A DNA stretch of 64,000 bases from Patescibacteria group bacterium UBA1406 (lineage in GTDB: Bacteria; Patescibacteriota; Microgenomatia; UBA1406). The DNA is taken from positions 302,653 to 366,652 of the forward strand of contig DBQA01000007.1 of assembly GCA_002305675.1 (NCBI GenBank), in the 5' to 3' direction. A model generated the notes under the pieces. The model was not told the origin of the DNA. It worked only from the letters and a program-made list of their open reading frames with translations, and made no database searches. Made by a program: the position numbers and the translations under genes. Below, piece after piece: positions 1-64,000 of the stretch (positions within the stretch are counted from its first letter, which is position 1; the number at the start of each line of letters is the position of its first letter).

Positions 1-1
1 G

Positions 2-457
2 GAACTGGAAAAGAAAAACATGACCGACTCCATGGTCCTGACCCCCCATCTGGGCGAGTTCTTACGCTTGTTCCCGGCCTATGGGCCTTTCCTGACCAAG
101 AAAGAACCAGGGGAGGGTTTTTTCCGCTCCTTCCGGGAAAAAGGCACCTGGCTCCTGAAAAGGCAGGGGGTCGATTATGCCTTCCGGAGCGGGGGGAGGA
201 CAGTCTATAAAATCATCGGCGGCAATGCCGGCCTGACTAAAGGCGGCACGGGAGACCTCTTGGCCGCACTGGTCGCCGCGCTTTGTGCCAAGAACCCGCC
301 GCTCCTCTCGGCCGCGGCCGCCTCACTGGTGCTTAAGAAGACGGCGGAGACGATTTATGCTAAAAGAGGGCCTTTCTATACCACGACGGAGCTAATGGAG
401 CGGATCCCGGAAGTGTTCTGGCAGATGAGGGAGACAAAACTAGAAACCGAGGGTTAG
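2..457 (+). CDS. NAD(P)H-hydrate dehydratase / YjeF C-terminal kinase-like domain (5' end outside window)
   Basis: ORF is open to the window edge. LTPHxGEF and GGNAGLTKGGTGDLLAALVAAL motifs are typical of the YjeF_C carbohydrate-kinase family. Confidence 0.7.
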   Translation, partial: ELEKKNMTDSMVLTPHLGEFLRLFPAYGPFLTKKEPGEGFFRSFREKGTWLLKRQGVDYAFRSGGRTVYKIIGGNAGLTKGGTGDLLAALVAALCAKNPPLLSAAAASLVLKKTAETIYAKRGPFYTTTELMERIPEVFWQMRETKLETEG

Positions 458-1021
458 ATTGTGGTTCCCGCCGGTCCGCTTCTTGTCCACTATTTTTTTC
501 CATTCCACGCCGATCTTGATCTTTGACTTCGGGGAAGGAGCCAGGATATAGCCGTTTTTGGTCCCGAAATCCAGAAGGTCCCGGGTCAGCATGACGTCGT
601 CCTTGCAATAGGCCATCAGCTCGTCGATCTTTCCCTGGTTGTAGAGTTCTATGGCCTGCAGGCCGTGGCCGCTCTTGTTTTTGCCCAAGGTGGCCCGCAC
701 TAGGTCGTCCAGCGGGTAACGGCGGCCGGTCAGCGTTTTAATGTCCTCCAAGAGATCAAAGTGCTCGAACTTGAAAAGGTCGCCGACGTAATATTCGTTC
801 AGGACCACCAGATCAAAGCTATGGCTGTTATAGCCGATAAGAAGGGAGGCCTTCTCGAACAGGGAAAACAGGTTGTGGAGCTCTGTCTCCCGGAACGCGT
901 AGAGACGGTCGGTGCCGTAATCATATGCGGCCACGACGGATACGCCGAGCTTGCGGGTATCATTGCCCACCTCCCGGAATGAATGCTTGGTTTCCACGTC
1001 GAAGACGATCGGTGACGGCAT
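440..1021 (-). CDS. DEDD-type 3'-5' exonuclease, RNase H-like fold (YprB/PolB-exo-like)
   Basis: Ordered Exo motifs: FDVET (ExoI), GYNSHSFDLVVL (ExoII), YCKDDVMLTRDL (ExoIII). Confidence 0.55.
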   Translation of the reverse strand: MPSPIVFDVETKHSFREVGNDTRKLGVSVVAAYDYGTDRLYAFRETELHNLFSLFEKASLLIGYNSHSFDLVVLNEYYVGDLFKFEHFDLLEDIKTLTGRRYPLDDLVRATLGKNKSGHGLQAIELYNQGKIDELMAYCKDDVMLTRDLLDFGTKNGYILAPSPKSKIKIGVEWKKIVDKKRTGGNHNLTLGF

Positions 1022-1062
1022 AGACAGTTACTTTAACAAAAACCGAAGATTTTTCATAGTGT

Positions 1063-2445
1063 TCAGACCAGGTTAAGGACCGTAACCACTGAAAAGTACA
1101 GCAGGAAAAGGAAGGCGGCGAGGATGATGAGGGTTTTCAAGAGGTGGGGCTGCAGTTTTCTGGGGAGAAAGCGGCGGTTCAGGAACAGCATCAAGGGAAA
1201 GGCAACGGTCATGGCAAAGGCGTTGAGGACCGCGGCCATCGTTAAAAGAAGCCGAGGTTCTTTCAGGCCGAACGAGAGGACAATGATCCCGAACAGGATC
1301 TGGGCCCACAGTGCACCGTAGAAAGCCAGGGAGGCATTGACCTTCTGGCCGGTCCGGTGCCTGATCAGGAGCAGGTTCTCGCTGATTATCCGGGAGGCGC
1401 TCTCAAGAACAATGATCTGAGTGGAGTAAAGGGCGAGGGCTACCACCACCAGGAACAAGACGCCTGCACCCACTCCCAGGGCCTGGCCCACCACACTAGC
1501 CTCCTGGTAGAGAAAGTCCAGCCCTTGGACGCTACCTTGTCCGTATACCAGGGCCCTGGACAAAGTGGCCAAAAGGACAATGGTCAAGAAACCCAACAAC
1601 CAGAAAACGATCCCGTGCTCGAGATTGACAAGTCTCCACCACTCTTTCCAGCGGGACATATTCTGATCCGTCAAGCGGAAAGGATGGCCTTCCAAAGGGA
1701 CCAGTTTTTTGTCCTTGGCAAAAAGGGAGGTTATTTTGGGGGTAAATTTGCCCATGCCGAACCCTTTCTCTTTGATGTAGTAGCTTTGGGCAAAGTTCAG
1801 ATTGCCTCCGGCCCCGGAGTAAACAAACGCCCCCAGGAATGCGGCTACGGGAATAGTCTGGGGCAGGAACCACCAACCGTCTCCCCTGCCGGCCAGACCG
1901 GCCAAAAGCTCCAGCCAGTCCGACCCGCGGGTAAAGATGATCACCAGCCCCAGGAAAAACGGGACGCTGATGAGGATGACCGTCTTTTGCCAGCGCTCGA
2001 GAGTTTTGTAAACGGTCCGGCCAGCCGTCAGAAGGACTCCGGCTAACAGGAGGAGGAAGGCGGCTACGGACGTATGGATGTTCAGTCCCAAAAGACGGGA
2101 GATGATCTGTGAGGCGGCTGACGAAAAGCCGGGCAGCCCCCATGGGACAAGAGTGGAAATGACGAACCAGGCAGGCCACAGGCGGCTGAGGCGCCTGAAG
2201 CCCATAAAGACGCTCTCCCCCGAAAAAAGGGTGTAGCGCATGATCTCGGTGTTGAGGACGAACTGGAACGTTATTCCAAGCATCGCGCCCCAGATGATGC
2301 CCAGTCCCCAGTTAGCCACGAGGTACGGCCACATGATTATCTCGCCGCTGCCTAGGGCGAGTCCGAGAAGTATGAAGGACGGACCAAGAGTTTGGGAAAG
2401 TTTAGGCACAGCAGGCAGGTCTTGGTTGTTTTTTTCCGGCGGCAT
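1063..2445 (-). CDS. Nramp-like polytopic membrane transporter (putative divalent-metal transporter)
   Basis: 460 aa with about 11 hydrophobic helices. The N-terminal GPSFILLGLALGSGEIIMWP...FQFVLNTEIMRYTL resembles the Nramp/MntH TM1-3 region. Assignment is from motif memory only. Confidence 0.5.
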   Translation of the reverse strand: MPPEKNNQDLPAVPKLSQTLGPSFILLGLALGSGEIIMWPYLVANWGLGIIWGAMLGITFQFVLNTEIMRYTLFSGESVFMGFRRLSRLWPAWFVISTLVPWGLPGFSSAASQIISRLLGLNIHTSVAAFLLLLAGVLLTAGRTVYKTLERWQKTVILISVPFFLGLVIIFTRGSDWLELLAGLAGRGDGWWFLPQTIPVAAFLGAFVYSGAGGNLNFAQSYYIKEKGFGMGKFTPKITSLFAKDKKLVPLEGHPFRLTDQNMSRWKEWWRLVNLEHGIVFWLLGFLTIVLLATLSRALVYGQGSVQGLDFLYQEASVVGQALGVGAGVLFLVVVALALYSTQIIVLESASRIISENLLLIRHRTGQKVNASLAFYGALWAQILFGIIVLSFGLKEPRLLLTMAAVLNAFAMTVAFPLMLFLNRRFLPRKLQPHLLKTLIILAAFLFLLYFSVVTVLNLV

Positions 2446-2466
2446 TAAAAAGATTATATATAAAAA

Positions 2467-2760
2467 TCAAAAAAGGATGTCGAAGGAAGTATACGGTTTG
2501 CCGGGCGAAGCAGGCTGCGTAACAATATCGGTCACCTTGCCCGGGCCATTTCTCAACCCTTTGACAAATGCATGGACGCTGTCCGTTTCTCCCTGCACCT
2601 CTGCCTCCACCCCACCTTCCGGACCGAAGATCTCCGGCTTGTGATGGACGTTTCTGACGAACCCCCCCAAACCATATCTGTCGGCCAGGTTTTTGGTGAA
2701 CGCCCTGAATCCGACGCCGACGACCTGTCCCCTGATATAGAGATGCAGACATGAATCCAT
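2467..2760 (-). CDS. acyP: Acylphosphatase
   Basis: 97 aa. IRGQVVGVGFRAFT and GFVRN motifs match the acylphosphatase signature. Confidence 0.8.
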   Translation of the reverse strand: MDSCLHLYIRGQVVGVGFRAFTKNLADRYGLGGFVRNVHHKPEIFGPEGGVEAEVQGETDSVHAFVKGLRNGPGKVTDIVTQPASPGKPYTSFDILF

Positions 2761-2769
2761 ACCTATATT

Positions 2770-3912
2770 TTAGCTGATAAAGTATCCCTGCACAAAGAAC
2801 CCGAACAAGAGAGCCTGCAAAGCCATGAACATGGCGAGGAGAAAGGCTTTGAGAAGCCTATTCTTCAGGTTTCCCAGGAAAAAAAAGACGGACACGGAAA
2901 ACAGGGCATAGCGAGGCACCGATGAGAAGGTCCCGGTCAGGGTCGGCAGGAGGATATTGGCCAGGGAAAAGATAGCCACGGAGAGCAAAAAAAGATCCCG
3001 CCGCCGGTATTCCCTAATAAGCTCGAGGCAGACCATCAGAAAAACAAATGTGAAAAAGACGACCTCCAGGACGGAGACAAAATAAGTGAAGCCGAGATCA
3101 GCGGTCAAAAAGATCTTCAGGTAGCGGAAATAGGTCTGTGGGAGTAGCACAATGTGGGTGGAGCGGTTGGCGCCGAAAGCGGACTGGGCGTTGATAAAAA
3201 AGAGAGGGTCCCCCACGGTCAGGTAAAGGTATCCCATATATGAGAAAAGTCCTATCCAGGGTGCCAGGGCGAACAGGAACTCCTTTTTTTCGAATTTCTG
3301 GGGGCGCCGACGATAGCGCTCATAAACGGCCATGAACAGGGGGACGAACAGGAAAATGCCCACCAGCCGGGTCAAGGCCGTAAGCGCCGCGGACAGAGCC
3401 GCCGAAGGCAGGCGGTTTTTTTTCAGGTAATACAGAGAGGCGACCAGGAACAGGAAAAAGACGCTCTCCGTGTAGGCCACGTGAAAAAAGAAGGCCGTGG
3501 GGAACAATAAGACAAAGCCCAGAACCCACCAGCGGCGCTCCTTGAAACGTGTCAGCTCCAAGAGCTTCAGAAAAATCCACATTGCCAAAAGCAGGGCCAG
3601 GTTGGACAGGAATATGGCCGCCAGGATCGTGTTTCCCATAAATAGTGGCCGGACAAGTCTGACGAGGAGCGGGTAGAGTGGGAAAAATGCTTGTTCATAA
3701 TGGTAGTAACCGCGTTCGGCGATGAAGAGATAATGGATCCCGTCGAAGTTGGCCATCCGGTTCAGGAAGTCCGGCAGTTGGTAGTTGTCCAAAACCTCTT
3801 TATAAGGCATGAAGCCGAAATAAGGGATCAGACGGGTGGCAGCCAAGGCGGCCAGGAATATCAAGATCAGCTTCGCCAGCCAAAGGATGATGAGGGGGCG
3901 TTTCAGTTGCAT
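2770..3912 (-). CDS. GT-C type membrane glycosyl/mannosyltransferase (PIG-V-like)
   Basis: Polytopic membrane protein. FDGIHYLFIAERGY...EQAFFPLYPLLVR matches the PIG-V / mannosyltransferase signature region. Confidence 0.5.
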   Translation of the reverse strand: MQLKRPLIILWLAKLILIFLAALAATRLIPYFGFMPYKEVLDNYQLPDFLNRMANFDGIHYLFIAERGYYHYEQAFFPLYPLLVRLVRPLFMGNTILAAIFLSNLALLLAMWIFLKLLELTRFKERRWWVLGFVLLFPTAFFFHVAYTESVFFLFLVASLYYLKKNRLPSAALSAALTALTRLVGIFLFVPLFMAVYERYRRRPQKFEKKEFLFALAPWIGLFSYMGYLYLTVGDPLFFINAQSAFGANRSTHIVLLPQTYFRYLKIFLTADLGFTYFVSVLEVVFFTFVFLMVCLELIREYRRRDLFLLSVAIFSLANILLPTLTGTFSSVPRYALFSVSVFFFLGNLKNRLLKAFLLAMFMALQALLFGFFVQGYFIS

Positions 3913-3975
3913 ATCGTCAATATGTTATTGTAGCAAAGTGAAAGGCAAATTTGCTAAAATACTAGTTACTCCAAA

Positions 3976-4050
3976 GGGTCCATAGCTCAATGGTAGAGCA
4001 GCGGCCTCTTAAGCCGTTGGTTAGGGGTTCGAATCCCCTTGGACCCACCA
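3976..4050 (+). tRNA. tRNA-Lys (anticodon CTT), CCA encoded
   Basis: Hand-folded cloverleaf: acceptor GGGTCCA/TGGACCC, D arm GCTC-AATGGTA-GAGC, anticodon arm GCGGC-CTCTTAA-GCCGT, T arm AGGGG-TTCGAAT-CCCCT, then ACCA. Confidence 0.9.
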
Positions 4051-4053
4051 TAC

Positions 4054-4878
4054 ATGAATATCGGCGTCTTTGATTCGGGCTTGGGCGGTCTCGCGATCCT
4101 GAAGGAAATCATAGCCAGGCTCCCCGACTACAACTACCTTTATCTCGGCGACAATGCCCGTGTTCCCTATGGCAACCGCTCACCCAAGATTATCTACGAG
4201 TTTACCCGGGAGGCGGTAGAGTTCCTTTTGCATGAGGGGGCCACCTTGGTCATTCTGGCTTGCAACACGGCCACTACCAACGCTCTGCGGAAACTCCAGC
4301 GGGACTATCTGCCCAAGCGTTATCCGGACCGGCGGGTCCTGGGCGTGGTCAAGCCGGCGGTGGAAACAGTGGCAGAAGGCGGGTTTAGACGGGTGGGTGT
4401 CATCGGAACCCATGCCACGGTCAACTCAAGGGCCTTTGTCAGGGAGATCAAAAAGGTCTTGCCGGCCACGACAGTTTATCAGCGGGCCTGCCCCCTGCTC
4501 GTTCCTATTATTGAAGAAGGCCGGCTGGACTGGCGGGGATTGGACCTGGAGCTCGAGGAATGCCTCCGTCCCCTCCTGTCCAAACGAATTGATTCGCTCA
4601 TCCTTGGCTGTACGCACTACGGGTTGATAGAAGAAAAAATAAAGGCATGGGTCGGGCCGGGTGTGACGGTCGTCTCCGAAGGGCCGGCCGTGGCGGAAAA
4701 ACTGGACAGTTATCTCGAGAAGCACCCTGAGATCAAAAAAGGCCTGAAGAAGGGGCGGCAGAGAAGGTTCTACGTCACCGACCGGACCCGCCAGTACGAA
4801 AAGCTGACCCGGCTGTTCCTCGGTCCACACTTCCAGTTTGGGGACAAGCTGGAGCTCGTGGATATAGCGGGACGGTAG
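4054..4878 (+). CDS. murI: Glutamate racemase
   Basis: MNIGVFDSGLGGL N-terminus, plus LACNTAT and GCTHY catalytic-Cys motifs. The track start 4039 (TTG) lies inside the tRNA, so ATG 4054 is preferred. Confidence 0.85.
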   Translation: MNIGVFDSGLGGLAILKEIIARLPDYNYLYLGDNARVPYGNRSPKIIYEFTREAVEFLLHEGATLVILACNTATTNALRKLQRDYLPKRYPDRRVLGVVKPAVETVAEGGFRRVGVIGTHATVNSRAFVREIKKVLPATTVYQRACPLLVPIIEEGRLDWRGLDLELEECLRPLLSKRIDSLILGCTHYGLIEEKIKAWVGPGVTVVSEGPAVAEKLDSYLEKHPEIKKGLKKGRQRRFYVTDRTRQYEKLTRLFLGPHFQFGDKLELVDIAGR

Positions 4879-4879
4879 C

Positions 4880-5137
4880 TTACTCCTTTTTTCTTAGAAG
4901 AGGGAAGAGATACATCACCAGGCCGCTCAACATCATCACGATAAGCGCCAAGGCAAAGTAGATGCTGAATTGGCTGTGCAGGAAACGGACAGTCAAAAGG
5001 TCGACTTTCAGGGACAAGGCCAGGTTCGGGTACTTGAGCATAAGTCCGGTCCAAACCATTATCAGGGTCAGAATCACGATGATGGGTATCAATGCTCTGT
5101 GCAAGCGCTTGGCCAGAACAAAGTAACGGCTCGGCAT
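4880..5137 (-). CDS. Small two-helix membrane protein, unknown function
   Basis: 85 aa with two clear hydrophobic segments. It fills the gap convergent to murI. Confidence 0.35.
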   Translation of the reverse strand: MPSRYFVLAKRLHRALIPIIVILTLIMVWTGLMLKYPNLALSLKVDLLTVRFLHSQFSIYFALALIVMMLSGLVMYLFPLLRKKE

Positions 5138-5256
5138 GCACTTATTTTACCACCTTTTCAGGCTATGCCGCCCCTGAACAGGAGGTAAAAACTGTGAAGG
5201 AGGCTGTTTTCGTAGAGTTGTTTGATGAAGCCGGTCAGTTTTCTGGTCATGATTTA

Positions 5257-7095
5257 TCACCTCCTGTCTGTGAGAAGATTAACAGCCTTTTTCAAAACAG
5301 AGGTAAATAAAGGGTAAATATTAAGTAAGAGAAGAAGTATAGCCAGCACGATAATAGCCACCCATACAGAGGGAGGAGAAGCAGCCTCTTTGTAGGTCGG
5401 GCGGCTGTTTCCTGGGGCAACATGTGCAGCCAGGATGTTCCCCTTCCGGCTCATGTGGCCGGTCCGGTCTGTTGCCTGGATGATAGGGTTCGGCCGGTCA
5501 GTCTCACCAGGCAGGGACAAGGAGGTTTCCATAGCGGGGGTTTCGTTCTTTAGTTGGCCGGCCGGTATGTTTTCCGGGGGGGAAGCGGCTACCGTCAGGG
5601 ACAGATAGCTTTGGTTGTTACCCTGCTCGAACTCGATGTCAGTGGTACGGATCGATGCCAAGTAGCCGAAGCTTATCTGCCCACTACCCTGTGCCGGGGC
5701 CATATCTTCAAAGATCAGCCTACCGAACTCGCCCGGCCCGATGGTTCCCAACAGCCAGACTGTTTCCGTCCCGGTGGATAGATTGACGAGCTTGAGGGCG
5801 GTATTCCTGGCCGGAGCACGGCCGGTATTCCGGTAATGGATCCCGAGCATTATGGGACCGGCGGGACTGTAGGTATGAGTGGTGGAGGTGAGCCAAACAC
5901 TGAGGTCCGGACGGGGAAAGATGATGTTTCCCAAAAGTTTGTCAAAGATGTTGATCTGCGAGAAGTACCAATTGTGTCCGGAGATGTTGGTATTGATGAT
6001 GTTGACGATATTGGCGGTGATGCCGATGCTGCCGGTATTGACGGAGGTTCCGCTTCCCGCGGCCGAATTGTGGCCGCTGACCGCCTGGATGTTGACATTG
6101 TTTTCCACGACCGCCTTGTTCTCTGATGTTATCTGCTGACTGGCTGACGACTGTCCTGTTTCGGGTAACCTGATCCAGGCGAACAGCGACCCGCCACTGG
6201 TCATATAATTTCCCCACCAACCGATCAGTTGGCCGTCCCATTGGCCCAGATTCCGTATCTCCAGGAGCAACCAGTTGCTGCCGCTGATATTGGTGTTGAC
6301 GGTGTTGATGATATTGACGACGATGTCGATCTGGCCTGTCCGGATGGCGGCGCCGTCTGCAGTGGTGTTGTCGCCGCTGACGGCATTGACATTAACCAGG
6401 TCCTGTATTTGGGCCTCGTTGCCTTGTCCCACGCCGAAATCCAGCGGGCCGGCCGGCCGGGTTGCCCCAGTCAGGTCAAGATACATCAGGTCATAAGGCA
6501 AAATGATATCCCCTTCCACCGCCTCAAACAGGTTGAGGATCCCAAAGTACCAATTGTTTCCCGACAGGCTCAGGTTCACCAGGTTGACAACGTTTATTTC
6601 CGCTTCCGCGTTACCGGTGGCAATTCCTGACCCCTGCCCGTCAGCGACGTTCTCTCCGGTGACGGCCGTGATGTCGACATTATTGATCACCTCGGCAATA
6701 TTGCTCGCAGTGAACGACCCGGTGAGCTGGCCGCTCTCCGAGGCTGTCCCTTCGGAACCGGGATCCAGGCTGACATCCTTGTTTCCGCCGGCTGTTTCAT
6801 TCAGGACCAGTAACTGGGTGTTCTCGCCGGTCACATTGATGTTAACAGAGTTCTCAACCGTGACCGAGGCGGAGGCAGTGGCAGTGCCTATTTCGGTCCC
6901 CTCTCCCAAGGCTGAGTTCTGGCCGGTAATGGCATCCAGGGAGGCGTCGGTAGTGACCGAGGCGGAGTTCTCATTACTGATCTCGGCACTTGCGCTTGCC
7001 TGGGTCTCTTCCTGGGCAAAAGCGGACACAGGCTTTATCAATAAATAAAATACAGCCGCCGCGATCAATAAATAATTTAAAAAAAATGTCCGCAT
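5257..7095 (-). CDS. Secreted repeat protein P1 (signal peptide, Asn/Gly/Thr-rich repeats, CARDB-like domain, C-terminal TM anchor)
   Basis: N-terminal signal peptide ending VSAFAQEE. Repeated units of the form N-V-x-A-V-SG-x-N-x-A-x-G-x-G-x-x-I-x-TG...N-I-I-N-T-N-ISG-x-NW. C-terminal hydrophobic helix VWVAIIVLAILLLLL. Confidence 0.6.
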   Translation of the reverse strand: MRTFFLNYLLIAAAVFYLLIKPVSAFAQEETQASASAEISNENSASVTTDASLDAITGQNSALGEGTEIGTATASASVTVENSVNINVTGENTQLLVLNETAGGNKDVSLDPGSEGTASESGQLTGSFTASNIAEVINNVDITAVTGENVADGQGSGIATGNAEAEINVVNLVNLSLSGNNWYFGILNLFEAVEGDIILPYDLMYLDLTGATRPAGPLDFGVGQGNEAQIQDLVNVNAVSGDNTTADGAAIRTGQIDIVVNIINTVNTNISGSNWLLLEIRNLGQWDGQLIGWWGNYMTSGGSLFAWIRLPETGQSSASQQITSENKAVVENNVNIQAVSGHNSAAGSGTSVNTGSIGITANIVNIINTNISGHNWYFSQINIFDKLLGNIIFPRPDLSVWLTSTTHTYSPAGPIMLGIHYRNTGRAPARNTALKLVNLSTGTETVWLLGTIGPGEFGRLIFEDMAPAQGSGQISFGYLASIRTTDIEFEQGNNQSYLSLTVAASPPENIPAGQLKNETPAMETSLSLPGETDRPNPIIQATDRTGHMSRKGNILAAHVAPGNSRPTYKEAASPPSVWVAIIVLAILLLLLNIYPLFTSVLKKAVNLLTDRR

Positions 7096-7108
7096 TGTGT
7101 TTATCTAT

Positions 7109-7150
7109 AAAAAGGGAGCTTCCGCCCCCCCTTACGGGAGGGGCGGAAAA
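7109..7150 (-). terminator. Intrinsic terminator between P2 and P1
   Basis: Minus-strand RNA CUUUUCCGCCCCUCCC-GUAA-GGGGGGGCGGAAG followed by a U-run. The single mismatch is a G-U pair only on the minus strand. Confidence 0.6.
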
Positions 7151-7161
7151 GTCAGCCTTTG

Positions 7162-8406
7162 TTAGCTTAACCAACCTAAAAACAGGAGGTCTAGAAGACC
7201 GCCCAGAAGCGTGACATTCTGGTTACTAACGCTGTTAAGGCTTGCTCCTGTAAAAGAGAGACCGCTATGAACACTTGCTCCACCGATGTTGTCGTGAGCA
7301 AAGTTCCAACCGCTGTTATCTCTCGCCCACAGCCTCTGCCAGTCAAACAGGGTGTTGGAGTTGAGAGCATTAACATTGGTATGGGTCGTCGTGTTGGCAT
7401 GTGTTTCCAGCCAGTCTCCTGTATTGACTATGTCCAGGAGATTCAGGGACAGGGGGAAGACACCGTGTCCTCCGATCACTGTCTTGTTGGAATTGGCCAA
7501 CACGTCAAGGTCTGCTCCAACGACCGCATTACCGGTCCGGATCGAAGCGCCACCAATATTGTCATCCGCAAAGTTCCAACCGGTGTTGGCCTTCGCATTA
7601 ACGTTCTGCCAGATGCTGGCAAAATTGTTGTTGAAGACGTTCAGGTTGGTTAACCTTGTGGCATGGGCAAAGATGCTGGCATTGTCTCCGGTGTTGAGAA
7701 TGCTGGCGTTGTTGACAAGACCAAAAGCCCCGCCGGTGTAGCCGCCGATATATGTCTGGTTCTTATTGACCTTGGTGTCAAAATCGGCCAGAACAGTGGC
7801 GTTACCTGTTTGGATGGAGGCTCCACCGATGTTGTCATCGGCAGTGTTGTGTCCCGTATTGGCATTGCAGCCCGAATGGTGGCTACCGTTGACCTGGAAA
7901 AGCCCGGTCACCGGCAACATAGACCCGCCACCGCCACAACTTTGATTGACTTGGGCAAAGTTGTCGTTGTAAACACCAATGTTCGTCTGTGACGTGGTAT
8001 TGGTATGTACGGTAGCGTTGTCGCCGGTATTGACGATGTCGGTTGTGTTACTGGTAGCCAAGCCGCTAGGCAGGCTGATTGCCGTCGTGTTGCTGTTTGC
8101 GACCGTTGACAAGGAAGCATCAACGACTGCTGCGCCGGTGTTGATCGTCGCAGCTGTCCCGCCGAGGGAAATATTCCCGTCCGCGGAATTATGGCCTGTA
8201 TTGGCAGTCGCATTCACCTCTTGATTGACAAATGCCGTGTTCGTGTTTTGAACGTTGATGTTGGTAGTTTCGGTTGCCGAACTACTCACAAAGGCATTGT
8301 CGCCGCTGTTAATGACGCTTGTGTCATTCACTTCGGCGCGGGCAGCGCCGGGAATAGCGGCCGCAAGCATAAAGAGAGCCACGAATAGAAGTAAGTACTT
8401 TCTCAT
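7162..8406 (-). CDS. Secreted repeat protein P2 (paralog of P3; four ~95-aa super-repeats)
   Basis: Signal peptide ending GAARAE. Four repeats contain NTGDN...ANTG(H/W)N-x-AD-x-NI-GG-x-(A/S)-I-x-TGNA-x-V...ANSN-x-T. GGAGG RBS upstream. Confidence 0.65.
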   Translation of the reverse strand: MRKYLLLFVALFMLAAAIPGAARAEVNDTSVINSGDNAFVSSSATETTNINVQNTNTAFVNQEVNATANTGHNSADGNISLGGTAATINTGAAVVDASLSTVANSNTTAISLPSGLATSNTTDIVNTGDNATVHTNTTSQTNIGVYNDNFAQVNQSCGGGGSMLPVTGLFQVNGSHHSGCNANTGHNTADDNIGGASIQTGNATVLADFDTKVNKNQTYIGGYTGGAFGLVNNASILNTGDNASIFAHATRLTNLNVFNNNFASIWQNVNAKANTGWNFADDNIGGASIRTGNAVVGADLDVLANSNKTVIGGHGVFPLSLNLLDIVNTGDWLETHANTTTHTNVNALNSNTLFDWQRLWARDNSGWNFAHDNIGGASVHSGLSFTGASLNSVSNQNVTLLGGLLDLLFLGWLS

Positions 8407-8444
8407 ATCGTATCACCTCCTCTCTCCCGAGAACTTTGTAACTG

Positions 8445-10304
8445 TTAATTCCTTTTTCGTTTCAAGTATCCTCCCAGGCCTAAGGCCAGGCCGCTTACGA
8501 CCAGGGAAAGGAGCGTCTCCGCTCCGGTCATCGGCAGGACAGCGGCACCGAGGACGGCCCCTCCCCGGGGCCCGATGGCTGCCCCGAGCAGAGGGGGGTC
8601 AGAAACTCTTTCCCCATCATCTGAAACTCCGCCCACCGGTCCGGGCGTTGGCTTTTCTTCGTGCCCGGTAGGAGTGGGGGTGGGTATGGGCGAAGGAGAA
8701 ACTCCCCCGCGGCCCGGATCGATCTCGGTGACGTTCTCGTTTGCGGTCACGGCTGCCTTGACGTTGACCTCAGCCTTACCGGTGGCGATCACTCCGGTGA
8801 CCGAGCCGATATTCCGGTCGGCCCGGTTGTGGCCGGTATTGGCGAAAGCGAAGACGCTTTGCAGTATGTCCAGCCAGTTATGGTTGTTGACGGCAATGGT
8901 ATGGGTGCTGTTCGTGCTGGTATGAATGCTGGTATTGTCTCCAGTGTTGACGACTGAGGTACTCAGTCCGGGGGCGGTGCCGAAGCCGAAGTTGGTACTG
9001 ATGTCTGTCCGGTTTCGGTTGGCGTCGGCCAGAAGGAGAACGTTCACGGTAGCCTGGCCGGTTTGGATGAGACCGGCATTGCCACCGATACTGATGTTGC
9101 GATTGGCGGTATTGTAGCCTGTATTTGCGCTTGCTCTGACATTCTGGTTGATGCGGGCGGTATTGATGTTGTCAACCTGCGTGGATGACAGCTGGTTCGA
9201 ATCAGCGGTCACCTCGACATTGTCGCCGGTGTTGATGACGGTCGGGTCGCCCGCCCCGGGACCGCTCCCGCCTACCGCTGTTTTGTTGGAGTTGACCGTG
9301 GCGTCCATGACGACGTTGACAGTGGCGTCATTGGTTCTGATGGCTCCGGCGTTTCCCCCGAAGGCGATGTTGTTGCTGGCGTTGTTGCCACCGGTATTGG
9401 CATAGCAGGTGGCTGCGTCGACCAGGAGGCCGGGATTGTTCAGGGGCAGGCCGCAGGACTGGCTGACCAGGGCCCGGTTCTCATTGGATACTATAAGGTA
9501 ATGCTGGGTATTGGTCCGATTGGCGAACCGGGAGTTGTCGCCGGTATTGAGAATGACTATGGATGCTCCGCTCCCGGGGCCGCTGCCGTTCCCGTCCCCG
9601 CCGATGAGGGCGATGGAGCCATTTGCGGTCACCAGATAGTTGACGTTGACGGAGGCGTTACCGGTCAGGATGACGCCGGCCGCCCCCCCGATACTGATGT
9701 TTCTGTCGGCGATGTTTCCCCCTGTGTTGGCAGAGGCGCTGGTCACCTGGTTGATGACGGTGGTATTGTTATTGTTGACGGCGGTCAGAGTTTGCGAATT
9801 GGCGTTGGTGGCTGTGCTTAAACTGTTTCCCGTATTGGTGACGGTGGTGGTGTTACCCGATCCACCGCCTCCACCGGCCACGGAGGTGTTGTTGCTGTTG
9901 GCGCCGACAACCCCAAACACATTCACCGCTGCGTCACCGGTGACAATGACACCGGCGTTGCCGCCGATGGCAATGTTGCGGCTGGCTTCGTTATAACCGG
10001 TATTGGCGTCGGCGGTCACGGCTTGGCTCACATTTGCCTCATTATTATTATTGACCGCTGTCGTGGACTCGGTATTGCTGTTGGTGTCGGTATTGACCGA
10101 GTCGCCGGAGTTGACCACGTTCGTGGTGTTAGAACTGCCGGAAGAAGGATAGATGTTGCTTGTTGCTTGGGAGGCCTCTTGGGTTATGGAAGTGGTCAAG
10201 CCTTCTCTGTTTGGAGCCTCCTGTGCGTATGCTATCGAGAAGTTGAACGGGGATAAGGATACTAGGTTGAAGATTAGTAAAGAAGCTATAAGTTTGTTCC
10301 TCAT
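8445..10304 (-). CDS. LPXTG-anchored surface repeat protein P3
   Basis: Start moved to MRNKLIASLL... (signal peptide ending AYAQE). About six NTGDN/ANTGxN...TGxAxV...ANxNxT repeats and a Pro/Thr linker. C-terminal LPMTG, hydrophobic stretch and KRKRN tail at nt 8448-8537. Confidence 0.7.
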   Translation of the reverse strand: MRNKLIASLLIFNLVSLSPFNFSIAYAQEAPNREGLTTSITQEASQATSNIYPSSGSSNTTNVVNSGDSVNTDTNSNTESTTAVNNNNEANVSQAVTADANTGYNEASRNIAIGGNAGVIVTGDAAVNVFGVVGANSNNTSVAGGGGGSGNTTTVTNTGNSLSTATNANSQTLTAVNNNNTTVINQVTSASANTGGNIADRNISIGGAAGVILTGNASVNVNYLVTANGSIALIGGDGNGSGPGSGASIVILNTGDNSRFANRTNTQHYLIVSNENRALVSQSCGLPLNNPGLLVDAATCYANTGGNNASNNIAFGGNAGAIRTNDATVNVVMDATVNSNKTAVGGSGPGAGDPTVINTGDNVEVTADSNQLSSTQVDNINTARINQNVRASANTGYNTANRNISIGGNAGLIQTGQATVNVLLLADANRNRTDISTNFGFGTAPGLSTSVVNTGDNTSIHTSTNSTHTIAVNNHNWLDILQSVFAFANTGHNRADRNIGSVTGVIATGKAEVNVKAAVTANENVTEIDPGRGGVSPSPIPTPTPTGHEEKPTPGPVGGVSDDGERVSDPPLLGAAIGPRGGAVLGAAVLPMTGAETLLSLVVSGLALGLGGYLKRKRN

Positions 10305-10398
10305 GACGAGGGAACTATATTTGCCACCGTTAAGAACGAAATAAAGAAGAAGTAAGATTGTCGTAAGACAATAAGTTTGGCGTGAGAAAAGGCCCTGT

Positions 10399-12354
10399 TC
10401 AGACGGGCAGTTCAATAAGGAATTTGGAGCCTTTTCTGGGTTGGCTTTCGACCTCTATTCTGCCTCTGTGCAGCCGGATGATCTCTGCCGCCAGAAAGAG
10501 CCCCAGCCCAAGACCGGAAATGTTTTTGGTCTTGACCTCGCGCGTCCGGTAGAAGGGCTTGAAGATCTCCTTCTGCTCTCTCTTCGGGATGCCCATGCCG
10601 AAATCCTCCACCGTGATGTTGACCAGTTTCCCGTTCTGTTTGACGTGCACGATGACCGGTTTGTTGTCCGGAGAATATTTCAGGGCATTGGTGATCAGGT
10701 TTGACAGGACCTGTGCAATGCGCTGGGGGTCGGCCTGAATGGTCTTTTTGACCTTAACATCCTTGAGGATCTCTCTGTTTTGGAACAGGGGGGTAAGGTC
10801 GTCCACGATCTTGTTGATCATTTTGTTCAGGTCGACCCTTTCCTTGAAAAGCTGCATCCGGCCGGCCTTGATCTTGTTCAGGTCCAAAAAGTCGTTGATG
10901 AGGTGGGTGAGCTCGTCCGCCTTGTTGTTTATTTTGGTCAGATAGTATTTACTCTTATCGTCTTCGGAATTACGCAGGCGTCTTTGCAGAAGCTCGGTAA
11001 AGGCTTTCAGGCTGGTCAGGGGGGTCTTGAGCTCGTGACTGGCGAAGCCGATCAGGCTGTCCTTTCTCGCGTCCTCCTCTTTGCGCTTACTAATGTCCCT
11101 GAAAACGGATATGAAAGCCCTGGGCCTATTGTCATCGTCTCTTAAGAGCGAGGTACCTATCTCGGCCGGGAAGGTCTCGCCGTTTTTTTTCTTAAACTCT
11201 GCCTCGAAATTTTTGATGATCCCCTGCTTCAGGATAACAGGCAGGATCTTTTTTCGGGCATATTCCAAGCTTTCCTTAACAACGAACTCTTGAGTCTTCT
11301 TACCGATGATCTCCTGAGGATCGCTGTACCCCAGGAGTTCGGCGCAGCGCACGTTGGCGTTAGTGATGCAACTTTGCATATCCGTGACCATGATCGCGTC
11401 CGGAGTGGTTTGGACAAGCGTGCGGTATCTTTCCTCGCTCTGCTGCAGTTTTTTCTGGGCCTCTCTTTGCACCATGAACTGTCCGATCTGGATGCCTATG
11501 GACAGGACGGTCTGGACCAGTTTCCGGTCGAGCTTACGGATCTCATTACTGTTGAATTCCACCACTCCGTAGGTCTTTTCCCTGGTAAATACCGGGAAGA
11601 AAAGGGCGTCTTTCATCCCTTCCTTGCGGGCGATGTGCTTGCGGTTGTAGTTCTTGTGTTTGGTAATGTTGTTTATCCAGAGCGGGATTCTTCTCTTATA
11701 TACCCTTCCCAGAACAGAGCCCTCCGTCCCGACGAAAACCCGTCCGACTTCTTTGCGGAAGGCTTCCTCGTTGCCTTTTTGATGGTGCCAAATCTCTCGG
11801 CAATAGAATTGATCCTTGTTTTTGTCATACAACCAGAACATGCCTATGTTCCAGCCCAGATTACTGCCGAGCACCCTCAATATATTCTGGGCGGCCCGGC
11901 TGAGATTGCCGGCTGTGGCCAGGATGCGGGCCACCGAATACTGGAGGGTGATCTGCAGCTCATCAAGCTTGCGGTCGGTGACATCCCGGCCGGTCGAGAT
12001 GAAGTGGGTTATCTTACCCTCCGCGTCCTTCAAAGGGGTAATGGTCTGGTCCTCATAGTACAGTTCTCCGCTTCTTTTGCGGTTGATGAAAATACCCCGG
12101 AAGACATTTCCGCTGAGGATGGTTTTCCAGAGTTTGTCGTAAAAGGATTTATTGTGGGTCCCCGACTGGACGATTTTGGGTGTTTTTCCGACAACTTCTT
12201 TGGCCGAGTAACCCGTCATCCGGGTGAAAGAGGAGTTGGCATATTCTATGATCCCTTTCCGGTTAGTTATGAAAATGGAGTCTCCCGCCTGCTCCAAAGC
12301 AAAGGCCAGCCTCTCCAATTTGGTATTGCCGTATACAGATATGGCCTTTTTCAT
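10399..12354 (-). CDS. Cytoplasmic sensor histidine kinase (PAS-GAF-PAS-HisKA-HATPase)
   Basis: H-box FASHELKTPLTSL, N-box LITNALKY, G-box DFGMGIP / GLGLGL. PAS-like N-terminus. No TM segment seen. Confidence 0.85.
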   Translation of the reverse strand: MKKAISVYGNTKLERLAFALEQAGDSIFITNRKGIIEYANSSFTRMTGYSAKEVVGKTPKIVQSGTHNKSFYDKLWKTILSGNVFRGIFINRKRSGELYYEDQTITPLKDAEGKITHFISTGRDVTDRKLDELQITLQYSVARILATAGNLSRAAQNILRVLGSNLGWNIGMFWLYDKNKDQFYCREIWHHQKGNEEAFRKEVGRVFVGTEGSVLGRVYKRRIPLWINNITKHKNYNRKHIARKEGMKDALFFPVFTREKTYGVVEFNSNEIRKLDRKLVQTVLSIGIQIGQFMVQREAQKKLQQSEERYRTLVQTTPDAIMVTDMQSCITNANVRCAELLGYSDPQEIIGKKTQEFVVKESLEYARKKILPVILKQGIIKNFEAEFKKKNGETFPAEIGTSLLRDDDNRPRAFISVFRDISKRKEEDARKDSLIGFASHELKTPLTSLKAFTELLQRRLRNSEDDKSKYYLTKINNKADELTHLINDFLDLNKIKAGRMQLFKERVDLNKMINKIVDDLTPLFQNREILKDVKVKKTIQADPQRIAQVLSNLITNALKYSPDNKPVIVHVKQNGKLVNITVEDFGMGIPKREQKEIFKPFYRTREVKTKNISGLGLGLFLAAEIIRLHRGRIEVESQPRKGSKFLIELPV

Positions 12355-12363
12355 AGTCGCTTT

Positions 12364-12414
12364 ATTCTACCATTTTATTACACTTGCATTATATGTAAGA
12401 ATTTGTGTTATAAT
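12364..12414. promoter_or_regulatory. Divergent -10 elements for kinase and regulator
   Basis: Minus strand: TGGTAGAAT (12364-12369 hexamer), 9 nt before ATG 12354. Plus strand: extended -10 TGTTATAAT (12406-12414), 7 nt before ATG 12422. Confidence 0.5.
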
Positions 12415-13093
12415 GCAGTCCATGATACAAACGATTCTGGTGGTGGAGGATGTCGCCGACCTGAACGAGTACCTAAGGGAACTTTTCGTCGAGTCAGGAT
12501 TCAGCGTCCTGACAAGCGCCAGCGGGGTGAGGGCACTGAAGCTGGTGGAAAAAACCCCACCTGATCTGGTGGTCCTGGACCTTGGCCTGCCCGATGTCAA
12601 GGGAGAGACCGTTCTCAAGCAAATAAAAGAGATGTTCCCGGATATGCCGGTCATTGTTTTGACCGCCAAATCAAAGGTGGGGGAGATAGTGAGCGGCTTC
12701 AAACTGGGGGCGGATGATTATATGACCAAACCGTTCTCCGGCGAGGAACTTCTGGCCAGGATCAAGGCCAGGCTCAGGCAAAGAAGCGACAGCGACGTCA
12801 AGCTCAAGGTGGCCGATCTCGAAATGGACCGCGAGGCCCTGACCGTCAAGCGGGCCGGCAAAACCATTCCGCTGACCAAGAAGGAATTCCAGCTTTTGGA
12901 ATTTTTAATGATGAACCGGGACCGCGTCCTGACCCGCGAGATCATCCTGAATAAGGTCTGGTATTACTCTTTGGAGGTGGAAACCCGGGTGGTGGACGTC
13001 TATATAGGCTATTTGCGTAAGAAGATCGACAGTGGCTATGCCAATAAGCTCATCCATTCCGTCAAGGGGTTCGGCTACCTCATCAAGGAGTAA
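12413..13093 (+). CDS. OmpR/PhoB-family response regulator
   Basis: Receiver ILVVEDVADL...LVVLDLGLPD...VIVLTAK plus a C-terminal winged helix (LTKKEFQLLEFL...VDVYIGYLRKKI...GFGY). The track start 12224 overlaps the kinase. ATG 12413 or 12422 is preferred. Confidence 0.85.
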   Translation: MQSMIQTILVVEDVADLNEYLRELFVESGFSVLTSASGVRALKLVEKTPPDLVVLDLGLPDVKGETVLKQIKEMFPDMPVIVLTAKSKVGEIVSGFKLGADDYMTKPFSGEELLARIKARLRQRSDSDVKLKVADLEMDREALTVKRAGKTIPLTKKEFQLLEFLMMNRDRVLTREIILNKVWYYSLEVETRVVDVYIGYLRKKIDSGYANKLIHSVKGFGYLIKE

Positions 13094-13100
13094 GGGAGGC

Positions 13101-13466
13101 TTATACCAGCCGGTTCACCTTCCCCAGAAAATCATCGATACTGAAGGGCTTCTTGATGAAATAGTCAATATATTTCCTGTCCTCAAAAGGAATGACGCTC
13201 TCTTGGGCAGAGATCATGATAATCGGGACTTTCCGCATCTTTTTGTTATGTCTGATCTTTTTTGCCAGTTCGATCCCCTTCTCACCCGGCAGCCACATAT
13301 CGAGGATCAGGAGGTGGACATTGAAGGACTTGATGATGTTGAACAGTGCTTCCCCGTCTTTGAGGCAGACGGTGGTGAATCCCTCGTCTTCCAGCATGTC
13401 CGAGATGCTCTCTAAAATAAGAGGATCATCATCGATGACAACAACTTTCTTGGGCATATAATTCAA
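13101..13466 (-). CDS. Stand-alone CheY-like receiver protein
   Basis: 121 aa. VVVIDDDPL...LLILDMWLPG...IIMISA receiver motifs with no output domain. Confidence 0.8.
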   Translation of the reverse strand: MNYMPKKVVVIDDDPLILESISDMLEDEGFTTVCLKDGEALFNIIKSFNVHLLILDMWLPGEKGIELAKKIRHNKKMRKVPIIMISAQESVIPFEDRKYIDYFIKKPFSIDDFLGKVNRLV

Positions 13467-13594
13467 AAATGCTTATTTAACTTGATAAATATCACATTCT
13501 TGTTTAAAACGAAGATAAAATTCAGGCAAGAAAATGGTAAGAGGAGAAAGAAGCGCCCAGCCGCTTAAGGGCGGCTGAGCCTTCTAAAATCGGT

Positions 13595-13891
13595 TTACTC
13601 GGTGGTTGGCGCCTTGCTTTCTTCACGATTGAATTCTTTTTTCGGTCGAGCAATGTTTACCACTAGTTTTCTGCCCATGACCTCCTTCTCATTCATCTCC
13701 TGCTGGGCCTTCTCGGCGTCCGCTTCCTGTTTGAAGGTCACGAAACCGAAACCCTTCGATCTGCCTGAGAATTTGTCTTTGATAACCACTACTTCCTCGA
13801 TCTCACCGAAGTCTTTGAACAAAGCCTCCATGTCTTTCTCTGTCATCGAGTAGGGCAAGTTGCCAACGTAAAGCTTATTTTTCTGATCCAT
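13595..13891 (-). CDS. RRM-type RNA-binding protein
   Basis: RNP-2 LYVGNL and RNP-1 KGFGFVTF motifs. 98 aa. Confidence 0.85.
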   Translation of the reverse strand: MDQKNKLYVGNLPYSMTEKDMEALFKDFGEIEEVVVIKDKFSGRSKGFGFVTFKQEADAEKAQQEMNEKEVMGRKLVVNIARPKKEFNREESKAPTTE

Positions 13892-14076
13892 TGGATATCA
13901 TCTCCTTCAGCGGGATTGGTGAATTAATTCTGACGCATAAATAGGTATCTAATTACGAATGTTCTTTCCTAATTATAGCACAAAATTTGCCAATGCAAGT
14001 CCAAAACAGAAATATTACCCTTTTCTTATCCCCTTTTTACCCACGCCTTAACCGGGGCTGACATAATCGGGCCTGT

Positions 14077-14379
14077 ATGCGGATACTGATAAATGCGAGC
14101 AACATAGATCTCGACCATGAGCGGGTGGGACAGGTGATAGACAAGCTTGGGAGGCTGGACAAATATCTTCAGAACTACAGCGAAGAGACAAAAACGGTGA
14201 ATATGAGAATCAGCCGAAGATCACGCTTTGGATATAGGATGAATTTCAGTTTAAGACTGCCCGAGAAAAAACACCTTTACGCAAACGCGATCAGCAAGAA
14301 TTTCGTGAATGCCCTGGTTAACTTGCGGGAGCAACTGGAAAAGCAAATTCATCGATTCAGGAATAGACACCATGGTTAA
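14077..14379 (+). CDS. Ribosome hibernation factor-like protein (HPF/RaiA family)
   Basis: 100 aa. The pattern I-x-I-x-A-x-N-I-x-L...KL-x-x-L-x-KY...A...L-x-x-QL-x-KQI resembles short HPF. Confidence 0.5.
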   Translation: MRILINASNIDLDHERVGQVIDKLGRLDKYLQNYSEETKTVNMRISRRSRFGYRMNFSLRLPEKKHLYANAISKNFVNALVNLREQLEKQIHRFRNRHHG

Positions 14380-14505
14380 GGTACTGTCGATCGCCAACAT
14401 CAGTGTCAAACGGATAAAGACAAAGGGGTTCAAGTTCAAGATCTCCCCGGAGATGATGGATGACCATCCGACTTTTTATGAAAGGCTGAAGAAGAGTATC
14501 ATCGC

Positions 14506-16917
14506 CTATTTCAGTTTACCCTCTTGACGTTCGTTTTGGGCAACCAGCCGTCCGTCCCACAGTAGGTTGTTGGCCGAATCTCCGCTGCCGTCATATTTGA
14601 TGGCCACCGCCCCCCGGGTGGAACCGCCGTTGATCCAGACCACGATAGTGCCGCTGTCTATGGAAAAGTTGAGTTCCTTTTCCCAATAGCCGGTATCGTT
14701 GTCGCAGGCAGTGGTATAGGTGGTGCCGCCTGCCCGGAGGGAGATGTTGGCCGTTGTCCCGTCGCATTCGGTCAGGGCGTTGGTGGTGCCGCCGTTATAG
14801 GCATAGCCGGAAATAACGGGCGGCGGCAGTTTCTGGATAAAAACGGCTTCCTTAAAGGGTGGCCTGGTCTCGGTGGTGGAGGTATCGGCGGTGATGGTGG
14901 CCGTGCCGGTGGTGCCCGAGCCGCCCGACACACCCAGAGTGTGGCTGTGGCCGGTGGTGATCACGGTGGCGCCGGTCTTGTTGTTCAGCAAACCTGTCGT
15001 GTTGTCTGTGCCAACGGTCACCGTGTGGCTGTGGGAGTTGACGGCATGGGTGTGGGTGTTGCCTGTCCCGTGGCTGTGGGACAAAGCCCCGCCGGTCGTT
15101 ACGCCTGATTCGCCGTTCGCAGCCGCTCCCTTGATGAACTTGTCGTTCAAATTGGGACAGGTGCCGTTACTGCCGTTGCATAAGACCCAACCCGGAGGAA
15201 TATCCGCGACGGTTCCCAGCCAGGCGGCGATAACATAACTCGGAGTTTGAGACGATCCCGTGCCGTTCTGGATGATATTCAGTTTCATGAAGGGCGGCTG
15301 GGCGTCCGCGTTGGCGACATTGGCCGTGCTATCCGGGCCTTCCGTGGCTGTCTGGGTGCCGATATCGGTTATTGAATGCCGGTGGGTACTAATAGAGTAG
15401 GTTGTCCCGCCTCCCTTGCTTGCTCCCTGCGAACCGGATGCCTGTTCCGTCTGCCCCGTGCCAGTGCCGTGGTCGTGGGCATTCTGGGTATGGGTGTGGC
15501 CGGTGTCCGTATGGCCGTGGCTGTCGCTCGTGCCACCTGTTCCCCCGCCGTTCCCGCCCCCAGCTGCGCCCTTCAGGAAGGTATTCCCTGCCTGCCTGGT
15601 CCAGTTCGTTGGCAGGGTATCGCTCCGGAAAAAGGCCCAGGCGCCGTTCGGGATCTCCGTGGTGCCGTTAGACTGGATCCAGATGACCTCGGTATAGGGA
15701 GGATTGTTGGAGGCGGTACCGAGATTAGCCGACTGGGAGTTGTTGGCAGAGATGCCGGTCATACTTCCCGTGGTATAGGCATGGTCGTGACTGTTTTGGA
15801 TCAGGCCGCTACCTGATCCGGAGGCGGCCGTTGTCCCGCCACTGACCGCAGAGGTGGTGTCGGTGTGGGTGTGGTCAGGGACGCTGTGGGTATGGGTGGG
15901 TGAGGTATGGGTGTGGGAAGCGGCCCCACCAGCCGAGACCGAAGGGTCGGAGGCGGTCCCTTCCAGAAAATAGGTATCGAGCCCGGTTACCCTTGTCCAT
16001 CCTGCCGGAATGGTGCCGGCCGTGCCCGGCCAGGCGACGATGATGCCCGAAGGAACGGCGTCTATAGCAAGCTGCCAGCTTTTCGCCTCTTCATAGATTG
16101 GATCTGCCTTGGCGGCTTGCTTGAATACCAGGGCGCTCAACAGATGGAAGTCCGGGGATTTGGGAGGAGGCTGGAACTCGTAACTCAGTTCATACCGTTT
16201 ACCTCTTTCCCAGTCCACCTGCCAGGCGATGTGCTGTTCCTTCAAATTGCCCTCCCCGTCCCGGCGCTGGATAAGTTCTCCCTGCTGGTCCACCCGCCGG
16301 ACCGTGAACGAAGCCGGCAGCGATTCTTCTATGATGCCGCGGAAGCTTTGTCTGGGGTTGACGACGATCTTTGCCTGGTAAGGACCCGCTGGATAAAGCC
16401 GGGTGGGCATCTCTCTTTCTATTTCAAAAGGGGTGGTCCGGCTGACCCAGAAACGGTCACTGATGCTCCGTTTGCCTTTTGCAGTTTCAGCCGTCAGGGT
16501 TACCGTATAGTACCCGGGGGTTCCCACTATAAAATCTGCCTCAAAGTCCGGTTTGTCAACGAGGTTGTGAATCTCGCACTCGGGGTTGACTTTGATGCCT
16601 TGGTTGGCGGTGGACAGGGTGGTTGTCCTGCCCCAGGGGTTTTTTATCTCCAGGGTCACTTTAGCCTGGCAGGCCATTCTGCCGTCCGGCCTAAGAACGG
16701 CCATGGTCAGTTTGGCCTGCTCACCAGGGCGGTAGACAGCTCTATTTGTGTTGACAGCGAGTACTCCCCACCTGAGGTCCTGCTTCAGTTTTGGTTCGGG
16801 CCCGAAAGAATGCGCATAATCAAAAAGGAGAGTGACCGACGTGATGACGAATAGGGCCACGCCGACCACGGCCAGCAATCTGTGTAACCATGTCAGTTTG
16901 GCCCTTAGTTTAGGCAT
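14506..16917 (-). CDS. Membrane-anchored protein with three phage tail-collar-like modules and HxH-rich tracts
   Basis: N-terminal TM helix. Three modules each contain IPxGW...(NG-T-x-PNL-x-x-KF)-KGA, then runs such as HTHTSPTHTHSVPDHTH / SHGHTDTGHTHTQNAHDH / SHSHGTGNTHTHAVNSHSH, ending PP(Y/F)xxxxxIQ. Confidence 0.6.
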   Translation of the reverse strand: MPKLRAKLTWLHRLLAVVGVALFVITSVTLLFDYAHSFGPEPKLKQDLRWGVLAVNTNRAVYRPGEQAKLTMAVLRPDGRMACQAKVTLEIKNPWGRTTTLSTANQGIKVNPECEIHNLVDKPDFEADFIVGTPGYYTVTLTAETAKGKRSISDRFWVSRTTPFEIEREMPTRLYPAGPYQAKIVVNPRQSFRGIIEESLPASFTVRRVDQQGELIQRRDGEGNLKEQHIAWQVDWERGKRYELSYEFQPPPKSPDFHLLSALVFKQAAKADPIYEEAKSWQLAIDAVPSGIIVAWPGTAGTIPAGWTRVTGLDTYFLEGTASDPSVSAGGAASHTHTSPTHTHSVPDHTHTDTTSAVSGGTTAASGSGSGLIQNSHDHAYTTGSMTGISANNSQSANLGTASNNPPYTEVIWIQSNGTTEIPNGAWAFFRSDTLPTNWTRQAGNTFLKGAAGGGNGGGTGGTSDSHGHTDTGHTHTQNAHDHGTGTGQTEQASGSQGASKGGGTTYSISTHRHSITDIGTQTATEGPDSTANVANADAQPPFMKLNIIQNGTGSSQTPSYVIAAWLGTVADIPPGWVLCNGSNGTCPNLNDKFIKGAAANGESGVTTGGALSHSHGTGNTHTHAVNSHSHTVTVGTDNTTGLLNNKTGATVITTGHSHTLGVSGGSGTTGTATITADTSTTETRPPFKEAVFIQKLPPPVISGYAYNGGTTNALTECDGTTANISLRAGGTTYTTACDNDTGYWEKELNFSIDSGTIVVWINGGSTRGAVAIKYDGSGDSANNLLWDGRLVAQNERQEGKLK

Positions 16918-17017
16918 TTTTTTAACTCACACAACAATATTGCCCTCAGCGAGGGTACAGAACTATTCTACGAAAAAAACAGGTTTTTGGAAAGAGAAAA
17001 GAGCCTTGAGTCAGTGT

Positions 17018-17206
17018 TTAGAAAGCGATGATCCCAAGTCGCGACAGGATGACGATGGCCACGCCCGCCACCATACCAAGCCAGAAGGGCAACCAGTTGG
17101 CATGCCGGAAACTTTCTTTATCGATTTCTACCGTGACCGGAAGTTTCTTGGTGAGCATAAATTTTGTAAAAAACTGATATTTAAAAACAGACGCTAACCT
17201 TACCAT
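17018..17206 (-). CDS. Small C-terminally anchored membrane protein (hypothetical)
   Basis: 62 aa with a single hydrophobic helix WLPFWLGMVAGVAIVIL. Weak support. Confidence 0.3.
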   Translation of the reverse strand: MVRLASVFKYQFFTKFMLTKKLPVTVEIDKESFRHANWLPFWLGMVAGVAIVILSRLGIIAF

Positions 17207-17301
17207 TTTTGTAAAAGCAATGTCAAGGGCAGGTAAGGAGGGTGTAAGAAGGGCTCTTACCGTTTTCTGATTTAAGTCTGCTAACCTACTGGTCTTAGGA
17301 C

Positions 17302-17988
17302 ATGTTTGAAAACATTGCAGGACCGGTCACGGCCATATTTGCCCATCCGGACGACGAGTCGTTCGGCCCGGGCGGCACTTTGGCCCTTCTGGCGGATAAG
17401 CACCCGGTAGAGATAATTTGCGCCACCCGCGGCGAACAGGGCCTGAACCATTCTGGCGCCCATCACGACCATATCTCCGCCATCCGCTCTCGGGAGGTTG
17501 GGCAGGCCGCCGAGATCTTGGGCATTCAGAAAGTGCATTTTCTGGATTTTATAGACGGCACGCTTTGCAACAAGCTCTACCATGAGGTGGCCGACAAGGT
17601 GGAGCGGATCCTGAACGCCTCCCGTCCCCAAACCCTGATCACCTACGAACCCTTGGGCGTATCCGGCCATCTCGACCATATCGCCATGTCACTGATTACG
17701 ACCTTCGTGGCCAGGCGCTCCCCCTTTGTCCGCAGAGTACTCTATTTTTGCGTTTCCCGGGAGGAAAGCGGTTTGATAAAAGACTATTTCATCTATTTCC
17801 CGCCCGGCCTGGATAGGGAGAAGGCGGATTTGAGAGTGGATATTGCTCCGACATGGGAACGGAAGGTCAGGGCAATCAAAGCCCATCGGTCGCAAAACAA
17901 GGACGTACGGATGATTCTGGAGAATCTGGAGAAACTCCCCAGGGAAGAGCTTTTTCTTGAACTATCGGTCAATGAACTGGGGCCTTAA
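17302..17988 (+). CDS. PIG-L/LmbE-family deacetylase
   Basis: AHPDDESFGPGGT signature near the N-terminus and a later HxDH (SGHLDH) motif. Confidence 0.8.
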   Translation: MFENIAGPVTAIFAHPDDESFGPGGTLALLADKHPVEIICATRGEQGLNHSGAHHDHISAIRSREVGQAAEILGIQKVHFLDFIDGTLCNKLYHEVADKVERILNASRPQTLITYEPLGVSGHLDHIAMSLITTFVARRSPFVRRVLYFCVSREESGLIKDYFIYFPPGLDREKADLRVDIAPTWERKVRAIKAHRSQNKDVRMILENLEKLPREELFLELSVNELGP

Positions 17989-18027
17989 GATTTTGGCCGG
18001 ATACTGTCTCGATTCAGTTCCGGCCTT

Positions 18028-18513
18028 TTATGGTCCATGCAGGGTCAATCTGCAGATCCCCCAGATACAGTGAATGACGTTGTCAAACACATATACATGG
18101 GTGAAAAGCGCCGCTAAAATGCCGGCGCTCAGGGACATGTAAAACCTGCTTGCTCCGGTCTCACCCCTCACGAACATCAGGCTATAGCTTAGGGCAGCCA
18201 GGCAAAAGGCCGCCAAAGCCATAAGCACCGCTGGCTCGTGGAAAGGGTTATCCGCCAGAGTGGACAGGTTGCGGTAGTTGACCGCGATCCCTTTCTGTAA
18301 AAGTACCCACACATGGTCGAGATCGACCGCTAAACCGACCGCCCCGTAAAAGGCGATCCTACCGGTCAAGCCGGTAAGATCGACCACCGGAGTGGCCCTT
18401 CCCCTGTTTGGCAGGAGGCGGTGTTCCAGTACCTGCGCTCCGATGTCGAACGCAGTGTGCAGCGCCGTGCCCGCGAAGGCAGAGGTCGCTGCATGGACGA
18501 AAGGGTCTGACAT
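18028..18513 (-). CDS. Integral membrane protein, unknown function
   Basis: 161 aa with several hydrophobic helices. GGAGG RBS upstream. Confidence 0.4.
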   Translation of the reverse strand: MSDPFVHAATSAFAGTALHTAFDIGAQVLEHRLLPNRGRATPVVDLTGLTGRIAFYGAVGLAVDLDHVWVLLQKGIAVNYRNLSTLADNPFHEPAVLMALAAFCLAALSYSLMFVRGETGASRFYMSLSAGILAALFTHVYVFDNVIHCIWGICRLTLHGP

Positions 18514-18574
18514 GACCCACCTCCTCTTTTCAGGATGAACGGATATTGTACCAGAATTTGGCGGTCAGAGACGG

Positions 18575-19483
18575 CTAAAGTTCCAGACCGAAATACTGCC
18601 GTACGAAGAAGCCGATCAGGAAGGTGACCAATGCTACCCCCAGGCTCAAGAAGGCCATTTCCAGGAACCGTCTGACAAAACTTGCTCCCTGGGCCACCGA
18701 GATATAAAAGGTGAAGAGAAAGATGATGGCGACCGCTTCCATTAGAGTGAGGGCCAAGGCCAGGAAGACGTTGGTAGTCAGGAAATAGGGAGCGATCAAA
18801 AGAAGCACTACGCCAAGGTAGGCCACGCCCGTATAGACGGCCGCCCGCAAAGGCTGGCGGTCATTCTTTTCCGACCGGGTGGACAGGTATTCGGAGGCGG
18901 CCATGGAAAATGAGGCGGCCACTCCGGTGATGAACCCGGCAACGGAGATGATCTTGGGGTCCCGGAGGGCAAAGGTGAACCCCGCGAGCGCCCCAGTCAG
19001 CTCTACCAGGGCGTCATTCAGCCCTAAGACGATGGAACTGACATACGAAAGGAGTTCCTCGTTGATGAGGTTGAGAATCTGTTTTTCGTGCCTCTCTTCT
19101 TCTTTAATTATGTCGGCCGCTTCCGGGATCTCGGCAGACACTTTCCGGTACAGGTCTTGGGCATTTTCCTCGCCCCGTTCCATCAATTTGACCCCGAAGT
19201 TCAGGCCCAGGCTCCTAGAGAGAAGATAGTAGAACCAGATCTTGGTCCGGGATGGCCCGACTTCCCGGTGGGTATATTTTTTCCAGAATTGGTAATGGTT
19301 AAGCTCTTCTCCGGCGATGTGTTCCAGGACCTTCCTGTTCTCGGGGTGGCGGCTGGCCTGCGCCAGTTTTTTGTACACATAGTGCTCGGTGATCTCGTTC
19401 CTTTGCGCCCTTATCAACAGGTCGAGGGTTGCCTGTCCCAGTCTATGATGTTCCCGCCGCCTTTCCCTTCTTTGCCTTGGCAT
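18575..19483 (-). CDS. VIT1/CCC1-family Fe/Mn transporter with N-terminal ferritin-like domain
   Basis: EITEHYVYKKLA...GEELNHYQFW ferritin-like helices followed by a VIT-type membrane domain (LGLNDALVELTGALAG...). Confidence 0.7.
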   Translation of the reverse strand: MPRQRRERRREHHRLGQATLDLLIRAQRNEITEHYVYKKLAQASRHPENRKVLEHIAGEELNHYQFWKKYTHREVGPSRTKIWFYYLLSRSLGLNFGVKLMERGEENAQDLYRKVSAEIPEAADIIKEEERHEKQILNLINEELLSYVSSIVLGLNDALVELTGALAGFTFALRDPKIISVAGFITGVAASFSMAASEYLSTRSEKNDRQPLRAAVYTGVAYLGVVLLLIAPYFLTTNVFLALALTLMEAVAIIFLFTFYISVAQGASFVRRFLEMAFLSLGVALVTFLIGFFVRQYFGLEL

Positions 19484-19521
19484 ACCTTAATTATAAGCGA
19501 GGGGGAAAATGTTTTCCAGCT

Positions 19522-20418
19522 TTACAGGTGCATCTGGATGTTATAGAGGTGCTCCTCGTAAGTGCGGGCGCCGTGGATCTGGGCGAACTGGTCGTGAATA
19601 TAGAAAAAGTAGTCGGTCTTTTCCGGCCTGAGGACTGCCAGGATGGCTTCCAGGCTCGGGTTGGCGATGGGGTGCGGGGGCAGGCCGTCTATCAGGTAGG
19701 TGTTATAGGGAGACTCCAGGGCGAGGTCGGCCGGATAGACATATGTCCACCAGCCTGTTTCTGCGTTCCCTTTAATGTACTGTGACGTGGCGTCTATCTG
19801 CAATCTCATGCCTATTTCCAGCCGGTTCCACATCACGCCGGCGATGGTGGGCATATCGTGTGGGCCGGCCGCTTCCCTCTGGATCAGGGAGGCCATAATG
19901 ACCGCCTCCGTCCAGTTGATGTTCTTTTCGATGAACTCGTCCGCGTAGGGAGAGATCTTTTCGTAGAAATGTGCGATCATCAGGTCCGCTATTTCCTGGC
20001 CCGAAGCGTTTGCCGGTATATAGTAAGTATCGGGAAAGTAAACCCCCTCGGTGAACTCAGGTTCGGTCTGGGTATACTCTTCATTCCATCTCCTCAGCTC
20101 TTCCCCCTCCCAGCCGAACTCATAGGCCAAGAGTTCGCCGATCTGTTCTTTGCGCATGCCCGGCAGGACCTCAATAACTTTGTATTCCTGGAAAAAAGGC
20201 GGGCGGGTACGGGTATTTTTATTGGCATGGAAATACTCCTTTGAGAGCGGCATTACTGCCTTCGCTTCCCTATCTTTCGATACTTTAATTTGGCTCTCGT
20301 TCGCCTGGTAGGCCGTGGCCAGAGTGACCGTGATAAAAAGGACCACGGACAGCACAAACGACACGAGCAAGTTCGTTTCTCTGCTCATAGATTTGCCCCT
20401 AGTAACAGAAGCGACCAT
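19522..20418 (-). CDS. mltG: Endolytic murein transglycosylase MltG (YceG-like)
   Basis: EGVYFPDTYYIP, ASLIQREA, VMWNRL...MRLQIDAT and SPYNTYLIDGLPPHPIANP motifs. The likely true start is ATG 20388 (MSRETN...), because a TGGTATAAT box overlaps ATG 20418. Confidence 0.85.
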   Translation of the reverse strand: MVASVTRGKSMSRETNLLVSFVLSVVLFITVTLATAYQANESQIKVSKDREAKAVMPLSKEYFHANKNTRTRPPFFQEYKVIEVLPGMRKEQIGELLAYEFGWEGEELRRWNEEYTQTEPEFTEGVYFPDTYYIPANASGQEIADLMIAHFYEKISPYADEFIEKNINWTEAVIMASLIQREAAGPHDMPTIAGVMWNRLEIGMRLQIDATSQYIKGNAETGWWTYVYPADLALESPYNTYLIDGLPPHPIANPSLEAILAVLRPEKTDYFFYIHDQFAQIHGARTYEEHLYNIQMHL

Positions 20419-20506
20419 TATACCAATTCAGAGGGGGCGAACTTAAGGGAGGCTATTTAAGAAAGAGGGCATCCGGTAGGCCCGAACATACGAATACAGG
20501 AATAAG

Positions 20507-20707
20507 CTACTTGACAGGGGGTTTAGCGTTGGTTTTCCGTCGGTTGGCGATGTTCTTATTTATCCTGTCCTGGGTCATTTGCTTCTCTTTCTCATATTTT
20601 TTTCTCCTTTGAGACATCTTTTCGTCGGATTCCTTCTGGCATACTTCATTGGAACAGATATAGGTGGAGGTGGTCACTTCCCCATATTGGTCTTCCACCT
20701 TTTCCAA
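20507..20707 (-). CDS. Small zinc-ribbon-like protein (start uncertain)
   Basis: Contains C-x3-C (CSNEVC). A partner CHRC lies in frame upstream of the called TTG start; the frame is open to 20797. Lys/Arg-rich tail. Confidence 0.35.
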   Translation of the reverse strand: MEKVEDQYGEVTTSTYICSNEVCQKESDEKMSQRRKKYEKEKQMTQDRINKNIANRRKTNAKPPVK

Positions 20708-20874
20708 TACGGTCCCAACGAGGATCAGCCTGCTGCCGCACCGATGGCATTCGCGCGAGGTTAGTTGAGGATACTTTGCATTATTCAGATAAGAGAATTA
20801 TACCATACCGGCCCAGAAGCCAAAGAAGGGTGTGCTATCTGGCCATGGATGTAGTATAATATGTTTATTACATA

Positions 20875-20900
20875 ACACGCGTCATTATGCGTGTTTTTTT
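20875..20900 (+). terminator. Terminator-like hairpin in the typA leader (possible attenuator)
   Basis: ACACGC-gtcattat-GCGTGT followed by TTTTTTGTTTT. It ends 8 nt before typA ATG 20909 and lies downstream of TATAAT at 20855-20860. Confidence 0.45.
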
Positions 20901-20908
20901 GTTTTATT

Positions 20909-22738
20909 ATGCAAATAAGGAACGTCGCGATCATTGCTCACGTGGACCACGGCAAGACCACTTTGGTAGATGCCATGTTGAAACAAACCCATACCTTCAG
21001 GGACAACCAGAAAGAGATGGACGAGTCTCTTATCATGGACTCCAGCACTTTAGAAAAAGAAAAAGGAATCACTATCCTTTCTAAAAACACGGCCGTATTC
21101 TATAAGGGGACAAAAATAAATATCATAGATACGCCCGGCCACGCCGATTTTGGAGGTGAAGTGGAACGGGTCATCAATATGGCGAGTGCGGCTATTTTGT
21201 TGGTGGATGCCTCCGAAGGCCCTCTTCCCCAAACGAGGTTCGTCTTGAAGAAAGCTCTGGAAACAGGCCTCAAAACTATTCTGGTTATTAATAAGATCGA
21301 CAAGAGGGATGCCAGACCGACGGAGATAATCCGAGAAGTAGAGAGCCTTTTTTTGGACCTGGCAGCGAACGAACGCTCTTTGGAGTTTGTGACGCTTTTT
21401 GCGGTCGGGCGGGACGGAAAGGTCTTCAATAGCCTGCCGGACCATTATGAAAAGGACGGTGCGGGCAGCCTGGTTCCTCTTTTCGAGACGATCCTGCGGG
21501 AAGTACCGGATGCAGCGACTGAAGAGGAAGGTCCTTTCCAGATGCTTATTTCCACCATGGATTTCGATAACCATGTCGGCAGACTCTGTATAGGGAAAGT
21601 CAGACGGGGGCTGCTTGGAAGGAACGGGCAGATCGCCTTAGTCGACGAAGGGAAGGTACTTGGGATTTTTAAAGCCCAGAAACTGTATACCTTCGAGGGT
21701 CTGAAGAAAAAAGAGGTGGATATGGTAACGGCGGGAGATATAGTGGCTATTGCCGGAATTCCGGAACTCACCATCGGACAGACGGTCACGGATGCGGCCC
21801 ATCCGTCCAGTTTGCCCAAGATACAGATCGAGGAACCAACCATAAAAATAACCATCAGTCCCAATACCAGTCCTTTTGCCGGAAGAGAGGGGGACCTGGG
21901 AAGCTCCAGGCAGATAAAAGAACGCCTGCTTAAAGAGAAGGAGACCAATCTTGGACTGGCGATAGACCAGGGTGGCGAGGGAGCGAGTTTTGTAGTGTCT
22001 GGGAGGGGCGAACTGCACTTGGCTATCTTAATTGAAACTATGCGCCGGGAAGGATTTGAGCTGGAGGTGCTTAAACCGCAGGTGATCTATAAAACCATCG
22101 ACGGAGTTGTGCATGAACCCTATGAGGAGGTGACCATCCATGTGGATAAAGCTTTTGTCGGCCCTGTCACGGAAGAGTTCGGCAAAAGAAAGGGAGAGTT
22201 TATCGATATGGTGACGGAAAAAGAGGGGTCGGTGGCTAAAATCGTCTATCGTATATCAAGCAAGAACTTATTAGGCATCAGGAGCGTGCTGCTGACTAAG
22301 ACGAGCGGCACGGCCGTTATCAACACTTATTTTCTGGGATATTTTCCGAAAGAGACAAAAATAGCTTCCATAAGAAACGGCTCTTTGGTAGCCGTCAAAC
22401 CGGGTATGGCCATGTCCTATGGTCTGGTCAATGCCCAACAGCGGGGAACCCTGTTTGTCGGTCCCAAGACGGAGATATATGAAGGAATGGTGGTTGGCGT
22501 TGCCAAAGAGAACTTTGATATCGAGGTCAATGTGTGCAAAGAGAAGAAACTGACCAACAACCGCTCCGTCGGTGAGGGTGTGTCCATATCCGTCACTCCT
22601 CCCACAATTTTAAGTTTGGAGCAGGCTTTGGACTTTATCGGTGATGATGAGGCTCTGGAGGTTACTCCCCGCTCCATTCGCATCCGCAAAAAAATACTTT
22701 CCCAAGTACAAAGGCGGGTAGCCAGAAGAATTAATTGA
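20909..22738 (+). CDS. typA: Translational GTPase TypA/BipA
   Basis: IRNVAIIAHVDHGKTTLVD (G1), DTPGHADF (G3), NKID (G4). Length and C-terminal domain layout are typical of BipA. Confidence 0.9.
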   Translation: MQIRNVAIIAHVDHGKTTLVDAMLKQTHTFRDNQKEMDESLIMDSSTLEKEKGITILSKNTAVFYKGTKINIIDTPGHADFGGEVERVINMASAAILLVDASEGPLPQTRFVLKKALETGLKTILVINKIDKRDARPTEIIREVESLFLDLAANERSLEFVTLFAVGRDGKVFNSLPDHYEKDGAGSLVPLFETILREVPDAATEEEGPFQMLISTMDFDNHVGRLCIGKVRRGLLGRNGQIALVDEGKVLGIFKAQKLYTFEGLKKKEVDMVTAGDIVAIAGIPELTIGQTVTDAAHPSSLPKIQIEEPTIKITISPNTSPFAGREGDLGSSRQIKERLLKEKETNLGLAIDQGGEGASFVVSGRGELHLAILIETMRREGFELEVLKPQVIYKTIDGVVHEPYEEVTIHVDKAFVGPVTEEFGKRKGEFIDMVTEKEGSVAKIVYRISSKNLLGIRSVLLTKTSGTAVINTYFLGYFPKETKIASIRNGSLVAVKPGMAMSYGLVNAQQRGTLFVGPKTEIYEGMVVGVAKENFDIEVNVCKEKKLTNNRSVGEGVSISVTPPTILSLEQALDFIGDDEALEVTPRSIRIRKKILSQVQRRVARRIN

Positions 22739-22982
22739 ACAGGGTTTTGTAAGTGTTTAGGATCAGTTTGTAGAGCCGGTGTTTTCCGTAAGGCAGGAGT
22801 TTCCAGGAGAATTCGGCCATTTTTTTCTGACGGACCAGGGCGAAGATGATGTAATTCTTCTTCTCTTTACCGAATTCTTCCGCCTTGTGGATATCGTCAA
22901 ACATTTTGGAATAGATGCTGTCGATGTCTTTTTCCACCCAGACAACCTTGATAGTCCCCTTTTCGTAGTCCGCTTTTGCCAT
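22731..22982 (-). CDS. Hypothetical small protein
   Basis: Start set at MAKADYEKG (ATG 22982), which has a TAAAAT box 8 nt upstream. No recognisable motif. Confidence 0.3.
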   Translation of the reverse strand: MAKADYEKGTIKVVWVEKDIDSIYSKMFDDIHKAEEFGKEKKNYIIFALVRQKKMAEFSWKLLPYGKHRLYKLILNTYKTLFN

Positions 22983-23026
22983 CGTCCACCATTTTAACAA
23001 ATCGGCTTGATTCTGGCCGGCAGTAT

Positions 23027-23986
23027 ATGAATAATAGTACTATGCTCATCTTTACCCAAGTCTTTCTTTATTTCCTGGCTTTTTTCGTGCTGTGGTTCGG
23101 GGCCGGGCTTATCATCTCGGCAGTCGACAAGATATCCCGGTCCATCAAAGTGTCCCGGTTTGCCCTGTCGTTTTTTCTCTTGGGTTTCCTGACCTCGGTA
23201 CCGGAGATGGGAGTGAGTATCAATTCTATTCTGGAAAAGAACCCCCAGATATTTGTGGGAAATCTTTTGGGTGGCATAGTGGTCATTTTCCTCCTGATCA
23301 TCCCTATTCTGGCAATCTTCGGCAACGGTATAAACCTCAATCACAAACTGGACCACAAGGGTTTGTTTTCCGCCCTCGTGATCTGTGCCACTCCTTCATT
23401 CCTGATGGCGGACAGAAGAGTGGGGCCGTTTGAGGCGGCCTTGATGATCCTTCTTTACTTTGTGTCCTTCTATATCATTCAGCGGAAACAGAACCTGATG
23501 GAGAGCATCGAGTCGTCCGTGCTGCATCCGAAAAAACGCAACCTGCTTTTGGGCCTGCAGATAATCGCCGGACTGGTGATCGTTTTTTTCGTCAGTGACT
23601 ATATAGTCCGGCAGACGCTCGTCTTTTCCGGACTATTAAGGATCTCGCCTTTTGTGATCAGCGTGGTGGTGCTCTCAATCGGGACCAATCTGCCCGAGCT
23701 ACTGTTGGCCATCAGGGGGATATATACGGGGAAAAAAGACATTGCTTTCGGAGATTACATCGGTTCGGGCAGTATGAACACCCTGCTTTTCGGTATTCTG
23801 GTGTTTTTGAACGGCGGTACTGTCACCATCCCCAACCATTTCCTGCAGCGTTTCGTTTTCACCTTCATCGGCCTGACGCTCTTCTATTTTTTTGCCCGCT
23901 CCCGGAATCATCTTTCCCGTCGGGAAGGTACCATCCTACTCATGATTTACGCCAGTTTTCTGGTGGTGGAGTTTATCATAATCTGA
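23027..23986 (+). CDS. Ca2+/cation antiporter (CaCA / YrbG-like) membrane protein
   Basis: Two alpha-repeat regions (GFLTSVPEMGVSI...GNLLGG and GTNLPELLLAI...GSGSMNTLL). Confidence 0.65.
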   Translation: MNNSTMLIFTQVFLYFLAFFVLWFGAGLIISAVDKISRSIKVSRFALSFFLLGFLTSVPEMGVSINSILEKNPQIFVGNLLGGIVVIFLLIIPILAIFGNGINLNHKLDHKGLFSALVICATPSFLMADRRVGPFEAALMILLYFVSFYIIQRKQNLMESIESSVLHPKKRNLLLGLQIIAGLVIVFFVSDYIVRQTLVFSGLLRISPFVISVVVLSIGTNLPELLLAIRGIYTGKKDIAFGDYIGSGSMNTLLFGILVFLNGGTVTIPNHFLQRFVFTFIGLTLFYFFARSRNHLSRREGTILLMIYASFLVVEFIII

Positions 23987-23990
23987 GGGC

Positions 23991-24461
23991 TTATCTTAAA
24001 ACCGGCAACGGAATCTTTTTCTCAAGACAGTTCTTATATAATCGGATGTTCTCGTAATGGTCGAAGGCGATTTCGCTCTCGGGAGGCACTTTGTCAAGAG
24101 GGAACCATTTTTGCTCCTTCACTTCCCAGTCGGATTCCCCGGTCTTTTCGAGCGCCCGGCAAACAAAGACGAAGCTGATATTCTGGCGGTCTTCGTGGCG
24201 GCGGTCCGGGTTGTCGCGAACGGTCAACAGGGTGATATCAGTCACTTTGTAACCGGTCTCTTCCATAACTTCCCTGGCGACGGCCTCTTTAAGCGTTTCG
24301 TCCCGGTCCACGAACCCTCCTACCAGGCCCCATTTGTCCCCTTCCAGTAATTTGGTGGCTCTCTTGCCAAGCAGGATCTGCCCGTCCTGTAAGACAAGCG
24401 TATCAACGGTCACATGCCTTAAAAAGGCCTTGTTCCCGTCTTCGAACTTGCACGTTATCAT
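23991..24461 (-). CDS. NUDIX hydrolase
   Basis: Nudix box GGFVDRDETLKEAVAREVMEETG. Confidence 0.8.
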   Translation of the reverse strand: MITCKFEDGNKAFLRHVTVDTLVLQDGQILLGKRATKLLEGDKWGLVGGFVDRDETLKEAVAREVMEETGYKVTDITLLTVRDNPDRRHEDRQNISFVFVCRALEKTGESDWEVKEQKWFPLDKVPPESEIAFDHYENIRLYKNCLEKKIPLPVLR

Positions 24462-24483
24462 GAGCCAAATATACCATATTCTC

Positions 24484-24777
24484 TTAATAAGGCCGTCTGT
24501 TGTTTCTTCCGAATGAATCCTTGCGTTCCACTCTGGGCTTGGCCACGTTCACGACAATGTTGCGTTCTTCGACTTTTTTGCCGTCCATTCCGAGGGCCTT
24601 TTTAGCATCGGCTTCGTTCTTGAAAGTGACGAAACCAAAGCCCTTAGACCGGCCGGTATCTCTGTCGGTTATAACCACGGCTTCCGTGATCTCCCCGAAT
24701 TCAGCAAACAGCTCCTTGAGCGCCTCATTGGTGATTGACCAAGGAAGGCCTCCGACGAATAGTTTGTTGTTGTCCAT
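24484..24777 (-). CDS. RRM-type RNA-binding protein (second paralog)
   Basis: RNP-2 LFVGGL and RNP-1 KGFGFVTF. Clearly homologous to 13595..13891 when aligned by eye. Confidence 0.85.
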   Translation of the reverse strand: MDNNKLFVGGLPWSITNEALKELFAEFGEITEAVVITDRDTGRSKGFGFVTFKNEADAKKALGMDGKKVEERNIVVNVAKPRVERKDSFGRNNRRPY

Positions 24778-24947
24778 TTGTATCAGCTCCTCCCTATTGG
24801 AGTAAGTGTTATCTAGTGAAGGATAGTAAACTCTTGTCTACAGAAGTATTAAAGAATTCTCCTTAACCTGACTTATTATAGCATTTACATGCCTCTTACT
24901 CAACTTAAACCCGATGCTTATAGATTATTAATAATATTCAGAATTTT

Positions 24948-25751
24948 ATGGATAGCAATTCAAAGATATCACTGCATACTGGAAATAAGATACCTGTCCT
25001 GGGGTTGGGCACATGGCAGCTGACGGACAAGACGGCGGAGACCGTCTTGCGTGCCCTGGAGCTCGGATATCGGCAGATCGATACCTCAAGCGATTACGGC
25101 ACCCAACCGGGCATTGGGGAGGCGCTGAAAAAAACCCAACAGGACAGGAAAAAAATCTATGTGGTCACAAAAGTGGAAGAGGATGATGACGCTTTTGATC
25201 GGACAAAGAGCAATCTTCACGAGCTCGGGCTGGAGTATGTTGACCTGATGCTTATCCATCGTCCTCCGGCCATTGGGGCGGGTGAGGAGCTGTGGGAAGG
25301 ACTGATGAGGGCCAAGCAGGAGGGACTGGTCCGTGATATCGGGGTCAGCAACTACTCGGCCATGCTCATCCAACAGCTGATAGACGCCGGAGGCGAGGTG
25401 CCCGCCGTCAACCAGATCGAATGGAGCCCTTTCGGCCATAGCGAGGAAATGAGGCAGTATTGCGATGAGAAAAAAATAGTTATCCAGGCATATAGTCCGC
25501 TGACCCGGGGAAAATGTCTGGAAGAGCCGATCCTGAAAAATGTGGCCGGAAATTACGTCCGGTCGCCGGCGCAGATATTGATCCGCTGGAATCTCCAACG
25601 GGGTACGGTACCCATCCCCAAGGCGAACCAGAACGAGCACTTGGAAGAAAATATCAATGTGTTCGACTTTGAGATAAGTGATGACGATATGGAACTCCTG
25701 AACGGCCTTAATGAGGAGTATTCTTCCCTGGGCTCCCTGCCCTACGTCTGA
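24948..25751 (+). CDS. Aldo/keto reductase
   Basis: GLGTWQ, YRQIDT, LIHRP and IPKA(N) motifs are typical of the AKR family (2,5-diketo-D-gluconate reductase-like). Confidence 0.8.
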   Translation: MDSNSKISLHTGNKIPVLGLGTWQLTDKTAETVLRALELGYRQIDTSSDYGTQPGIGEALKKTQQDRKKIYVVTKVEEDDDAFDRTKSNLHELGLEYVDLMLIHRPPAIGAGEELWEGLMRAKQEGLVRDIGVSNYSAMLIQQLIDAGGEVPAVNQIEWSPFGHSEEMRQYCDEKKIVIQAYSPLTRGKCLEEPILKNVAGNYVRSPAQILIRWNLQRGTVPIPKANQNEHLEENINVFDFEISDDDMELLNGLNEEYSSLGSLPYV

Positions 25752-25778
25752 TTGTTTAACGATGCGTGGACATCATCC

Positions 25779-26252
25779 TTATTGATGTTCGTATTTTTCA
25801 GTGAACTGTGCGGCCCATTTCTTTGCCCTCCCGAGCTCTCCATCCCGGAGCGGTCCCTCTTTGTCGGTCACGATAAAGCCCTCTCCCGGGGCCAGGATCA
25901 CCGCCCCTTTTTCCCTTAAAGCCCGCTCCATTTTGGGGGCGGCAAAGTCGATTATTTTCATCAGCATTCTCAGCCCGAGCCCGTGTTCGCCGACGGCGAA
26001 CCTGGTATCAAAGACGGCGACCTTAACACCCGCGAGCCCTTCATCGGGAATCTCCTGGATAAACCTTTGCATGGCCGGACTGGCCTGGCCTCCCTGGGTC
26101 GGGGAACCGATGATCAGAAGGTCCAGTTCTTTAAGTTCTGAGGGCCGGATTCTATTGATGGGAACGGCTTTGGTCTCCAGGGCGTGCGCCACTGTCACCG
26201 CCACCTTTTCCGTGTTGCCGAACATGGAGTCGTAAACGACCAGGGATACCAT
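25779..26252 (-). CDS. Flavodoxin-like protein
   Basis: VVYDSMFGNTEKVA FMN-binding loop. About 157 aa. Confidence 0.7.
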   Translation of the reverse strand: MVSLVVYDSMFGNTEKVAVTVAHALETKAVPINRIRPSELKELDLLIIGSPTQGGQASPAMQRFIQEIPDEGLAGVKVAVFDTRFAVGEHGLGLRMLMKIIDFAAPKMERALREKGAVILAPGEGFIVTDKEGPLRDGELGRAKKWAAQFTEKYEHQ

Positions 26253-26282
26253 AAATGCATTCTACCAAGAATTGTTGATCGG

Positions 26283-26747
26283 TTACTCAACGATTAGCGT
26301 GCCTACCTGTCCCCTGGCCCGATGGTCCCCAACAGAACAGTAGTATTCAAACTCACCTTTCCGGCTGGCGGTGAATTCAACGGCAGACGTCTGCCCGGCG
26401 GCAGTGACCGGGGTGCGGACATTCAGTTCGTCTATGTTGAAGTCATGAGCCATGTCCACGACATTGACGGTGATCCTGACCTTGTCTCCCTGGTTGACCC
26501 TGATCTCGTTCGGGGTATAGAAGTAGGAGCCGGCATCGATACTGAATTCTTTTACATTGGCCTGTTCCCCGGTATTTGCCGGGTTGCCCGTGGGGGTTGG
26601 CTCTGCCTGGGTGGGTTGGTTCTGGGTTCCCGTATTCGGATTGGTGTTCCTGCCCGAGGCGAACATCAGATATAGCCCGATGCCGATAATGACGACAATA
26701 ATCACGACGGCCGGGGGAACGGGCTGCTTGTTTGTATTGTTATTCAT
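26283..26747 (-). CDS. Membrane-anchored cupredoxin-like protein
   Basis: N-terminal TM helix, then a beta-rich domain with H (MAHDF) and C-x4-H (YYCSVGDH), resembling type-1 copper ligands. Confidence 0.5.
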   Translation of the reverse strand: MNNNTNKQPVPPAVVIIVVIIGIGLYLMFASGRNTNPNTGTQNQPTQAEPTPTGNPANTGEQANVKEFSIDAGSYFYTPNEIRVNQGDKVRITVNVVDMAHDFNIDELNVRTPVTAAGQTSAVEFTASRKGEFEYYCSVGDHRARGQVGTLIVE

Positions 26748-26801
26748 AATGTAGCCCAGTATACAAAAAGATTACTTGATGTCAATAGACAGATAGATAC
26801 C

Positions 26802-27035
26802 CTAGCCAAGGTCCTTCTTTTTCTCCTCGAATTCTTTTCTGTTTATCTCTCCCTTGGCATAGCGTTCTTTAAGAATCTCAAGCGGTGTTTTGCCGTTTTG
26901 GTTTTGTGACTGTGTAGTAAGATAGCGGATTAAGGCCGCTATACCCAGAATAACCAACGCCCAGAAAGCCAACATGAAAAGCCAGCCAAAAATACCAAAA
27001 CCCCACCCCATCATATTTCCCCATCCGCCCATCAT
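26802..27035 (-). CDS. SHOCT-domain small membrane protein
   Basis: Gly/Trp-rich TM segment plus C-terminal LEILKERYAKGEINRKEFEEKKKDL (SHOCT motif). Confidence 0.6.
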   Translation of the reverse strand: MMGGWGNMMGWGFGIFGWLFMLAFWALVILGIAALIRYLTTQSQNQNGKTPLEILKERYAKGEINRKEFEEKKKDLG

Positions 27036-27431
27036 AGCTGGTAATCTCCTTTTGTGACTATATGAGTCATATTAAATTATTTCGTAAATAATAAGGGATA
27101 CGGCAAAGAAATGGTAAGAAAAGGGTAAAATATATTAAACACCGCATGGTTCGCCGGCATACCCGGCCTTGTTTGAGTCCAGCAGAAATTGTCTTAGTCC
27201 ATTTGTGTCCATAAAGTTAATTAACTGTCGTCTTGAAAAATCAAATCAAGGCAGGTGAGAAAGTGGTAGAATACAGCTCTAATCCCAAGAATATCGTATT
27301 ACTGGCAGTTCTTTAACAAAAAGGCCTGAAAGAAAGGAGTGAGTTGGGAAGTATTCCCGCCAAAAGCCGGCGGGAACTAGTTCGCGGCTCTGACTTTCTT
27401 TCAGGAGAGTCAGACCGTGAGGAGGTGTGTC

Positions 27432-27992
27432 ATGAGCACAACTGCTGTACGTCGTTCTCTGCCGAGAGGCAGACTGTTCGCGGCCCTGCTGGTCCTGGGT
27501 TCAGTGGCATGGTTTGTGATAGCGGTGCCGTGGACAACTTTCCGGGCCAGCGCGATCGCGGCCGGCCTGTTGTTCGGACTGATAGGGACCCTGTTGATAA
27601 GGGCCCAAAAAGCCGGACCGGGTCTGGTATTCGTGGTCTTGGCCCTTTTGTCCTTTCTGGGATTCGCGCTGTCGTTCCAGCGTCCCCAGAGAGTGGAGTC
27701 GCCGCCGGCAAGGAACGAATTGCCGGCTGTGGAGCAGGGGCAGCCTAGTTTGCTGCCTGCGCCTTCACCGACGCCGTTGTTGCCAACCCAAACCTTGCCC
27801 GCTACCTGCACTTATACGGTACGGCAGGGGCAAACCCTCTTTCGGATCGGAAGAGAGGTCGGTGTGGATTGGCGAGCGCTGGCAGATTGGAATGATCTTC
27901 CGATCCTGCCGGGAGACCGGGTAATAATCTACCCGGGACAGTCGCTCACCACCTGTCCACCGTCGGGCAGTGTGCCGGCGGGGCGCGGTTAA
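27432..27992 (+). CDS. Membrane protein with C-terminal LysM domain
   Basis: GAGGAGG RBS before ATG 27432. Two TM helices, a Pro-rich linker, and LysM YTVRQGQTLFRIGREVGVDWRALADWN. Confidence 0.7.
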   Translation: MSTTAVRRSLPRGRLFAALLVLGSVAWFVIAVPWTTFRASAIAAGLLFGLIGTLLIRAQKAGPGLVFVVLALLSFLGFALSFQRPQRVESPPARNELPAVEQGQPSLLPAPSPTPLLPTQTLPATCTYTVRQGQTLFRIGREVGVDWRALADWNDLPILPGDRVIIYPGQSLTTCPPSGSVPAGRG

Positions 27993-28005
27993 TGGCTCTC
28001 CTTAT

Positions 28006-28036
28006 GGCCGCCGTGTGTCAACAAACACCGGCGGCC
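28006..28036. terminator. GC-rich hairpin between convergent genes
   Basis: GGCCGCCG-N15-CGGCGGCC, with inner GTGT/ACAC pairs extending the stem. There is no clear U-run on either strand. Confidence 0.35.
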
Positions 28037-28056
28037 AAATTCTATGACCGCTGATC

Positions 28057-28494
28057 TTAAGTTCCCTTACCGAAAATGTTCGGGTAGGCAGAGGTGAATA
28101 ACTGGTGATCATCCAGTCTCCCCTCCATCAGGAGAATCTCGGCCAGCAATCTTTGATCGGACAAGCTGTAGACGTCCGTTTGGGGATCATTTGACTCCTC
28201 CTGTTCAGGGTCCTTCATTATCTGGCGGAGATGCCCATAGATCAAAACCTCTTGCCGGGATAATCCCAGGCCGGTGAACCGGGCCATGCCCAAAGCTTGT
28301 TGTATCGATGGAGGCCTTATCCCTTTTGTCTGAACACCACTCATCTGCATGTTCAGGAATTCCTGATAGCGCTCCTTTGGTAAGATACCTCCGTTCTCTC
28401 GGTATAGAAAGTAGCATTCCTCGAGGTCAAAGACGGGAACATCTACCACAAAGCCAAAATCAGGTGCTGCCAGTGTCTCTACGGGAACGCCCAT
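28057..28494 (-). CDS. Hypothetical protein (start uncertain)
   Basis: The track ORF extends to 28749 but overlaps the 28560..28886 gene. The first ATG after that gene's stop is 28494 (MGVPVETL...). No motif recognised. Confidence 0.35.
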   Translation of the reverse strand: MGVPVETLAAPDFGFVVDVPVFDLEECYFLYRENGGILPKERYQEFLNMQMSGVQTKGIRPPSIQQALGMARFTGLGLSRQEVLIYGHLRQIMKDPEQEESNDPQTDVYSLSDQRLLAEILLMEGRLDDHQLFTSAYPNIFGKGT

Positions 28495-28559
28495 CTCTGA
28501 CAAAAGATACAATATTTTTGTGAGCAATGTCAATAGATTTGACCGCAGAATTTGTCGTA

Positions 28560-28886
28560 TTAACTGCCCCAGTTGGTGAAAAGGCCGACGGCCAGCTCCA
28601 CCCAGAGCCAGAGGAACGCTACTGCGAACGCAATGCCGATAGCCACCCGGTATTTCTTGCTTGTTCTTCTGGCTGTCAACACAAACATGCTGCCAGTGCC
28701 AAACAGGAGAGTTCCCATGACAATGAAGTCGCCTGGTCTCCAATACCACCCCCGTCCTTCAACGCCCCCGTTCAATATATTCAGCAGTGTCAACACTAAA
28801 GGTATTAACAATACGACACAGGTCGCCAGCGCTAGCCAGAGAAAAATACTGTTATCTCTGATAATGTCGGTTTTATTGTTTTTCAC
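28560..28886 (-). CDS. Small integral membrane protein
   Basis: 108 aa with three hydrophobic helices. Its start overlaps the stop of the upstream wHTH gene by 4 nt (ATGA). Confidence 0.45.
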   Translation of the reverse strand: MKNNKTDIIRDNSIFLWLALATCVVLLIPLVLTLLNILNGGVEGRGWYWRPGDFIVMGTLLFGTGSMFVLTARRTSKKYRVAIGIAFAVAFLWLWVELAVGLFTNWGS

Positions 28887-29116
28887 CCTGATCTATATTT
28901 TAACAAACGGAATAAGCCCTTAGACGGTTTGTAAACTTTGTCGGGATATTTTTCGACCAGTTTCCAGACGCACCCGTTGACCGTCTTTGGATGAAGGCTT
29001 GGGTCTGATGCTTTAATTTTCGTGAGTAGTTCCGACCAGCGCAGACCTTCGGGATTCTGTTCCAGCAACTCAAATATTCTGGCATAAATATGTCCGGTGA
29101 CGGTAGACTGGTTCAT
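28883..29116 (-). CDS. Winged-helix DNA-binding protein (Mrr-N / HTH-like)
   Basis: 77 aa. IYARIFELLEQNPEGLRWSELLTKI...TVNGCVWKLVEK follows a wHTH pattern. Confidence 0.4.
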   Translation of the reverse strand: MNQSTVTGHIYARIFELLEQNPEGLRWSELLTKIKASDPSLHPKTVNGCVWKLVEKYPDKVYKPSKGLFRLLKYRSG

Positions 29117-29231
29117 GGAACAATTATAGCAAGGTCTATTTTTTCTCTAATATTGCGCCCGCTGCCCTATGCCAAAAGACCCTTTCTCCTTTATAAAAAA
29201 TTGCTTTGTATCCGTGTCAAAGAGTGCTTTT

Positions 29232-30158
29232 TTATTGAGCATATTCGCTAATCACAATCTTCTTCTGCTTCATCAGGATCTTAAAAGCATTGGGTTTTTC
29301 CATGAGATCCTCCATGTTTTGAGGGGCAATTTGCCAGCTCAGGCCGTATTTATCCTTAAGCCATCCGCACACACTTTCCTCTCCGCCGTCCGCGGTCAGT
29401 TTTTCCCAGTAGTAGTCAATCTCCTCTTGATCTTTACAGCTCACCAAAAGCGACACCCCTTCATTGAATTTAAATTCGTGGCCTTGCCCGCCGTCCATTG
29501 CGGCAATCCATACGTTTTCAATCATGAAATCACCAAAAGCAAGTGTGCCCGCTTTTGCCGCTGAGTCATCTTCGGTACGTCGCACCAACTGTCCTGGTTT
29601 TACTTGTCCTGAGCTTGTCGAAGGCGCCTTCTTGAAAACTGATGTATAAAATGTTATCGCTTCTTCTGCCTTGCCATTTTTGTCTTGCGTGAAGAGAAGT
29701 GATGGCATCACTTTCGGTCGCTGGTCGCCCTCGGGATTGTTCAAAATCAACTGCCAGCTTACGTTGTACTTATCCTGAACCCAGCCGTAGTAATCGCTAA
29801 ATGGATATTTTCCGAGCGCCATCAATTCTTTGCCACCATCTACAAGTTTCCCCCACAGCGCATCGATTTCTTCTTCTGAATCTAGTGTGATGAAAAACGA
29901 TATTGATGGGTTAGGGGTAAACTCAGGTCCTGCGTTTATGGCCACAAAACGAAAGCCCATAATTTCAAAGTCAACCGTCAGTACTTTGCCCGCCATATTT
30001 ATCTGGAAATCAGCCAACCCTTCTTCTTCTGACTTTGGATAATAAGAAGTGTTAAGGACTTTTGCGTCTCCACCTTCGATGGAAAAAACAGAGCTATAAA
30101 ATTTCACTGCCTTTTCGGCATTGCCGTCAAACCATAAATTCGGTGTAATTTTTTGCAT
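29232..30158 (-). CDS. Tandem VOC / PhnB-like (3-demethylubiquinone methyltransferase-domain) protein
   Basis: Two copies of the ITPxLWF...AxxFYxxVF...DKYGxSWQ pattern. Start set at MQKITPNLWF (ATG 30158). Confidence 0.6.
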   Translation of the reverse strand: MQKITPNLWFDGNAEKAVKFYSSVFSIEGGDAKVLNTSYYPKSEEEGLADFQINMAGKVLTVDFEIMGFRFVAINAGPEFTPNPSISFFITLDSEEEIDALWGKLVDGGKELMALGKYPFSDYYGWVQDKYNVSWQLILNNPEGDQRPKVMPSLLFTQDKNGKAEEAITFYTSVFKKAPSTSSGQVKPGQLVRRTEDDSAAKAGTLAFGDFMIENVWIAAMDGGQGHEFKFNEGVSLLVSCKDQEEIDYYWEKLTADGGEESVCGWLKDKYGLSWQIAPQNMEDLMEKPNAFKILMKQKKIVISEYAQ

Positions 30159-30305
30159 GTGTTTATGATCTAATATTCTTTCTATGAAATCAGTATGAAA
30201 TGTTTTAGATTTCAGTAAGAAGGGATCTTTCCGAAGAGTTAAGCAAACAAGCAAATGCTTATAGATGACAAATTAGGTTATAGCAAATTCACTGAGCTTG
30301 CCGAA

Positions 30306-30420
30306 GTGCTCGAGGATCGTAACCTTAATATAACCAGCCGATTTGCGCGTATATTCAAAGTACTTGAGGATTTCAGGTTTATTGGTCAACTACGAGAGAA
30401 GATAAACAAAGTACGGTCAG
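30306..30420 (+). repeat. Gene-remnant repeat A (homolog of 32079..32186)
   Basis: gtgctcgaggatcgtaaccttaatataacc matches atgctcgaggatcgtaatgttaatataacc at 27/30 nt. The translations ...VLEDRNLNIT..IFKVLEDFRFIGQLRE and MLEDRNVNIT..IFEDFVFIEKLRKE are homologous. Confidence 0.6.
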
Positions 30421-30426
30421 TCGTGG

Positions 30427-31407
30427 CTACAATACCTGGTTAAATATATAGCCCATTATCATTACTCCAACAATAGTAATCCCAAAAAACAACCCCAATA
30501 GCTGCCATTTCATCACCTTTTTCAATATCATCCCCTCTGGAATAGATACAGTGACAATTGCCGTCATGAACGCTAATACCGTGCCAAGTGGTACACCCTT
30601 ACCAACTAACGCCTCCATGACTGGGATAACACTAACAGAATTGGCATAGAGCGGAGATCCAAGAAGAGTAGCGAGTGGAATTGAATACCAAGATCGGTTA
30701 GAAAGATATTTTTCTACCAAATCGAATGGCACAAAACCATGAATTAAAGCACCGATACTAACACCAAGCAAAACATAAGGAAAGATTGTTCTTGTAATCT
30801 GCAAGCCATCCTGCCACCAATACCTCAATAGTTTAGAAAGTCTTAGTTTATTACCCTCATTCTCTGCTTCCACATCCTTGCGAGACTTAAAACGTAACAA
30901 TTCTGGCTTGACATATTTTTCGATGTGGAGTCGTGATATGAGCAGTCCACCTAGAACAGCAACCGCAATACCCACAACGTTATATAAAACAGCTACCTTC
31001 ATCCCAAACATAGCAGGAAGCAGATACAAAGAAGATTCGTTTACGAGAGGAGAACTAATCAGAAATGTAAAAGTAACCCCGAGTGGTATACCAGCCCCCA
31101 AAAAACCAATAAATAGCGGTATTGATGAACAAGAGCAAAATGGAGTGACAACTCCCAAACCAGCAGCGAGCAAATAATCCAACCCGTACCATCTGCGCTT
31201 GGTTAAAATATCCCGCGCCTTTTCCATCGGAAAATAATAGCGGGTAATAGCCATCACATAGTTAATGACAACCAATAACAAGCCAATTTTGATGACATCG
31301 TAGATGAAAAAGTTAACCGCACTACCAAGATAGGTTTCCTTTCCAATTCCAAGCCATCCGTATGTAGCCAGATCAGCAATCAGTTGTATCGGCCTGAAAA
31401 TATCCAT
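30427..31407 (-). CDS. Permease (ArsP / DUF318-type two-repeat membrane protein)
   Basis: TPFCSCSSIPLFIGFL and SSPLVNE motifs. Polytopic, in an operon with a thioredoxin-like protein and ArsR. Confidence 0.65.
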   Translation of the reverse strand: MDIFRPIQLIADLATYGWLGIGKETYLGSAVNFFIYDVIKIGLLLVVINYVMAITRYYFPMEKARDILTKRRWYGLDYLLAAGLGVVTPFCSCSSIPLFIGFLGAGIPLGVTFTFLISSPLVNESSLYLLPAMFGMKVAVLYNVVGIAVAVLGGLLISRLHIEKYVKPELLRFKSRKDVEAENEGNKLRLSKLLRYWWQDGLQITRTIFPYVLLGVSIGALIHGFVPFDLVEKYLSNRSWYSIPLATLLGSPLYANSVSVIPVMEALVGKGVPLGTVLAFMTAIVTVSIPEGMILKKVMKWQLLGLFFGITIVGVMIMGYIFNQVL

Positions 31408-31410
31408 ATA

Positions 31411-31656
31411 TTACTTCTTAACTAACAAACCTTTGATTTTCTCTATATCTGGACTAAATCCAACCATTGCGGGTTTACCATCTACCACCAATACAGGACT
31501 GCTCATTACCCCAAGTTCAATAATCTTCTGCATCCCGTCACCACCCGTGATATATTCCACCGCGTCTTTTATTCCCAATTCACCAGCAGCTTTAACTGTT
31601 ATTTCATGTAATTTTTTGCATGTCGGACAACCTGAACCTAATACTTGAATTTGCAT
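31411..31656 (-). CDS. Thioredoxin-fold redox-active disulfide protein
   Basis: 81 aa. GSGCPTCKKL CxxC motif and SPVLVVDGK. Confidence 0.7.
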   Translation of the reverse strand: MQIQVLGSGCPTCKKLHEITVKAAGELGIKDAVEYITGGDGMQKIIELGVMSSPVLVVDGKPAMVGFSPDIEKIKGLLVKK

Positions 31657-31659
31657 AAT

Positions 31660-31983
31660 CTACATCTCCTTTAATAAAGCTAATATTTTCTTGCCACCCT
31701 CGGTTAATTGGTAATAAACTCTCAAACCCCTTTTCTCATCTATTACCAAACCAGCCGATTTAAGATCAGCCAAATGATGAGAGATGAGGCTTTGGGACAT
31801 ATCAACATGTTCCATGATCTCGCATACACAATGCTCACCCTCGCTCAAAATACACAATAGCTTTAATCGGTTTTCTTCTGCCACCAGCTTAAGTAGAGAG
31901 GACAACGAAACAATACTCCTAAACTCTTTTGTATCTGGTGTACAACATTTGTATGAACCCATATTCATATAGTTTATACACAA
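31660..31983 (-). CDS. ArsR/SmtB-family metalloregulator
   Basis: RLKLLCIL...EHCVCEI...SQSLISHHLADLKSAGLV helix-turn-helix with a CVC metal/arsenite site. Confidence 0.8.
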   Translation of the reverse strand: MCINYMNMGSYKCCTPDTKEFRSIVSLSSLLKLVAEENRLKLLCILSEGEHCVCEIMEHVDMSQSLISHHLADLKSAGLVIDEKRGLRVYYQLTEGGKKILALLKEM

Positions 31984-32078
31984 GATGTTAGACAGTCAAT
32001 AGAAAGGGTGGGAAAAATAGACTATCGAGGTTATATTTAGAACTGTTGGGGTTACGCCGTTTTCAGGATAATTTTATT

Positions 32079-32186
32079 ATGCTCGAGGATCGTAATGTTA
32101 ATATAACCAAATTATTCAAGATTTTCGAAGATTTTGTGTTTATTGAAAAATTAAGAAAGGAATTAACTTTAATTCAACTACGTTAG
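32079..32186 (+). repeat. Gene-remnant repeat B (homolog of 30306..30420)
   Basis: 35-codon ORF MLEDRNVNITKLFKIFEDFVFIEKLRKELTLIQLR. See repeat A. Confidence 0.6.
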
Positions 32187-32959
32187 CTTGCTATCTTTTC
32201 TAGATAGATATTTTTAATAAAAGCACTTTCTGATGGATAATTTCTAACTCCTATTGCACCAAAATCAAAATCAATTATTTGTCGATATTTCTCTTCAATA
32301 ATATTGCTGTCTTCGTCAACCCTCTTTCGAACAACTTCGACAATATCTGGAATGACGAAATAGCAATCAATAAATTCTTTATTCTTATCTTTAATAATAA
32401 TCCTAACTTTTCTCTTATCACAAATTGTAATTAGCCTATACCAGACATTATGATTTAGATTTTCTATTGGAATATTCTCAATTACTATCCACTCACCGTT
32501 TATTCTCAGATGAACCTTAATTCTTTTATCTTGGCGCAATTGGAACATCACATAATTTGACAAATTTGTGGCCCTGACGATGCAGCCAAAATATTTTTTG
32601 ACTATCTTAAAGTTACATTCATACCTGTAGTCATCCCAGCTTGATGTTTTTGGGAATATATAACCCGCATCTGAATCTGTTATTTCATAACAATTTTCAG
32701 TTCTTACAAATGACAGTTTGCCCCTTCCTACCCAATCTTGCTCATCTCCAGGTTTATCCATCCATAAATAGAAAAACTTTTTGTCTTTCGTCTTGAAGTA
32801 AATTACGACAAATACAGAAACTGTAAATACTCCAATAGTTACCACAAGTGAAGTAGTCGGCGGTGTGAGTAAGGTGGAAAATGCTGCAGAAGATATGTTT
32901 ACGGTGAAAGCAAAAAATTCAAGTTTGTACTGTCTAGTAAAGGCAACGAGCTTTTTCAT
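32183..32959 (-). CDS. Membrane-anchored hypothetical protein (possible jelly-roll/LamG-like domain)
   Basis: Two N-terminal TM helices. WDDYRYECNFKI...GCIVRATNLSNYVMFQL...WYRLITI resembles DUF1080/concanavalin-like folds (weak). Confidence 0.35.
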   Translation of the reverse strand: MKKLVAFTRQYKLEFFAFTVNISSAAFSTLLTPPTTSLVVTIGVFTVSVFVVIYFKTKDKKFFYLWMDKPGDEQDWVGRGKLSFVRTENCYEITDSDAGYIFPKTSSWDDYRYECNFKIVKKYFGCIVRATNLSNYVMFQLRQDKRIKVHLRINGEWIVIENIPIENLNHNVWYRLITICDKRKVRIIIKDKNKEFIDCYFVIPDIVEVVRKRVDEDSNIIEEKYRQIIDFDFGAIGVRNYPSESAFIKNIYLEKIAS

Positions 32960-32997
32960 TTATTAGCTAGGCACATTTTGGTTATAGTAACTATACT

Positions 32998-33129
32998 ATG
33001 CTCGAACGATGGTATGTTTTCCGAAGGACAGACTGGATAAATTACCTCGAATACCCAGAGTGGACAAACAACGAGGTAAACAGATTTTTATGTTTTGATA
33101 CACAAAAAAACCTCTTGACAAGAAATTAG
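32998..33129 (+). repeat. Gene-remnant repeat C (homolog of 39211..39363)
   Basis: 43-codon ORF ...ERWYVFRRTDWINYLEYPEWTNNEVNRFL. The core 33027-33061 matches 39291-39325 at 34/35 nt. Confidence 0.65.
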
Positions 33130-33152
33130 CACTTATGGTATAAGAGTGCTAA
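33115..33152 (+). promoter_or_regulatory. Sigma70-type promoter overlapped by a CIRCE (HrcA) operator
   Basis: TTGACA (33115-33120), 18-nt spacer, TATAAG (33139-33144). TTAGCACTT-N9-GAGTGCTAA at 33126-33152 matches the CIRCE consensus TTAGCACTC-N9-GAGTGCTAA at 17/18 positions. Confidence 0.75.
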
Positions 33153-33314
33153 GGTGGTTAGGAAAACCAGTGACGCATTAGCCTGCGATAGTGGCTTTAA
33201 CAATCACCTTTGCAGTCTTTTAGTAAGACTTCTTACAGTGTGAATCTGGTTGTTTCCCAGCACCTTGCATTAAAAGTTTTTGTATATAATAAAAATGAAA
33301 GGAGGTGAGAAAAG

Positions 33315-33743
33315 ATGGCATTAGATCTCATTCCAAGAAGGCTCTTGTCGTTTCCCAGCCTTTCCCTTCCAGACTTTTGGGATGAAGACGAGCAGTGGTT
33401 AACTTCTCCTTCTACCCAAAGTGGTCTTTCCGTATACGAAGACGATAACAAAGTCTATGTCGAAGCAGCCGTTCCTGGCATTGATCCTAAAAATGTGGAT
33501 GTAACTTTCCAAGACGGCTATGTCTGGATTAGAGGAGAGACGAAAGAAGAGGAAGAGGACAAGAAAAAGAAATACTATCGAAGGGCAAGTCGATCATTTT
33601 CCTATAGAGTAGCTGTTCCTGGAGATGTGGATACTACCAAAGATCCAGAGGCTACTTATAAACATGGAGTGATGACTATCGCCTTTACGAAGTCACCGAA
33701 AGCGCAACCGAAAAAAATTCAGGTTAAAACAATTGGCGAATAA
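33315..33743 (+). CDS. Small heat-shock protein (Hsp20/alpha-crystallin)
   Basis: Alpha-crystallin core YVEAAVPGIDPKNVDVTFQDGYVWIRGE...FSYRVAVPGDVD...ATYKHGVMTIAF. GGAGG RBS. Confidence 0.85.
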   Translation: MALDLIPRRLLSFPSLSLPDFWDEDEQWLTSPSTQSGLSVYEDDNKVYVEAAVPGIDPKNVDVTFQDGYVWIRGETKEEEEDKKKKYYRRASRSFSYRVAVPGDVDTTKDPEATYKHGVMTIAFTKSPKAQPKKIQVKTIGE

Positions 33744-33765
33744 ATTAGTAAATTAAAGCGCTTTA

Positions 33766-33800
33766 CAAAACTCTACCGCTTAAATGGTAGAGTTTTGTTT
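33766..33800 (+). terminator. Intrinsic terminator after hsp20
   Basis: Perfect 12-bp stem CAAAACTCTACC-gcttaaat-GGTAGAGTTTTG followed by TTT. Confidence 0.75.
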
Positions 33801-33953
33801 ATAAGAATTTTATAGAATAAATCTAATCAATAGGAATAATATAAGTTGGGGTTTCTAAGGCAGTAAAGAGACACAAAAAATTATTGAAAATTAAAAAAAT
33901 ATTTTTTATATTATTTATGCTTTTTTCTAAATTGTCTCAGAAGCCAATTGATT

Positions 33954-34868
33954 ATGATTACTCTTACTCATATATCAAAAAGATACAATCAGCAATTTGT
34001 AGTCAATGATTTAAATATAAAAATTAAAAAAGGAGAGATTGTAGGACTCCTTGGTCCTAATGGAGCAGGAAAAACAACTACTCTTCGCATAATTGCTGGT
34101 GTATTACCCCCAACAAGGGGTAGCGTCAAGATTGACGAGTATGATTTAGAATCAAATTCCAGTTTAAAAAGCCGAATTGGTTTCTTACCCGAAAATAATC
34201 CCCTTTACGATGAGATGACGGTTGAGGAATATTTGTCTTTTTGGGCAGATATGAAACAGATACCCAGGAATGAAAAGTCAGATGCAATTGATTTTGTAAT
34301 CGATCACTGTGGCATATCTGAAGTGTATTACAGGCCGATAAGCGAACTTTCCAAAGGATACCGTCAGCGGGTAGGTTTTTCTCAAGCAATCTTAACCAAG
34401 CCAGACATTTTAATCTTTGACGAGCCGACTGAGGGCTTAGATCCTAACCAGAGACAAGATATAGCCAGTTTGATTAGGCAGTTAGGCAAAGAGCGAACAG
34501 TAATTATTTCTTCCCATGTTCTTGGTGAACTTTCAAAAATTGCTAGCCGCATGATTATTATCCATAAAGGAGCAATCGTAGCTGACGATACCCCAAATAA
34601 CCTTAAAAAGATTGGCTCTTCTTCCCAAGTGATTGAGATGGAGGTTAAAGGAAATGGTGTATTATCTGGGCTTAAAAAGGTTTCTGGCGTGGCAAAGGTA
34701 AGTGAACAAAGAAAAAATTATTTTGTCATTGAACTTGATAAAGATAAAAAAAGGGACATTCGGGAAGAGCTATATAATCTCTCGGTTAAAAATAAATGGA
34801 TTTTGCTGACATTACTAGCAAAAGAACGAGCAATTGAGGATGTTTTTAGTGAATTAACAAGCGACTAA
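33954..34868 (+). CDS. ABC transporter ATP-binding protein (GldA-like)
   Basis: Walker A GPNGAGKTT, signature LSKGYRQR, Walker B ILIFDEPTEGLD. Confidence 0.85.
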   Translation: MITLTHISKRYNQQFVVNDLNIKIKKGEIVGLLGPNGAGKTTTLRIIAGVLPPTRGSVKIDEYDLESNSSLKSRIGFLPENNPLYDEMTVEEYLSFWADMKQIPRNEKSDAIDFVIDHCGISEVYYRPISELSKGYRQRVGFSQAILTKPDILIFDEPTEGLDPNQRQDIASLIRQLGKERTVIISSHVLGELSKIASRMIIIHKGAIVADDTPNNLKKIGSSSQVIEMEVKGNGVLSGLKKVSGVAKVSEQRKNYFVIELDKDKKRDIREELYNLSVKNKWILLTLLAKERAIEDVFSELTSD

Positions 34869-37055
34869 ATGATTATGAAAATAAATATAATATTGAGATT
34901 AGCAAAGAAAGAATTTTTGGGTTATGTTAATGGCGCTCTGGCTTATACCGTCATTGTTCCATTCCTATTATTATCTGTCTTTCTCTATACTAGAACAGCA
35001 TTAGTGGGTGGAGATGCAAGCCTTAGGCCATATTTTGAGCTTCTTCCCTGGTTTTTATTACTTTTAGCTCCTGCCCTATCGATGAAACTTTTATCTGATG
35101 AACAAAAGTCAGAAACAATTGAACTGCTCTTGGCCCACCCCATTTCAGAACTAGAAATCGTTGTCGGAAAGTTTCTAGGAGCTTTGGCCTTTTTTGCCAT
35201 AATTTTGTTGACTACGATTGGATTACCACTTTCATTGATCGTCTACTCACGACCAGACTTAGGACAGATAGCTGGCCAGTATATCGGAGCTTTATTTATT
35301 GGAGCTACTTTTATTTCAGTTGGTATTGCAGCCTCTGCTTATGTAAAAAACGCTATTAGTAGTTTCCTATTGGGAGCAGCCATCAGTTTTATTTTAATCA
35401 TTATTGGGTTTGATTTAGTTACCCAGATGTTACCGTTCCCATTCAATCGCATTACCTCAGAATTATCTGTCTTAACTCACAGTGAAAGTATTGCAAGAGG
35501 GCTTTTAGATATTCGTGATGTTTTCTATTTCTTGACAATTACAGCGGTTTTTCTGGCTGCTGCCATATTTAAGCTATCCGAACGTAAAACTACTGAAAGA
35601 CCTACAGAGGCTAGGAAATTAAAGTTTGCTTTGGGTTTAATTCTGGCAATCGGCGTAATCTCAAACATCATATTATCTTCATATCCTCTTAAGGTTGACT
35701 TAACCCAAAGTAGGTTGTTTACTTTGTCAGAAGGCACGAAACAAACCTTAAAGAATCTTGATGATATTGCAACAATTACTCTTTATTCCTCAAGGCAACT
35801 TCCTGCCCAGATGCAATTAGTAGCGCGTGATGTTACCGATACCCTTAAAGATTACGAGAAACTAAGCAAAAATATCAAATTTAGGGTTGTTTATCCCGAA
35901 GAAAGCAGTGAGGGTGCAAGTGAGGCCAAACAAGCAGGTATTAATGAGGTGCAATTTAACACCTTAAGTTCTGGAAAGTTTGAGGCCCAAGCAGGATTTT
36001 TAGGATTAGCAATCCGCTTTAGTGATAAAACTGAAAGTATTCCTTTTATCTCAGATACTTCTGATCTTGAGTATCAATTAACTCGTCGAATCAGGAAACT
36101 TTCGGCAGATAAGGATAAGGTGATTGGTATTTATAGAAATGGCTATTCGCCAAGCCAGATATTGAACGAGCTTTTATCAAGTCAATATAAAACAGAAACG
36201 TTAGCGGTTGACGATAAGGGAAAACTGAAAGGTCTGAGTGCATTAATTGCGATAGATGATGGTAGCCAAGAAAGCACGGCTTCAGCAATGATTAAGGATT
36301 ATTTAAGTCAAAATGGCAGAGTATTGTTCCTCGCAAGTGGAGTTAGTGTAAGCCCTCAATCGCTATCTGCCCAAAAGAGCCAATCGACAATACCAAACTT
36401 TCTTTCTGATTATGGCGTCACTTTAAACAATGATTTGGTATACGACCTACAACTTGCTGAGATACTAAACTTTAGCGATCAAAATGGAAGAAGATACCTC
36501 TCCCAATACCCTTATTGGCTACGATCTCTTCCCGCTACTAATGATTTTGCTCCGATTTCAACAGTAAAAAGTGTTAGTCTTGGTTGGCCAAGCTCATTAA
36601 CTTTATCTACTAGAGACGGAGTCACCCAAAAAACCCTTTTAACAACTGGTATGAATGCTGGTAAAACTGATAATGTGTTCAGTATTTCACCACAGTCAAT
36701 TAATACCCTTACTCCTAATGGGCAAAAAATTCCTTTAGCTACCTTAATTGAAAAAGGTGATATGCGTTTGGTGGTAGTTGGATCTTCAACCTTGGCCAAC
36801 GATCAGTTTTTACAAAACAATCCTGATAATGTGGCATTCTTAAGTAATGTCATCGACTATCTGGCGGCTGATAAAGACCTGGCCACAATTCCTTCAAAAT
36901 CTACAGGTAGAGCGGTGTTCGAGTTTAAAAATTCAATAGATATCTTCCTCGTGCAATATGGGAATTTATTAATTCCACCTTTTGCAGTTATATCTTTTGC
37001 AGTCTTTTATTTGAGAAGAAGGAGGTTATTAACTAAACGGGTCTATGCAAAATAA
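34869..37055 (+). CDS. Fused ABC-2 permease (GldF-like) and GldG-like auxiliary domain
   Basis: N-terminal six-helix ABC-2 type membrane domain, a large extracytoplasmic domain, and a C-terminal TM helix. The start abuts the ATPase stop. Confidence 0.6.
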   Translation: MIMKINIILRLAKKEFLGYVNGALAYTVIVPFLLLSVFLYTRTALVGGDASLRPYFELLPWFLLLLAPALSMKLLSDEQKSETIELLLAHPISELEIVVGKFLGALAFFAIILLTTIGLPLSLIVYSRPDLGQIAGQYIGALFIGATFISVGIAASAYVKNAISSFLLGAAISFILIIIGFDLVTQMLPFPFNRITSELSVLTHSESIARGLLDIRDVFYFLTITAVFLAAAIFKLSERKTTERPTEARKLKFALGLILAIGVISNIILSSYPLKVDLTQSRLFTLSEGTKQTLKNLDDIATITLYSSRQLPAQMQLVARDVTDTLKDYEKLSKNIKFRVVYPEESSEGASEAKQAGINEVQFNTLSSGKFEAQAGFLGLAIRFSDKTESIPFISDTSDLEYQLTRRIRKLSADKDKVIGIYRNGYSPSQILNELLSSQYKTETLAVDDKGKLKGLSALIAIDDGSQESTASAMIKDYLSQNGRVLFLASGVSVSPQSLSAQKSQSTIPNFLSDYGVTLNNDLVYDLQLAEILNFSDQNGRRYLSQYPYWLRSLPATNDFAPISTVKSVSLGWPSSLTLSTRDGVTQKTLLTTGMNAGKTDNVFSISPQSINTLTPNGQKIPLATLIEKGDMRLVVVGSSTLANDQFLQNNPDNVAFLSNVIDYLAADKDLATIPSKSTGRAVFEFKNSIDIFLVQYGNLLIPPFAVISFAVFYLRRRRLLTKRVYAK

Positions 37056-37923
37056 AACGATCACTATTTTAGTAATAATTTTAGCAATATTAGCAGCCGT
37101 CTGGGGAATAACTACGTATTTTCCAAAACTTACACCCGAGACGTCTCCCTATGCAAAAAAAGTAAAATCTTATGATAAAACTGCAGTGCAATCAATTATA
37201 ATTAAAAATTCCTCAGGCTCGCTTGAACTTAAAAAAGAGGACAATACTTGGAAGGTTAATGGTAAAAAGGCGGATGTCTCAAAAATAAACAACCTGGTTA
37301 ATGAACTGTTTCCATCAATTTTCCCAGAAATTATCGCCCAAACAGACAAAAGACATAAAGAGTTTGAACTGACTAAAGATACCGCTACAAGTATCGCCTT
37401 TGACAATAAACTAACCTGGTTGATTGGTAAAAACACTGGTGCGTCAATATATGCCAGATTTGATGATGACAATAATGTATATTTACTTAAATTTGGCACA
37501 TCTAGCCTTTCAACCCAGGCCTCTGACTGGTTTGACAAAACTATCCTTAACTTTGATCAAACAAAAGCATCCAAACTTACCTTTAAAGAAACTGGGAATA
37601 CTACTGTCCTGATTAAAAAAGATGATAAATGGATGGATGAGATAAATAATAAAGAGGCAAAAAAAGATAAAGTCAATTCAATTTTGTCTCAAGCATCAAC
37701 TTTATCTGCTCAGTCATTGTATGACCCCAAAAAAGACATTGCATATCCGAATACCCTAACACTTACCTTCTCTGTTGAATACGAAGGAAAAAGTGAAACA
37801 CTAGAGTTTTCTAAAGGTGGTTCAGATTATTTTGTTAAGCGGCTTTCTGATGGAGAAAAGTTTATTGTTAGCGAATATTCTGTTTCGTCCATAGTTACAG
37901 GATCAAAGGAGGTCTTGAATTAA
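37045..37923 (+). CDS. DUF4340-like membrane-anchored protein associated with GldG-type ABC systems
   Basis: N-terminal TM helix plus a beta-rich repeat body. Overlaps the upstream gene by 11 nt. Assigned by gene context. Confidence 0.45.
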   Translation: MQNKTITILVIILAILAAVWGITTYFPKLTPETSPYAKKVKSYDKTAVQSIIIKNSSGSLELKKEDNTWKVNGKKADVSKINNLVNELFPSIFPEIIAQTDKRHKEFELTKDTATSIAFDNKLTWLIGKNTGASIYARFDDDNNVYLLKFGTSSLSTQASDWFDKTILNFDQTKASKLTFKETGNTTVLIKKDDKWMDEINNKEAKKDKVNSILSQASTLSAQSLYDPKKDIAYPNTLTLTFSVEYEGKSETLEFSKGGSDYFVKRLSDGEKFIVSEYSVSSIVTGSKEVLN

Positions 37924-37928
37924 AACCT

Positions 37929-39122
37929 ATGAATTTAGTTAAACTGTTAGTCGGCATAAAAAAATATATAAAGAAGAGTCAAAAGCCGATTCTCATTGTT
38001 ATTTTCATCTTATTAGTATCTGCGGCTTTCTACAATAATGGTCATATTAGAGATCAGATTGATGACTTCTTAAAAACTATTCGGCAGAAAACTCCTTTTG
38101 CAATTAATACTCCTTATGAAAAGTTAAGGGTTGTTCAGGAAGAGTCTGTCATTGTTAACGCGGTGAAGAAGGTTTCTCCGTCAGTGGTTACGGTAACGAT
38201 TAAAAACTCTAAAAGACCTATCTTAGAATTTTCTCCTTTTGAAGGGTTTAGCCAAAAATTGAGAGATAGCGAACCACAAGATATCGGGACTGGTTTTGTA
38301 ATATCTGCAAATGGTTTGATTGTGACTAATAAACATGTTGTTTCCAATACAGATGCGAAATATAAAATCACCACAAAAGATGAAAAAGTTTATGATGTTC
38401 AAAAAATCTTTCGCGATCCCTTAAATGATTTAGCAATCTTAAAAATTGATGCAAATGGTCTTAAACCGGTAGAGTTTGGAGATTCCTCAAAAATAGATGT
38501 TGGCCAACTAGCTATCGCTATTGGAACTGCATTAGGAGAATTTCGCAATACTGTTACGGTTGGAGTCGTATCAGGAGTAGGCCGAGGTATTACTGCAGGC
38601 AATCCATTTGAAGGGTATGTTGAGCGATTAGATGATGTTATTCAAACCGATGCAGCAATTAATCCTGGCAATTCTGGTGGGCCCCTCCTTAACTCATCAG
38701 GACAGGTTATTGGCATAAATACAGCTGTTTCTGAAAGAGGTCAAAATATTGGTTTTGCTATTCCTTCCAATGTAATCAAAAACGCGCTGGATCAATTTTA
38801 CAAAGAAGGTGGCAAATTCCAAAAACGACCATATCTTGGTGTCAGATATAAATTTGTCAACCGTAGCTTGGCTATTATGAATGAGATTCCCGAAGGAGCA
38901 TATATTCAGGAAGTAGTTTCAGGTTCCCCTGCAGAAAAAGCGGGGCTTGAAGAAGGAGATATTATTACAAAAGTAAACGGAGATAAACTTACCGAGGATG
39001 ACAACTTATCAAAAGTTATTGCCAAAAAGAAAGTGGGAGAAAAAGTAAATCTTGAAGTTTGGAGAGATGAAACTACAAAAACATTCTCTGTCACTTTAGA
39101 AGAATATCCTCAAAATGAATAA
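37929..39122 (+). CDS. HtrA/DegP-family serine protease with PDZ domain
   Basis: Catalytic triad contexts TNKHVV (His), NDLAILKI (Asp), GNSGGPLLN (Ser). C-terminal PDZ (GSPAEKAGLEEGDIITKVNG). Confidence 0.85.
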   Translation: MNLVKLLVGIKKYIKKSQKPILIVIFILLVSAAFYNNGHIRDQIDDFLKTIRQKTPFAINTPYEKLRVVQEESVIVNAVKKVSPSVVTVTIKNSKRPILEFSPFEGFSQKLRDSEPQDIGTGFVISANGLIVTNKHVVSNTDAKYKITTKDEKVYDVQKIFRDPLNDLAILKIDANGLKPVEFGDSSKIDVGQLAIAIGTALGEFRNTVTVGVVSGVGRGITAGNPFEGYVERLDDVIQTDAAINPGNSGGPLLNSSGQVIGINTAVSERGQNIGFAIPSNVIKNALDQFYKEGGKFQKRPYLGVRYKFVNRSLAIMNEIPEGAYIQEVVSGSPAEKAGLEEGDIITKVNGDKLTEDDNLSKVIAKKKVGEKVNLEVWRDETTKTFSVTLEEYPQNE

Positions 39123-39210
39123 ATCTTCATTTCATTGCATGTGAGTAGGGCATCAAATAGTCTTAAATAGGGAGAGGAGTCTCAATTTCCAGTTATCCTG
39201 GAAATGGATT

Positions 39211-39363
39211 TTGTTTATTGAAAATTGTTCTGAATACATCTCGTCCGATACACTGGATGGAATATTCGAGAAATGGATACAATTTAGGACGACAGACTGG
39301 ATAAATTACCTCGAATACCCTGAGTATACAACCAAAGAAACCAATCGACTCTTAAACCTCTAA
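39211..39363 (+). repeat. Gene-remnant repeat D (homolog of 32998..33129)
   Basis: Open frame ...GIFEKWIQFRTTDWINYLEYPEYTTKETNRLLNL* with no ATG start. The core 39291-39325 matches 33027-33061 at 34/35 nt. Confidence 0.65.
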
Positions 39364-39421
39364 TCCTCTCTTTTTAATCTCTTCCAAGATTTTCCCGCCC
39401 AGGGGACGGCAAGAGCAATTC

Positions 39422-39494
39422 ATGGCGTGTTCAACATGCCATTTGACTCTCTGGTCAAGAGTTGGGTCCTTAGGCACTTTGTTTGCTAAGTGCC
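39422..39494. promoter_or_regulatory. Two palindromes upstream of the HTH-res-mod operon (candidate operator sites)
   Basis: ATGGCGTGTT-c-AACATGCCAT (39422-39442, 9/10 symmetric) and GGCACTT-N8-AAGTGCC (39473-39494). Confidence 0.35.
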
Positions 39495-39566
39495 ATTTTG
39501 CGTTGATTTTCCCCATAGAAACAGTATACCAATTTAGCGCTGGTTTTAGTATACTTTTGTTGAGGT

Positions 39567-39752
39567 ATGCCGAAGAAAAACGCTACATTTCCAAAACTGT
39601 TGACTATAAAACAAGCTTCAGAGATCCTGAATGTGCATGTGGAGACTTTAAGGCGTTGGGACAAGCGCGGGAAACTCAAGGCCATAAGGGTAAACGAGCG
39701 TGGCGATAGGCGTTACCGCCCAGAAGACATAGAAAAATTAATGAAAATATAA
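39567..39752 (+). CDS. Excisionase/MerR-type HTH DNA-binding protein (possible R-M controller)
   Basis: LLTIKQASEILNVHVETLRRWDKRGKL...R..R.Y pattern of the excisionase-family HTH. The stop is 1 nt before the res ATG. Confidence 0.7.
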   Translation: MPKKNATFPKLLTIKQASEILNVHVETLRRWDKRGKLKAIRVNERGDRRYRPEDIEKLMKI

Positions 39753-39753
39753 T

Positions 39754-42336
39754 ATGAACAACTTATATCAACAACTAAAATCAGATGTAATTAGCTGGAG
39801 ACAGCAGGGATATCCCTCCTCCTACCCTGTTATTGCAACCATCCTAAACTTCAATAAAAATAATTTTCTAAGACAAGCACAATTTGAGGCACTCGAAACT
39901 TACTGGTATTTGCGACTGGTTAAAAACACCCCCAATATCTTCGAGCTTTATAAAGAATACTTCCAAGGCAAGGATCTCCTGAAAGCTCTTGGGATTTCTC
40001 TGTCAGAGGAGGATCTAACCGACTTATTACTGGAAGGAGGCGGAATAGACGCAATCTTCGAAAAGGTAAAAACTGATAATGTCTTCGTTAAGAAGTATAA
40101 GCTTGAAGCTTTGAGAGAAACCCTCACCCTCCCATATCCAAGTTACATTTTGGCTTTGGCAATGGGTGCAGGGAAAACAATTCTTATTGCCTCCATCATT
40201 GCCACCGAGTTTGCAATGGCTCTGGAATATCAGGAGAAGGACGGCATCTTTGTCAGAAACGCTCTGGTATTTGCGCCAGGAAAGACCATCCTTGGAGCAT
40301 TGAAGGAAATTGCCGATACTCCATACGACAAGATCCTGCCTGCACGCTTCTACAAGTCATTTGTGACCAATGTGAAGTTTACCTATACCAGAGATGGCGA
40401 AAAGGATATTCCCGTCATTCGAGGCAGTTCCTTTAATGTTATCGTCACCAACACCGAGAAAATCAGACTACAAAAAAACAGTATTCCCAAGTCATTTCTC
40501 GGCACACAACTGAGCCTAGGATTAGAAGAAGCCAAAGAGCTGGTTGCCAATCTGCGTTTACAATCAATCACCTCCTTACCTCACTTAGCCGTCTTTTCTG
40601 ACGAAGCGCATCATACCTACGGACAAGCGTTAGCAGAGGATCTCAAGCGGGTGCGCCAAACCATTAACTACATCAGCGAAAAAACCAATCTTCTGGCAGT
40701 TGTTAACACCACAGGCACGCCCTACTTCCAAAGACAGCTCCTGCGGGATGTTATTTACTGGTATGGACTCTCCCAAGGCATTGAAGACGGCATTCTCAAG
40801 GAAGTCCGAGGCAACATTGTTGCCTATAAAGAAGTTTCAGAGGAAGACTTTGTTATCGATATCGTCAAGGACTTTTTTCAGGAATACAAAGATGTCAGAG
40901 TCAATAATGGCGAATACGCAAAATTAGCAATCTACTTCCCCCAGGTTGATGACCTAGATCAGGCTAAACCGATTATTGAACAAACACTTATCTCTCTGAA
41001 ACTAGACCCCTCAGTTGTCTTGCCAGTCCATAACAAATCGCCAGAAGATATCAAGGATCTTTTTGATAACCGCATCAATGACCCGCACCTGCCTTACAGG
41101 GTGTTCTTGCTAGTCAACAAAGGCACAGAGGGATGGAACTGTTTGTCCTTATTTGCTACCGCACTTGCAAGAAAACTTTCTTCGAGTAATAACTTCGTGC
41201 TTCAGGCAGCTAGCAGGTGCCTGAGGCAGGTCAATGGTAATACCAAGAAAGCAAAGATTTATTTATCCCGCGCCAATGTCTCAGTGCTTGACCGCCAGCT
41301 TCAGGAAACCTTTGGTGAGGGCTTGGACGACCTCAATCGAGCCAAAACCGATACTTACCCAGTTAAGATAACTCTCAAAAAACTAGAAATCGAACCAGTT
41401 ATCATCAAGAAGCTTATCCAAAAGATCGTCCCAGAAAGCGATACATCTACCACCTTGAAGGTGGAGAAGCCCAAATCTGACGCCGTAGAGGGGCTTGAAA
41501 AGACTATTTACACCATGTCCAAAACCCAGAGGAAAGGCGTCCTAGTTGAGGTTGATAGCGAAAAATCAAAGCCCAGAGATGTAAAGGTTGATTTATACCA
41601 GGCAGCAGTCTTGCTTGCTCATACTTATCGCCTTGACTCTCTAGAGGTTTATAAGCTCCTTGCACCTCTTTACCCAGATGGAGAGATGTCTGCTGTTGAC
41701 CTAGAGCTTGTCCGTTTACAACTAGAAAAGCAAGTTATCAAATACAAAGTTACTACCGAGACAGTCGAAGAAGCCCTGGCACTTATCAAGACCAAAGGCT
41801 TTGAGGAAGAAGTCGAAGACGGCAAAACCTCCTATGTTACTCACATTAGGGTCAATAAGGACAACCTGGAAAAGTATGTCTTGGATACCGACACTTATAA
41901 AAAGAAGGCGGGTCAAATGCCTTTGTTTGGTTTCCACTATGACCCTTACAACTTTGATTCAGAAGACGAACGAGCTTTCTTTGAACAAATGTTGGACAAA
42001 CTCGGCGAAGATCCAGATAATGTTGAGGATATTTATTTTACAGGCGCACTCACAGATAGGGAGAAAACCGACTTTGCGTTTGAGTATAAAGACAATAAGG
42101 GCGACTGGCATTCATACACACCTGATTTCTTGATCAGAAAGAAAGACGGCAAGTCGCTGATAGTCGAAGTCAAGGGTAAGCCATACAGAAACGAGGCGGC
42201 AGAAAAGGAAATGAAACAACTAGAGGCGATAAATCCTGATAAAATTAAATATGAACTCCTGCTCTTAGAGGAAGGTGAATCGGTGTTTGGTAAAGTAACG
42301 CCAGTCTTTAATTGGATTTACCAAACCCAAAAATAA
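39754..42336 (+). CDS. res: Type III restriction enzyme Res-like subunit (SF2 helicase with C-terminal PD-ExK nuclease)
   Basis: Motif I AMGAGKT (aa 136-142), motif II DEAH (aa 283-286), motif III TGTP, KGTEGWN, motif VI QAASRCLRQ. C-terminal YTPDF...IVEVKGK (D791, E805, K807). Confidence 0.8.
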   Translation: MNNLYQQLKSDVISWRQQGYPSSYPVIATILNFNKNNFLRQAQFEALETYWYLRLVKNTPNIFELYKEYFQGKDLLKALGISLSEEDLTDLLLEGGGIDAIFEKVKTDNVFVKKYKLEALRETLTLPYPSYILALAMGAGKTILIASIIATEFAMALEYQEKDGIFVRNALVFAPGKTILGALKEIADTPYDKILPARFYKSFVTNVKFTYTRDGEKDIPVIRGSSFNVIVTNTEKIRLQKNSIPKSFLGTQLSLGLEEAKELVANLRLQSITSLPHLAVFSDEAHHTYGQALAEDLKRVRQTINYISEKTNLLAVVNTTGTPYFQRQLLRDVIYWYGLSQGIEDGILKEVRGNIVAYKEVSEEDFVIDIVKDFFQEYKDVRVNNGEYAKLAIYFPQVDDLDQAKPIIEQTLISLKLDPSVVLPVHNKSPEDIKDLFDNRINDPHLPYRVFLLVNKGTEGWNCLSLFATALARKLSSSNNFVLQAASRCLRQVNGNTKKAKIYLSRANVSVLDRQLQETFGEGLDDLNRAKTDTYPVKITLKKLEIEPVIIKKLIQKIVPESDTSTTLKVEKPKSDAVEGLEKTIYTMSKTQRKGVLVEVDSEKSKPRDVKVDLYQAAVLLAHTYRLDSLEVYKLLAPLYPDGEMSAVDLELVRLQLEKQVIKYKVTTETVEEALALIKTKGFEEEVEDGKTSYVTHIRVNKDNLEKYVLDTDTYKKKAGQMPLFGFHYDPYNFDSEDERAFFEQMLDKLGEDPDNVEDIYFTGALTDREKTDFAFEYKDNKGDWHSYTPDFLIRKKDGKSLIVEVKGKPYRNEAAEKEMKQLEAINPDKIKYELLLLEEGESVFGKVTPVFNWIYQTQK

Positions 42337-42338
42337 CT

Positions 42339-44138
42339 ATGACAAACGACACAAGTAAAAAAATAAAAATCGGCACACCCAACGGCAGACCAATGCTAAC
42401 CTGGGTGAATAAAAAGCCTCTAGAAACAGTTACGGGTTACCCAACACAACTCACCGAAAGCTTTGGAGACAAAGAAGCCCTCAAAGTGCCTGAATACAGC
42501 AAGCTAGAAAAGAACTGGCACAACCTTCTCTTTCATGGTGATAACAAAGAAGTTCTCGCTTCCCTCCTGGAGCTAGGCTTCAGGGGCAAAGTTGATCTGA
42601 TTTATATTGACCCCCCCTTCGCGAGTAATAAAGACTACATGCGCAAGGTTGAACTTAGAGGACTAAAAGCCCTAGGAAAAATTGAGGAGGATAGCGAATC
42701 AATTATCCAACAGACAATGTATGAGGATATTTGGAAGCGGGATGAATATTTCCAATTTATCTATGACAGATTAATCCTCTTAAAAGAATTATTGAGCGAA
42801 AAAGGAACAATTTATGTCCATCTCGATTACCATGTTTCTCACTATGTAAAAGTAATAATGGATGAGATCTTTGGTCAAGACAATTTTAGAAATGAAATTG
42901 TTTGGTGTTATACAAGCCCCTCTGGGGCAGTAAGAGATTTTCCTGACAAGCATCAAATTATTCTCAGGTATTCAAAATCAGACGATTATCTTTTTAATGG
43001 GGTTAATATTCCATACAAATCTGGCGTCCATGATACAAAAGGGACAGCACTTGGATACACAGGTAAGGAGCGAGAAGTCGATGTAAAAGCTATGGAAGAT
43101 AGTGGTAAATTAATTGAAGATTGGTGGGTCGATATTTGGTCAGCAGACAGATACAGAGGTGAATATACGGGGTTTAGAACTCAAAAGCCATTAGCTCTCC
43201 TTGAGAGGATAATCACCGCTTCATCCAATGCAGGAGACTTAATCCTTGATTGTTTCCTTGGTTCAGGAACAACTTGTGTATCCGCCCAAAAACTGGGCAG
43301 AAGATGGATCGGCGTAGATGTTAATAAAGGATCAATACAGCTTACAGGTAAAAGGCTTCAACCTGTCATTAAAGAACAAACAAAGCAATTGATTAATGGA
43401 CAAATTGCGAAATCTTATAACACATACAAAGTAAACAACTATGACCTGCAGATATTAAAAACAGAAGCTAAAGAGCTGGCAATCCAACAGTATGGTATCA
43501 CCAGAACAAAAACAGAGACATTCTTTGATGGCTTAAGAGATAGCGGTGAGCTGGTAAAAATCATAGACTTCAATCACCCACTAACACTCCTCGATTTACA
43601 GCTGATCAAGGACGAACTCGATAAACGACCCGACGAAGACAGAGATATAGTTGTAATTTGTCTGGGGAGAGAGACAAAAGTCGATTCCTGGGTTGAGGAA
43701 TGGAATAAAAAACAACCTCACAAAGACGCACGCACCAGTAAGCGTATGAGGCAGTTTGTTGTCTTTGATCTTAAAGACAAGAACTTTGTCAGCTACGAAC
43801 CCTCGAAGGCTGAAGTTGAGATTAACAGAGCGGGTAAAGATAAAGTCAAGATTAAGGTTGTCTCTTTTATCTCCCCTTCCATAATCAAACGCTTGGAGCT
43901 TGAGCCAGGACTACTGCAAAAAAAGATTCCAGACTTCAGATCAATGATCGATGTCGTTTTGGTAGATACAAACTATGACAACGAAGTGTTCAAGATTGGT
44001 TTCTCTGATGTCCCAGAGAAACAGAGCGACCTGGTCAAGGGAGAATATGAGCTTGAGATAACAGAAAAACCAACCAAAGTGGCAGTCAAAATCATTGACA
44101 TGTTAGGAGAAGAAGTCTTGATTACCAAAGAAGTGTAA
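42339..44138 (+). CDS. mod: Beta-class N6-adenine/N4-cytosine DNA methyltransferase (Type III Mod-like)
   Basis: Motif IV DPPF (aa 91-94) lies N-terminal to motif I ILDCFLGSGTT, the beta-class order. ATG is 2 nt after the res stop. An extension of about 280 aa follows motif I. Confidence 0.8.
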   Translation: MTNDTSKKIKIGTPNGRPMLTWVNKKPLETVTGYPTQLTESFGDKEALKVPEYSKLEKNWHNLLFHGDNKEVLASLLELGFRGKVDLIYIDPPFASNKDYMRKVELRGLKALGKIEEDSESIIQQTMYEDIWKRDEYFQFIYDRLILLKELLSEKGTIYVHLDYHVSHYVKVIMDEIFGQDNFRNEIVWCYTSPSGAVRDFPDKHQIILRYSKSDDYLFNGVNIPYKSGVHDTKGTALGYTGKEREVDVKAMEDSGKLIEDWWVDIWSADRYRGEYTGFRTQKPLALLERIITASSNAGDLILDCFLGSGTTCVSAQKLGRRWIGVDVNKGSIQLTGKRLQPVIKEQTKQLINGQIAKSYNTYKVNNYDLQILKTEAKELAIQQYGITRTKTETFFDGLRDSGELVKIIDFNHPLTLLDLQLIKDELDKRPDEDRDIVVICLGRETKVDSWVEEWNKKQPHKDARTSKRMRQFVVFDLKDKNFVSYEPSKAEVEINRAGKDKVKIKVVSFISPSIIKRLELEPGLLQKKIPDFRSMIDVVLVDTNYDNEVFKIGFSDVPEKQSDLVKGEYELEITEKPTKVAVKIIDMLGEEVLITKEV

Positions 44139-44170
44139 CCAGATTTTCCCTGATAAAATGACTGTAATGA

Positions 44171-44194
44171 CTGCCCTTAATTGGGCAGTTTTTT
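44171..44194 (+). terminator. Intrinsic terminator between mod and the 1593-aa gene
   Basis: CTGCCC-ttaatt-GGGCAG followed by TTTTTT. Confidence 0.7.
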
Positions 44195-44208
44195 GTAGAT
44201 TATGAAAA

Positions 44209-47200
44209 ATGAAAATTATTATGAATAACGACATTCAAGAGATAAATTGGGCAAACTTCAAAGCAAAGTTTAATGGGAAAGAACAGGCTACTTTTCAGTG
44301 GCTCTGTTATCTTCTATTTTGTGAGGAACACAAACTCTCTCTAGGTATATCCCGTTATGAAAATCATGCTGGAATAGAAACTGACCCAATTACTGTTGGT
44401 CAAGATGTTATTGGGTGGCAAGCAAAATTTTACGAGACTACTCTCTCCAAACATAAGGCGGACTTAATTACGTCAATAGATACCGCTAAGACAAGACATC
44501 CGAATCTGACGAAAATCGTGTTCTATTTGAACCAGGACTTTGGGCAGGATAAAAAGAAGACCGATCCACCTTATAAAGTGGATATTGAAAACCATGCGAA
44601 AGCTAAAAAACTATCTATTATCTGGAAAACTCAAGGCTTCTTTGAATCCCCGTTTGTAACCAGGGATAATTTTGTAATAGCAAAACATTTTTTTAGTCTA
44701 GATAAAACTCTTTTTGACCTTATTTCAGAGTTGAAAAGGCACACTCTTGCCATTTTGAATCCTATTCGCTCAAACATTTTATTTAACGGCAGAGAGATAA
44801 GAATAAACAGAGCTGATACTACAGAGGCTTTGCAGAAGAATCTAAAAGATGGGGTGCCAGCAATATTAAGTGGAGAAGGTGGAATCGGAAAAACAGCTAT
44901 TATAAAAGACTTATATGATGTCGTAGGAAAAAACATACCATTATTTGTGTTCAAAGCGACTGAATTCAATAACCTCACCAATGTTAACAATCTCCTCAGT
45001 AGTTACGGCTCTTTTACCGTTAATGATCTGGCAACCGCCTACACAGGCTTAGAGGAAAAATGTATTGTTATTGACTCCGCCGAGAAATTGTCAGACATCG
45101 AAGACAAGGAAGTTTTCAAAACATTCGTTAACACTTTTCTTGAAAACAAATGGAAAATTATTTTTACTACAAGGCACAATTATTTAGACGACTTAAGGTA
45201 TGTGCTTATAAGTTTATATGGTCTTGCCTTTCAGACACAGGACATTAAAAAAATTAGTAATGAAGAACTAATAAGCCTTTCTCAAAATTATAATTTCTCC
45301 TTACCAAAAGACGAAAGGGTGCAGGACTTAATTTGCAACCCATTTTATCTTAATGAATATCTGCAAAACTATAACGTCATAAAACAAGATATTACTTACT
45401 CCGACTTCAAGGACACTTTGTGGAATAAAAAGATTGCTAACACGGCATATACAAAAGATCGAACCCATATCCGAAGAGAAGAGTGTTTCATGGCACTAGC
45501 AAAGAAAAGAGCTGACGAGGGGAGCTTTTTAGTTGAAGCTAACACTCTTGATCTTACTATTCTCCAAAAATTAATAGATGACGAGATCGTCGGATACGAG
45601 AAAAGCTCACGAGGATATTTTATTACCCACGATATTTATGAAGAATGGGCGTTAGAAAAGTATATAGAAAGCTCGTTTCGTTTAAAAAATAAAATTGCCG
45701 ATTTCTATAATAATTTAGGCAGCTCTCTTGCTATCCGAAGATCATTCAGACATTGGCTTTCTGACAAGCTTCTCGTCGATAAAAATGCCGTTAAGTCACT
45801 AATTGAAACAACTTTATCTGACTCAGCTATAGCAAGTTACTGGCAAGACGAAGTATTAGTTTCAGTTTTGTTGTCAGACCACAGCAAGGAAATTCTTGAA
45901 CTCTTTGAAGAAAAGCTGTTGGAGAACGATGCGAAATTATTAGTAAAAATTACCTTTTTACTCAGAATTGCCTGCAAGGGAATTGACGAAGCTACCTTCA
46001 AATCTTTTGGAATTTCCAGAACAAATGGGATAGCAATACAAACTTTATTTACCCAACCAAAAGGAAGCGGTTGGAATTACATTATTGATTTCATCAATCG
46101 CAACAAAGAAAAGTTAGGTCTTAAAAATGTAAATACCTTTTTAGCCATACTTGAAGATTGGAATAGTAAGTGTAAGGGAGGAGAAACTACAAAAGCTGCT
46201 AGTCAGATTGCTTTGTTCTACTATGAAAGTATCGCAGAGCACGGTGGTTTTGGTTATAGATCTCGTGACGAATTTGAGAAAAAAATTATTAAAATAATTT
46301 TAGACGGATCAAGAGAAGTTAAAAAAGAACTCTCATCCATCATAGATGAAATTGTCCAAAAAAAGGAGATTACACACAGGGATAAATATTACGAACTCGC
46401 TGAAGTGATGCTTTCATCTGTGGTTGATAGTGCAGAAGTGGCGCAGGCAATCCCTGAAAAATTACTCTCGTTAGCAAATGTATATTGGATGAGAGATGTT
46501 GAGCGCGATGATCCATATGGCAGTCACTCAATAGAAATTGAGCAATACTTTGGTCTAGCTTTCCATCTTCAGGAGTATTTCCCGTCAAGTCCGTATCAAA
46601 CCCCTATTCTTATTTTGCTACGCACTGAGCCAGATAAAACTTTGGATTTTATTCTTTCATTTACAAACAAAACCGTTGAATACTATACAAAGTCATCGCT
46701 TAGCAAAAATGAATTTCAAGAGGTAGAGATCTTTGCTAACGATACAAAATCTCGAACTCAATATATCAGTTGCAGGTTATGGGAGATGTATAGGGGCACT
46801 CATGTAGCTCCTGGTGTATTGGAGTCCATGTATATGGCGCTCGAAAAATGGCTTCTTGAGTTTGGAAAAACAGCTACAACCGAAGAATTAGAAAGGTGGT
46901 GTGTATATTTATTTAAAAACTCCAAGTCAGCCTCGATTACTTCCATCATTGTCAGTATTATTCTTGCTTATCCGTTCAAATTATTTAATGTCGCTGCGAT
47001 GATATTTAAGACAAAAGAATTCTTCCTTTATGACACGACAAGATATGTAAAAGACCAAAGTCACAAGAGTATGCTTGTAAGTTTGCGAGATAATTTTCCT
47101 CAACGAGAGTATCTTACTCAATTCTTCCAGGAGGAAAGAATAAAGGCTTGTGATGACAGACATCGAACAAATACCCTTGAAAATATAGCCTTATACTACC

Positions 47201-48990
47201 AATTATTTAGAAGCAATGAAGAAACTGACGAGCAAGCTTCCGAAAGACAAAGAGTCATATGGAAAATATTTGATAATTACTACAAGAAATTACCCAATAC
47301 TTCAAGAGAAACAAAAGCTGATAAAACCTGGCGGTTGTATTTAGCCCGTATGGACAGACGAAAAATGCAGCCGAAGGTAGAAAAAAAAGATGGACAAACA
47401 CTGATAAGTTTTAATCCTGACCTTGATAAAGATCTTAAAAAATATAGCGAGGACTCCTTACAAAAAAACAAAAAAGCGATGGCCTATACCTCTCTTAGCG
47501 TATGGGCAAATCTAAGGTGGAGAAAAGAAGGAAACAAATATACAGAGTATAAGAAATACGAAGACGATCCACTGAGTGCTTTAAGTGAACTAAAAAAACT
47601 CATAAAAGAACTTAAGGGCGGCGATAAAGACATGGGTTTGTTTTATCGTGCGACCCCCGTGTATGTGTGCGCAGTCTTAGTAAGAGATTTTAAGGAGAAA
47701 CTTAAACTTGAAGAGTTTAACTACTGCGAAGATATTCTAATTAAGCACGCATCTCTTCCTCTTACAGACGAATACAAATACTCAATTGGCGATGGGATTG
47801 AGGCTTCAATTGGATCACTACCTTACCTCTACACCTCCTCCTTCAATACTGAAAGAATTAAAAAGCTGCTTCTACTGTTGCTGTTTGATGATTTTCCCAT
47901 AGGGATGGGCGGAGGAAGATTAAGAGACTACCCAATCATTGCAATTTTGCATCATCTTTGGAAAACAAATCCCAAAGACGCGCACTCACTGTTTTTAGGG
48001 TTCCTACTACTAAAACCCAGATACGAAGACTTGTTTGAGGAGATCAGACAAGAAGACATCAAAAAACAGGTATATAGTTTATCAAGAAAGAAAGTTCTTA
48101 GAGAATTTGAAAAAAGGTATGGGAAGGAAATCGAAAATGCTGTATCTAACCAAATTAGATACTCCGATATCGAAGATGTCGAATCCATTGACTTAGAAGT
48201 CCTTAACACAGCATTTGAGCTGATACCCAATCAGACCCAAGACGAAGACCATCAAAAGTTCCTAGCAACTATATTCCCTTTGTTTTCTAAAAAGCTTTCT
48301 GACAACGAAAGAAACGGTTATACCTTAAGTAACCGCTTCTTAAGGAAATTTGCATACTTCGTATTAACCTCAAATCGTGAAGGGATTGAAAAATATATAC
48401 AACCGTTTGTTGATAACATCAAGGACTTTGACTACGCCGCAGATCTTTTTAGTGATTTTGTTAGTGTTGAAGATGAAATCCATCAATATGAAGAGTTTTG
48501 GATAGTTTGGCAACTTTTTTATGATGCAGTCGTAAAAATGACTAAGGAGAAATGGCAACCACATAATACAAACACAATAATTCACAATTATCTATTTGCT
48601 TGGCAATATTGGAAAAAAGACGCTAAGAAATGGCTCTCATTAAAAAACAGGGAGAAGGCATTCTTTAAAAAAGTGGCAGAGGATATGGGACATCACCCAG
48701 CTGTCTTATACTCCATATCTAAACTACTAAATGAGATTGGAAGTGGATTTGTAGATGATGGGATAGTATGGCTTAGTGATATGTTGGAAAAAAACACCAA
48801 TCTAGGTTCAGAAGACCTAGAGGTTAATACAGTTTATTATCTGGAGATTATCGTCAGGAATTATGTGTTTCATAACAGGCGTGCAGTAAAAACTGACCTC
48901 ACCCTTAAAAAAAGAATGCTCACAATACTCGACTTCCTGATAGAAAAGGCATCGGCAACTGCATACCTCATAAGAGAAGATATCTTGTAA
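44209..48990 (+). CDS. Giant nuclease-STAND NTPase-helical repeat protein (Avs-like architecture, putative antiphage)
   Basis: N-terminus FQWLCYLL...GIETD...IGWQAK (Mrr/PD-(D/E)xK-like). Walker A GEGGIGKT (nt 44872-44895), Walker B CIVIDSAE, IIFTTR motif. More than 1200 aa of apparently helical sequence follows. Confidence 0.6.
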   Translation: MKIIMNNDIQEINWANFKAKFNGKEQATFQWLCYLLFCEEHKLSLGISRYENHAGIETDPITVGQDVIGWQAKFYETTLSKHKADLITSIDTAKTRHPNLTKIVFYLNQDFGQDKKKTDPPYKVDIENHAKAKKLSIIWKTQGFFESPFVTRDNFVIAKHFFSLDKTLFDLISELKRHTLAILNPIRSNILFNGREIRINRADTTEALQKNLKDGVPAILSGEGGIGKTAIIKDLYDVVGKNIPLFVFKATEFNNLTNVNNLLSSYGSFTVNDLATAYTGLEEKCIVIDSAEKLSDIEDKEVFKTFVNTFLENKWKIIFTTRHNYLDDLRYVLISLYGLAFQTQDIKKISNEELISLSQNYNFSLPKDERVQDLICNPFYLNEYLQNYNVIKQDITYSDFKDTLWNKKIANTAYTKDRTHIRREECFMALAKKRADEGSFLVEANTLDLTILQKLIDDEIVGYEKSSRGYFITHDIYEEWALEKYIESSFRLKNKIADFYNNLGSSLAIRRSFRHWLSDKLLVDKNAVKSLIETTLSDSAIASYWQDEVLVSVLLSDHSKEILELFEEKLLENDAKLLVKITFLLRIACKGIDEATFKSFGISRTNGIAIQTLFTQPKGSGWNYIIDFINRNKEKLGLKNVNTFLAILEDWNSKCKGGETTKAASQIALFYYESIAEHGGFGYRSRDEFEKKIIKIILDGSREVKKELSSIIDEIVQKKEITHRDKYYELAEVMLSSVVDSAEVAQAIPEKLLSLANVYWMRDVERDDPYGSHSIEIEQYFGLAFHLQEYFPSSPYQTPILILLRTEPDKTLDFILSFTNKTVEYYTKSSLSKNEFQEVEIFANDTKSRTQYISCRLWEMYRGTHVAPGVLESMYMALEKWLLEFGKTATTEELERWCVYLFKNSKSASITSIIVSIILAYPFKLFNVAAMIFKTKEFFLYDTTRYVKDQSHKSMLVSLRDNFPQREYLTQFFQEERIKACDDRHRTNTLENIALYYQLFRSNEETDEQASERQRVIWKIFDNYYKKLPNTSRETKADKTWRLYLARMDRRKMQPKVEKKDGQTLISFNPDLDKDLKKYSEDSLQKNKKAMAYTSLSVWANLRWRKEGNKYTEYKKYEDDPLSALSELKKLIKELKGGDKDMGLFYRATPVYVCAVLVRDFKEKLKLEEFNYCEDILIKHASLPLTDEYKYSIGDGIEASIGSLPYLYTSSFNTERIKKLLLLLLFDDFPIGMGGGRLRDYPIIAILHHLWKTNPKDAHSLFLGFLLLKPRYEDLFEEIRQEDIKKQVYSLSRKKVLREFEKRYGKEIENAVSNQIRYSDIEDVESIDLEVLNTAFELIPNQTQDEDHQKFLATIFPLFSKKLSDNERNGYTLSNRFLRKFAYFVLTSNREGIEKYIQPFVDNIKDFDYAADLFSDFVSVEDEIHQYEEFWIVWQLFYDAVVKMTKEKWQPHNTNTIIHNYLFAWQYWKKDAKKWLSLKNREKAFFKKVAEDMGHHPAVLYSISKLLNEIGSGFVDDGIVWLSDMLEKNTNLGSEDLEVNTVYYLEIIVRNYVFHNRRAVKTDLTLKKRMLTILDFLIEKASATAYLIREDIL

Positions 48991-49115
48991 TCAAATGTGA
49001 CGCCCTTGACCGCGTGTAGCGGCTTGTGTGGGACTTTCGTGCCTAGAGTGGCATCTAACTACCTTAATTTAGCTTCAGAAACCTTGTGGGGGATTTGTTG
49101 AGGGAATTAGGGGTT

Positions 49116-49268
49116 TTAATAGCTACAGTCTCGAATTGTTGCCCAATCAACTGTGATCCCAGAACTGGCTCGGTTAATAACACACTGCATGGTTTCCCGA
49201 AACCACCAATACTCAAAAGCCAGGAAAAGGGCAAATAGCAGGAAGCCAATAACGATAGCCTTCTTCAT
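49116..49268 (-). CDS. Small hydrophobic protein (50 aa), not in the ORF track
   Basis: ATG 49268 lies 2 nt after the stop of 49271..50131. MKKAIVIGFLLFALFLAFEYWWF is a TM helix. The competing track ORF 49064..49249 is in another frame. Confidence 0.3.
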   Translation of the reverse strand: MKKAIVIGFLLFALFLAFEYWWFRETMQCVINRASSGITVDWATIRDCSY

Positions 49269-49270
49269 AT

Positions 49271-50131
49271 TTACAGCTTATCAAGATCGTTGATGTTGTT
49301 GCGATAGATGATAATCTGCCCGCCGTTAGTGATGGTAATATCCACCCTTTGATAGTTGGTTGATTTCATCTTGATGCACCACACGCCCTGGGCGTTCTGA
49401 TAAGCTCCTTCTCTTTGTTTGTCGACATCTCCACAAACCTCATGCTCTTTGGTAACTGAGACAGTCTTATCTTCCCAGAACATAAAGAAGTTACCTGGTT
49501 TTGTTCCCTCGAACTTGTAGGTCATCTTGGTAATGTCGATACCCAAGATATCCTTATGCTCAATCAGAAATCTCTCGGCAACTTCCCTTAATTCCTCTGG
49601 CTTACTGTAAATGCCTGAGTAGTCGTAATTAGGCAAGGGGTCGGTTCTCTTGGTGCGCTCAGCATCTCCAACACCAATGATGTAATTGGTTTTGGGATCT
49701 ACTTCAAAGCTATGGTTTTCAGCTTCGTAATACTCCACAGCTGGGTTGTTATAGTCCGTTCCACTCTCATCTGGCTTGCCATTAAAACGGCTACAGATGA
49801 ACTCTGGTTCAAATTCTTTACTGACAGTTGGATAAATGCCGTGCAGGAACTCTCTGATGTTGGCTACTGCTTTGGCTCTTTCCGCCTCTGGTCGTGCAGA
49901 GATGTTACAGAACTCCTGGCGAACGGCTTTATACTCGTCGCTTTCCTTGTTGACGATTTGAGCCATTCTTTGCTGGAGTTCGATGATCTTTTGAGACTTG
50001 GCGTCATTTTGGATTGATTGAACAACTTTTGATTGAGCCAGGAAACGAGGGACTAACACGACAGCCAAGATAACAATTACAGAGAGGAAAAGAATAAAGA
50101 AAAGGACATTAGACTTATTTTTATGTTTCAT
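49271..50131 (-). CDS. Secreted/membrane-anchored protein, unknown function
   Basis: N-terminal anchor FFILFLSVIVILAVVLV. GAGGAGGTGA RBS. No motif recognised. Confidence 0.5.
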   Translation of the reverse strand: MKHKNKSNVLFFILFLSVIVILAVVLVPRFLAQSKVVQSIQNDAKSQKIIELQQRMAQIVNKESDEYKAVRQEFCNISARPEAERAKAVANIREFLHGIYPTVSKEFEPEFICSRFNGKPDESGTDYNNPAVEYYEAENHSFEVDPKTNYIIGVGDAERTKRTDPLPNYDYSGIYSKPEELREVAERFLIEHKDILGIDITKMTYKFEGTKPGNFFMFWEDKTVSVTKEHEVCGDVDKQREGAYQNAQGVWCIKMKSTNYQRVDITITNGGQIIIYRNNINDLDKL

Positions 50132-50224
50132 ATTAATTTTTCACCTCCTCTTGGGTCAAAACTAATAATTACCCTTGAGGTGTTGCATATTAACTTCGCT
50201 TAAGGGAGATTGTCAAATCAAACA

Positions 50225-50350
50225 AAAAGCTCCCCCCAGCGATGGCTTGCGCCACCTGCCACCCTTTCGGATGACAGCCTCGACAGCGCTCTAGGGAGAG
50301 CTTATTGCTGTCGAGGACTTGATTGCCATGCCCTTGCGGGTTTAGGCGGT
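50225..50350 (-). ncRNA. Candidate structured RNA element (unclassified)
   Basis: GC-rich patch in an AT-rich island. On the minus strand: CCC-GCAA-GGG; a 10-bp stem CCUCGACAGC/GCUGUCGAGG with inner GCUCU/AGAGC; CUGUCAUCC-GAAA-GGGUGGCAG (two G-U pairs valid only on the minus strand); and closing AUGGC/GCCAU. Confidence 0.35.
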
Positions 50351-50364
50351 TAGATTGTTAAATT

Positions 50365-50556
50365 CTACGGCTTATCTCTGCCGTGCAATAGCCTCAAAAT
50401 GTCATCTTTTTTGAAACGCCTATCTTTCCTTTGACCAAAACGGACGGATTGTAGTATGCCCTTTTTGTCCCACTGACGAAGGGTATTGGGATGAACGCTA
50501 AGCAATTTACTTGCCTGCGAAAGAGTCAAAAGCTGTGGAACGGTTTGATCGGTCAT
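50365..50556 (-). CDS. Excisionase/MerR-type HTH DNA-binding protein (paralog of 39567..39752)
   Basis: LLTLSQASKLLSVHPNTLRQWDKKGILQSVRFGQRKDRRF aligns residue for residue with the 39567 protein. Confidence 0.7.
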   Translation of the reverse strand: MTDQTVPQLLTLSQASKLLSVHPNTLRQWDKKGILQSVRFGQRKDRRFKKDDILRLLHGRDKP

Positions 50557-50577
50557 AATTGATAGCAGACTCGCTAT

Positions 50578-51723
50578 TTGTTAACATTAGACTACAATAA
50601 GCAACAACTTATTGCAACTATGACGATGAAAATAAAAACTTCAGGATTAATTAACTATTGGAAGCTATTCCTATTGAGGTATCTACTACTCGATCACGGT
50701 GTTGTAGATTTAGGAATATGTCTAAAAGAAACTACTGAATTATTAAAACAGTTCCTAGGTCTCACTCAAGAACTGAGACTAAAAAATGTCAGTGCAGGCG
50801 TAACTGACCAAACAGCGGAATATCTTTTAGATAGATACAAAAGTGATGAACAAGGATTTATAAATAGGGTAATTGACAGAAAACTTACCGTAAAAGATTT
50901 ATATTCACTATTGAATCACCCAAGTATTCCCAACGACGATACCAACGCGCACTTAATAACAGATATTCTTTCCAATTTAATCATTACTTTTGACTTTCAA
51001 CAAAGCGAAAAGAAAATAAAAGACACTCTTGATACTTGTCTCAAATCAATTCTTCAAACGAAACTTAAAACCCATAAAAGGATGCCTCTGGCTTCGAATT
51101 TTTACTCTTATTATTATCAAAAAAATCATTTTATTAAGTCTATCCCTCGTTATCTCGAGGAGTGTGCTTCTGATGTGATTAATCTTCTTGAAGGACGAGA
51201 CGGAAAGTTACTTGGAGAAGAAAACAGTAGAACAACCTTTCTAGAAACTCTCCTCTTATTGGAGCGAGAAGGCATAGTAACGATAACCAGAATGGGCGTA
51301 GCAGAATCAGAATCGCTTAGTTTAACGATGATTACTATAAAGGTGAATGATTTTTTCAAAAGATCTGCTATTCCTCAAAAAACAACCCCCTCCCTAGCTC
51401 CTCAACTACCCAAAGGCTGGGGTTTAGTAATTGATGAGCGTCAACCAAAAATAACGAACTTTAGCCAGGTTGTTTTTACCTTCCCAAATAACTGGTCAAA
51501 CAAATATCGATATTTCGTGTGCCTGTGGAAAAATTATGGACAGAAAGTCGACTATAAAACGGTTTACGAGTTTGAGTCTGGAGGACAAACTTATCCAGGA
51601 AGGGAAAAACCCTGGCTAGTAAATAGAAGAGTCAGGGATACTTTAACTAAACTAAAGGGCAAACTCGCAAAACTTCCAATTAACATTGAGATCTCAAAAG
51701 GCTTCACCCTGACAATAGAATAA
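50578..51723 (+). CDS. Hypothetical protein of the mobile element (possible C-terminal winged helix)
   Basis: 381 aa (TTG start; ATG alternatives about 14-16 codons in). The C-terminal VNRRVRDTLTKLKGKL...ISKGFTL is reminiscent of OmpR-type wHTH tails (weak). Confidence 0.4.
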   Translation: MLTLDYNKQQLIATMTMKIKTSGLINYWKLFLLRYLLLDHGVVDLGICLKETTELLKQFLGLTQELRLKNVSAGVTDQTAEYLLDRYKSDEQGFINRVIDRKLTVKDLYSLLNHPSIPNDDTNAHLITDILSNLIITFDFQQSEKKIKDTLDTCLKSILQTKLKTHKRMPLASNFYSYYYQKNHFIKSIPRYLEECASDVINLLEGRDGKLLGEENSRTTFLETLLLLEREGIVTITRMGVAESESLSLTMITIKVNDFFKRSAIPQKTTPSLAPQLPKGWGLVIDERQPKITNFSQVVFTFPNNWSNKYRYFVCLWKNYGQKVDYKTVYEFESGGQTYPGREKPWLVNRRVRDTLTKLKGKLAKLPINIEISKGFTLTIE

Positions 51724-51813
51724 ATCTCGTAAAAGCGCTTAACTGCTGACAAATGGCGTCAGTCGGCTTCAGTTTTCTTCAATTGACTTGCTTTTAATCC
51801 CATCCCGTAAGCT

Positions 51814-51844
51814 ATGGCTAGAACAAAAACTCTAGCCATTTTTT
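51814..51844 (+). terminator. Intrinsic terminator
   Basis: 9-bp stem ATGGCTAGA-acaaaaac-TCTAGCCAT followed by TTTTT. Confidence 0.75.
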
Positions 51845-51850
51845 ATAACT

Positions 51851-52099
51851 ATGAACCAGCAATTAAACGAGCATTACTACCAAACCAGCGATTTATCTCT
51901 CGCTACCACTCTCTCCCTCTGGTGTCCAATCGAAGATATTGATCGTTCCAACCCCCGTAAGGCTTTGTTTATCTTCCAAAACACAAAAGAACTTCAGAAA
52001 CTCGTTGATGAGTATTACCGCAATGAAATCAAAGTGTCGCCACAGGTTTATTTCAACCAGTTGCGAGTCGTTAAAGCACGGCTCTATGCCAACGAATAA
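51851..52099 (+). CDS. Small phage-associated protein (DUF5659-like)
   Basis: 82 aa. YQTSDLSLATTLSLW...ALFIF...EL..LV..Y resembles the DUF5659 pattern (from memory). Confidence 0.4.
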   Translation: MNQQLNEHYYQTSDLSLATTLSLWCPIEDIDRSNPRKALFIFQNTKELQKLVDEYYRNEIKVSPQVYFNQLRVVKARLYANE

Positions 52100-52101
52100 C
52101 T

Positions 52102-52275
52102 ATGATAAGCAGAAATTTATTACTAGAACTAAAGCAAATTATAGAGGAGGAATTTAACCTTAAGCTGACTCTCCAAGAGGTCACAGAGATTGGCACTGGC
52201 TTACTAGCATTTGTCGAAACCTTATTGAAAGTCGAGTCTGTAAACATTCAAGGAGGTAAACAAAATGGAAAATAG
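52102..52275 (+). CDS. Small hypothetical protein (57 aa, below the track cutoff), paralog of the next ORF
   Basis: ATG is 2 nt after the previous stop. LLELKQIIEEEFNLKLTLQEVTEIGTGLLAFVETLL parallels LISALRLVLEAEFGIKVAQDEASILANTLTDFFEVL in 52265..52516. Confidence 0.4.
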   Translation: MISRNLLLELKQIIEEEFNLKLTLQEVTEIGTGLLAFVETLLKVESVNIQGGKQNGK

Positions 52276-52516
52276 AGACGACAAACTAATAAGTGCATTG
52301 AGGTTGGTTTTGGAGGCAGAATTCGGTATCAAAGTAGCCCAAGACGAAGCATCGATATTGGCAAATACCCTGACAGATTTCTTTGAAGTGCTCGCACTGA
52401 TTGAACACAAAAAAGAATGTCCTAAAAAAGATGAACTTGAAAAAATCCTGAAACAAAAGTGGGGCGAGAAAAGAAAAATTAATATGAACATAAATCACCA
52501 TGACAATCACGATTAA
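52265..52516 (+). CDS. Small hypothetical protein
   Basis: 83 aa. GGAGG RBS (aaggaggtaaacaaaATG). Overlaps its neighbours by 11 and 17 nt. Confidence 0.5.
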   Translation: MENRDDKLISALRLVLEAEFGIKVAQDEASILANTLTDFFEVLALIEHKKECPKKDELEKILKQKWGEKRKINMNINHHDNHD

Positions 52517-52853
52517 CGACATAACAGTCAAAATTAAACTGTTGAAGTCAGAAACTATTCTGGCTCAGGCAACAATAATCCTCTTCGATGTTTGGAAAGA
52601 GCATGGTTGGAAGATCTTAAAATCGGATCGATTGCATCCCCAATTTCAAGATTTCATTTGGATTCAAGCCCCTAGTTATAAATTTATCGGCAAGTGGAAT
52701 GAGATCGTTTTTATTGACGATAGCAAGCTCTTTGAACAAGTCCAGGAGAAAATCTACGACGCTTACCACCTTGCCAGAAGCAAAGATCCTAATTATAGAG
52801 TTGAAAATCAAATTTCGACAGAGGAGATAAACCCAGATGACATCAACATATAA
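52500..52853 (+). CDS. SpoVG-like small nucleic-acid-binding protein (tentative)
   Basis: ITVKIKLLKSETILAQATIILFDVWKEHGWKILKS...IWIQAPSYK resembles the SpoVG N-terminal beta pattern. Confidence 0.35.
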   Translation: MTITINDITVKIKLLKSETILAQATIILFDVWKEHGWKILKSDRLHPQFQDFIWIQAPSYKFIGKWNEIVFIDDSKLFEQVQEKIYDAYHLARSKDPNYRVENQISTEEINPDDINI

Positions 52854-52922
52854 AACACATAGTAACTATAAAGGGATTTATAAAGGGACATTTATAGTAA
52901 CAATTTTTCCCTTTAAGAGGGA

Positions 52923-53501
52923 ATGTATTTATACAGTTACTATACAGAGCTTATGGGAAACAGAATGAATCAATCAAGAAAAAACGCGGGCGAGGTTTTG
53001 TATAAAACAAGACCGCTTGAGCAGGTGGTAAAAAAGCTGAAGAACGAATCTCAAGGTCAATATGAGGTTTTCAAGCTGTATTGCGAAGCGAATAGTTTAG
53101 TTGCACTACGAGCCAAGCTGGACACCGTTCCAATTAACGAACAAGCACCTCTCCTTACCAGGAGAGGTGGGTTACCATACCGCAGGACATTAGACCGCTG
53201 GAGTCGCAGGTTTCGCTGGGTCAAAAGGAAGGAAAAATGGACGAGAGAACAATGCAAAGAAATATACTCCTGGTTTACCGATCAGAGGCACAATAACCCC
53301 TCCTTTTTAATGACGGTAAAGTTACACCGAGGTTACACTAAGGCTACACCGAAAAACGGCGGTGAAGATATTCCAACGCTATTCCAAGACTATCCCAGAA
53401 ATGGCGGTAAAACTACTGCAACCCTACGGCAAAATGACGGCGGAAAAGGGATAAAAGGCGGACAAAAGAAGGATGAAAATAAGGAGGGAAAAAGCCTATG
53501 A
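52923..53501 (+). CDS. Hypothetical basic protein (possible DNA-binding)
   Basis: Arg/Lys/Trp-rich segment RRTLDRWSRRFRWVKRKEKW. The start could be ATG 52953 or 52965. Confidence 0.35.
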   Translation: MYLYSYYTELMGNRMNQSRKNAGEVLYKTRPLEQVVKKLKNESQGQYEVFKLYCEANSLVALRAKLDTVPINEQAPLLTRRGGLPYRRTLDRWSRRFRWVKRKEKWTREQCKEIYSWFTDQRHNNPSFLMTVKLHRGYTKATPKNGGEDIPTLFQDYPRNGGKTTATLRQNDGGKGIKGGQKKDENKEGKSL

Positions 53502-53568
53502 GAACAGGTATCTATTATTGTTTGATATTGCTCAAAAGTTCCTTTATGTTGTGTGTTGCAAAATTACT

Positions 53569-55182
53569 ATGAAAACTGTCCTACTCTGCCGAGTATCAAC
53601 TCCAGAACAAGAAGAAACGGGCTATTCTTTACCAGCCCAGGAGAAGCTATTGAGAGAGTATGCTCAAAAACACGATTATGGCATCAGTAAAATCTTCTTC
53701 ATTTCAGAGTCAGCTAGCGGGAAGAAGCAAAGAGAAGTCTTTAACTCCATGTTTAACTATGTCAATAAAAACAACATCAAAGCAATTATTGTCGAAAAGG
53801 CAGATAGATACACACGCAATCTTAGTGACTCTGTTGATCTTTACAATTGGTTGAATCAGGACGAAGAGAGACAACTCCATTCTGTAAAAGACTCCCTAGT
53901 TCTTCACAAAGACTCACGCTCTCAGGAAAAGCTGAATTGGGACATAAGGATTGTCTTTGCTAAAAATTACATAGATAACCTATCGGAAGAAGTAAAAAAG
54001 GGACAGACAGAGAAGCTAGCACAAGGCTGGCTACCCACTAAGCCACCAAATGGCTATAAAACCGTTGGAGAAACGGGGCACAAAATCCATGTTATTGACG
54101 AAACAAGAGCACCCCTCGTGAGGAAATTGTTTGAACTTTATGCTACTGGTGGTTATTCCATAAAAACACTGGCAAAAACGATCCATGAGGAAGGCTTACG
54201 CTCTCCCATGGGAAACAAGCTGGCAAACAGTCGTATCCATTCCTTGCTGCGCGATCCCTTTTACATTGGTAAAATGAGATGGAACGGCGAAATTTATGAC
54301 GGCAAACAAGAGCCGTTAATCAGCAAAGAGCTTTTTGATAAAGTCCAGGCACTACTTGTGAGCAAAACGACACCTAAATATATGAAGCACTCTTATCTTT
54401 TTCAGGGATTAATCCGCTGTGTTGAATGCGACGGCCTAATCACCTGGGAAACGCACCGAGGACACCACTACGGGCACTGCAATCATTATCACGCCTGCAC
54501 TCAGGAAGGTTGGGTTAAAGAACCAGAGGTTGAAGAACAGCTACTATCAGGCTTTGACGGATTGAAACTCAAAAACAGCCGCATAGTCGAATGGCTTAAG
54601 AAAGCACTCAAAGAAAGCCACCAGGACGAGATCGAATACCACAACAGCACCGTAGGCGAGCTACAAGCCCGCTACGAGGCTATTCAGAAGCGGATGGACA
54701 AATTATACGACGATAAGCTGGATGAAAAGATTGCTCTAGATTTCTACGATAGAAAGTTCAGGCAGTATTCCGATGAAAAGAATGAGATTACCGACAGCAT
54801 TAAGCGACATTCGACAGCAAGCACTGGATATTTGAAATTCGGCATAAATGTCTATGAGCTATCCCAAAGAGCAAAAGACATCTATCTGACAGCAAAGGGT
54901 AAAGGCATGTTGGAGGAACAACGCAACCTCATTAGACTAATATTCTCCAAGTTGGTGTTAGATGAGCGAAAATTAAGCTGGGAATACTCCAAAGCCTTCA
55001 AGATACTCTCCGAGGCAGTTAGCAAGACTAATTGTTCGAAAGTGGATAAAATCGACGATTTTGAAAATGGAAAATTCGAACATCGCAAAAAGAGCGATGT
55101 TACGGGACAAAAGGGCAATTTGTTGCCTGCTCGTCCCATCTGGCTCCCCCGCCAGGACTCGAACCTGGAACCTGCCGGTTAA
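53569..55182 (+). CDS. Large serine recombinase (phage-integrase type)
   Basis: The N-terminal resolvase domain has catalytic Ser in LLCRVSTPEQ. Also a recombinase domain, Cys/His cluster CVECDG...HCNHYHAC and a coiled-coil region. The last 42 nt overlap tRNA-Asn antisense. Confidence 0.85.
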   Translation: MKTVLLCRVSTPEQEETGYSLPAQEKLLREYAQKHDYGISKIFFISESASGKKQREVFNSMFNYVNKNNIKAIIVEKADRYTRNLSDSVDLYNWLNQDEERQLHSVKDSLVLHKDSRSQEKLNWDIRIVFAKNYIDNLSEEVKKGQTEKLAQGWLPTKPPNGYKTVGETGHKIHVIDETRAPLVRKLFELYATGGYSIKTLAKTIHEEGLRSPMGNKLANSRIHSLLRDPFYIGKMRWNGEIYDGKQEPLISKELFDKVQALLVSKTTPKYMKHSYLFQGLIRCVECDGLITWETHRGHHYGHCNHYHACTQEGWVKEPEVEEQLLSGFDGLKLKNSRIVEWLKKALKESHQDEIEYHNSTVGELQARYEAIQKRMDKLYDDKLDEKIALDFYDRKFRQYSDEKNEITDSIKRHSTASTGYLKFGINVYELSQRAKDIYLTAKGKGMLEEQRNLIRLIFSKLVLDERKLSWEYSKAFKILSEAVSKTNCSKVDKIDDFENGKFEHRKKSDVTGQKGNLLPARPIWLPRQDSNLEPAG

Positions 55183-55216
55183 CAGCCGGATGCTCTACCG
55201 ATTGAGCTACAGGGGA
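55141..55216 (-). tRNA. tRNA-Asn (anticodon GTT), CCA encoded
   Basis: Hand-folded: acceptor TCCCCTG/CGGGGGA, D arm GCTC-AATCGGTA-GAGC, anticodon loop CTGTTAA, T arm CCAGG-TTCGAGT-CCTGG, then GCCA. Confidence 0.85.
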
Positions 55217-55354
55217 AATATAAAGAAATTTTCAATTTTCAGTTCTCAATTTTCAATGAGAACGCAAACTTCACATTTTAAAAGAGCGAGCAGACGGTTT
55301 AATACATCATATCTTACCACAGAAATATGGGTTTTTGAATACGGGCTTGGCCGT

Positions 55355-55588
55355 TTACTTCCTCTTTTTGGCTAGCTTGGTTTCCTCCTTGCCGAAGGTC
55401 AGGAGATAGAATATCTCCAGGAGCCCGGCGGTGTTGATGACCAAAAGCGCGATGAACCAGTACTTCTGGTCTTTCCTGGCCGCTCTCCAGGTGGCCAGCC
55501 CCTTCCAGACCAGGCTCCACAACAGGAACAGCAGAAAACCCGGATGGTTAGGGTTGAGGGACTCGAAATACCTTTCTAATGCTTCCAT
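55355..55588 (-). CDS. Small two-helix membrane protein (DUF5652-like)
   Basis: FLLFLLWSLVWKGLATWRAARK...WFIALLVINTAGLLEIFYL pattern. Confidence 0.5.
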   Translation of the reverse strand: MEALERYFESLNPNHPGFLLFLLWSLVWKGLATWRAARKDQKYWFIALLVINTAGLLEIFYLLTFGKEETKLAKKRK

Positions 55589-55686
55589 AGGGTTATTTTA
55601 TCAGTTCCCAAGAAAAACAAGAGGCGCTTTTTACGGCCTCGCCGTTTATTGCGCCCCTTATTTTGTCATGATGAGGTGGCTAACTA

Positions 55687-55938
55687 TCATGCTCTTCTGA
55701 ACAGGCTCCCGATCCAGATTAGGGCAACAGCTCCTACCGTCGCCACCACAATGCTCCAGACATTAAGTCCGGTGACCCCGGGTGCCCCAAACAAATTCGC
55801 CAAAAAACCGCCGACGATGGCGCCGACGATACCCAGCACGATGTCCATTAACGGACCCTGTCTCTCATTAGTTTTCATTATTAGAGAAGCCAGCCACCCG
55901 GCCACTAAACCGACAATTATCCAGACTAAAATTGGCAT
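55687..55938 (-). CDS. GlsB/YeaQ/YmgE-family (transglycosylase-associated) membrane protein
   Basis: WIIVGLVAGWLASLI...DIVLGIVGAIVGGFL signature. 83 aa. Confidence 0.75.
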   Translation of the reverse strand: MPILVWIIVGLVAGWLASLIMKTNERQGPLMDIVLGIVGAIVGGFLANLFGAPGVTGLNVWSIVVATVGAVALIWIGSLFRRA

Positions 55939-56026
55939 GTGTTTCTCATCACCTTTCTAACAACGAGCGTACCAATGGATTGTGAAATCAAATCCAAGAA
56001 CCTGTAAGTATTGGGTAAGATGGGGG

Positions 56027-56626
56027 CTAAATAGCCTTCAGTTTCAGAAAATCCTCTTTCAGGACCTCTTTAATGGTGGCCCGGTAGATGGCGACTGCCG
56101 GATGGTAAAGAGGGATATATTTGGCCTTACCGTAAGGAAGGGCGGCCTCGAATACCAGGCCGTGGATCCTGGAGATGGAATCCAGTTTATCCGCCAGCCC
56201 GTAATTCTGCATGATGAAACCCATGGAAAAACGGCCGAGCGTGGCGATGACCTTGGGCCGGATGATCCCGATCTGCCTTCTGAGGAAAGGGGCATACAAC
56301 TCGAGCTCTGCCGGCTCCGGGTCGCGGTTCCCGGGCGGGCGGTCCTTGACGATATTGGTGATATATACTTCTTTCCGCTCTATACCCGTCGACTGCAGGA
56401 GTTCGTCCAATATCCGGCCCGCCGCTCCGCAAAAAGGCCGGCCGGTCTCGGCTTCGTTCCTCCCAGGCGCCTCCCCGATAAACATGATCTCGGCATGGTG
56501 GTTGCCTTCCCCGATAACCGGGAAATAGCCGTTTTTTTTGCGGTATTCGTAGAGGGGAGACTCGGTCAGGTGCAGAACTTCGTCCTTGATCTGCCTGAGT
56601 TTTTCGGTGCGGTCGTTTTGGGCCAT
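56027..56626 (-). CDS. Uracil-DNA glycosylase, family 4
   Basis: GEGNHHAEIMFIGEAPGRNEAETGRPFCGAAGRILDELL motif and a C-terminal HPA region. Confidence 0.8.
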   Translation of the reverse strand: MAQNDRTEKLRQIKDEVLHLTESPLYEYRKKNGYFPVIGEGNHHAEIMFIGEAPGRNEAETGRPFCGAAGRILDELLQSTGIERKEVYITNIVKDRPPGNRDPEPAELELYAPFLRRQIGIIRPKVIATLGRFSMGFIMQNYGLADKLDSISRIHGLVFEAALPYGKAKYIPLYHPAVAIYRATIKEVLKEDFLKLKAI

Positions 56627-56637
56627 GTGCTTGGAGC

Positions 56638-57870
56638 CTATCCGTTGAGGATCGAAACGAACTCATCAAAGGTGACGGTCCGGCTGTCCTGGGAATTTCT
56701 TTTTTTGACCTCTACATTGCTGCCCGTCCGTTTGGAAATAACAGTGCGGTAAGGGATGCCAATGAGATCGGCGTCGGCGAATTTCTCTCCGGCTGTAGCA
56801 TCCTCACGGTCGTCATACAGCACTTCCATATTCCGCTCTTTGAGCTTCCGGTAGACGGCCTCGGCCTTTGTTTTGACCTCCTGGTTAATCAGATCCAACC
56901 CGACCAGATGAACCCGGTAAGGGGCTATGGCCTCCGGCCAGATAACGCCGCGACTGTCGTGATGCGCCTCCACGGCCGCCGCCATGGAGCGGCCTATGCC
57001 AATGCCGTAGCAGCCCATATAATAGGGTTTTTCGCTGCCGTCCCTGTCGAAGAAGGTGGCACCCTTCATTTTCTCGGAGTAATAATAGCCCAACTGGAAG
57101 ATGTTACCCACTTCGATGCCGTTATTTTGGACCAGTTTTTTCTTGTCCAGATGTTTTTTGGGCAAAACGTCCTCGTGGATATGCTCCTGTCCGTCACCCG
57201 TTGTGAAAAACTTGCTCTCTCCTACTTCCGATTCCACCACGAACTCATGGCAATAGTCTCCTCCGATATAACCGTTGTCCGCCTCCACCACCAGGGTTTT
57301 CAAACCCATCCGCTTGAAGATCTTCAGGTAAGTATCCCACATGGTGCGGTAAGTATCTTTGAAGGCGGTGGCATCCACATCAAAGGAATAGGCATCCTTC
57401 ATTAAAAACTCCCGGACTCTCAATAATCCCCCCCGGGCCCTGAGCTCGTCCCGGAACTTGGTGGAAAACTGGTAGATATTGAAAGGCAGATCCTTATAGC
57501 TCAGTTGGAATTTCCGGACCACGTCCACAAACATCTCTTCGGCCGTGCCTCCCAGGGCAAACTCCGCTTTCCGGCGGTCCTTAACTTTCATGAGCTCAAA
57601 ACCGGTGGTTTGGGTGCGGTTGGTTTCCTCCCATAGTTCCAGGGGGTGAAGTACCGGTGACAGCATCTCCTGGGCTCCGGTCGCGTCCATTTCCTCCTTG
57701 ATGATCTTGATGATCTTTTGTTGTACTCTAAGCCCCAAAGGCAGAATGAAATACCGTCCGGCCGTTGACTCGCGGACAAAGCCGCCCCGGTGGAGCAGTT
57801 TGTGTGAAGCAAAACTGGCATCGGTCGGATCCTGCTTGATCGTTTTACCAAAAAGTTTTGAGTATCGCAT
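56638..57870 (-). CDS. proS: Prolyl-tRNA synthetase (short form lacking the INS editing domain)
   Basis: Class II motifs: FRDELRARGGLLRVREFLMKDAYSF (motif 2), GCYGIGIGR (motif 3) and an anticodon-binding domain. Only about 40 aa occupy the site where bacterial INS normally sits. Confidence 0.8.
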   Translation of the reverse strand: MRYSKLFGKTIKQDPTDASFASHKLLHRGGFVRESTAGRYFILPLGLRVQQKIIKIIKEEMDATGAQEMLSPVLHPLELWEETNRTQTTGFELMKVKDRRKAEFALGGTAEEMFVDVVRKFQLSYKDLPFNIYQFSTKFRDELRARGGLLRVREFLMKDAYSFDVDATAFKDTYRTMWDTYLKIFKRMGLKTLVVEADNGYIGGDYCHEFVVESEVGESKFFTTGDGQEHIHEDVLPKKHLDKKKLVQNNGIEVGNIFQLGYYYSEKMKGATFFDRDGSEKPYYMGCYGIGIGRSMAAAVEAHHDSRGVIWPEAIAPYRVHLVGLDLINQEVKTKAEAVYRKLKERNMEVLYDDREDATAGEKFADADLIGIPYRTVISKRTGSNVEVKKRNSQDSRTVTFDEFVSILNG

Positions 57871-57878
57871 AAAGGGTA

Positions 57879-59120
57879 TTATAGCGAAATTTCCAAAACC
57901 GGGAGGTTGAAACGGGCAGTCCTTTCATGGAGGGCATGTCCCCTGTCCTTCTGCCGCCACAGCTTAGAGCCGAAGTCCACCTTGGTCTTCTCCATGGCCG
58001 CATACACTTTGCCGGCCTTTTCGTTCCGGGTAGGAGAAAAGGATTCGAACAGGCTGCCTTGCTCGGTCGCCGTCTCGGAAAGCTCCACCAGGACGCAACC
58101 CGTCGCCCGGTACTCCTCCCCCTGCTTAAATATCTTTTCAAAAGCCTCCCTGACCTTCTGCTTAAAGAGCATGGGATATTTTTGCCTGCTGGTAAAAGTT
58201 ATTTCCGCCGCCCGGAAGCGGAAATGCTGGGTCTTCAGGAAAACGGCCATCTTTTTGACCCAATATCCGTAGCGACGCGCTTTGGCAAAGGCCTCCTCCA
58301 CGTTCTTGGAAAGTTCAGCCCAGACGAAATCCATATCCGTCGACGGAGGGGCGAAGGTGCGGGTTCTCTGCATGGACTTGTACTCGTTCTTGGCGGCGGG
58401 GTTAATCAGGTAAACGGGCTTTCCCCTCAGTTCCTGCCAGATCTCGAAATGGGGTTTGGTCAGGCGGCTCCGGATAAAGGCTTCGTCTTTTTGGGCAAAA
58501 CCGAGCGCTGTTTTGATGCCAAGCTTATGTAAATAGGCGGAGGTGGCCGGGCCAATACCCCACACCTCCTGCACCGGGATGCCGGACAGGAATTCCTCGA
58601 TTCTTTTGCCCGGTACGACCGTGACTCCCATCGGTTTTTTAGCCCCGCTCGCGAGTTTGGCGAGGCTTTTGGTCAAAGAGATCCCTACGGACACCGGGAT
58701 CCCGAGCTCGCTGTGAATGGCCTGCCGGATACGGCGGGCGATCTCTTCGTAACTGCCGTTCAGGGGGCGGCGCAGGCCGGCGAGGTCGGCAAACCCCTCG
58801 TCTATCGAATACTCTTCCACCACCGGCGAGAAGCGGCGGAGGATCTTGAACATCTTTTGGGAGAAGAGCGAAAAAAGTTCATAGTCGCCGGGCAGGAAGA
58901 CGGCCTTTGGGCAAAGCTTCTTGATCTCAAAGCCCCGCATCCCCCGCTTGACGCCGTAAGCCTTGGCTTCGTAGGAGATGGCGGTGGCGATGCCCCGTTC
59001 GGCCCCGATGACCACGGGCCGCCCCTTCAGTTCTGGGGTAACCGCCTGCATTACGGACGCGAAAAAGGCGTTGCCGTCCAGGTGCAGGAGGACGGTCGGG
59101 AAACTATGGACCTGGAACAT
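57879..59120 (-). CDS. Y-family DNA polymerase (UmuC/DinB-like)
   Basis: LHLDGNAFFASV (UmuC-like D-x-N-x-F-x-AS), SIDEGFADL catalytic motif and GIGP helix-hairpin-helix region. Confidence 0.8.
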   Translation of the reverse strand: MFQVHSFPTVLLHLDGNAFFASVMQAVTPELKGRPVVIGAERGIATAISYEAKAYGVKRGMRGFEIKKLCPKAVFLPGDYELFSLFSQKMFKILRRFSPVVEEYSIDEGFADLAGLRRPLNGSYEEIARRIRQAIHSELGIPVSVGISLTKSLAKLASGAKKPMGVTVVPGKRIEEFLSGIPVQEVWGIGPATSAYLHKLGIKTALGFAQKDEAFIRSRLTKPHFEIWQELRGKPVYLINPAAKNEYKSMQRTRTFAPPSTDMDFVWAELSKNVEEAFAKARRYGYWVKKMAVFLKTQHFRFRAAEITFTSRQKYPMLFKQKVREAFEKIFKQGEEYRATGCVLVELSETATEQGSLFESFSPTRNEKAGKVYAAMEKTKVDFGSKLWRQKDRGHALHERTARFNLPVLEISL

Positions 59121-59121
59121 G

Positions 59122-59697
59122 TCAGTACTTCCTGATAACTGCCTTGACCACGCCGTGGATGTTCAGTTCGTTTTTGGGAACAATGGGCTTGTATCTTTTA
59201 TTGGCAGGCAGCAGGGTGATTAAGCGCCCCTTTTTTTCCAAAATTTTCAGCGTCCACTCCCCGTCCACCTGCGCCAGGACCACCTGGCCGCTTTTGGCTT
59301 CGGAGACGCGCTCGATGAGAACGATATCCTTGGGCATGATGCCGAGGTCCTTGAGGGAGTCGCCGCTTACTTTTAAAAGGAAGGTGCGGTCCGGATTTTC
59401 CACGAGGTATTCTTCCAGAGAGAGAGGGTCCGCGTTCTCGTCCGGGGTGGGCACGGGAAAGCCGGCCGGCACCTCACCGTAAAGGTTGAGGGAGAAAAAC
59501 GCATCGGTCGGCGAGAGTTTTGTGCCCTTATCCCTTTTCAGGAAACCTCCGGCCACCAGTTTGTCCATGACCCTGAAGACGGCATTCTTGGAAGAGAACT
59601 TCCACAGGTTCAGAAGCTCCGAATAGCTCGGCAGCCGGTTGTGCCGGCGGTGGAAGTTTTTCAGGGACTGGAGCTTTTCCGTGATTGGTTTCTGCAT
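59122..59697 (-). CDS. lexA: LexA-like repressor / S24 peptidase
   Basis: N-terminal wHTH. Ala-Gly cleavage site context GEVPAGFP. Ser (SGDSL) and Lys (WTLKIL) catalytic dyad. The stop is 1 nt before the polymerase gene. Confidence 0.75.
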   Translation of the reverse strand: MQKPITEKLQSLKNFHRRHNRLPSYSELLNLWKFSSKNAVFRVMDKLVAGGFLKRDKGTKLSPTDAFFSLNLYGEVPAGFPVPTPDENADPLSLEEYLVENPDRTFLLKVSGDSLKDLGIMPKDIVLIERVSEAKSGQVVLAQVDGEWTLKILEKKGRLITLLPANKRYKPIVPKNELNIHGVVKAVIRKY

Positions 59698-59705
59698 ATG
59701 CCCCC

Positions 59706-59734
59706 ATTATAGTGAACGAATGTTCACTTGTCAA
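59706..59734 (-). promoter_or_regulatory. Consensus promoter with embedded SOS (Cheo-type) box for lexA
   Basis: Minus strand reads TTGACA-agtGAACattcGTTCac-TATAAT. The spacer is 17 nt and contains the palindrome GTGAAC-N4-GTTCAC (59712-59727). ATG lies 8 nt after the -10. Confidence 0.75.
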
Positions 59735-60245
59735 GTCTGGTGGCGAGGTACTCTTGGAGAGCCTGCTTGACACCGGCGAAGGCGATACGGTGAAAAGGGA
59801 TCTCGGAAGGCGGGAAAAACCTGATCTCGCTGATGTCGTCCTGGGGGGTCAGACTGTCTGTATCGACGGTAGCCACAAAAATGGCGCCGATGGTGTAGTA
59901 ATAAACTTTCCGGTACAGATAGATATCGTTGTATGAGCGGAAGTAGGTCAGGGAGAGAGGTTCTGCCCCAAGCTCCTCCTCCATCTCCCGCCGCATCGAC
60001 TCCTCGAGCGTCTCCTCCGGGGAAACGAACCCGCCCACCACGTCCCAGTAGTCCTTCTTGGGGGCGATCCGGCGCCTCACCAAAAGCACCTCTCCCTGCC
60101 GGTTCTCAATGATGGCCCCGTTGCAGAGATGGGGGTTGATGTACAGGTGGAAGCCGCATTTGGAGCAGGAGAGAAAAAAGCGGGATTGCTTGACAAGCCC
60201 GCCCCCGCACCTGGGACAGAATTTGAAGGCCTTGTCCTCGAACAT
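59724..60245 (-). CDS. NUDIX hydrolase with N-terminal zinc ribbon (NudC-like)
   Basis: CPRCGG...CSKCG zinc ribbon and Nudix box GGFVSPEETLEESMRREMEEELG. Start set at MFEDKAF (ATG 60245) to clear the divergent GT2 gene. Confidence 0.7.
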   Translation of the reverse strand: MFEDKAFKFCPRCGGGLVKQSRFFLSCSKCGFHLYINPHLCNGAIIENRQGEVLLVRRRIAPKKDYWDVVGGFVSPEETLEESMRREMEEELGAEPLSLTYFRSYNDIYLYRKVYYYTIGAIFVATVDTDSLTPQDDISEIRFFPPSEIPFHRIAFAGVKQALQEYLATRLDK

Positions 60246-60291
60246 AGGGCCATTATACCCTTTTTGGGCCGTCTTTGAGTATAATAGGGGT

Positions 60292-61179
60292 ATGGTCCTG
60301 TCCGTCATTGTTGTTTCCTTCAATTCCAAGGACATCCTGAAAAAAAGCCTGGCCTATCTGGAATCAAGACTTAAGGAGAATTTTCCCTCTCCGGCAGATT
60401 ATGAAGTGATCGTGGTGGACAACGCTTCCTCTGATGGGGTTAGGGAATGGCTGTCCGGGAGAGAGGGCGTCAAAATCGCTCTATTAAAAGAGAATGTTGG
60501 TTTCGGACGGGCCAACAACGTCGGCCTTGAGCTCGCCTCCGGCGAGTTCGTGCTTTTTCTCAATTCCGACGTCTATCTTGAGGAGAACATCGATTTTCAG
60601 GAGTTGACGGAATTTTTAAGGAAGGATGACCGGCGGGGAGCCTTGGCTATCAAACTTCATCTCGGTAACCAGAAGCTGGACCCGGCCTGCCACCGGGGGT
60701 TTCCCACCCCCTGGAATGCTTTTGCCTACTTCAGCGGTCTGGAAAAAATGAGCAGGCGGACCTTTCTGAAAAGGTATTTCGGAGGCTACCACCTGACGCA
60801 TATGGATCTGGATTCGATCCACGAGATAGACTGCCCGAGCGCTGCCTTCTTCCTGGCCAAACGTAAAATAATCGATCATATCGGCGGCTTTGACCCGGAT
60901 TACTTTTTCTATGCGGAGGACATTGACCTCTGCTACCGGATAAAAGCCTTAGGCTACTCGATCTGGTTCTATCCCAGGTACTTCGCTAGGCACCTGAAGT
61001 ACCAGAGCGGGCAGAAAAGCAGCCGGAAAGAGGTGAAGCGGGCGACCCGCGAACAGTTCTTCACCTCCATGCTGATGTTTTATGAAAAGCGCTACCTAAA
61101 GAGGTACCCGTGGCTGGTGAACCAGATGGTGAAGGCCGGCGTGAGAGGCCTTTTAGCCGTTAACCGCCTGCTGGTATGA
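60292..61179 (+). CDS. Glycosyltransferase family 2
   Basis: SVIVVSFNS...VVDNASSDG...FGRANNVG...LNSDV motifs. Start at MVLSVIVV. Confidence 0.8.
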   Translation: MVLSVIVVSFNSKDILKKSLAYLESRLKENFPSPADYEVIVVDNASSDGVREWLSGREGVKIALLKENVGFGRANNVGLELASGEFVLFLNSDVYLEENIDFQELTEFLRKDDRRGALAIKLHLGNQKLDPACHRGFPTPWNAFAYFSGLEKMSRRTFLKRYFGGYHLTHMDLDSIHEIDCPSAAFFLAKRKIIDHIGGFDPDYFFYAEDIDLCYRIKALGYSIWFYPRYFARHLKYQSGQKSSRKEVKRATREQFFTSMLMFYEKRYLKRYPWLVNQMVKAGVRGLLAVNRLLV

Positions 61180-62258
61180 GGATAGCCATTGACGGGCGCC
61201 TTTGGAGTCAGGGGGGTGTGGGGAGGTACATCAGGAATCTGGTATGGAACATTGGAGAGCTTGATAAAAAAAACGAATACACCCTGTTCGTGCCAGATTC
61301 TCATAAATTCCAAATTCCAAAATCCAAATTTCAAACAAATTTCAAAGTTCAAAAAACTAAGGCCGGATGGCATAATCTGGAAGAGCAGACGGGTTTCCGG
61401 CACGAACTGGACAAGGGAAGGTTCGACCTTGTCCATTTTCCCTACTTTTCCCATCCCGTTCTCTACAACCGCCCCTTCGTCATCACTATCCACGACCTGA
61501 CCATCCTTAAGTATGCTACCGGCAAGGCCACTACCAGGCATTATCTCGTCTACCTTTTCAAAAGGCTTGGGTACCGGGCAGTGCTGAGGCACGGGATATC
61601 CCGGTCCAGGCGGATCATTGTCCCGACCCGGGCGGTCAAGGAGGATATACTGGCGGAGTTTGACCTGTCGGAGGACAAGATCAGCGTTACCTACGAGGGG
61701 ATCGGCCGGGAATTTGGCGGATCCCATCCCGGACCAAAGGAGCGACTCATCCTTTATGTGGGTAACTTCTATCCGCATAAGAACGTGGAGTTTTTGCTCA
61801 GGGCATTCGGCTCTCTGTCCCGGCAGGATTACCGGCTCGTATTGTGCGGGCCGGAAGACTATTTCACCGGCCGCATCAAGGCCCATATCAACGGTCTCAA
61901 GCTTGATGACAGGGTGAAACTGGTGCTCAGGCCTAAGGACAATGAGTTGAACAACTACTATCGTCGGGCGAAAGTTCTGGTGCTGCCGTCCCTATTTGAG
62001 GGCTTCGGCCTGCCGGTGGTGGAGGGAGCCCACTTCGGCTGCCTGCTGGTGCTGTCCGACATCCCCGTCTTCAGGGAGATTGCGCCCCCAGGGGCCCTGT
62101 TCTTCGATCCTCAGACGGAGGCCGATCTCGGAGAAAAGCTTGTGCAGGCCATGGAAACAGACCGGGCATTAAAGGCCGACCGGGAGTATTTCGGCCGGTT
62201 TTCCTTCCGGAAAATGGCGGAAGAGACAATAAAGATTTACCGGGAGGCCGCCCTATGA
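61176..62258 (+). CDS. Glycosyltransferase family 4
   Basis: GT-B type. C-terminal EGFGLPVVEGAHFGCLLVLSD (E-x7-E region). 4-nt overlap with the upstream gene. Confidence 0.75.
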   Translation: MRIAIDGRLWSQGGVGRYIRNLVWNIGELDKKNEYTLFVPDSHKFQIPKSKFQTNFKVQKTKAGWHNLEEQTGFRHELDKGRFDLVHFPYFSHPVLYNRPFVITIHDLTILKYATGKATTRHYLVYLFKRLGYRAVLRHGISRSRRIIVPTRAVKEDILAEFDLSEDKISVTYEGIGREFGGSHPGPKERLILYVGNFYPHKNVEFLLRAFGSLSRQDYRLVLCGPEDYFTGRIKAHINGLKLDDRVKLVLRPKDNELNNYYRRAKVLVLPSLFEGFGLPVVEGAHFGCLLVLSDIPVFREIAPPGALFFDPQTEADLGEKLVQAMETDRALKADREYFGRFSFRKMAEETIKIYREAAL

Positions 62259-63343
62259 AAAGAACGGCCATCCTCTACGATTGGATAGATAAATGGGGAG
62301 GAGCCGAAAGGATACTGATCACCCTTTTCGAGGCTTTTCCCAAGGCGGATATCTACACGCTGTACACGGATTTTGGGAAAGCCGGCTGGGCCAAACCATA
62401 TGCCGGCCGCATCAAGACCACTTTTTTACAGGGAGTGCACGGGCGGATTCCCCTGAAACCCATAAAGACGCCCTTAATGCCCTATGCCGCTGAGTCCCTG
62501 GATCTGACAGGATATGATTCGGTTTTGTCGGTATCCTCATCCTTCGTTAAAGGGGTATTGACCAGGCCGGAGACAAACCATGTCAGTTATCTGTTTTCCC
62601 CCACCCGGCATCTCTGGCACGAAAAAAGACACTACTTCAGCCGCTCACCGTTCTTTTCTCCCATGACGGCCTTCCTGAGGGAATGGGATTATATAGCTGC
62701 CCAAAGGCCCGACCGGCTATTGACCTTGAGCCGGTACGGCCAGGACCTGGTGCGCAAGATCTACCGCCGCAACAGCGATCTCCTGGCCCCACCCTTTGAC
62801 ACAGCTTATTTTGCCAGGCTGAAAAAACAGGCCAAAAGACCGCGCGGCCTCCCTGCCCATTACTATCTGTTCGTAGGGCGGCTAGAGCCGTACAAAAAGG
62901 TGGACCTACTGCTTAATGTGTTCAGGGGACGGCCGCAGGACAACCTGGTAGTGGTCGGCGAAGGGAGCCGGAAAAGGACACTGGAGAGTCAGGCGAAAAA
63001 CATGAGAAACGTTTCTTTTCTGGGCGAAGTGGGCGAAGAGGAGCTTGCCTATATTTACCAGAAAGCCAAGGGAGCCCTGATGCCCCAGAGCGAGGATTTC
63101 GGCTACACGGCGCTCGAAAGCCTTTATTTCGGCACACCCGTCGTCTGCTATGCCGGAAGCGGAGCGGCGGAACTGATCAGCGAGGGAGTGAACGGCCTGC
63201 TGTTCGAAGAGCAGACGGAACAGGCGATGGCAGAAGCGCTTGAGAAAACTCATACACTATCATACAATGGTCAGCATAAGCTCTGGGAAAATTATTCGGT
63301 GGACAACTTTTTGGCGGCTTTGCGAAAATATATAAAGTTATAA
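62255..63343 (+). CDS. Glycosyltransferase family 4
   Basis: EDFGYTALESLYFGTPVV motif and GRLEPYKKVD. 4-nt overlap with the upstream gene. Confidence 0.7.
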   Translation: MKRTAILYDWIDKWGGAERILITLFEAFPKADIYTLYTDFGKAGWAKPYAGRIKTTFLQGVHGRIPLKPIKTPLMPYAAESLDLTGYDSVLSVSSSFVKGVLTRPETNHVSYLFSPTRHLWHEKRHYFSRSPFFSPMTAFLREWDYIAAQRPDRLLTLSRYGQDLVRKIYRRNSDLLAPPFDTAYFARLKKQAKRPRGLPAHYYLFVGRLEPYKKVDLLLNVFRGRPQDNLVVVGEGSRKRTLESQAKNMRNVSFLGEVGEEELAYIYQKAKGALMPQSEDFGYTALESLYFGTPVVCYAGSGAAELISEGVNGLLFEEQTEQAMAEALEKTHTLSYNGQHKLWENYSVDNFLAALRKYIKL

Positions 63344-63361
63344 CAAGTTAAATCAAATCCT

Positions 63362-64000
63362 ATGAAAGCCATCATCTTTGCCGGCGGCGCAGGTACCAGA
63401 CTGTGGCCTTTATCCAGGAAGAACTCCCCTAAACAGTTTGGCCGGATTTTCAATGGCAAATCCACCCTGCAGCTCGCCGTGGAGAGGGTCGAGAACGAAT
63501 TCGGCATCGAGAATATTTATGTCAGCACCAATGAGGCCTATGTTTCCATTGTCAAGGAACAGCTGCCCCAAGTGCCTATCGTCAACATCATCGCCGAGCC
63601 GGAAAAGAGGGATGTGGCCCCGGCCATCGGCTTCAATTTCATCAACTTGAGAAAAGGGGGCTATAAAGGGCCCATAGCCATTCTGTGGGCCGACCACCTG
63701 ATGAAGCGGCCGACAGACTTTTTGTGGGCCTTGAGGGAAGGAGAGAAACAGGTCAAGAAAGATCCGGAAAAATTCGTGTTACTGGCCGAAAGGCCGAGGT
63801 ATGCCGAGAACAACCTGGGTTGGATCCATATCGGCAAAGACATTGGCGACCGGGTTTACGAATTCAAAGGTTGGAAGTACCGGCCGCCCTTGGCGGAATG
63901 CAAGAAGATGTATGCGTCGGGAGAATGGTTCTGGAATCCGGGCTACTGGGTAGTGGACCTGGATTTCACGCTGTCTTTGTACAAGAAATATGTGCCTGGT
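63362..64000 (+). CDS. Mannose-1-phosphate guanylyltransferase-like nucleotidyltransferase (3' end outside window)
   Basis: Hand-translated from ATG 63362: MKAIIFAGGAGTRLWPLSRKNSPKQF..., the GxGTRLWPLS sugar-nucleotidyltransferase motif. The frame is open to the window end and absent from the ORF track. Confidence 0.75.
   Translation, partial: MKAIIFAGGAGTRLWPLSRKNSPKQFGRIFNGKSTLQLAVERVENEFGIENIYVSTNEAYVSIVKEQLPQVPIVNIIAEPEKRDVAPAIGFNFINLRKGGYKGPIAILWADHLMKRPTDFLWALREGEKQVKKDPEKFVLLAERPRYAENNLGWIHIGKDIGDRVYEFKGWKYRPPLAECKKMYASGEWFWNPGYWVVDLDFTLSLYKKYVPG

Follow-up and report, generated by a model that had tools for sequence, protein, structure and literature searches.

Avs4 is a receptor that is activated by the phage portal and forms tetramers, which activate its N-terminal nuclease (PMC11897194). 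MADS (methylation-associated defence system) is a multi-gene system that requires MAD6-8, and MAD1 is its accessory 'widespread regulator', the deletion of which has little effect (10.1101/2023.03.30.534895). In Patescibacteria, genomic islands bearing restriction-modification (R-M) genes occur (PMC12455944).

We analysed a block of four genes in a 64,000-nt stretch of contig DBQA01000007.1 from Patescibacteria group bacterium UBA1406 (the window). An earlier note on this DNA had left two readings of the block, either two independent systems juxtaposed in a defence island or an undescribed multi-gene system in which a STAND-type effector would be linked to methylation status or Res translocation. 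Our analysis makes it very probable that the block consists of two autonomous, known anti-phage systems, a Type III-like R-M operon and Avs4, which occupy adjacent cargo positions of a mobile island and do not form a new multi-gene system.

The four co-oriented ORFs described in that note are present on the forward strand, and its domain reading of a small HTH protein, a Res helicase-nuclease, a Mod methyltransferase and a nuclease-STAND giant is correct (Table 1). HTH and Res are separated by 1 nt, Res and Mod by 2 nt, and the giant ORF follows Mod after 70 nt if it starts at 44209. This 1593-aa ORF is there as described, but its first ATG is replaced by ATT in the related locus L086, and the gene calls of relatives use the second ATG. 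Therefore, the true start is probably the second ATG, giving a slightly shorter protein. The composition had been called similarly AT-rich, which holds roughly, but GC3 spans 0.47-0.48 in HTH and Res, 0.40 in Mod and 0.35 in Avs4. We count the contrast between Res (0.47) and Avs4 (0.35) as favouring independent systems.

Table 1. Features of the four-gene block and of the island that carries it (positions in the window)
Feature	Positions	Strand	Details
Conserved promoter/operator region (putative function) of the HTH-led operon	39523-39555	+	box 1 + box 2
Box 1 of promoter region	39523-39530	+	AGTATACC
Box 2 of promoter region	39548-39555	+	AGTATACT, resembles -10 element
HTH gene	39567-39752	+	61 aa
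Res gene	39754-42336	+	860 aa
Mod gene	42339 (ATG, likelier) or 42312 (TTG) to 44138	+	599 aa from ATG
Variable target-recognition domain (TRD) of Mod	~42900-43217	+	residues 188-293
Intrinsic-terminator-like hairpin + T6	44169-44196	+	ACTGCCC-TTAATT-GGGCAGT; conserved left junction of cargo slot
Avs4 gene (AVAST type 4)	44221-48990 (alternative start 44209)	+	1589 or 1593 aa
Conserved non-coding element (~130 nt), right edge of Avs4 slot	49020-49140		core TTTCGTGCCTAGAGTGG at 49035-49051
orf286, backbone gene with N-terminal membrane anchor	49271-50131	-	homologs
LOOT RNA (Rfam RF03000), island backbone	50241-50348	-	74.5 bits, gathering score 46.4
Second HTH_17/MerR paralog, upstream of LOOT RNA and orf286	50365-50556	-	63 aa; Pfam HTH_17 9e-10
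Large serine recombinase, island integrase	53473-55182	+	Pfam Resolvase, Recombinase, Zn_ribbon_recom; PHROG 95 integrase 5e-79
tRNA-Asn (GTT), right island edge	55141-55216	-	ARAGORN; Rfam tRNA 68 bits; 3' end overlaps recombinase ORF

We identify the giant protein from its sequence as Avs4, an already-described single-gene defence system. It matches the NCBIfam equivalog NF041815 with 2003.3 bits (cutoff 1500), residues 13-1593 lying on profile positions 1-1579, and the PADLOC Avs4 model PDLC02169 over positions 3-1570 of 1570. Against EcAvs4 (PDB 8DGF), the match reaches 1387 bits, and residues 12-1593 align with 4-1587 as a single, colinear HMMER domain. The protein comprises an N-terminal Mrr-like nuclease, a central STAND NTPase and a C-terminal sensor, and none of 12 homologs deviates from the motifs GWQAK (residue 69), Walker A GEGGIGKT (222) and Walker B CIVIDS (285). 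Its length is 1589 aa versus 1587 aa in EcAvs4, with no additional domain. By orthology with EcAvs4, the C-terminal sensor would bind the phage portal protein, the STAND NTPase would then drive tetramerisation, and the Mrr-like nuclease would degrade DNA by non-specific cleavage, aborting the infection.

Upstream of Avs4, HTH, Res and Mod form a tightly coupled operon, predicted to encode a Type III-like R-M system. The match of Res to Pfam ResIII (28.6 bits, cutoff 22.5) points to an SF2 helicase. Its motifs are a Walker A (GAGKT, residue 138), a DEAH box (283) and the PD-x15-EVK of a C-terminal PD-(D/E)xK nuclease (790-807), and weak TnsA-like and DUF1064 nuclease matches fall at the C-terminus. 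More than 4000 proteins of 860-870 aa belong to the Res family. No PDB relative of Res was found by single sequence or by a 16-sequence profile, while PADLOC REase_III is matched at 1.5e-5 only and the NCBIfam BPTD_3080 restriction endonuclease model at 61 bits (cutoff 800). Res was also modelled with AlphaFold2 on an alignment of 16 sequences, and the model was set aside (pLDDT 55, pTM 0.35).

Mod is a beta-class N6-adenine DNA methyltransferase (Pfam N6_N4_Mtase, 4e-46). It covers nearly the whole PADLOC MTase_III profile PDLC03633 (5e-65), and its best PDB relative is EcoP15I Mod (4ZCF_A, 1e-22). The motif DPPF (residue 91) comes before FLGSG (306), in keeping with the beta-class order of motif IV ahead of motif I, and the target-recognition domain lies in between. 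Identity to relatives is 3-40% in the TRD, mostly 14-40%, and about 60-100%, mostly at least 80%, outside the TRD and the N-terminal ~67 residues. The TRD is exchanged between islands. The res-then-mod order holds down to 49% identity, and the window shares it with each of the 7 Res-family loci that we examined. In the mechanism that we propose, Mod would methylate adenine at a site set by the exchangeable TRD, and the Res-Mod complex would cut unmethylated incoming DNA with its DEAH helicase motor and PD-(D/E)xK nuclease. Together, the two systems would defend in layers, with restriction acting first and abortive infection following. The layering would stem from their being located and transferred together and not from any molecular link.

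We compared the neighbourhoods of both systems in two directions. Neither this Res nor this HTH is found within 10 kb of Avs4 at any of 80 diverse Avs4 loci. Any MTase-like gene is found within 5 kb in about 16-18 of the 80 (~20%), with Types I, IIG/IIL, II and III mixed. A Pfam census of 370 neighbours revealed no dominant or obligatory Avs4 partner, and no neighbour family extends beyond a few of the 80 loci. On viral contigs, Res or Mod stands beside Avs4 at none of three loci. In the other direction, Avs4 is missing from all seven Res-Mod loci that are 49-83% identical (L100-L103, L107-L109). A metagenome scan with a single protein gave 8 loci only. The earlier note had asked whether res and mod often adjoin homologs of the giant protein; mostly they do not, which on the genomic side refutes the coupling that it gave as one of its two readings.

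The slot is filled by other genes in sister islands, and sister Avs4 islands have a different R-M or none upstream. L101-L103 match the window through the hairpin, to 44193-44208. Homology resumes at 49000-49107 in L101 and L102, and at 50187-50256 and 51926-52265 in L103. The Avs4 position in these islands is filled by other cargo, either orf201-orf237-MauJ or orf316-Mrr_cat-SLFN/AlbA_2. Among close Avs4 relatives, L081 and L090 have this R-M between HTH and Avs4, and its Mod end is seen in L088 and L096. In L086/L087, the same position is occupied by an unrelated mod-to-res Type III R-M and orf224, and in L089 it is empty, with a 26-nt gap before an intact Avs4 of 1591 aa. Avs4 relatives at 72-77% identity have a Type I R-M upstream (L098, L110) or no R-M (L082, L097, L099). 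The conserved terminator hairpin parts the two systems and marks the left edge of the cargo slot, and the ~130-nt element marks its right edge.

These comparisons weigh against a true composite system, in which HTH, Res, Mod and Avs4 act jointly and R-M activity or methylation status gates the STAND effector. The shared strand and the short gap speak for it, as do the stable association in the five closest-clade contigs (window, L081, L088, L090, L096) and the repeated occurrence, within the CPR clade, of R-M systems immediately ahead of Avs4. We nevertheless regard it as very improbable. Four unrelated kinds of R-M are found upstream, or none at all, and L089 keeps an intact Avs4 without any R-M. 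Elsewhere, the same Res-Mod unit and junction sequences accompany other cargo, and none of the 80 diverse Avs4 loci has this Res. Moreover, published work describes Avs4 as a stand-alone receptor that the portal activates (PMC11897194). The evidence refutes an undescribed multi-gene system, and the giant protein itself is a characterised single-gene system. The suggested route from methylation status or Res translocation to the STAND effector finds no support, as this Avs4 carries no domain beyond those of EcAvs4, and its close relatives have interchangeable R-M systems, or none, upstream. Either part can also stay intact alone: L089 keeps HTH-Avs4 without R-M, and L100-L103 and L107-L109 keep Res-Mod without Avs4. 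The juxtaposition of two independent systems, which the earlier note gave as its alternative, is what the two-way tests support.

On the other hand, some findings count against our main explanation. Among Avs4 genes at least 80% identical, a co-oriented Type III R-M lies directly upstream in 7 of the 8 contigs having upstream sequence. Across the CPR clade more widely, Avs4 directly follows four different R-M cassettes, with gaps of 14-17 nt and no terminator in L098 and L110. Because R-M genes recur in this position, a generic gain from R-M followed by Avs4, for example by co-expression or synergy, is possible. Res also shows no detectable relationship to Type III Res enzymes that have been characterised, and no Avs4 promoter is recognisable behind the hairpin.

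The sole multi-gene system hinted at is MADS, through a match of HTH to the PADLOC mad1 model (9e-15). We rejected MADS membership: only this accessory regulator model was matched, and the other mad models, including the mandatory MAD6, MAD7 and MAD8, have no match among the 7 proteins scanned from the cluster and its flank.

The intrinsic terminator reported between mod and the giant gene is a real hairpin with a T-run, formed by an 8-bp stem (5 G-C pairs), a 6-nt loop and six T. The 87-nt intergenic region around it folds at -21 kcal/mol (z = -4.5 versus shuffles). A terminator scan yields 11 sites versus 8.4 +/- 3.3 expected, which is not significant alone; the hairpin is credible because it is conserved in 9 related loci. 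It is kept upstream of Avs4 in L081, L088, L090 and L096, with a variant in L086 after a different Res. In L101, L102 and L103, it is kept behind Mod and ahead of other genes. As a general feature of Avs4 the hairpin was rejected, since 14 of 86 Avs4 genes have one, nearly all in the CPR clade. Hairpin leaders upstream of Avs4 in L082, L097 and L099 have no Rfam family. In agreement with the earlier note, no sigma-70-like site or GGAGG is found between the hairpin and the Avs4 start codon.

How Avs4 is transcribed bears on the relation of the two systems. It could be coupled in transcription yet independent in function, being expressed by low read-through of a leaky junction terminator from the HTH-controlled promoter, with no promoter of its own. 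One regulator would then set the level of both systems, which refines our main explanation and does not exclude it. We hold this to be a real possibility, somewhat short of probable. It is consistent with the lack of a promoter-like site or SD in the 12-24 nt from the T-run to the Avs4 start, and with the same hairpin lying 10-25 nt ahead of whichever cargo gene follows Mod in L101-L103. The Avs4 of L089 lies 26 nt after HTH with no terminator, those of L098 and L110 lie 14-17 nt behind a Type I R-M, and the island variants share a conserved promoter region ahead of HTH. However, the hairpin has the form of a canonical strong terminator, a G+C-rich 8-bp stem followed by T6. CPR promoters are poorly defined, and a candidate promoter may overlap the hairpin, such as TAGATT at 44196-44201, giving a near-leaderless mRNA. 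In L082, L097 and L099, Avs4 stands behind a divergent gene and therefore requires its own promoter. Some transcriptional dependence of Avs4 on the upstream operon is plausible.

The block is led by HTH, a small MerR/excisionase-type protein (Pfam MerR_1 9e-14, HTH_17 5e-12). Every close island variant is headed by this HTH at 78-97% identity, and it is absent at Res-Mod loci of 50% identity. The region just upstream, probably a promoter or operator, is kept 12-44 nt ahead of the HTH start in the window, L081, L086, L100, L101 and L103, and its box 2 reads TGTATAAT in L089, L100 and L101. Most likely, HTH regulates this conserved promoter.

Alternatively, HTH might be the excisionase (recombination directionality factor) of the island, serving the serine recombinase instead of regulating the defence operon. 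The NCBIfam model TIGR01764 ('excise', excisionase family DNA-binding) is matched above its cutoff (35.5 bits, cutoff 28.8), and the top PHROG matches are 'excisionase and transcriptional regulator'. The gene also lies at the far left end of the island, opposite the recombinase, and resembles the N-terminal HTH of IS607-type serine recombinases. Nevertheless, L101 and L102 keep HTH and its promoter, and neither shows a recombinase within 9 kb. Its translational coupling to Res across 1 nt also tells against this role, and its absence from more distant Res-Mod loci makes it intrinsic to neither function. A second paralog, which scores 65 bits with the HMM built from HTH in this analysis, leads another transcription unit of the island, suggesting a family of leader regulators. 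The known directionality factors of large serine integrases generally belong to other types. We therefore consider an excisionase quite unlikely and prefer a regulator of the operon.

The block is the cargo of an island of ~15.6 kb, at about 39.52-55.2 kb, which we take from its sequence to be an integrative island with a large serine recombinase adjoining tRNA-Asn. Its host is probably a CPR bacterium of the Microgenomates type. The left edge of the island comes from relatives: homology to sister islands starts at 39519-39544, and that to L081 covers 39544-55212. On the right, the recombinase is 71-74% identical in L081 and L096, with a tRNA adjacent in both, and GC climbs to 0.53 past the tRNA-Asn. 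No att-type repeats above shuffled controls were found at the island ends. A 48-nt repeat (33027 / 39291) falls beyond the island edge that the comparison gives.

Between the Avs4 slot and the recombinase, the backbone carries further conserved elements. The ~130-nt element is 75-86% identical in L081, L088, L089, L093, L096 and L101, and occurs twice in L102, beside different genes. Its reading as a structured RNA finds no support, as it has no Rfam match and RNAalifold gave 0-1 compensatory pairs on both strands. Homologs of orf286 (35-76% identity) hold the same position in L081, L088, L089, L093 and L096, and the protein has no match in Pfam, PADLOC, NCBIfam or PHROG. LOOT RNA is found at 79-93 bits in L081, L089, L096, L102 and L103, always antisense to the defence block.

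We also considered a broader role for the HTH-led block, as a cargo-expression platform of a serine-recombinase island family among CPR bacteria. The promoter and HTH would drive exchangeable defence cassettes, the conserved junctions would act as recombination landmarks and expression signals, and regulated read-through of the terminator would set the level of the toxic Avs4. We rate this as rather unlikely. The cassettes concerned are two kinds of Type III R-M, Avs4, MauJ-like genes, and Mrr plus SLFN/AlbA_2. The junctions are the terminator hairpin left of the slot, the ~130-nt element right of it, and the LOOT RNA leader before a third variable gene.

With two known systems standing side by side, the key protein is one that PADLOC models and NCBIfam already name, and the two-way neighbourhood test closes the lead of a composite system. 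The locus is a clear case, in the poorly studied CPR bacteria, of an integrative island swapping defence cargo at defined junctions. Meanwhile, the orphan LOOT RNA gains a genomic home in the backbone of this island family, ahead of a variable gene, and the conserved boundary element may mark a site of cassette exchange.

Compared with MADS, HTH resembles MAD1 as a small regulator-type gene heading a methyltransferase-containing defence operon, whereas the cluster is without MAD6-8 matches. The Type III R-M systems of the EcoP15I/EcoP1I type share with this locus a beta-class N6-adenine Mod with an internal variable TRD, a Res that pairs an SF2 DEAH helicase with a C-terminal PD-(D/E)xK nuclease, and two adjacent, translationally coupled genes. 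In contrast, res precedes mod here, the classical mod-res order being a convention and not a strict criterion. Res is without detectable sequence relationship to EcoP15I Res, and a small MerR-type HTH gene heads the operon in this lineage.

The Avs4 of the window equals EcAvs4 (8DGF) in length, is colinear with it throughout and shares the GWQxK nuclease motif, Walker A and Walker B. Unlike EcAvs4, it comes from a CPR-type island and not from an enterobacterial genome, it is ~42% identical to the Escherichia ortholog in our set (L041), and the Avs4 genes of its clade lie behind a terminator-like hairpin. Finally, as in defence islands and cargo hotspots on integrative elements, the insert is low in GC, adjoins a tRNA and carries an integrase, one strand holds several defence systems, and cassettes vary between otherwise homologous islands. 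What sets this island apart is that its integrase is a large serine recombinase and that its slots are bounded by conserved junctions, namely the hairpin, the ~130-nt element and the LOOT RNA leader.

The four co-oriented ORFs (HTH, Res, Mod and a giant ORF) claimed by the earlier note all lie where it placed them, with a 70-nt gap ahead of the giant one. HTH and Res are separated by 1 nt, and Res and the Mod ATG (42339) by 2 nt. The giant gene probably starts at 44221 (1589 aa) rather than 44209, since the upstream ATG reads ATT in L086 (L-numbers denote related loci or contigs compared with the window) and the gene calls of relatives begin at the second ATG. The similar composition ascribed to the four genes holds only loosely: GC3 is 0.47-0.48 in HTH and Res, 0.40 in Mod and 0.35 in the giant gene, and 0.47-0.50 in the backbone, the non-cargo part of the ~15.6-kb integrative element (island) that holds them.

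Coordinates of features in the window and, where an L-number is given, in related loci
Feature	Position	Strand	Remarks
HTH	39567-39752	+	61 aa
Res	39754-42336	+	ORF
Mod	42339-44138	+	ATG as in relatives' gene calls
Giant ORF (Avs4)	44209-48990	+	1593 aa
Putative promoter region 5' of HTH	boxes 39523-39530, 39548-39555		conserved in relatives
Junction hairpin	44169-44196		between Mod and Avs4
Non-coding element, ~130 nt	49020-49140 (core 49035-49051)		conserved; immediately 3' of Avs4 stop
Copies of this element	L101 16528-16603; L102 4013 and 17740
LOOT RNA	50241-50348	-	Rfam RF03000
LOOT RNA in relatives	L081 13776-13896; L089 8825-8936; L096 6842-6952; L102 19620-19736; L103 17635-17748
Second MerR/HTH_17 paralog of HTH	50365-50556	-	63 aa; heads HTH2-LOOT-orf286 unit
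Its counterpart	L096 6968-7159	-
Backbone protein	52923-53501	+	192 aa
Large serine recombinase	53473-55182	+	island right end; overlaps tRNA-Asn 3' end
tRNA-Asn	55141-55216	-	right edge
Avs4 leader behind divergent genes	L082 ~9900-10000; L097 ~1120-1222; L099 ~1380-1479
Unannotated ORF adjoining Avs4	L082 14766-16415; L097 6001-7722; L098 14765-15859; L064 14838-15911		downstream of Avs4

The reading of the giant protein as a nuclease-STAND protein stands, but it is not an undescribed one: by sequence it is assigned to the known Avs4. On the NCBIfam equivalog NF041815 it reaches 2003 bits (cutoff 1500); it also covers the PADLOC Avs4 model end to end and aligns with the EcAvs4 structure (8DGF) in a single colinear domain alignment (residues 12-1593 against 4-1587, 1387 bits). 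Its nuclease motif, GWQAK at residue 69, is unchanged across 12 homologs of 49-95% identity, as are GEGGIGKT (Walker A, 222) and CIVIDS (Walker B, 285). The family has many members of constant length, with more than 1500 Avs4 homologs, already labelled 'AVAST type 4 anti-phage nuclease Avs4' in sources, Patescibacteria included; an Avs4 with 71% identity is present in Candidatus Collierbacteria.

Mod, with DPPF at residue 91 ahead of FLGSG at 306, is a predicted beta-class N6-adenine methyltransferase. The PADLOC Type III Mod model matches it over its full length, and EcoP15I Mod is its best solved relative (1e-22). Res passes Pfam ResIII and carries Walker A and DEAH motifs, with a PD-x15-EVK nuclease motif at its C-terminus; it has more than 4000 homologs. 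We name the pair 'Type III-like', because searches by sequence and profile detected no PDB relative of Res and its predicted structure is too poor. The res-mod order is kept down to 49% identity, and proteins annotated in Candidatus Woesebacteria and Candidatus Roizmanbacteria share at least 90% identity with Res. Combined with the Avs4 of Candidatus Collierbacteria, this makes a CPR host likely. All Mod alignments break at 42905-42915 and resume at 43178-43248; identity to relatives is 3-40% (mostly 14-40%) over residues 188-293 (window 42900-43217); apart from these and the N-terminal ~67 residues, it is about 60-100%, for the most part 80% or more. This variable region is a swapped target-recognition domain, replaced in six related islands between Mod alleles otherwise 80-100% identical, which would imply different methylation and restriction specificities among sister islands.

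Close relatives, defined as contigs with an Avs4 at least 80% identical, show cassette exchange directly. They have three architectures, each on a single strand and headed by the same HTH (78-97% identical). HTH-Res-Mod-Avs4 occurs in the window, L081 and L090 (L088 and L096 are truncated inside Mod); HTH-orf224-Mod517-Res771-Avs4, with an unrelated Type III system, occurs in L086 and L087; and in L089 an intact Avs4 follows HTH after 26 nt, with no restriction-modification (R-M) genes. At 72-77% Avs4 identity, the gene upstream is a divergent resolvase in L082, a TetR gene in L097 and a transposase in L099; L098 and L110 each have a Type I R-M there, the two differing in form, at gaps of 14-17 nt. 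DNA mapping revealed that L101-L103 match the window from ~39520 through HTH, Res, Mod and the hairpin to 44193-44208. Homology returns right after the Avs4 stop (49000-49107) in L101 and L102, and in the backbone segments 50187-50256 and 51926-52265 in L103. The Avs4 slot is filled there by orf201-orf237-MauJ-like genes (L101, L102) or by orf316-Mrr_cat-SLFN/AlbA_2 (L103), whose last two genes were matched by PADLOC to Type IV restriction systems and to candidate systems.

The earlier note had left two readings, a defence-island juxtaposition of two systems or one undescribed multi-gene system, and had proposed res/mod adjacency to homologs of the giant protein as a check. Among 80 Avs4 loci (38-73% identity, one-genome-per-species contigs, many phyla), none has a relative of the window Res or HTH within 10 kb; 7 have a distant generic methyltransferase match, and about 16-18 a methyltransferase-like gene within 5 kb. 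No dominant partner was found in a Pfam census of 370 neighbouring ORFs (at least 200 aa, within 5 kb of Avs4): serine and tyrosine recombinases are commonest, followed by scattered R-M domains of all types (N6_N4, N6_Mtase, MmeI, C5, D12/DpnII) and AbiE. Res/Mod is likewise found in 0 of 3 Avs4 loci on viral contigs. From the Res side, all seven loci surveyed (L100-L103 at 72-83% identity, L107-L109 at 49-51%) have Mod directly 3' of Res, and none has Avs4. The neighbourhoods thus bear out juxtaposition from both sides, and a true composite mechanism of HTH-Res-Mod-Avs4 is very improbable. R-M directly upstream of Avs4 does recur in the CPR clade, in the form of four unrelated cassettes; an R-M operon is immediately upstream of and co-oriented with Avs4 in roughly 10% of diverse loci. 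This recurrence argues for generic clustering and not a specific system, perhaps with a generic benefit from pairing any R-M with Avs4.

A better candidate than R-M for an Avs4-associated gene encodes an unannotated protein (549 aa or ~365 aa), located 4-8 nt 3' of Avs4 in four distinct CPR settings and ~4 kb downstream in L002, L003 and L106. Avs4 identity over these loci spans 48% to 77%. The protein has no Pfam match, its sole PADLOC match is LmuB at 1e-3, and it is absent from the window.

The terminator-like hairpin described between Mod and the giant gene is present, with an 8-bp G+C-rich stem, six T and a folding energy of -21 kcal/mol (z = -4.5). As also described, the stretch from the T-run to the start codon contains neither a Shine-Dalgarno sequence nor a sigma-70-like site. 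Since L101-L103 keep the hairpin with other genes following, it is the generic left junction of the cargo slot, neither peculiar to Mod and Avs4 nor informative on their relationship; whichever cargo gene follows begins 10-25 nt past the T-run. Tentatively, Avs4 may be transcribed from the HTH promoter by read-through of this terminator. The tight operonic junctions before Avs4 in L089, L098 and L110 fit such read-through, but Avs4 relatives behind divergent genes must own a promoter. There (L082, L097, L099) a conserved leader of ~75 nt (cacaggcgaag...gccagccca) closes with a terminator-like hairpin, 15-40 nt 5' of the start codon, whose stem sequences differ between L082 and L097/L099 in a compensatory manner. 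Rfam gave no family match for the leader. Terminator-like hairpins precede 14/86 Avs4 genes versus 14/433 neighbouring ORFs, nearly all in the CPR clade.

Comparison with relatives places the left edge of the island at 39519-39544, and the four genes are its cargo. The same recombinase adjoins a tRNA in L081 and L096; no att-type repeat was found for the island. In L086, homology jumps from just past Avs4 (L086 14768-14958; window 49044) to window 55034-55128, the last ~100 nt of the recombinase gene. L086 is probably a decayed, immobilised copy, because the backbone and integrase are deleted while HTH, an R-M and Avs4 are retained. For the 192-aa backbone protein, PHROG gives a weak match to terminase small subunit (1e-4). 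With this terminase-like protein, an integrase and an excisionase-like HTH, the island may possibly be a phage satellite instead of a plain integrative element.

LOOT RNA, at 74-93 bits (gathering score 46.4), is a backbone feature of the island family and runs antisense to the defence block in every locus. Its minus-strand neighbours are an HTH paralog on one side and, downstream, an ORF that varies among islands: orf286-like in four loci, with unrelated ORFs of 220 aa and 331 aa in L102 and L103. LOOT thus resembles a conserved 5' leader before another variable gene; it is not known to have an assigned function or host. The ~130-nt element is 75-86% identical in seven related loci with different flanking genes, and L102 has two direct copies that flank 13.7 kb with R-M and cargo genes. 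It gave no Rfam match and no covariation on either strand, and may serve for recombination or as a boundary signal.

A low-GC tract (0.32-0.39; window 29500-39500) begins ~10 kb left of the island's comparative edge, with genes for ArsR, a permease, Hsp20, an ABC transporter and an HtrA-type protease. Two direct copies of a 48-nt repeat (33027-33074 and 39291-39338, 90% identical) enclose 6.3 kb of the tract, and window 32988-33087 has a counterpart at L081 906-1006. This tract could be a second, adjacent acquired segment.

R-M and Avs4 are, with high probability, joined by location and co-transfer and not by mechanism; of the two readings, juxtaposition stands and the undescribed composite does not. 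Restriction would act first, with Mod marking host DNA and the Res-Mod complex cutting unmethylated invaders. Avs4 is activated by portal protein, which leads to tetramers and turns on the N-terminal nuclease (PMC11897194). It would act late, when the portal protein of a restriction-escaped phage triggers it, DNA is destroyed and infection is aborted.

HTH is a MerR/excisionase-type domain, probably a regulator of the conserved promoter directly ahead of its gene, whose second box is TGTATAAT in three relatives; a role as excisionase is the weaker alternative. The cluster resembles MADS in the PADLOC 'mad1' match of HTH and differs in having no MAD6-8 matches among the 7 proteins scanned in the cluster and its flank. 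Membership was rejected, as these are mandatory; MAD1 has been reported as a widespread accessory regulator (10.1101/2023.03.30.534895). Genomic islands with R-M are already documented in Patescibacteria (PMC12455944), and the components here are known. What stands out is the modular island architecture, together with LOOT, the ~130-nt element and the unannotated protein downstream of Avs4.
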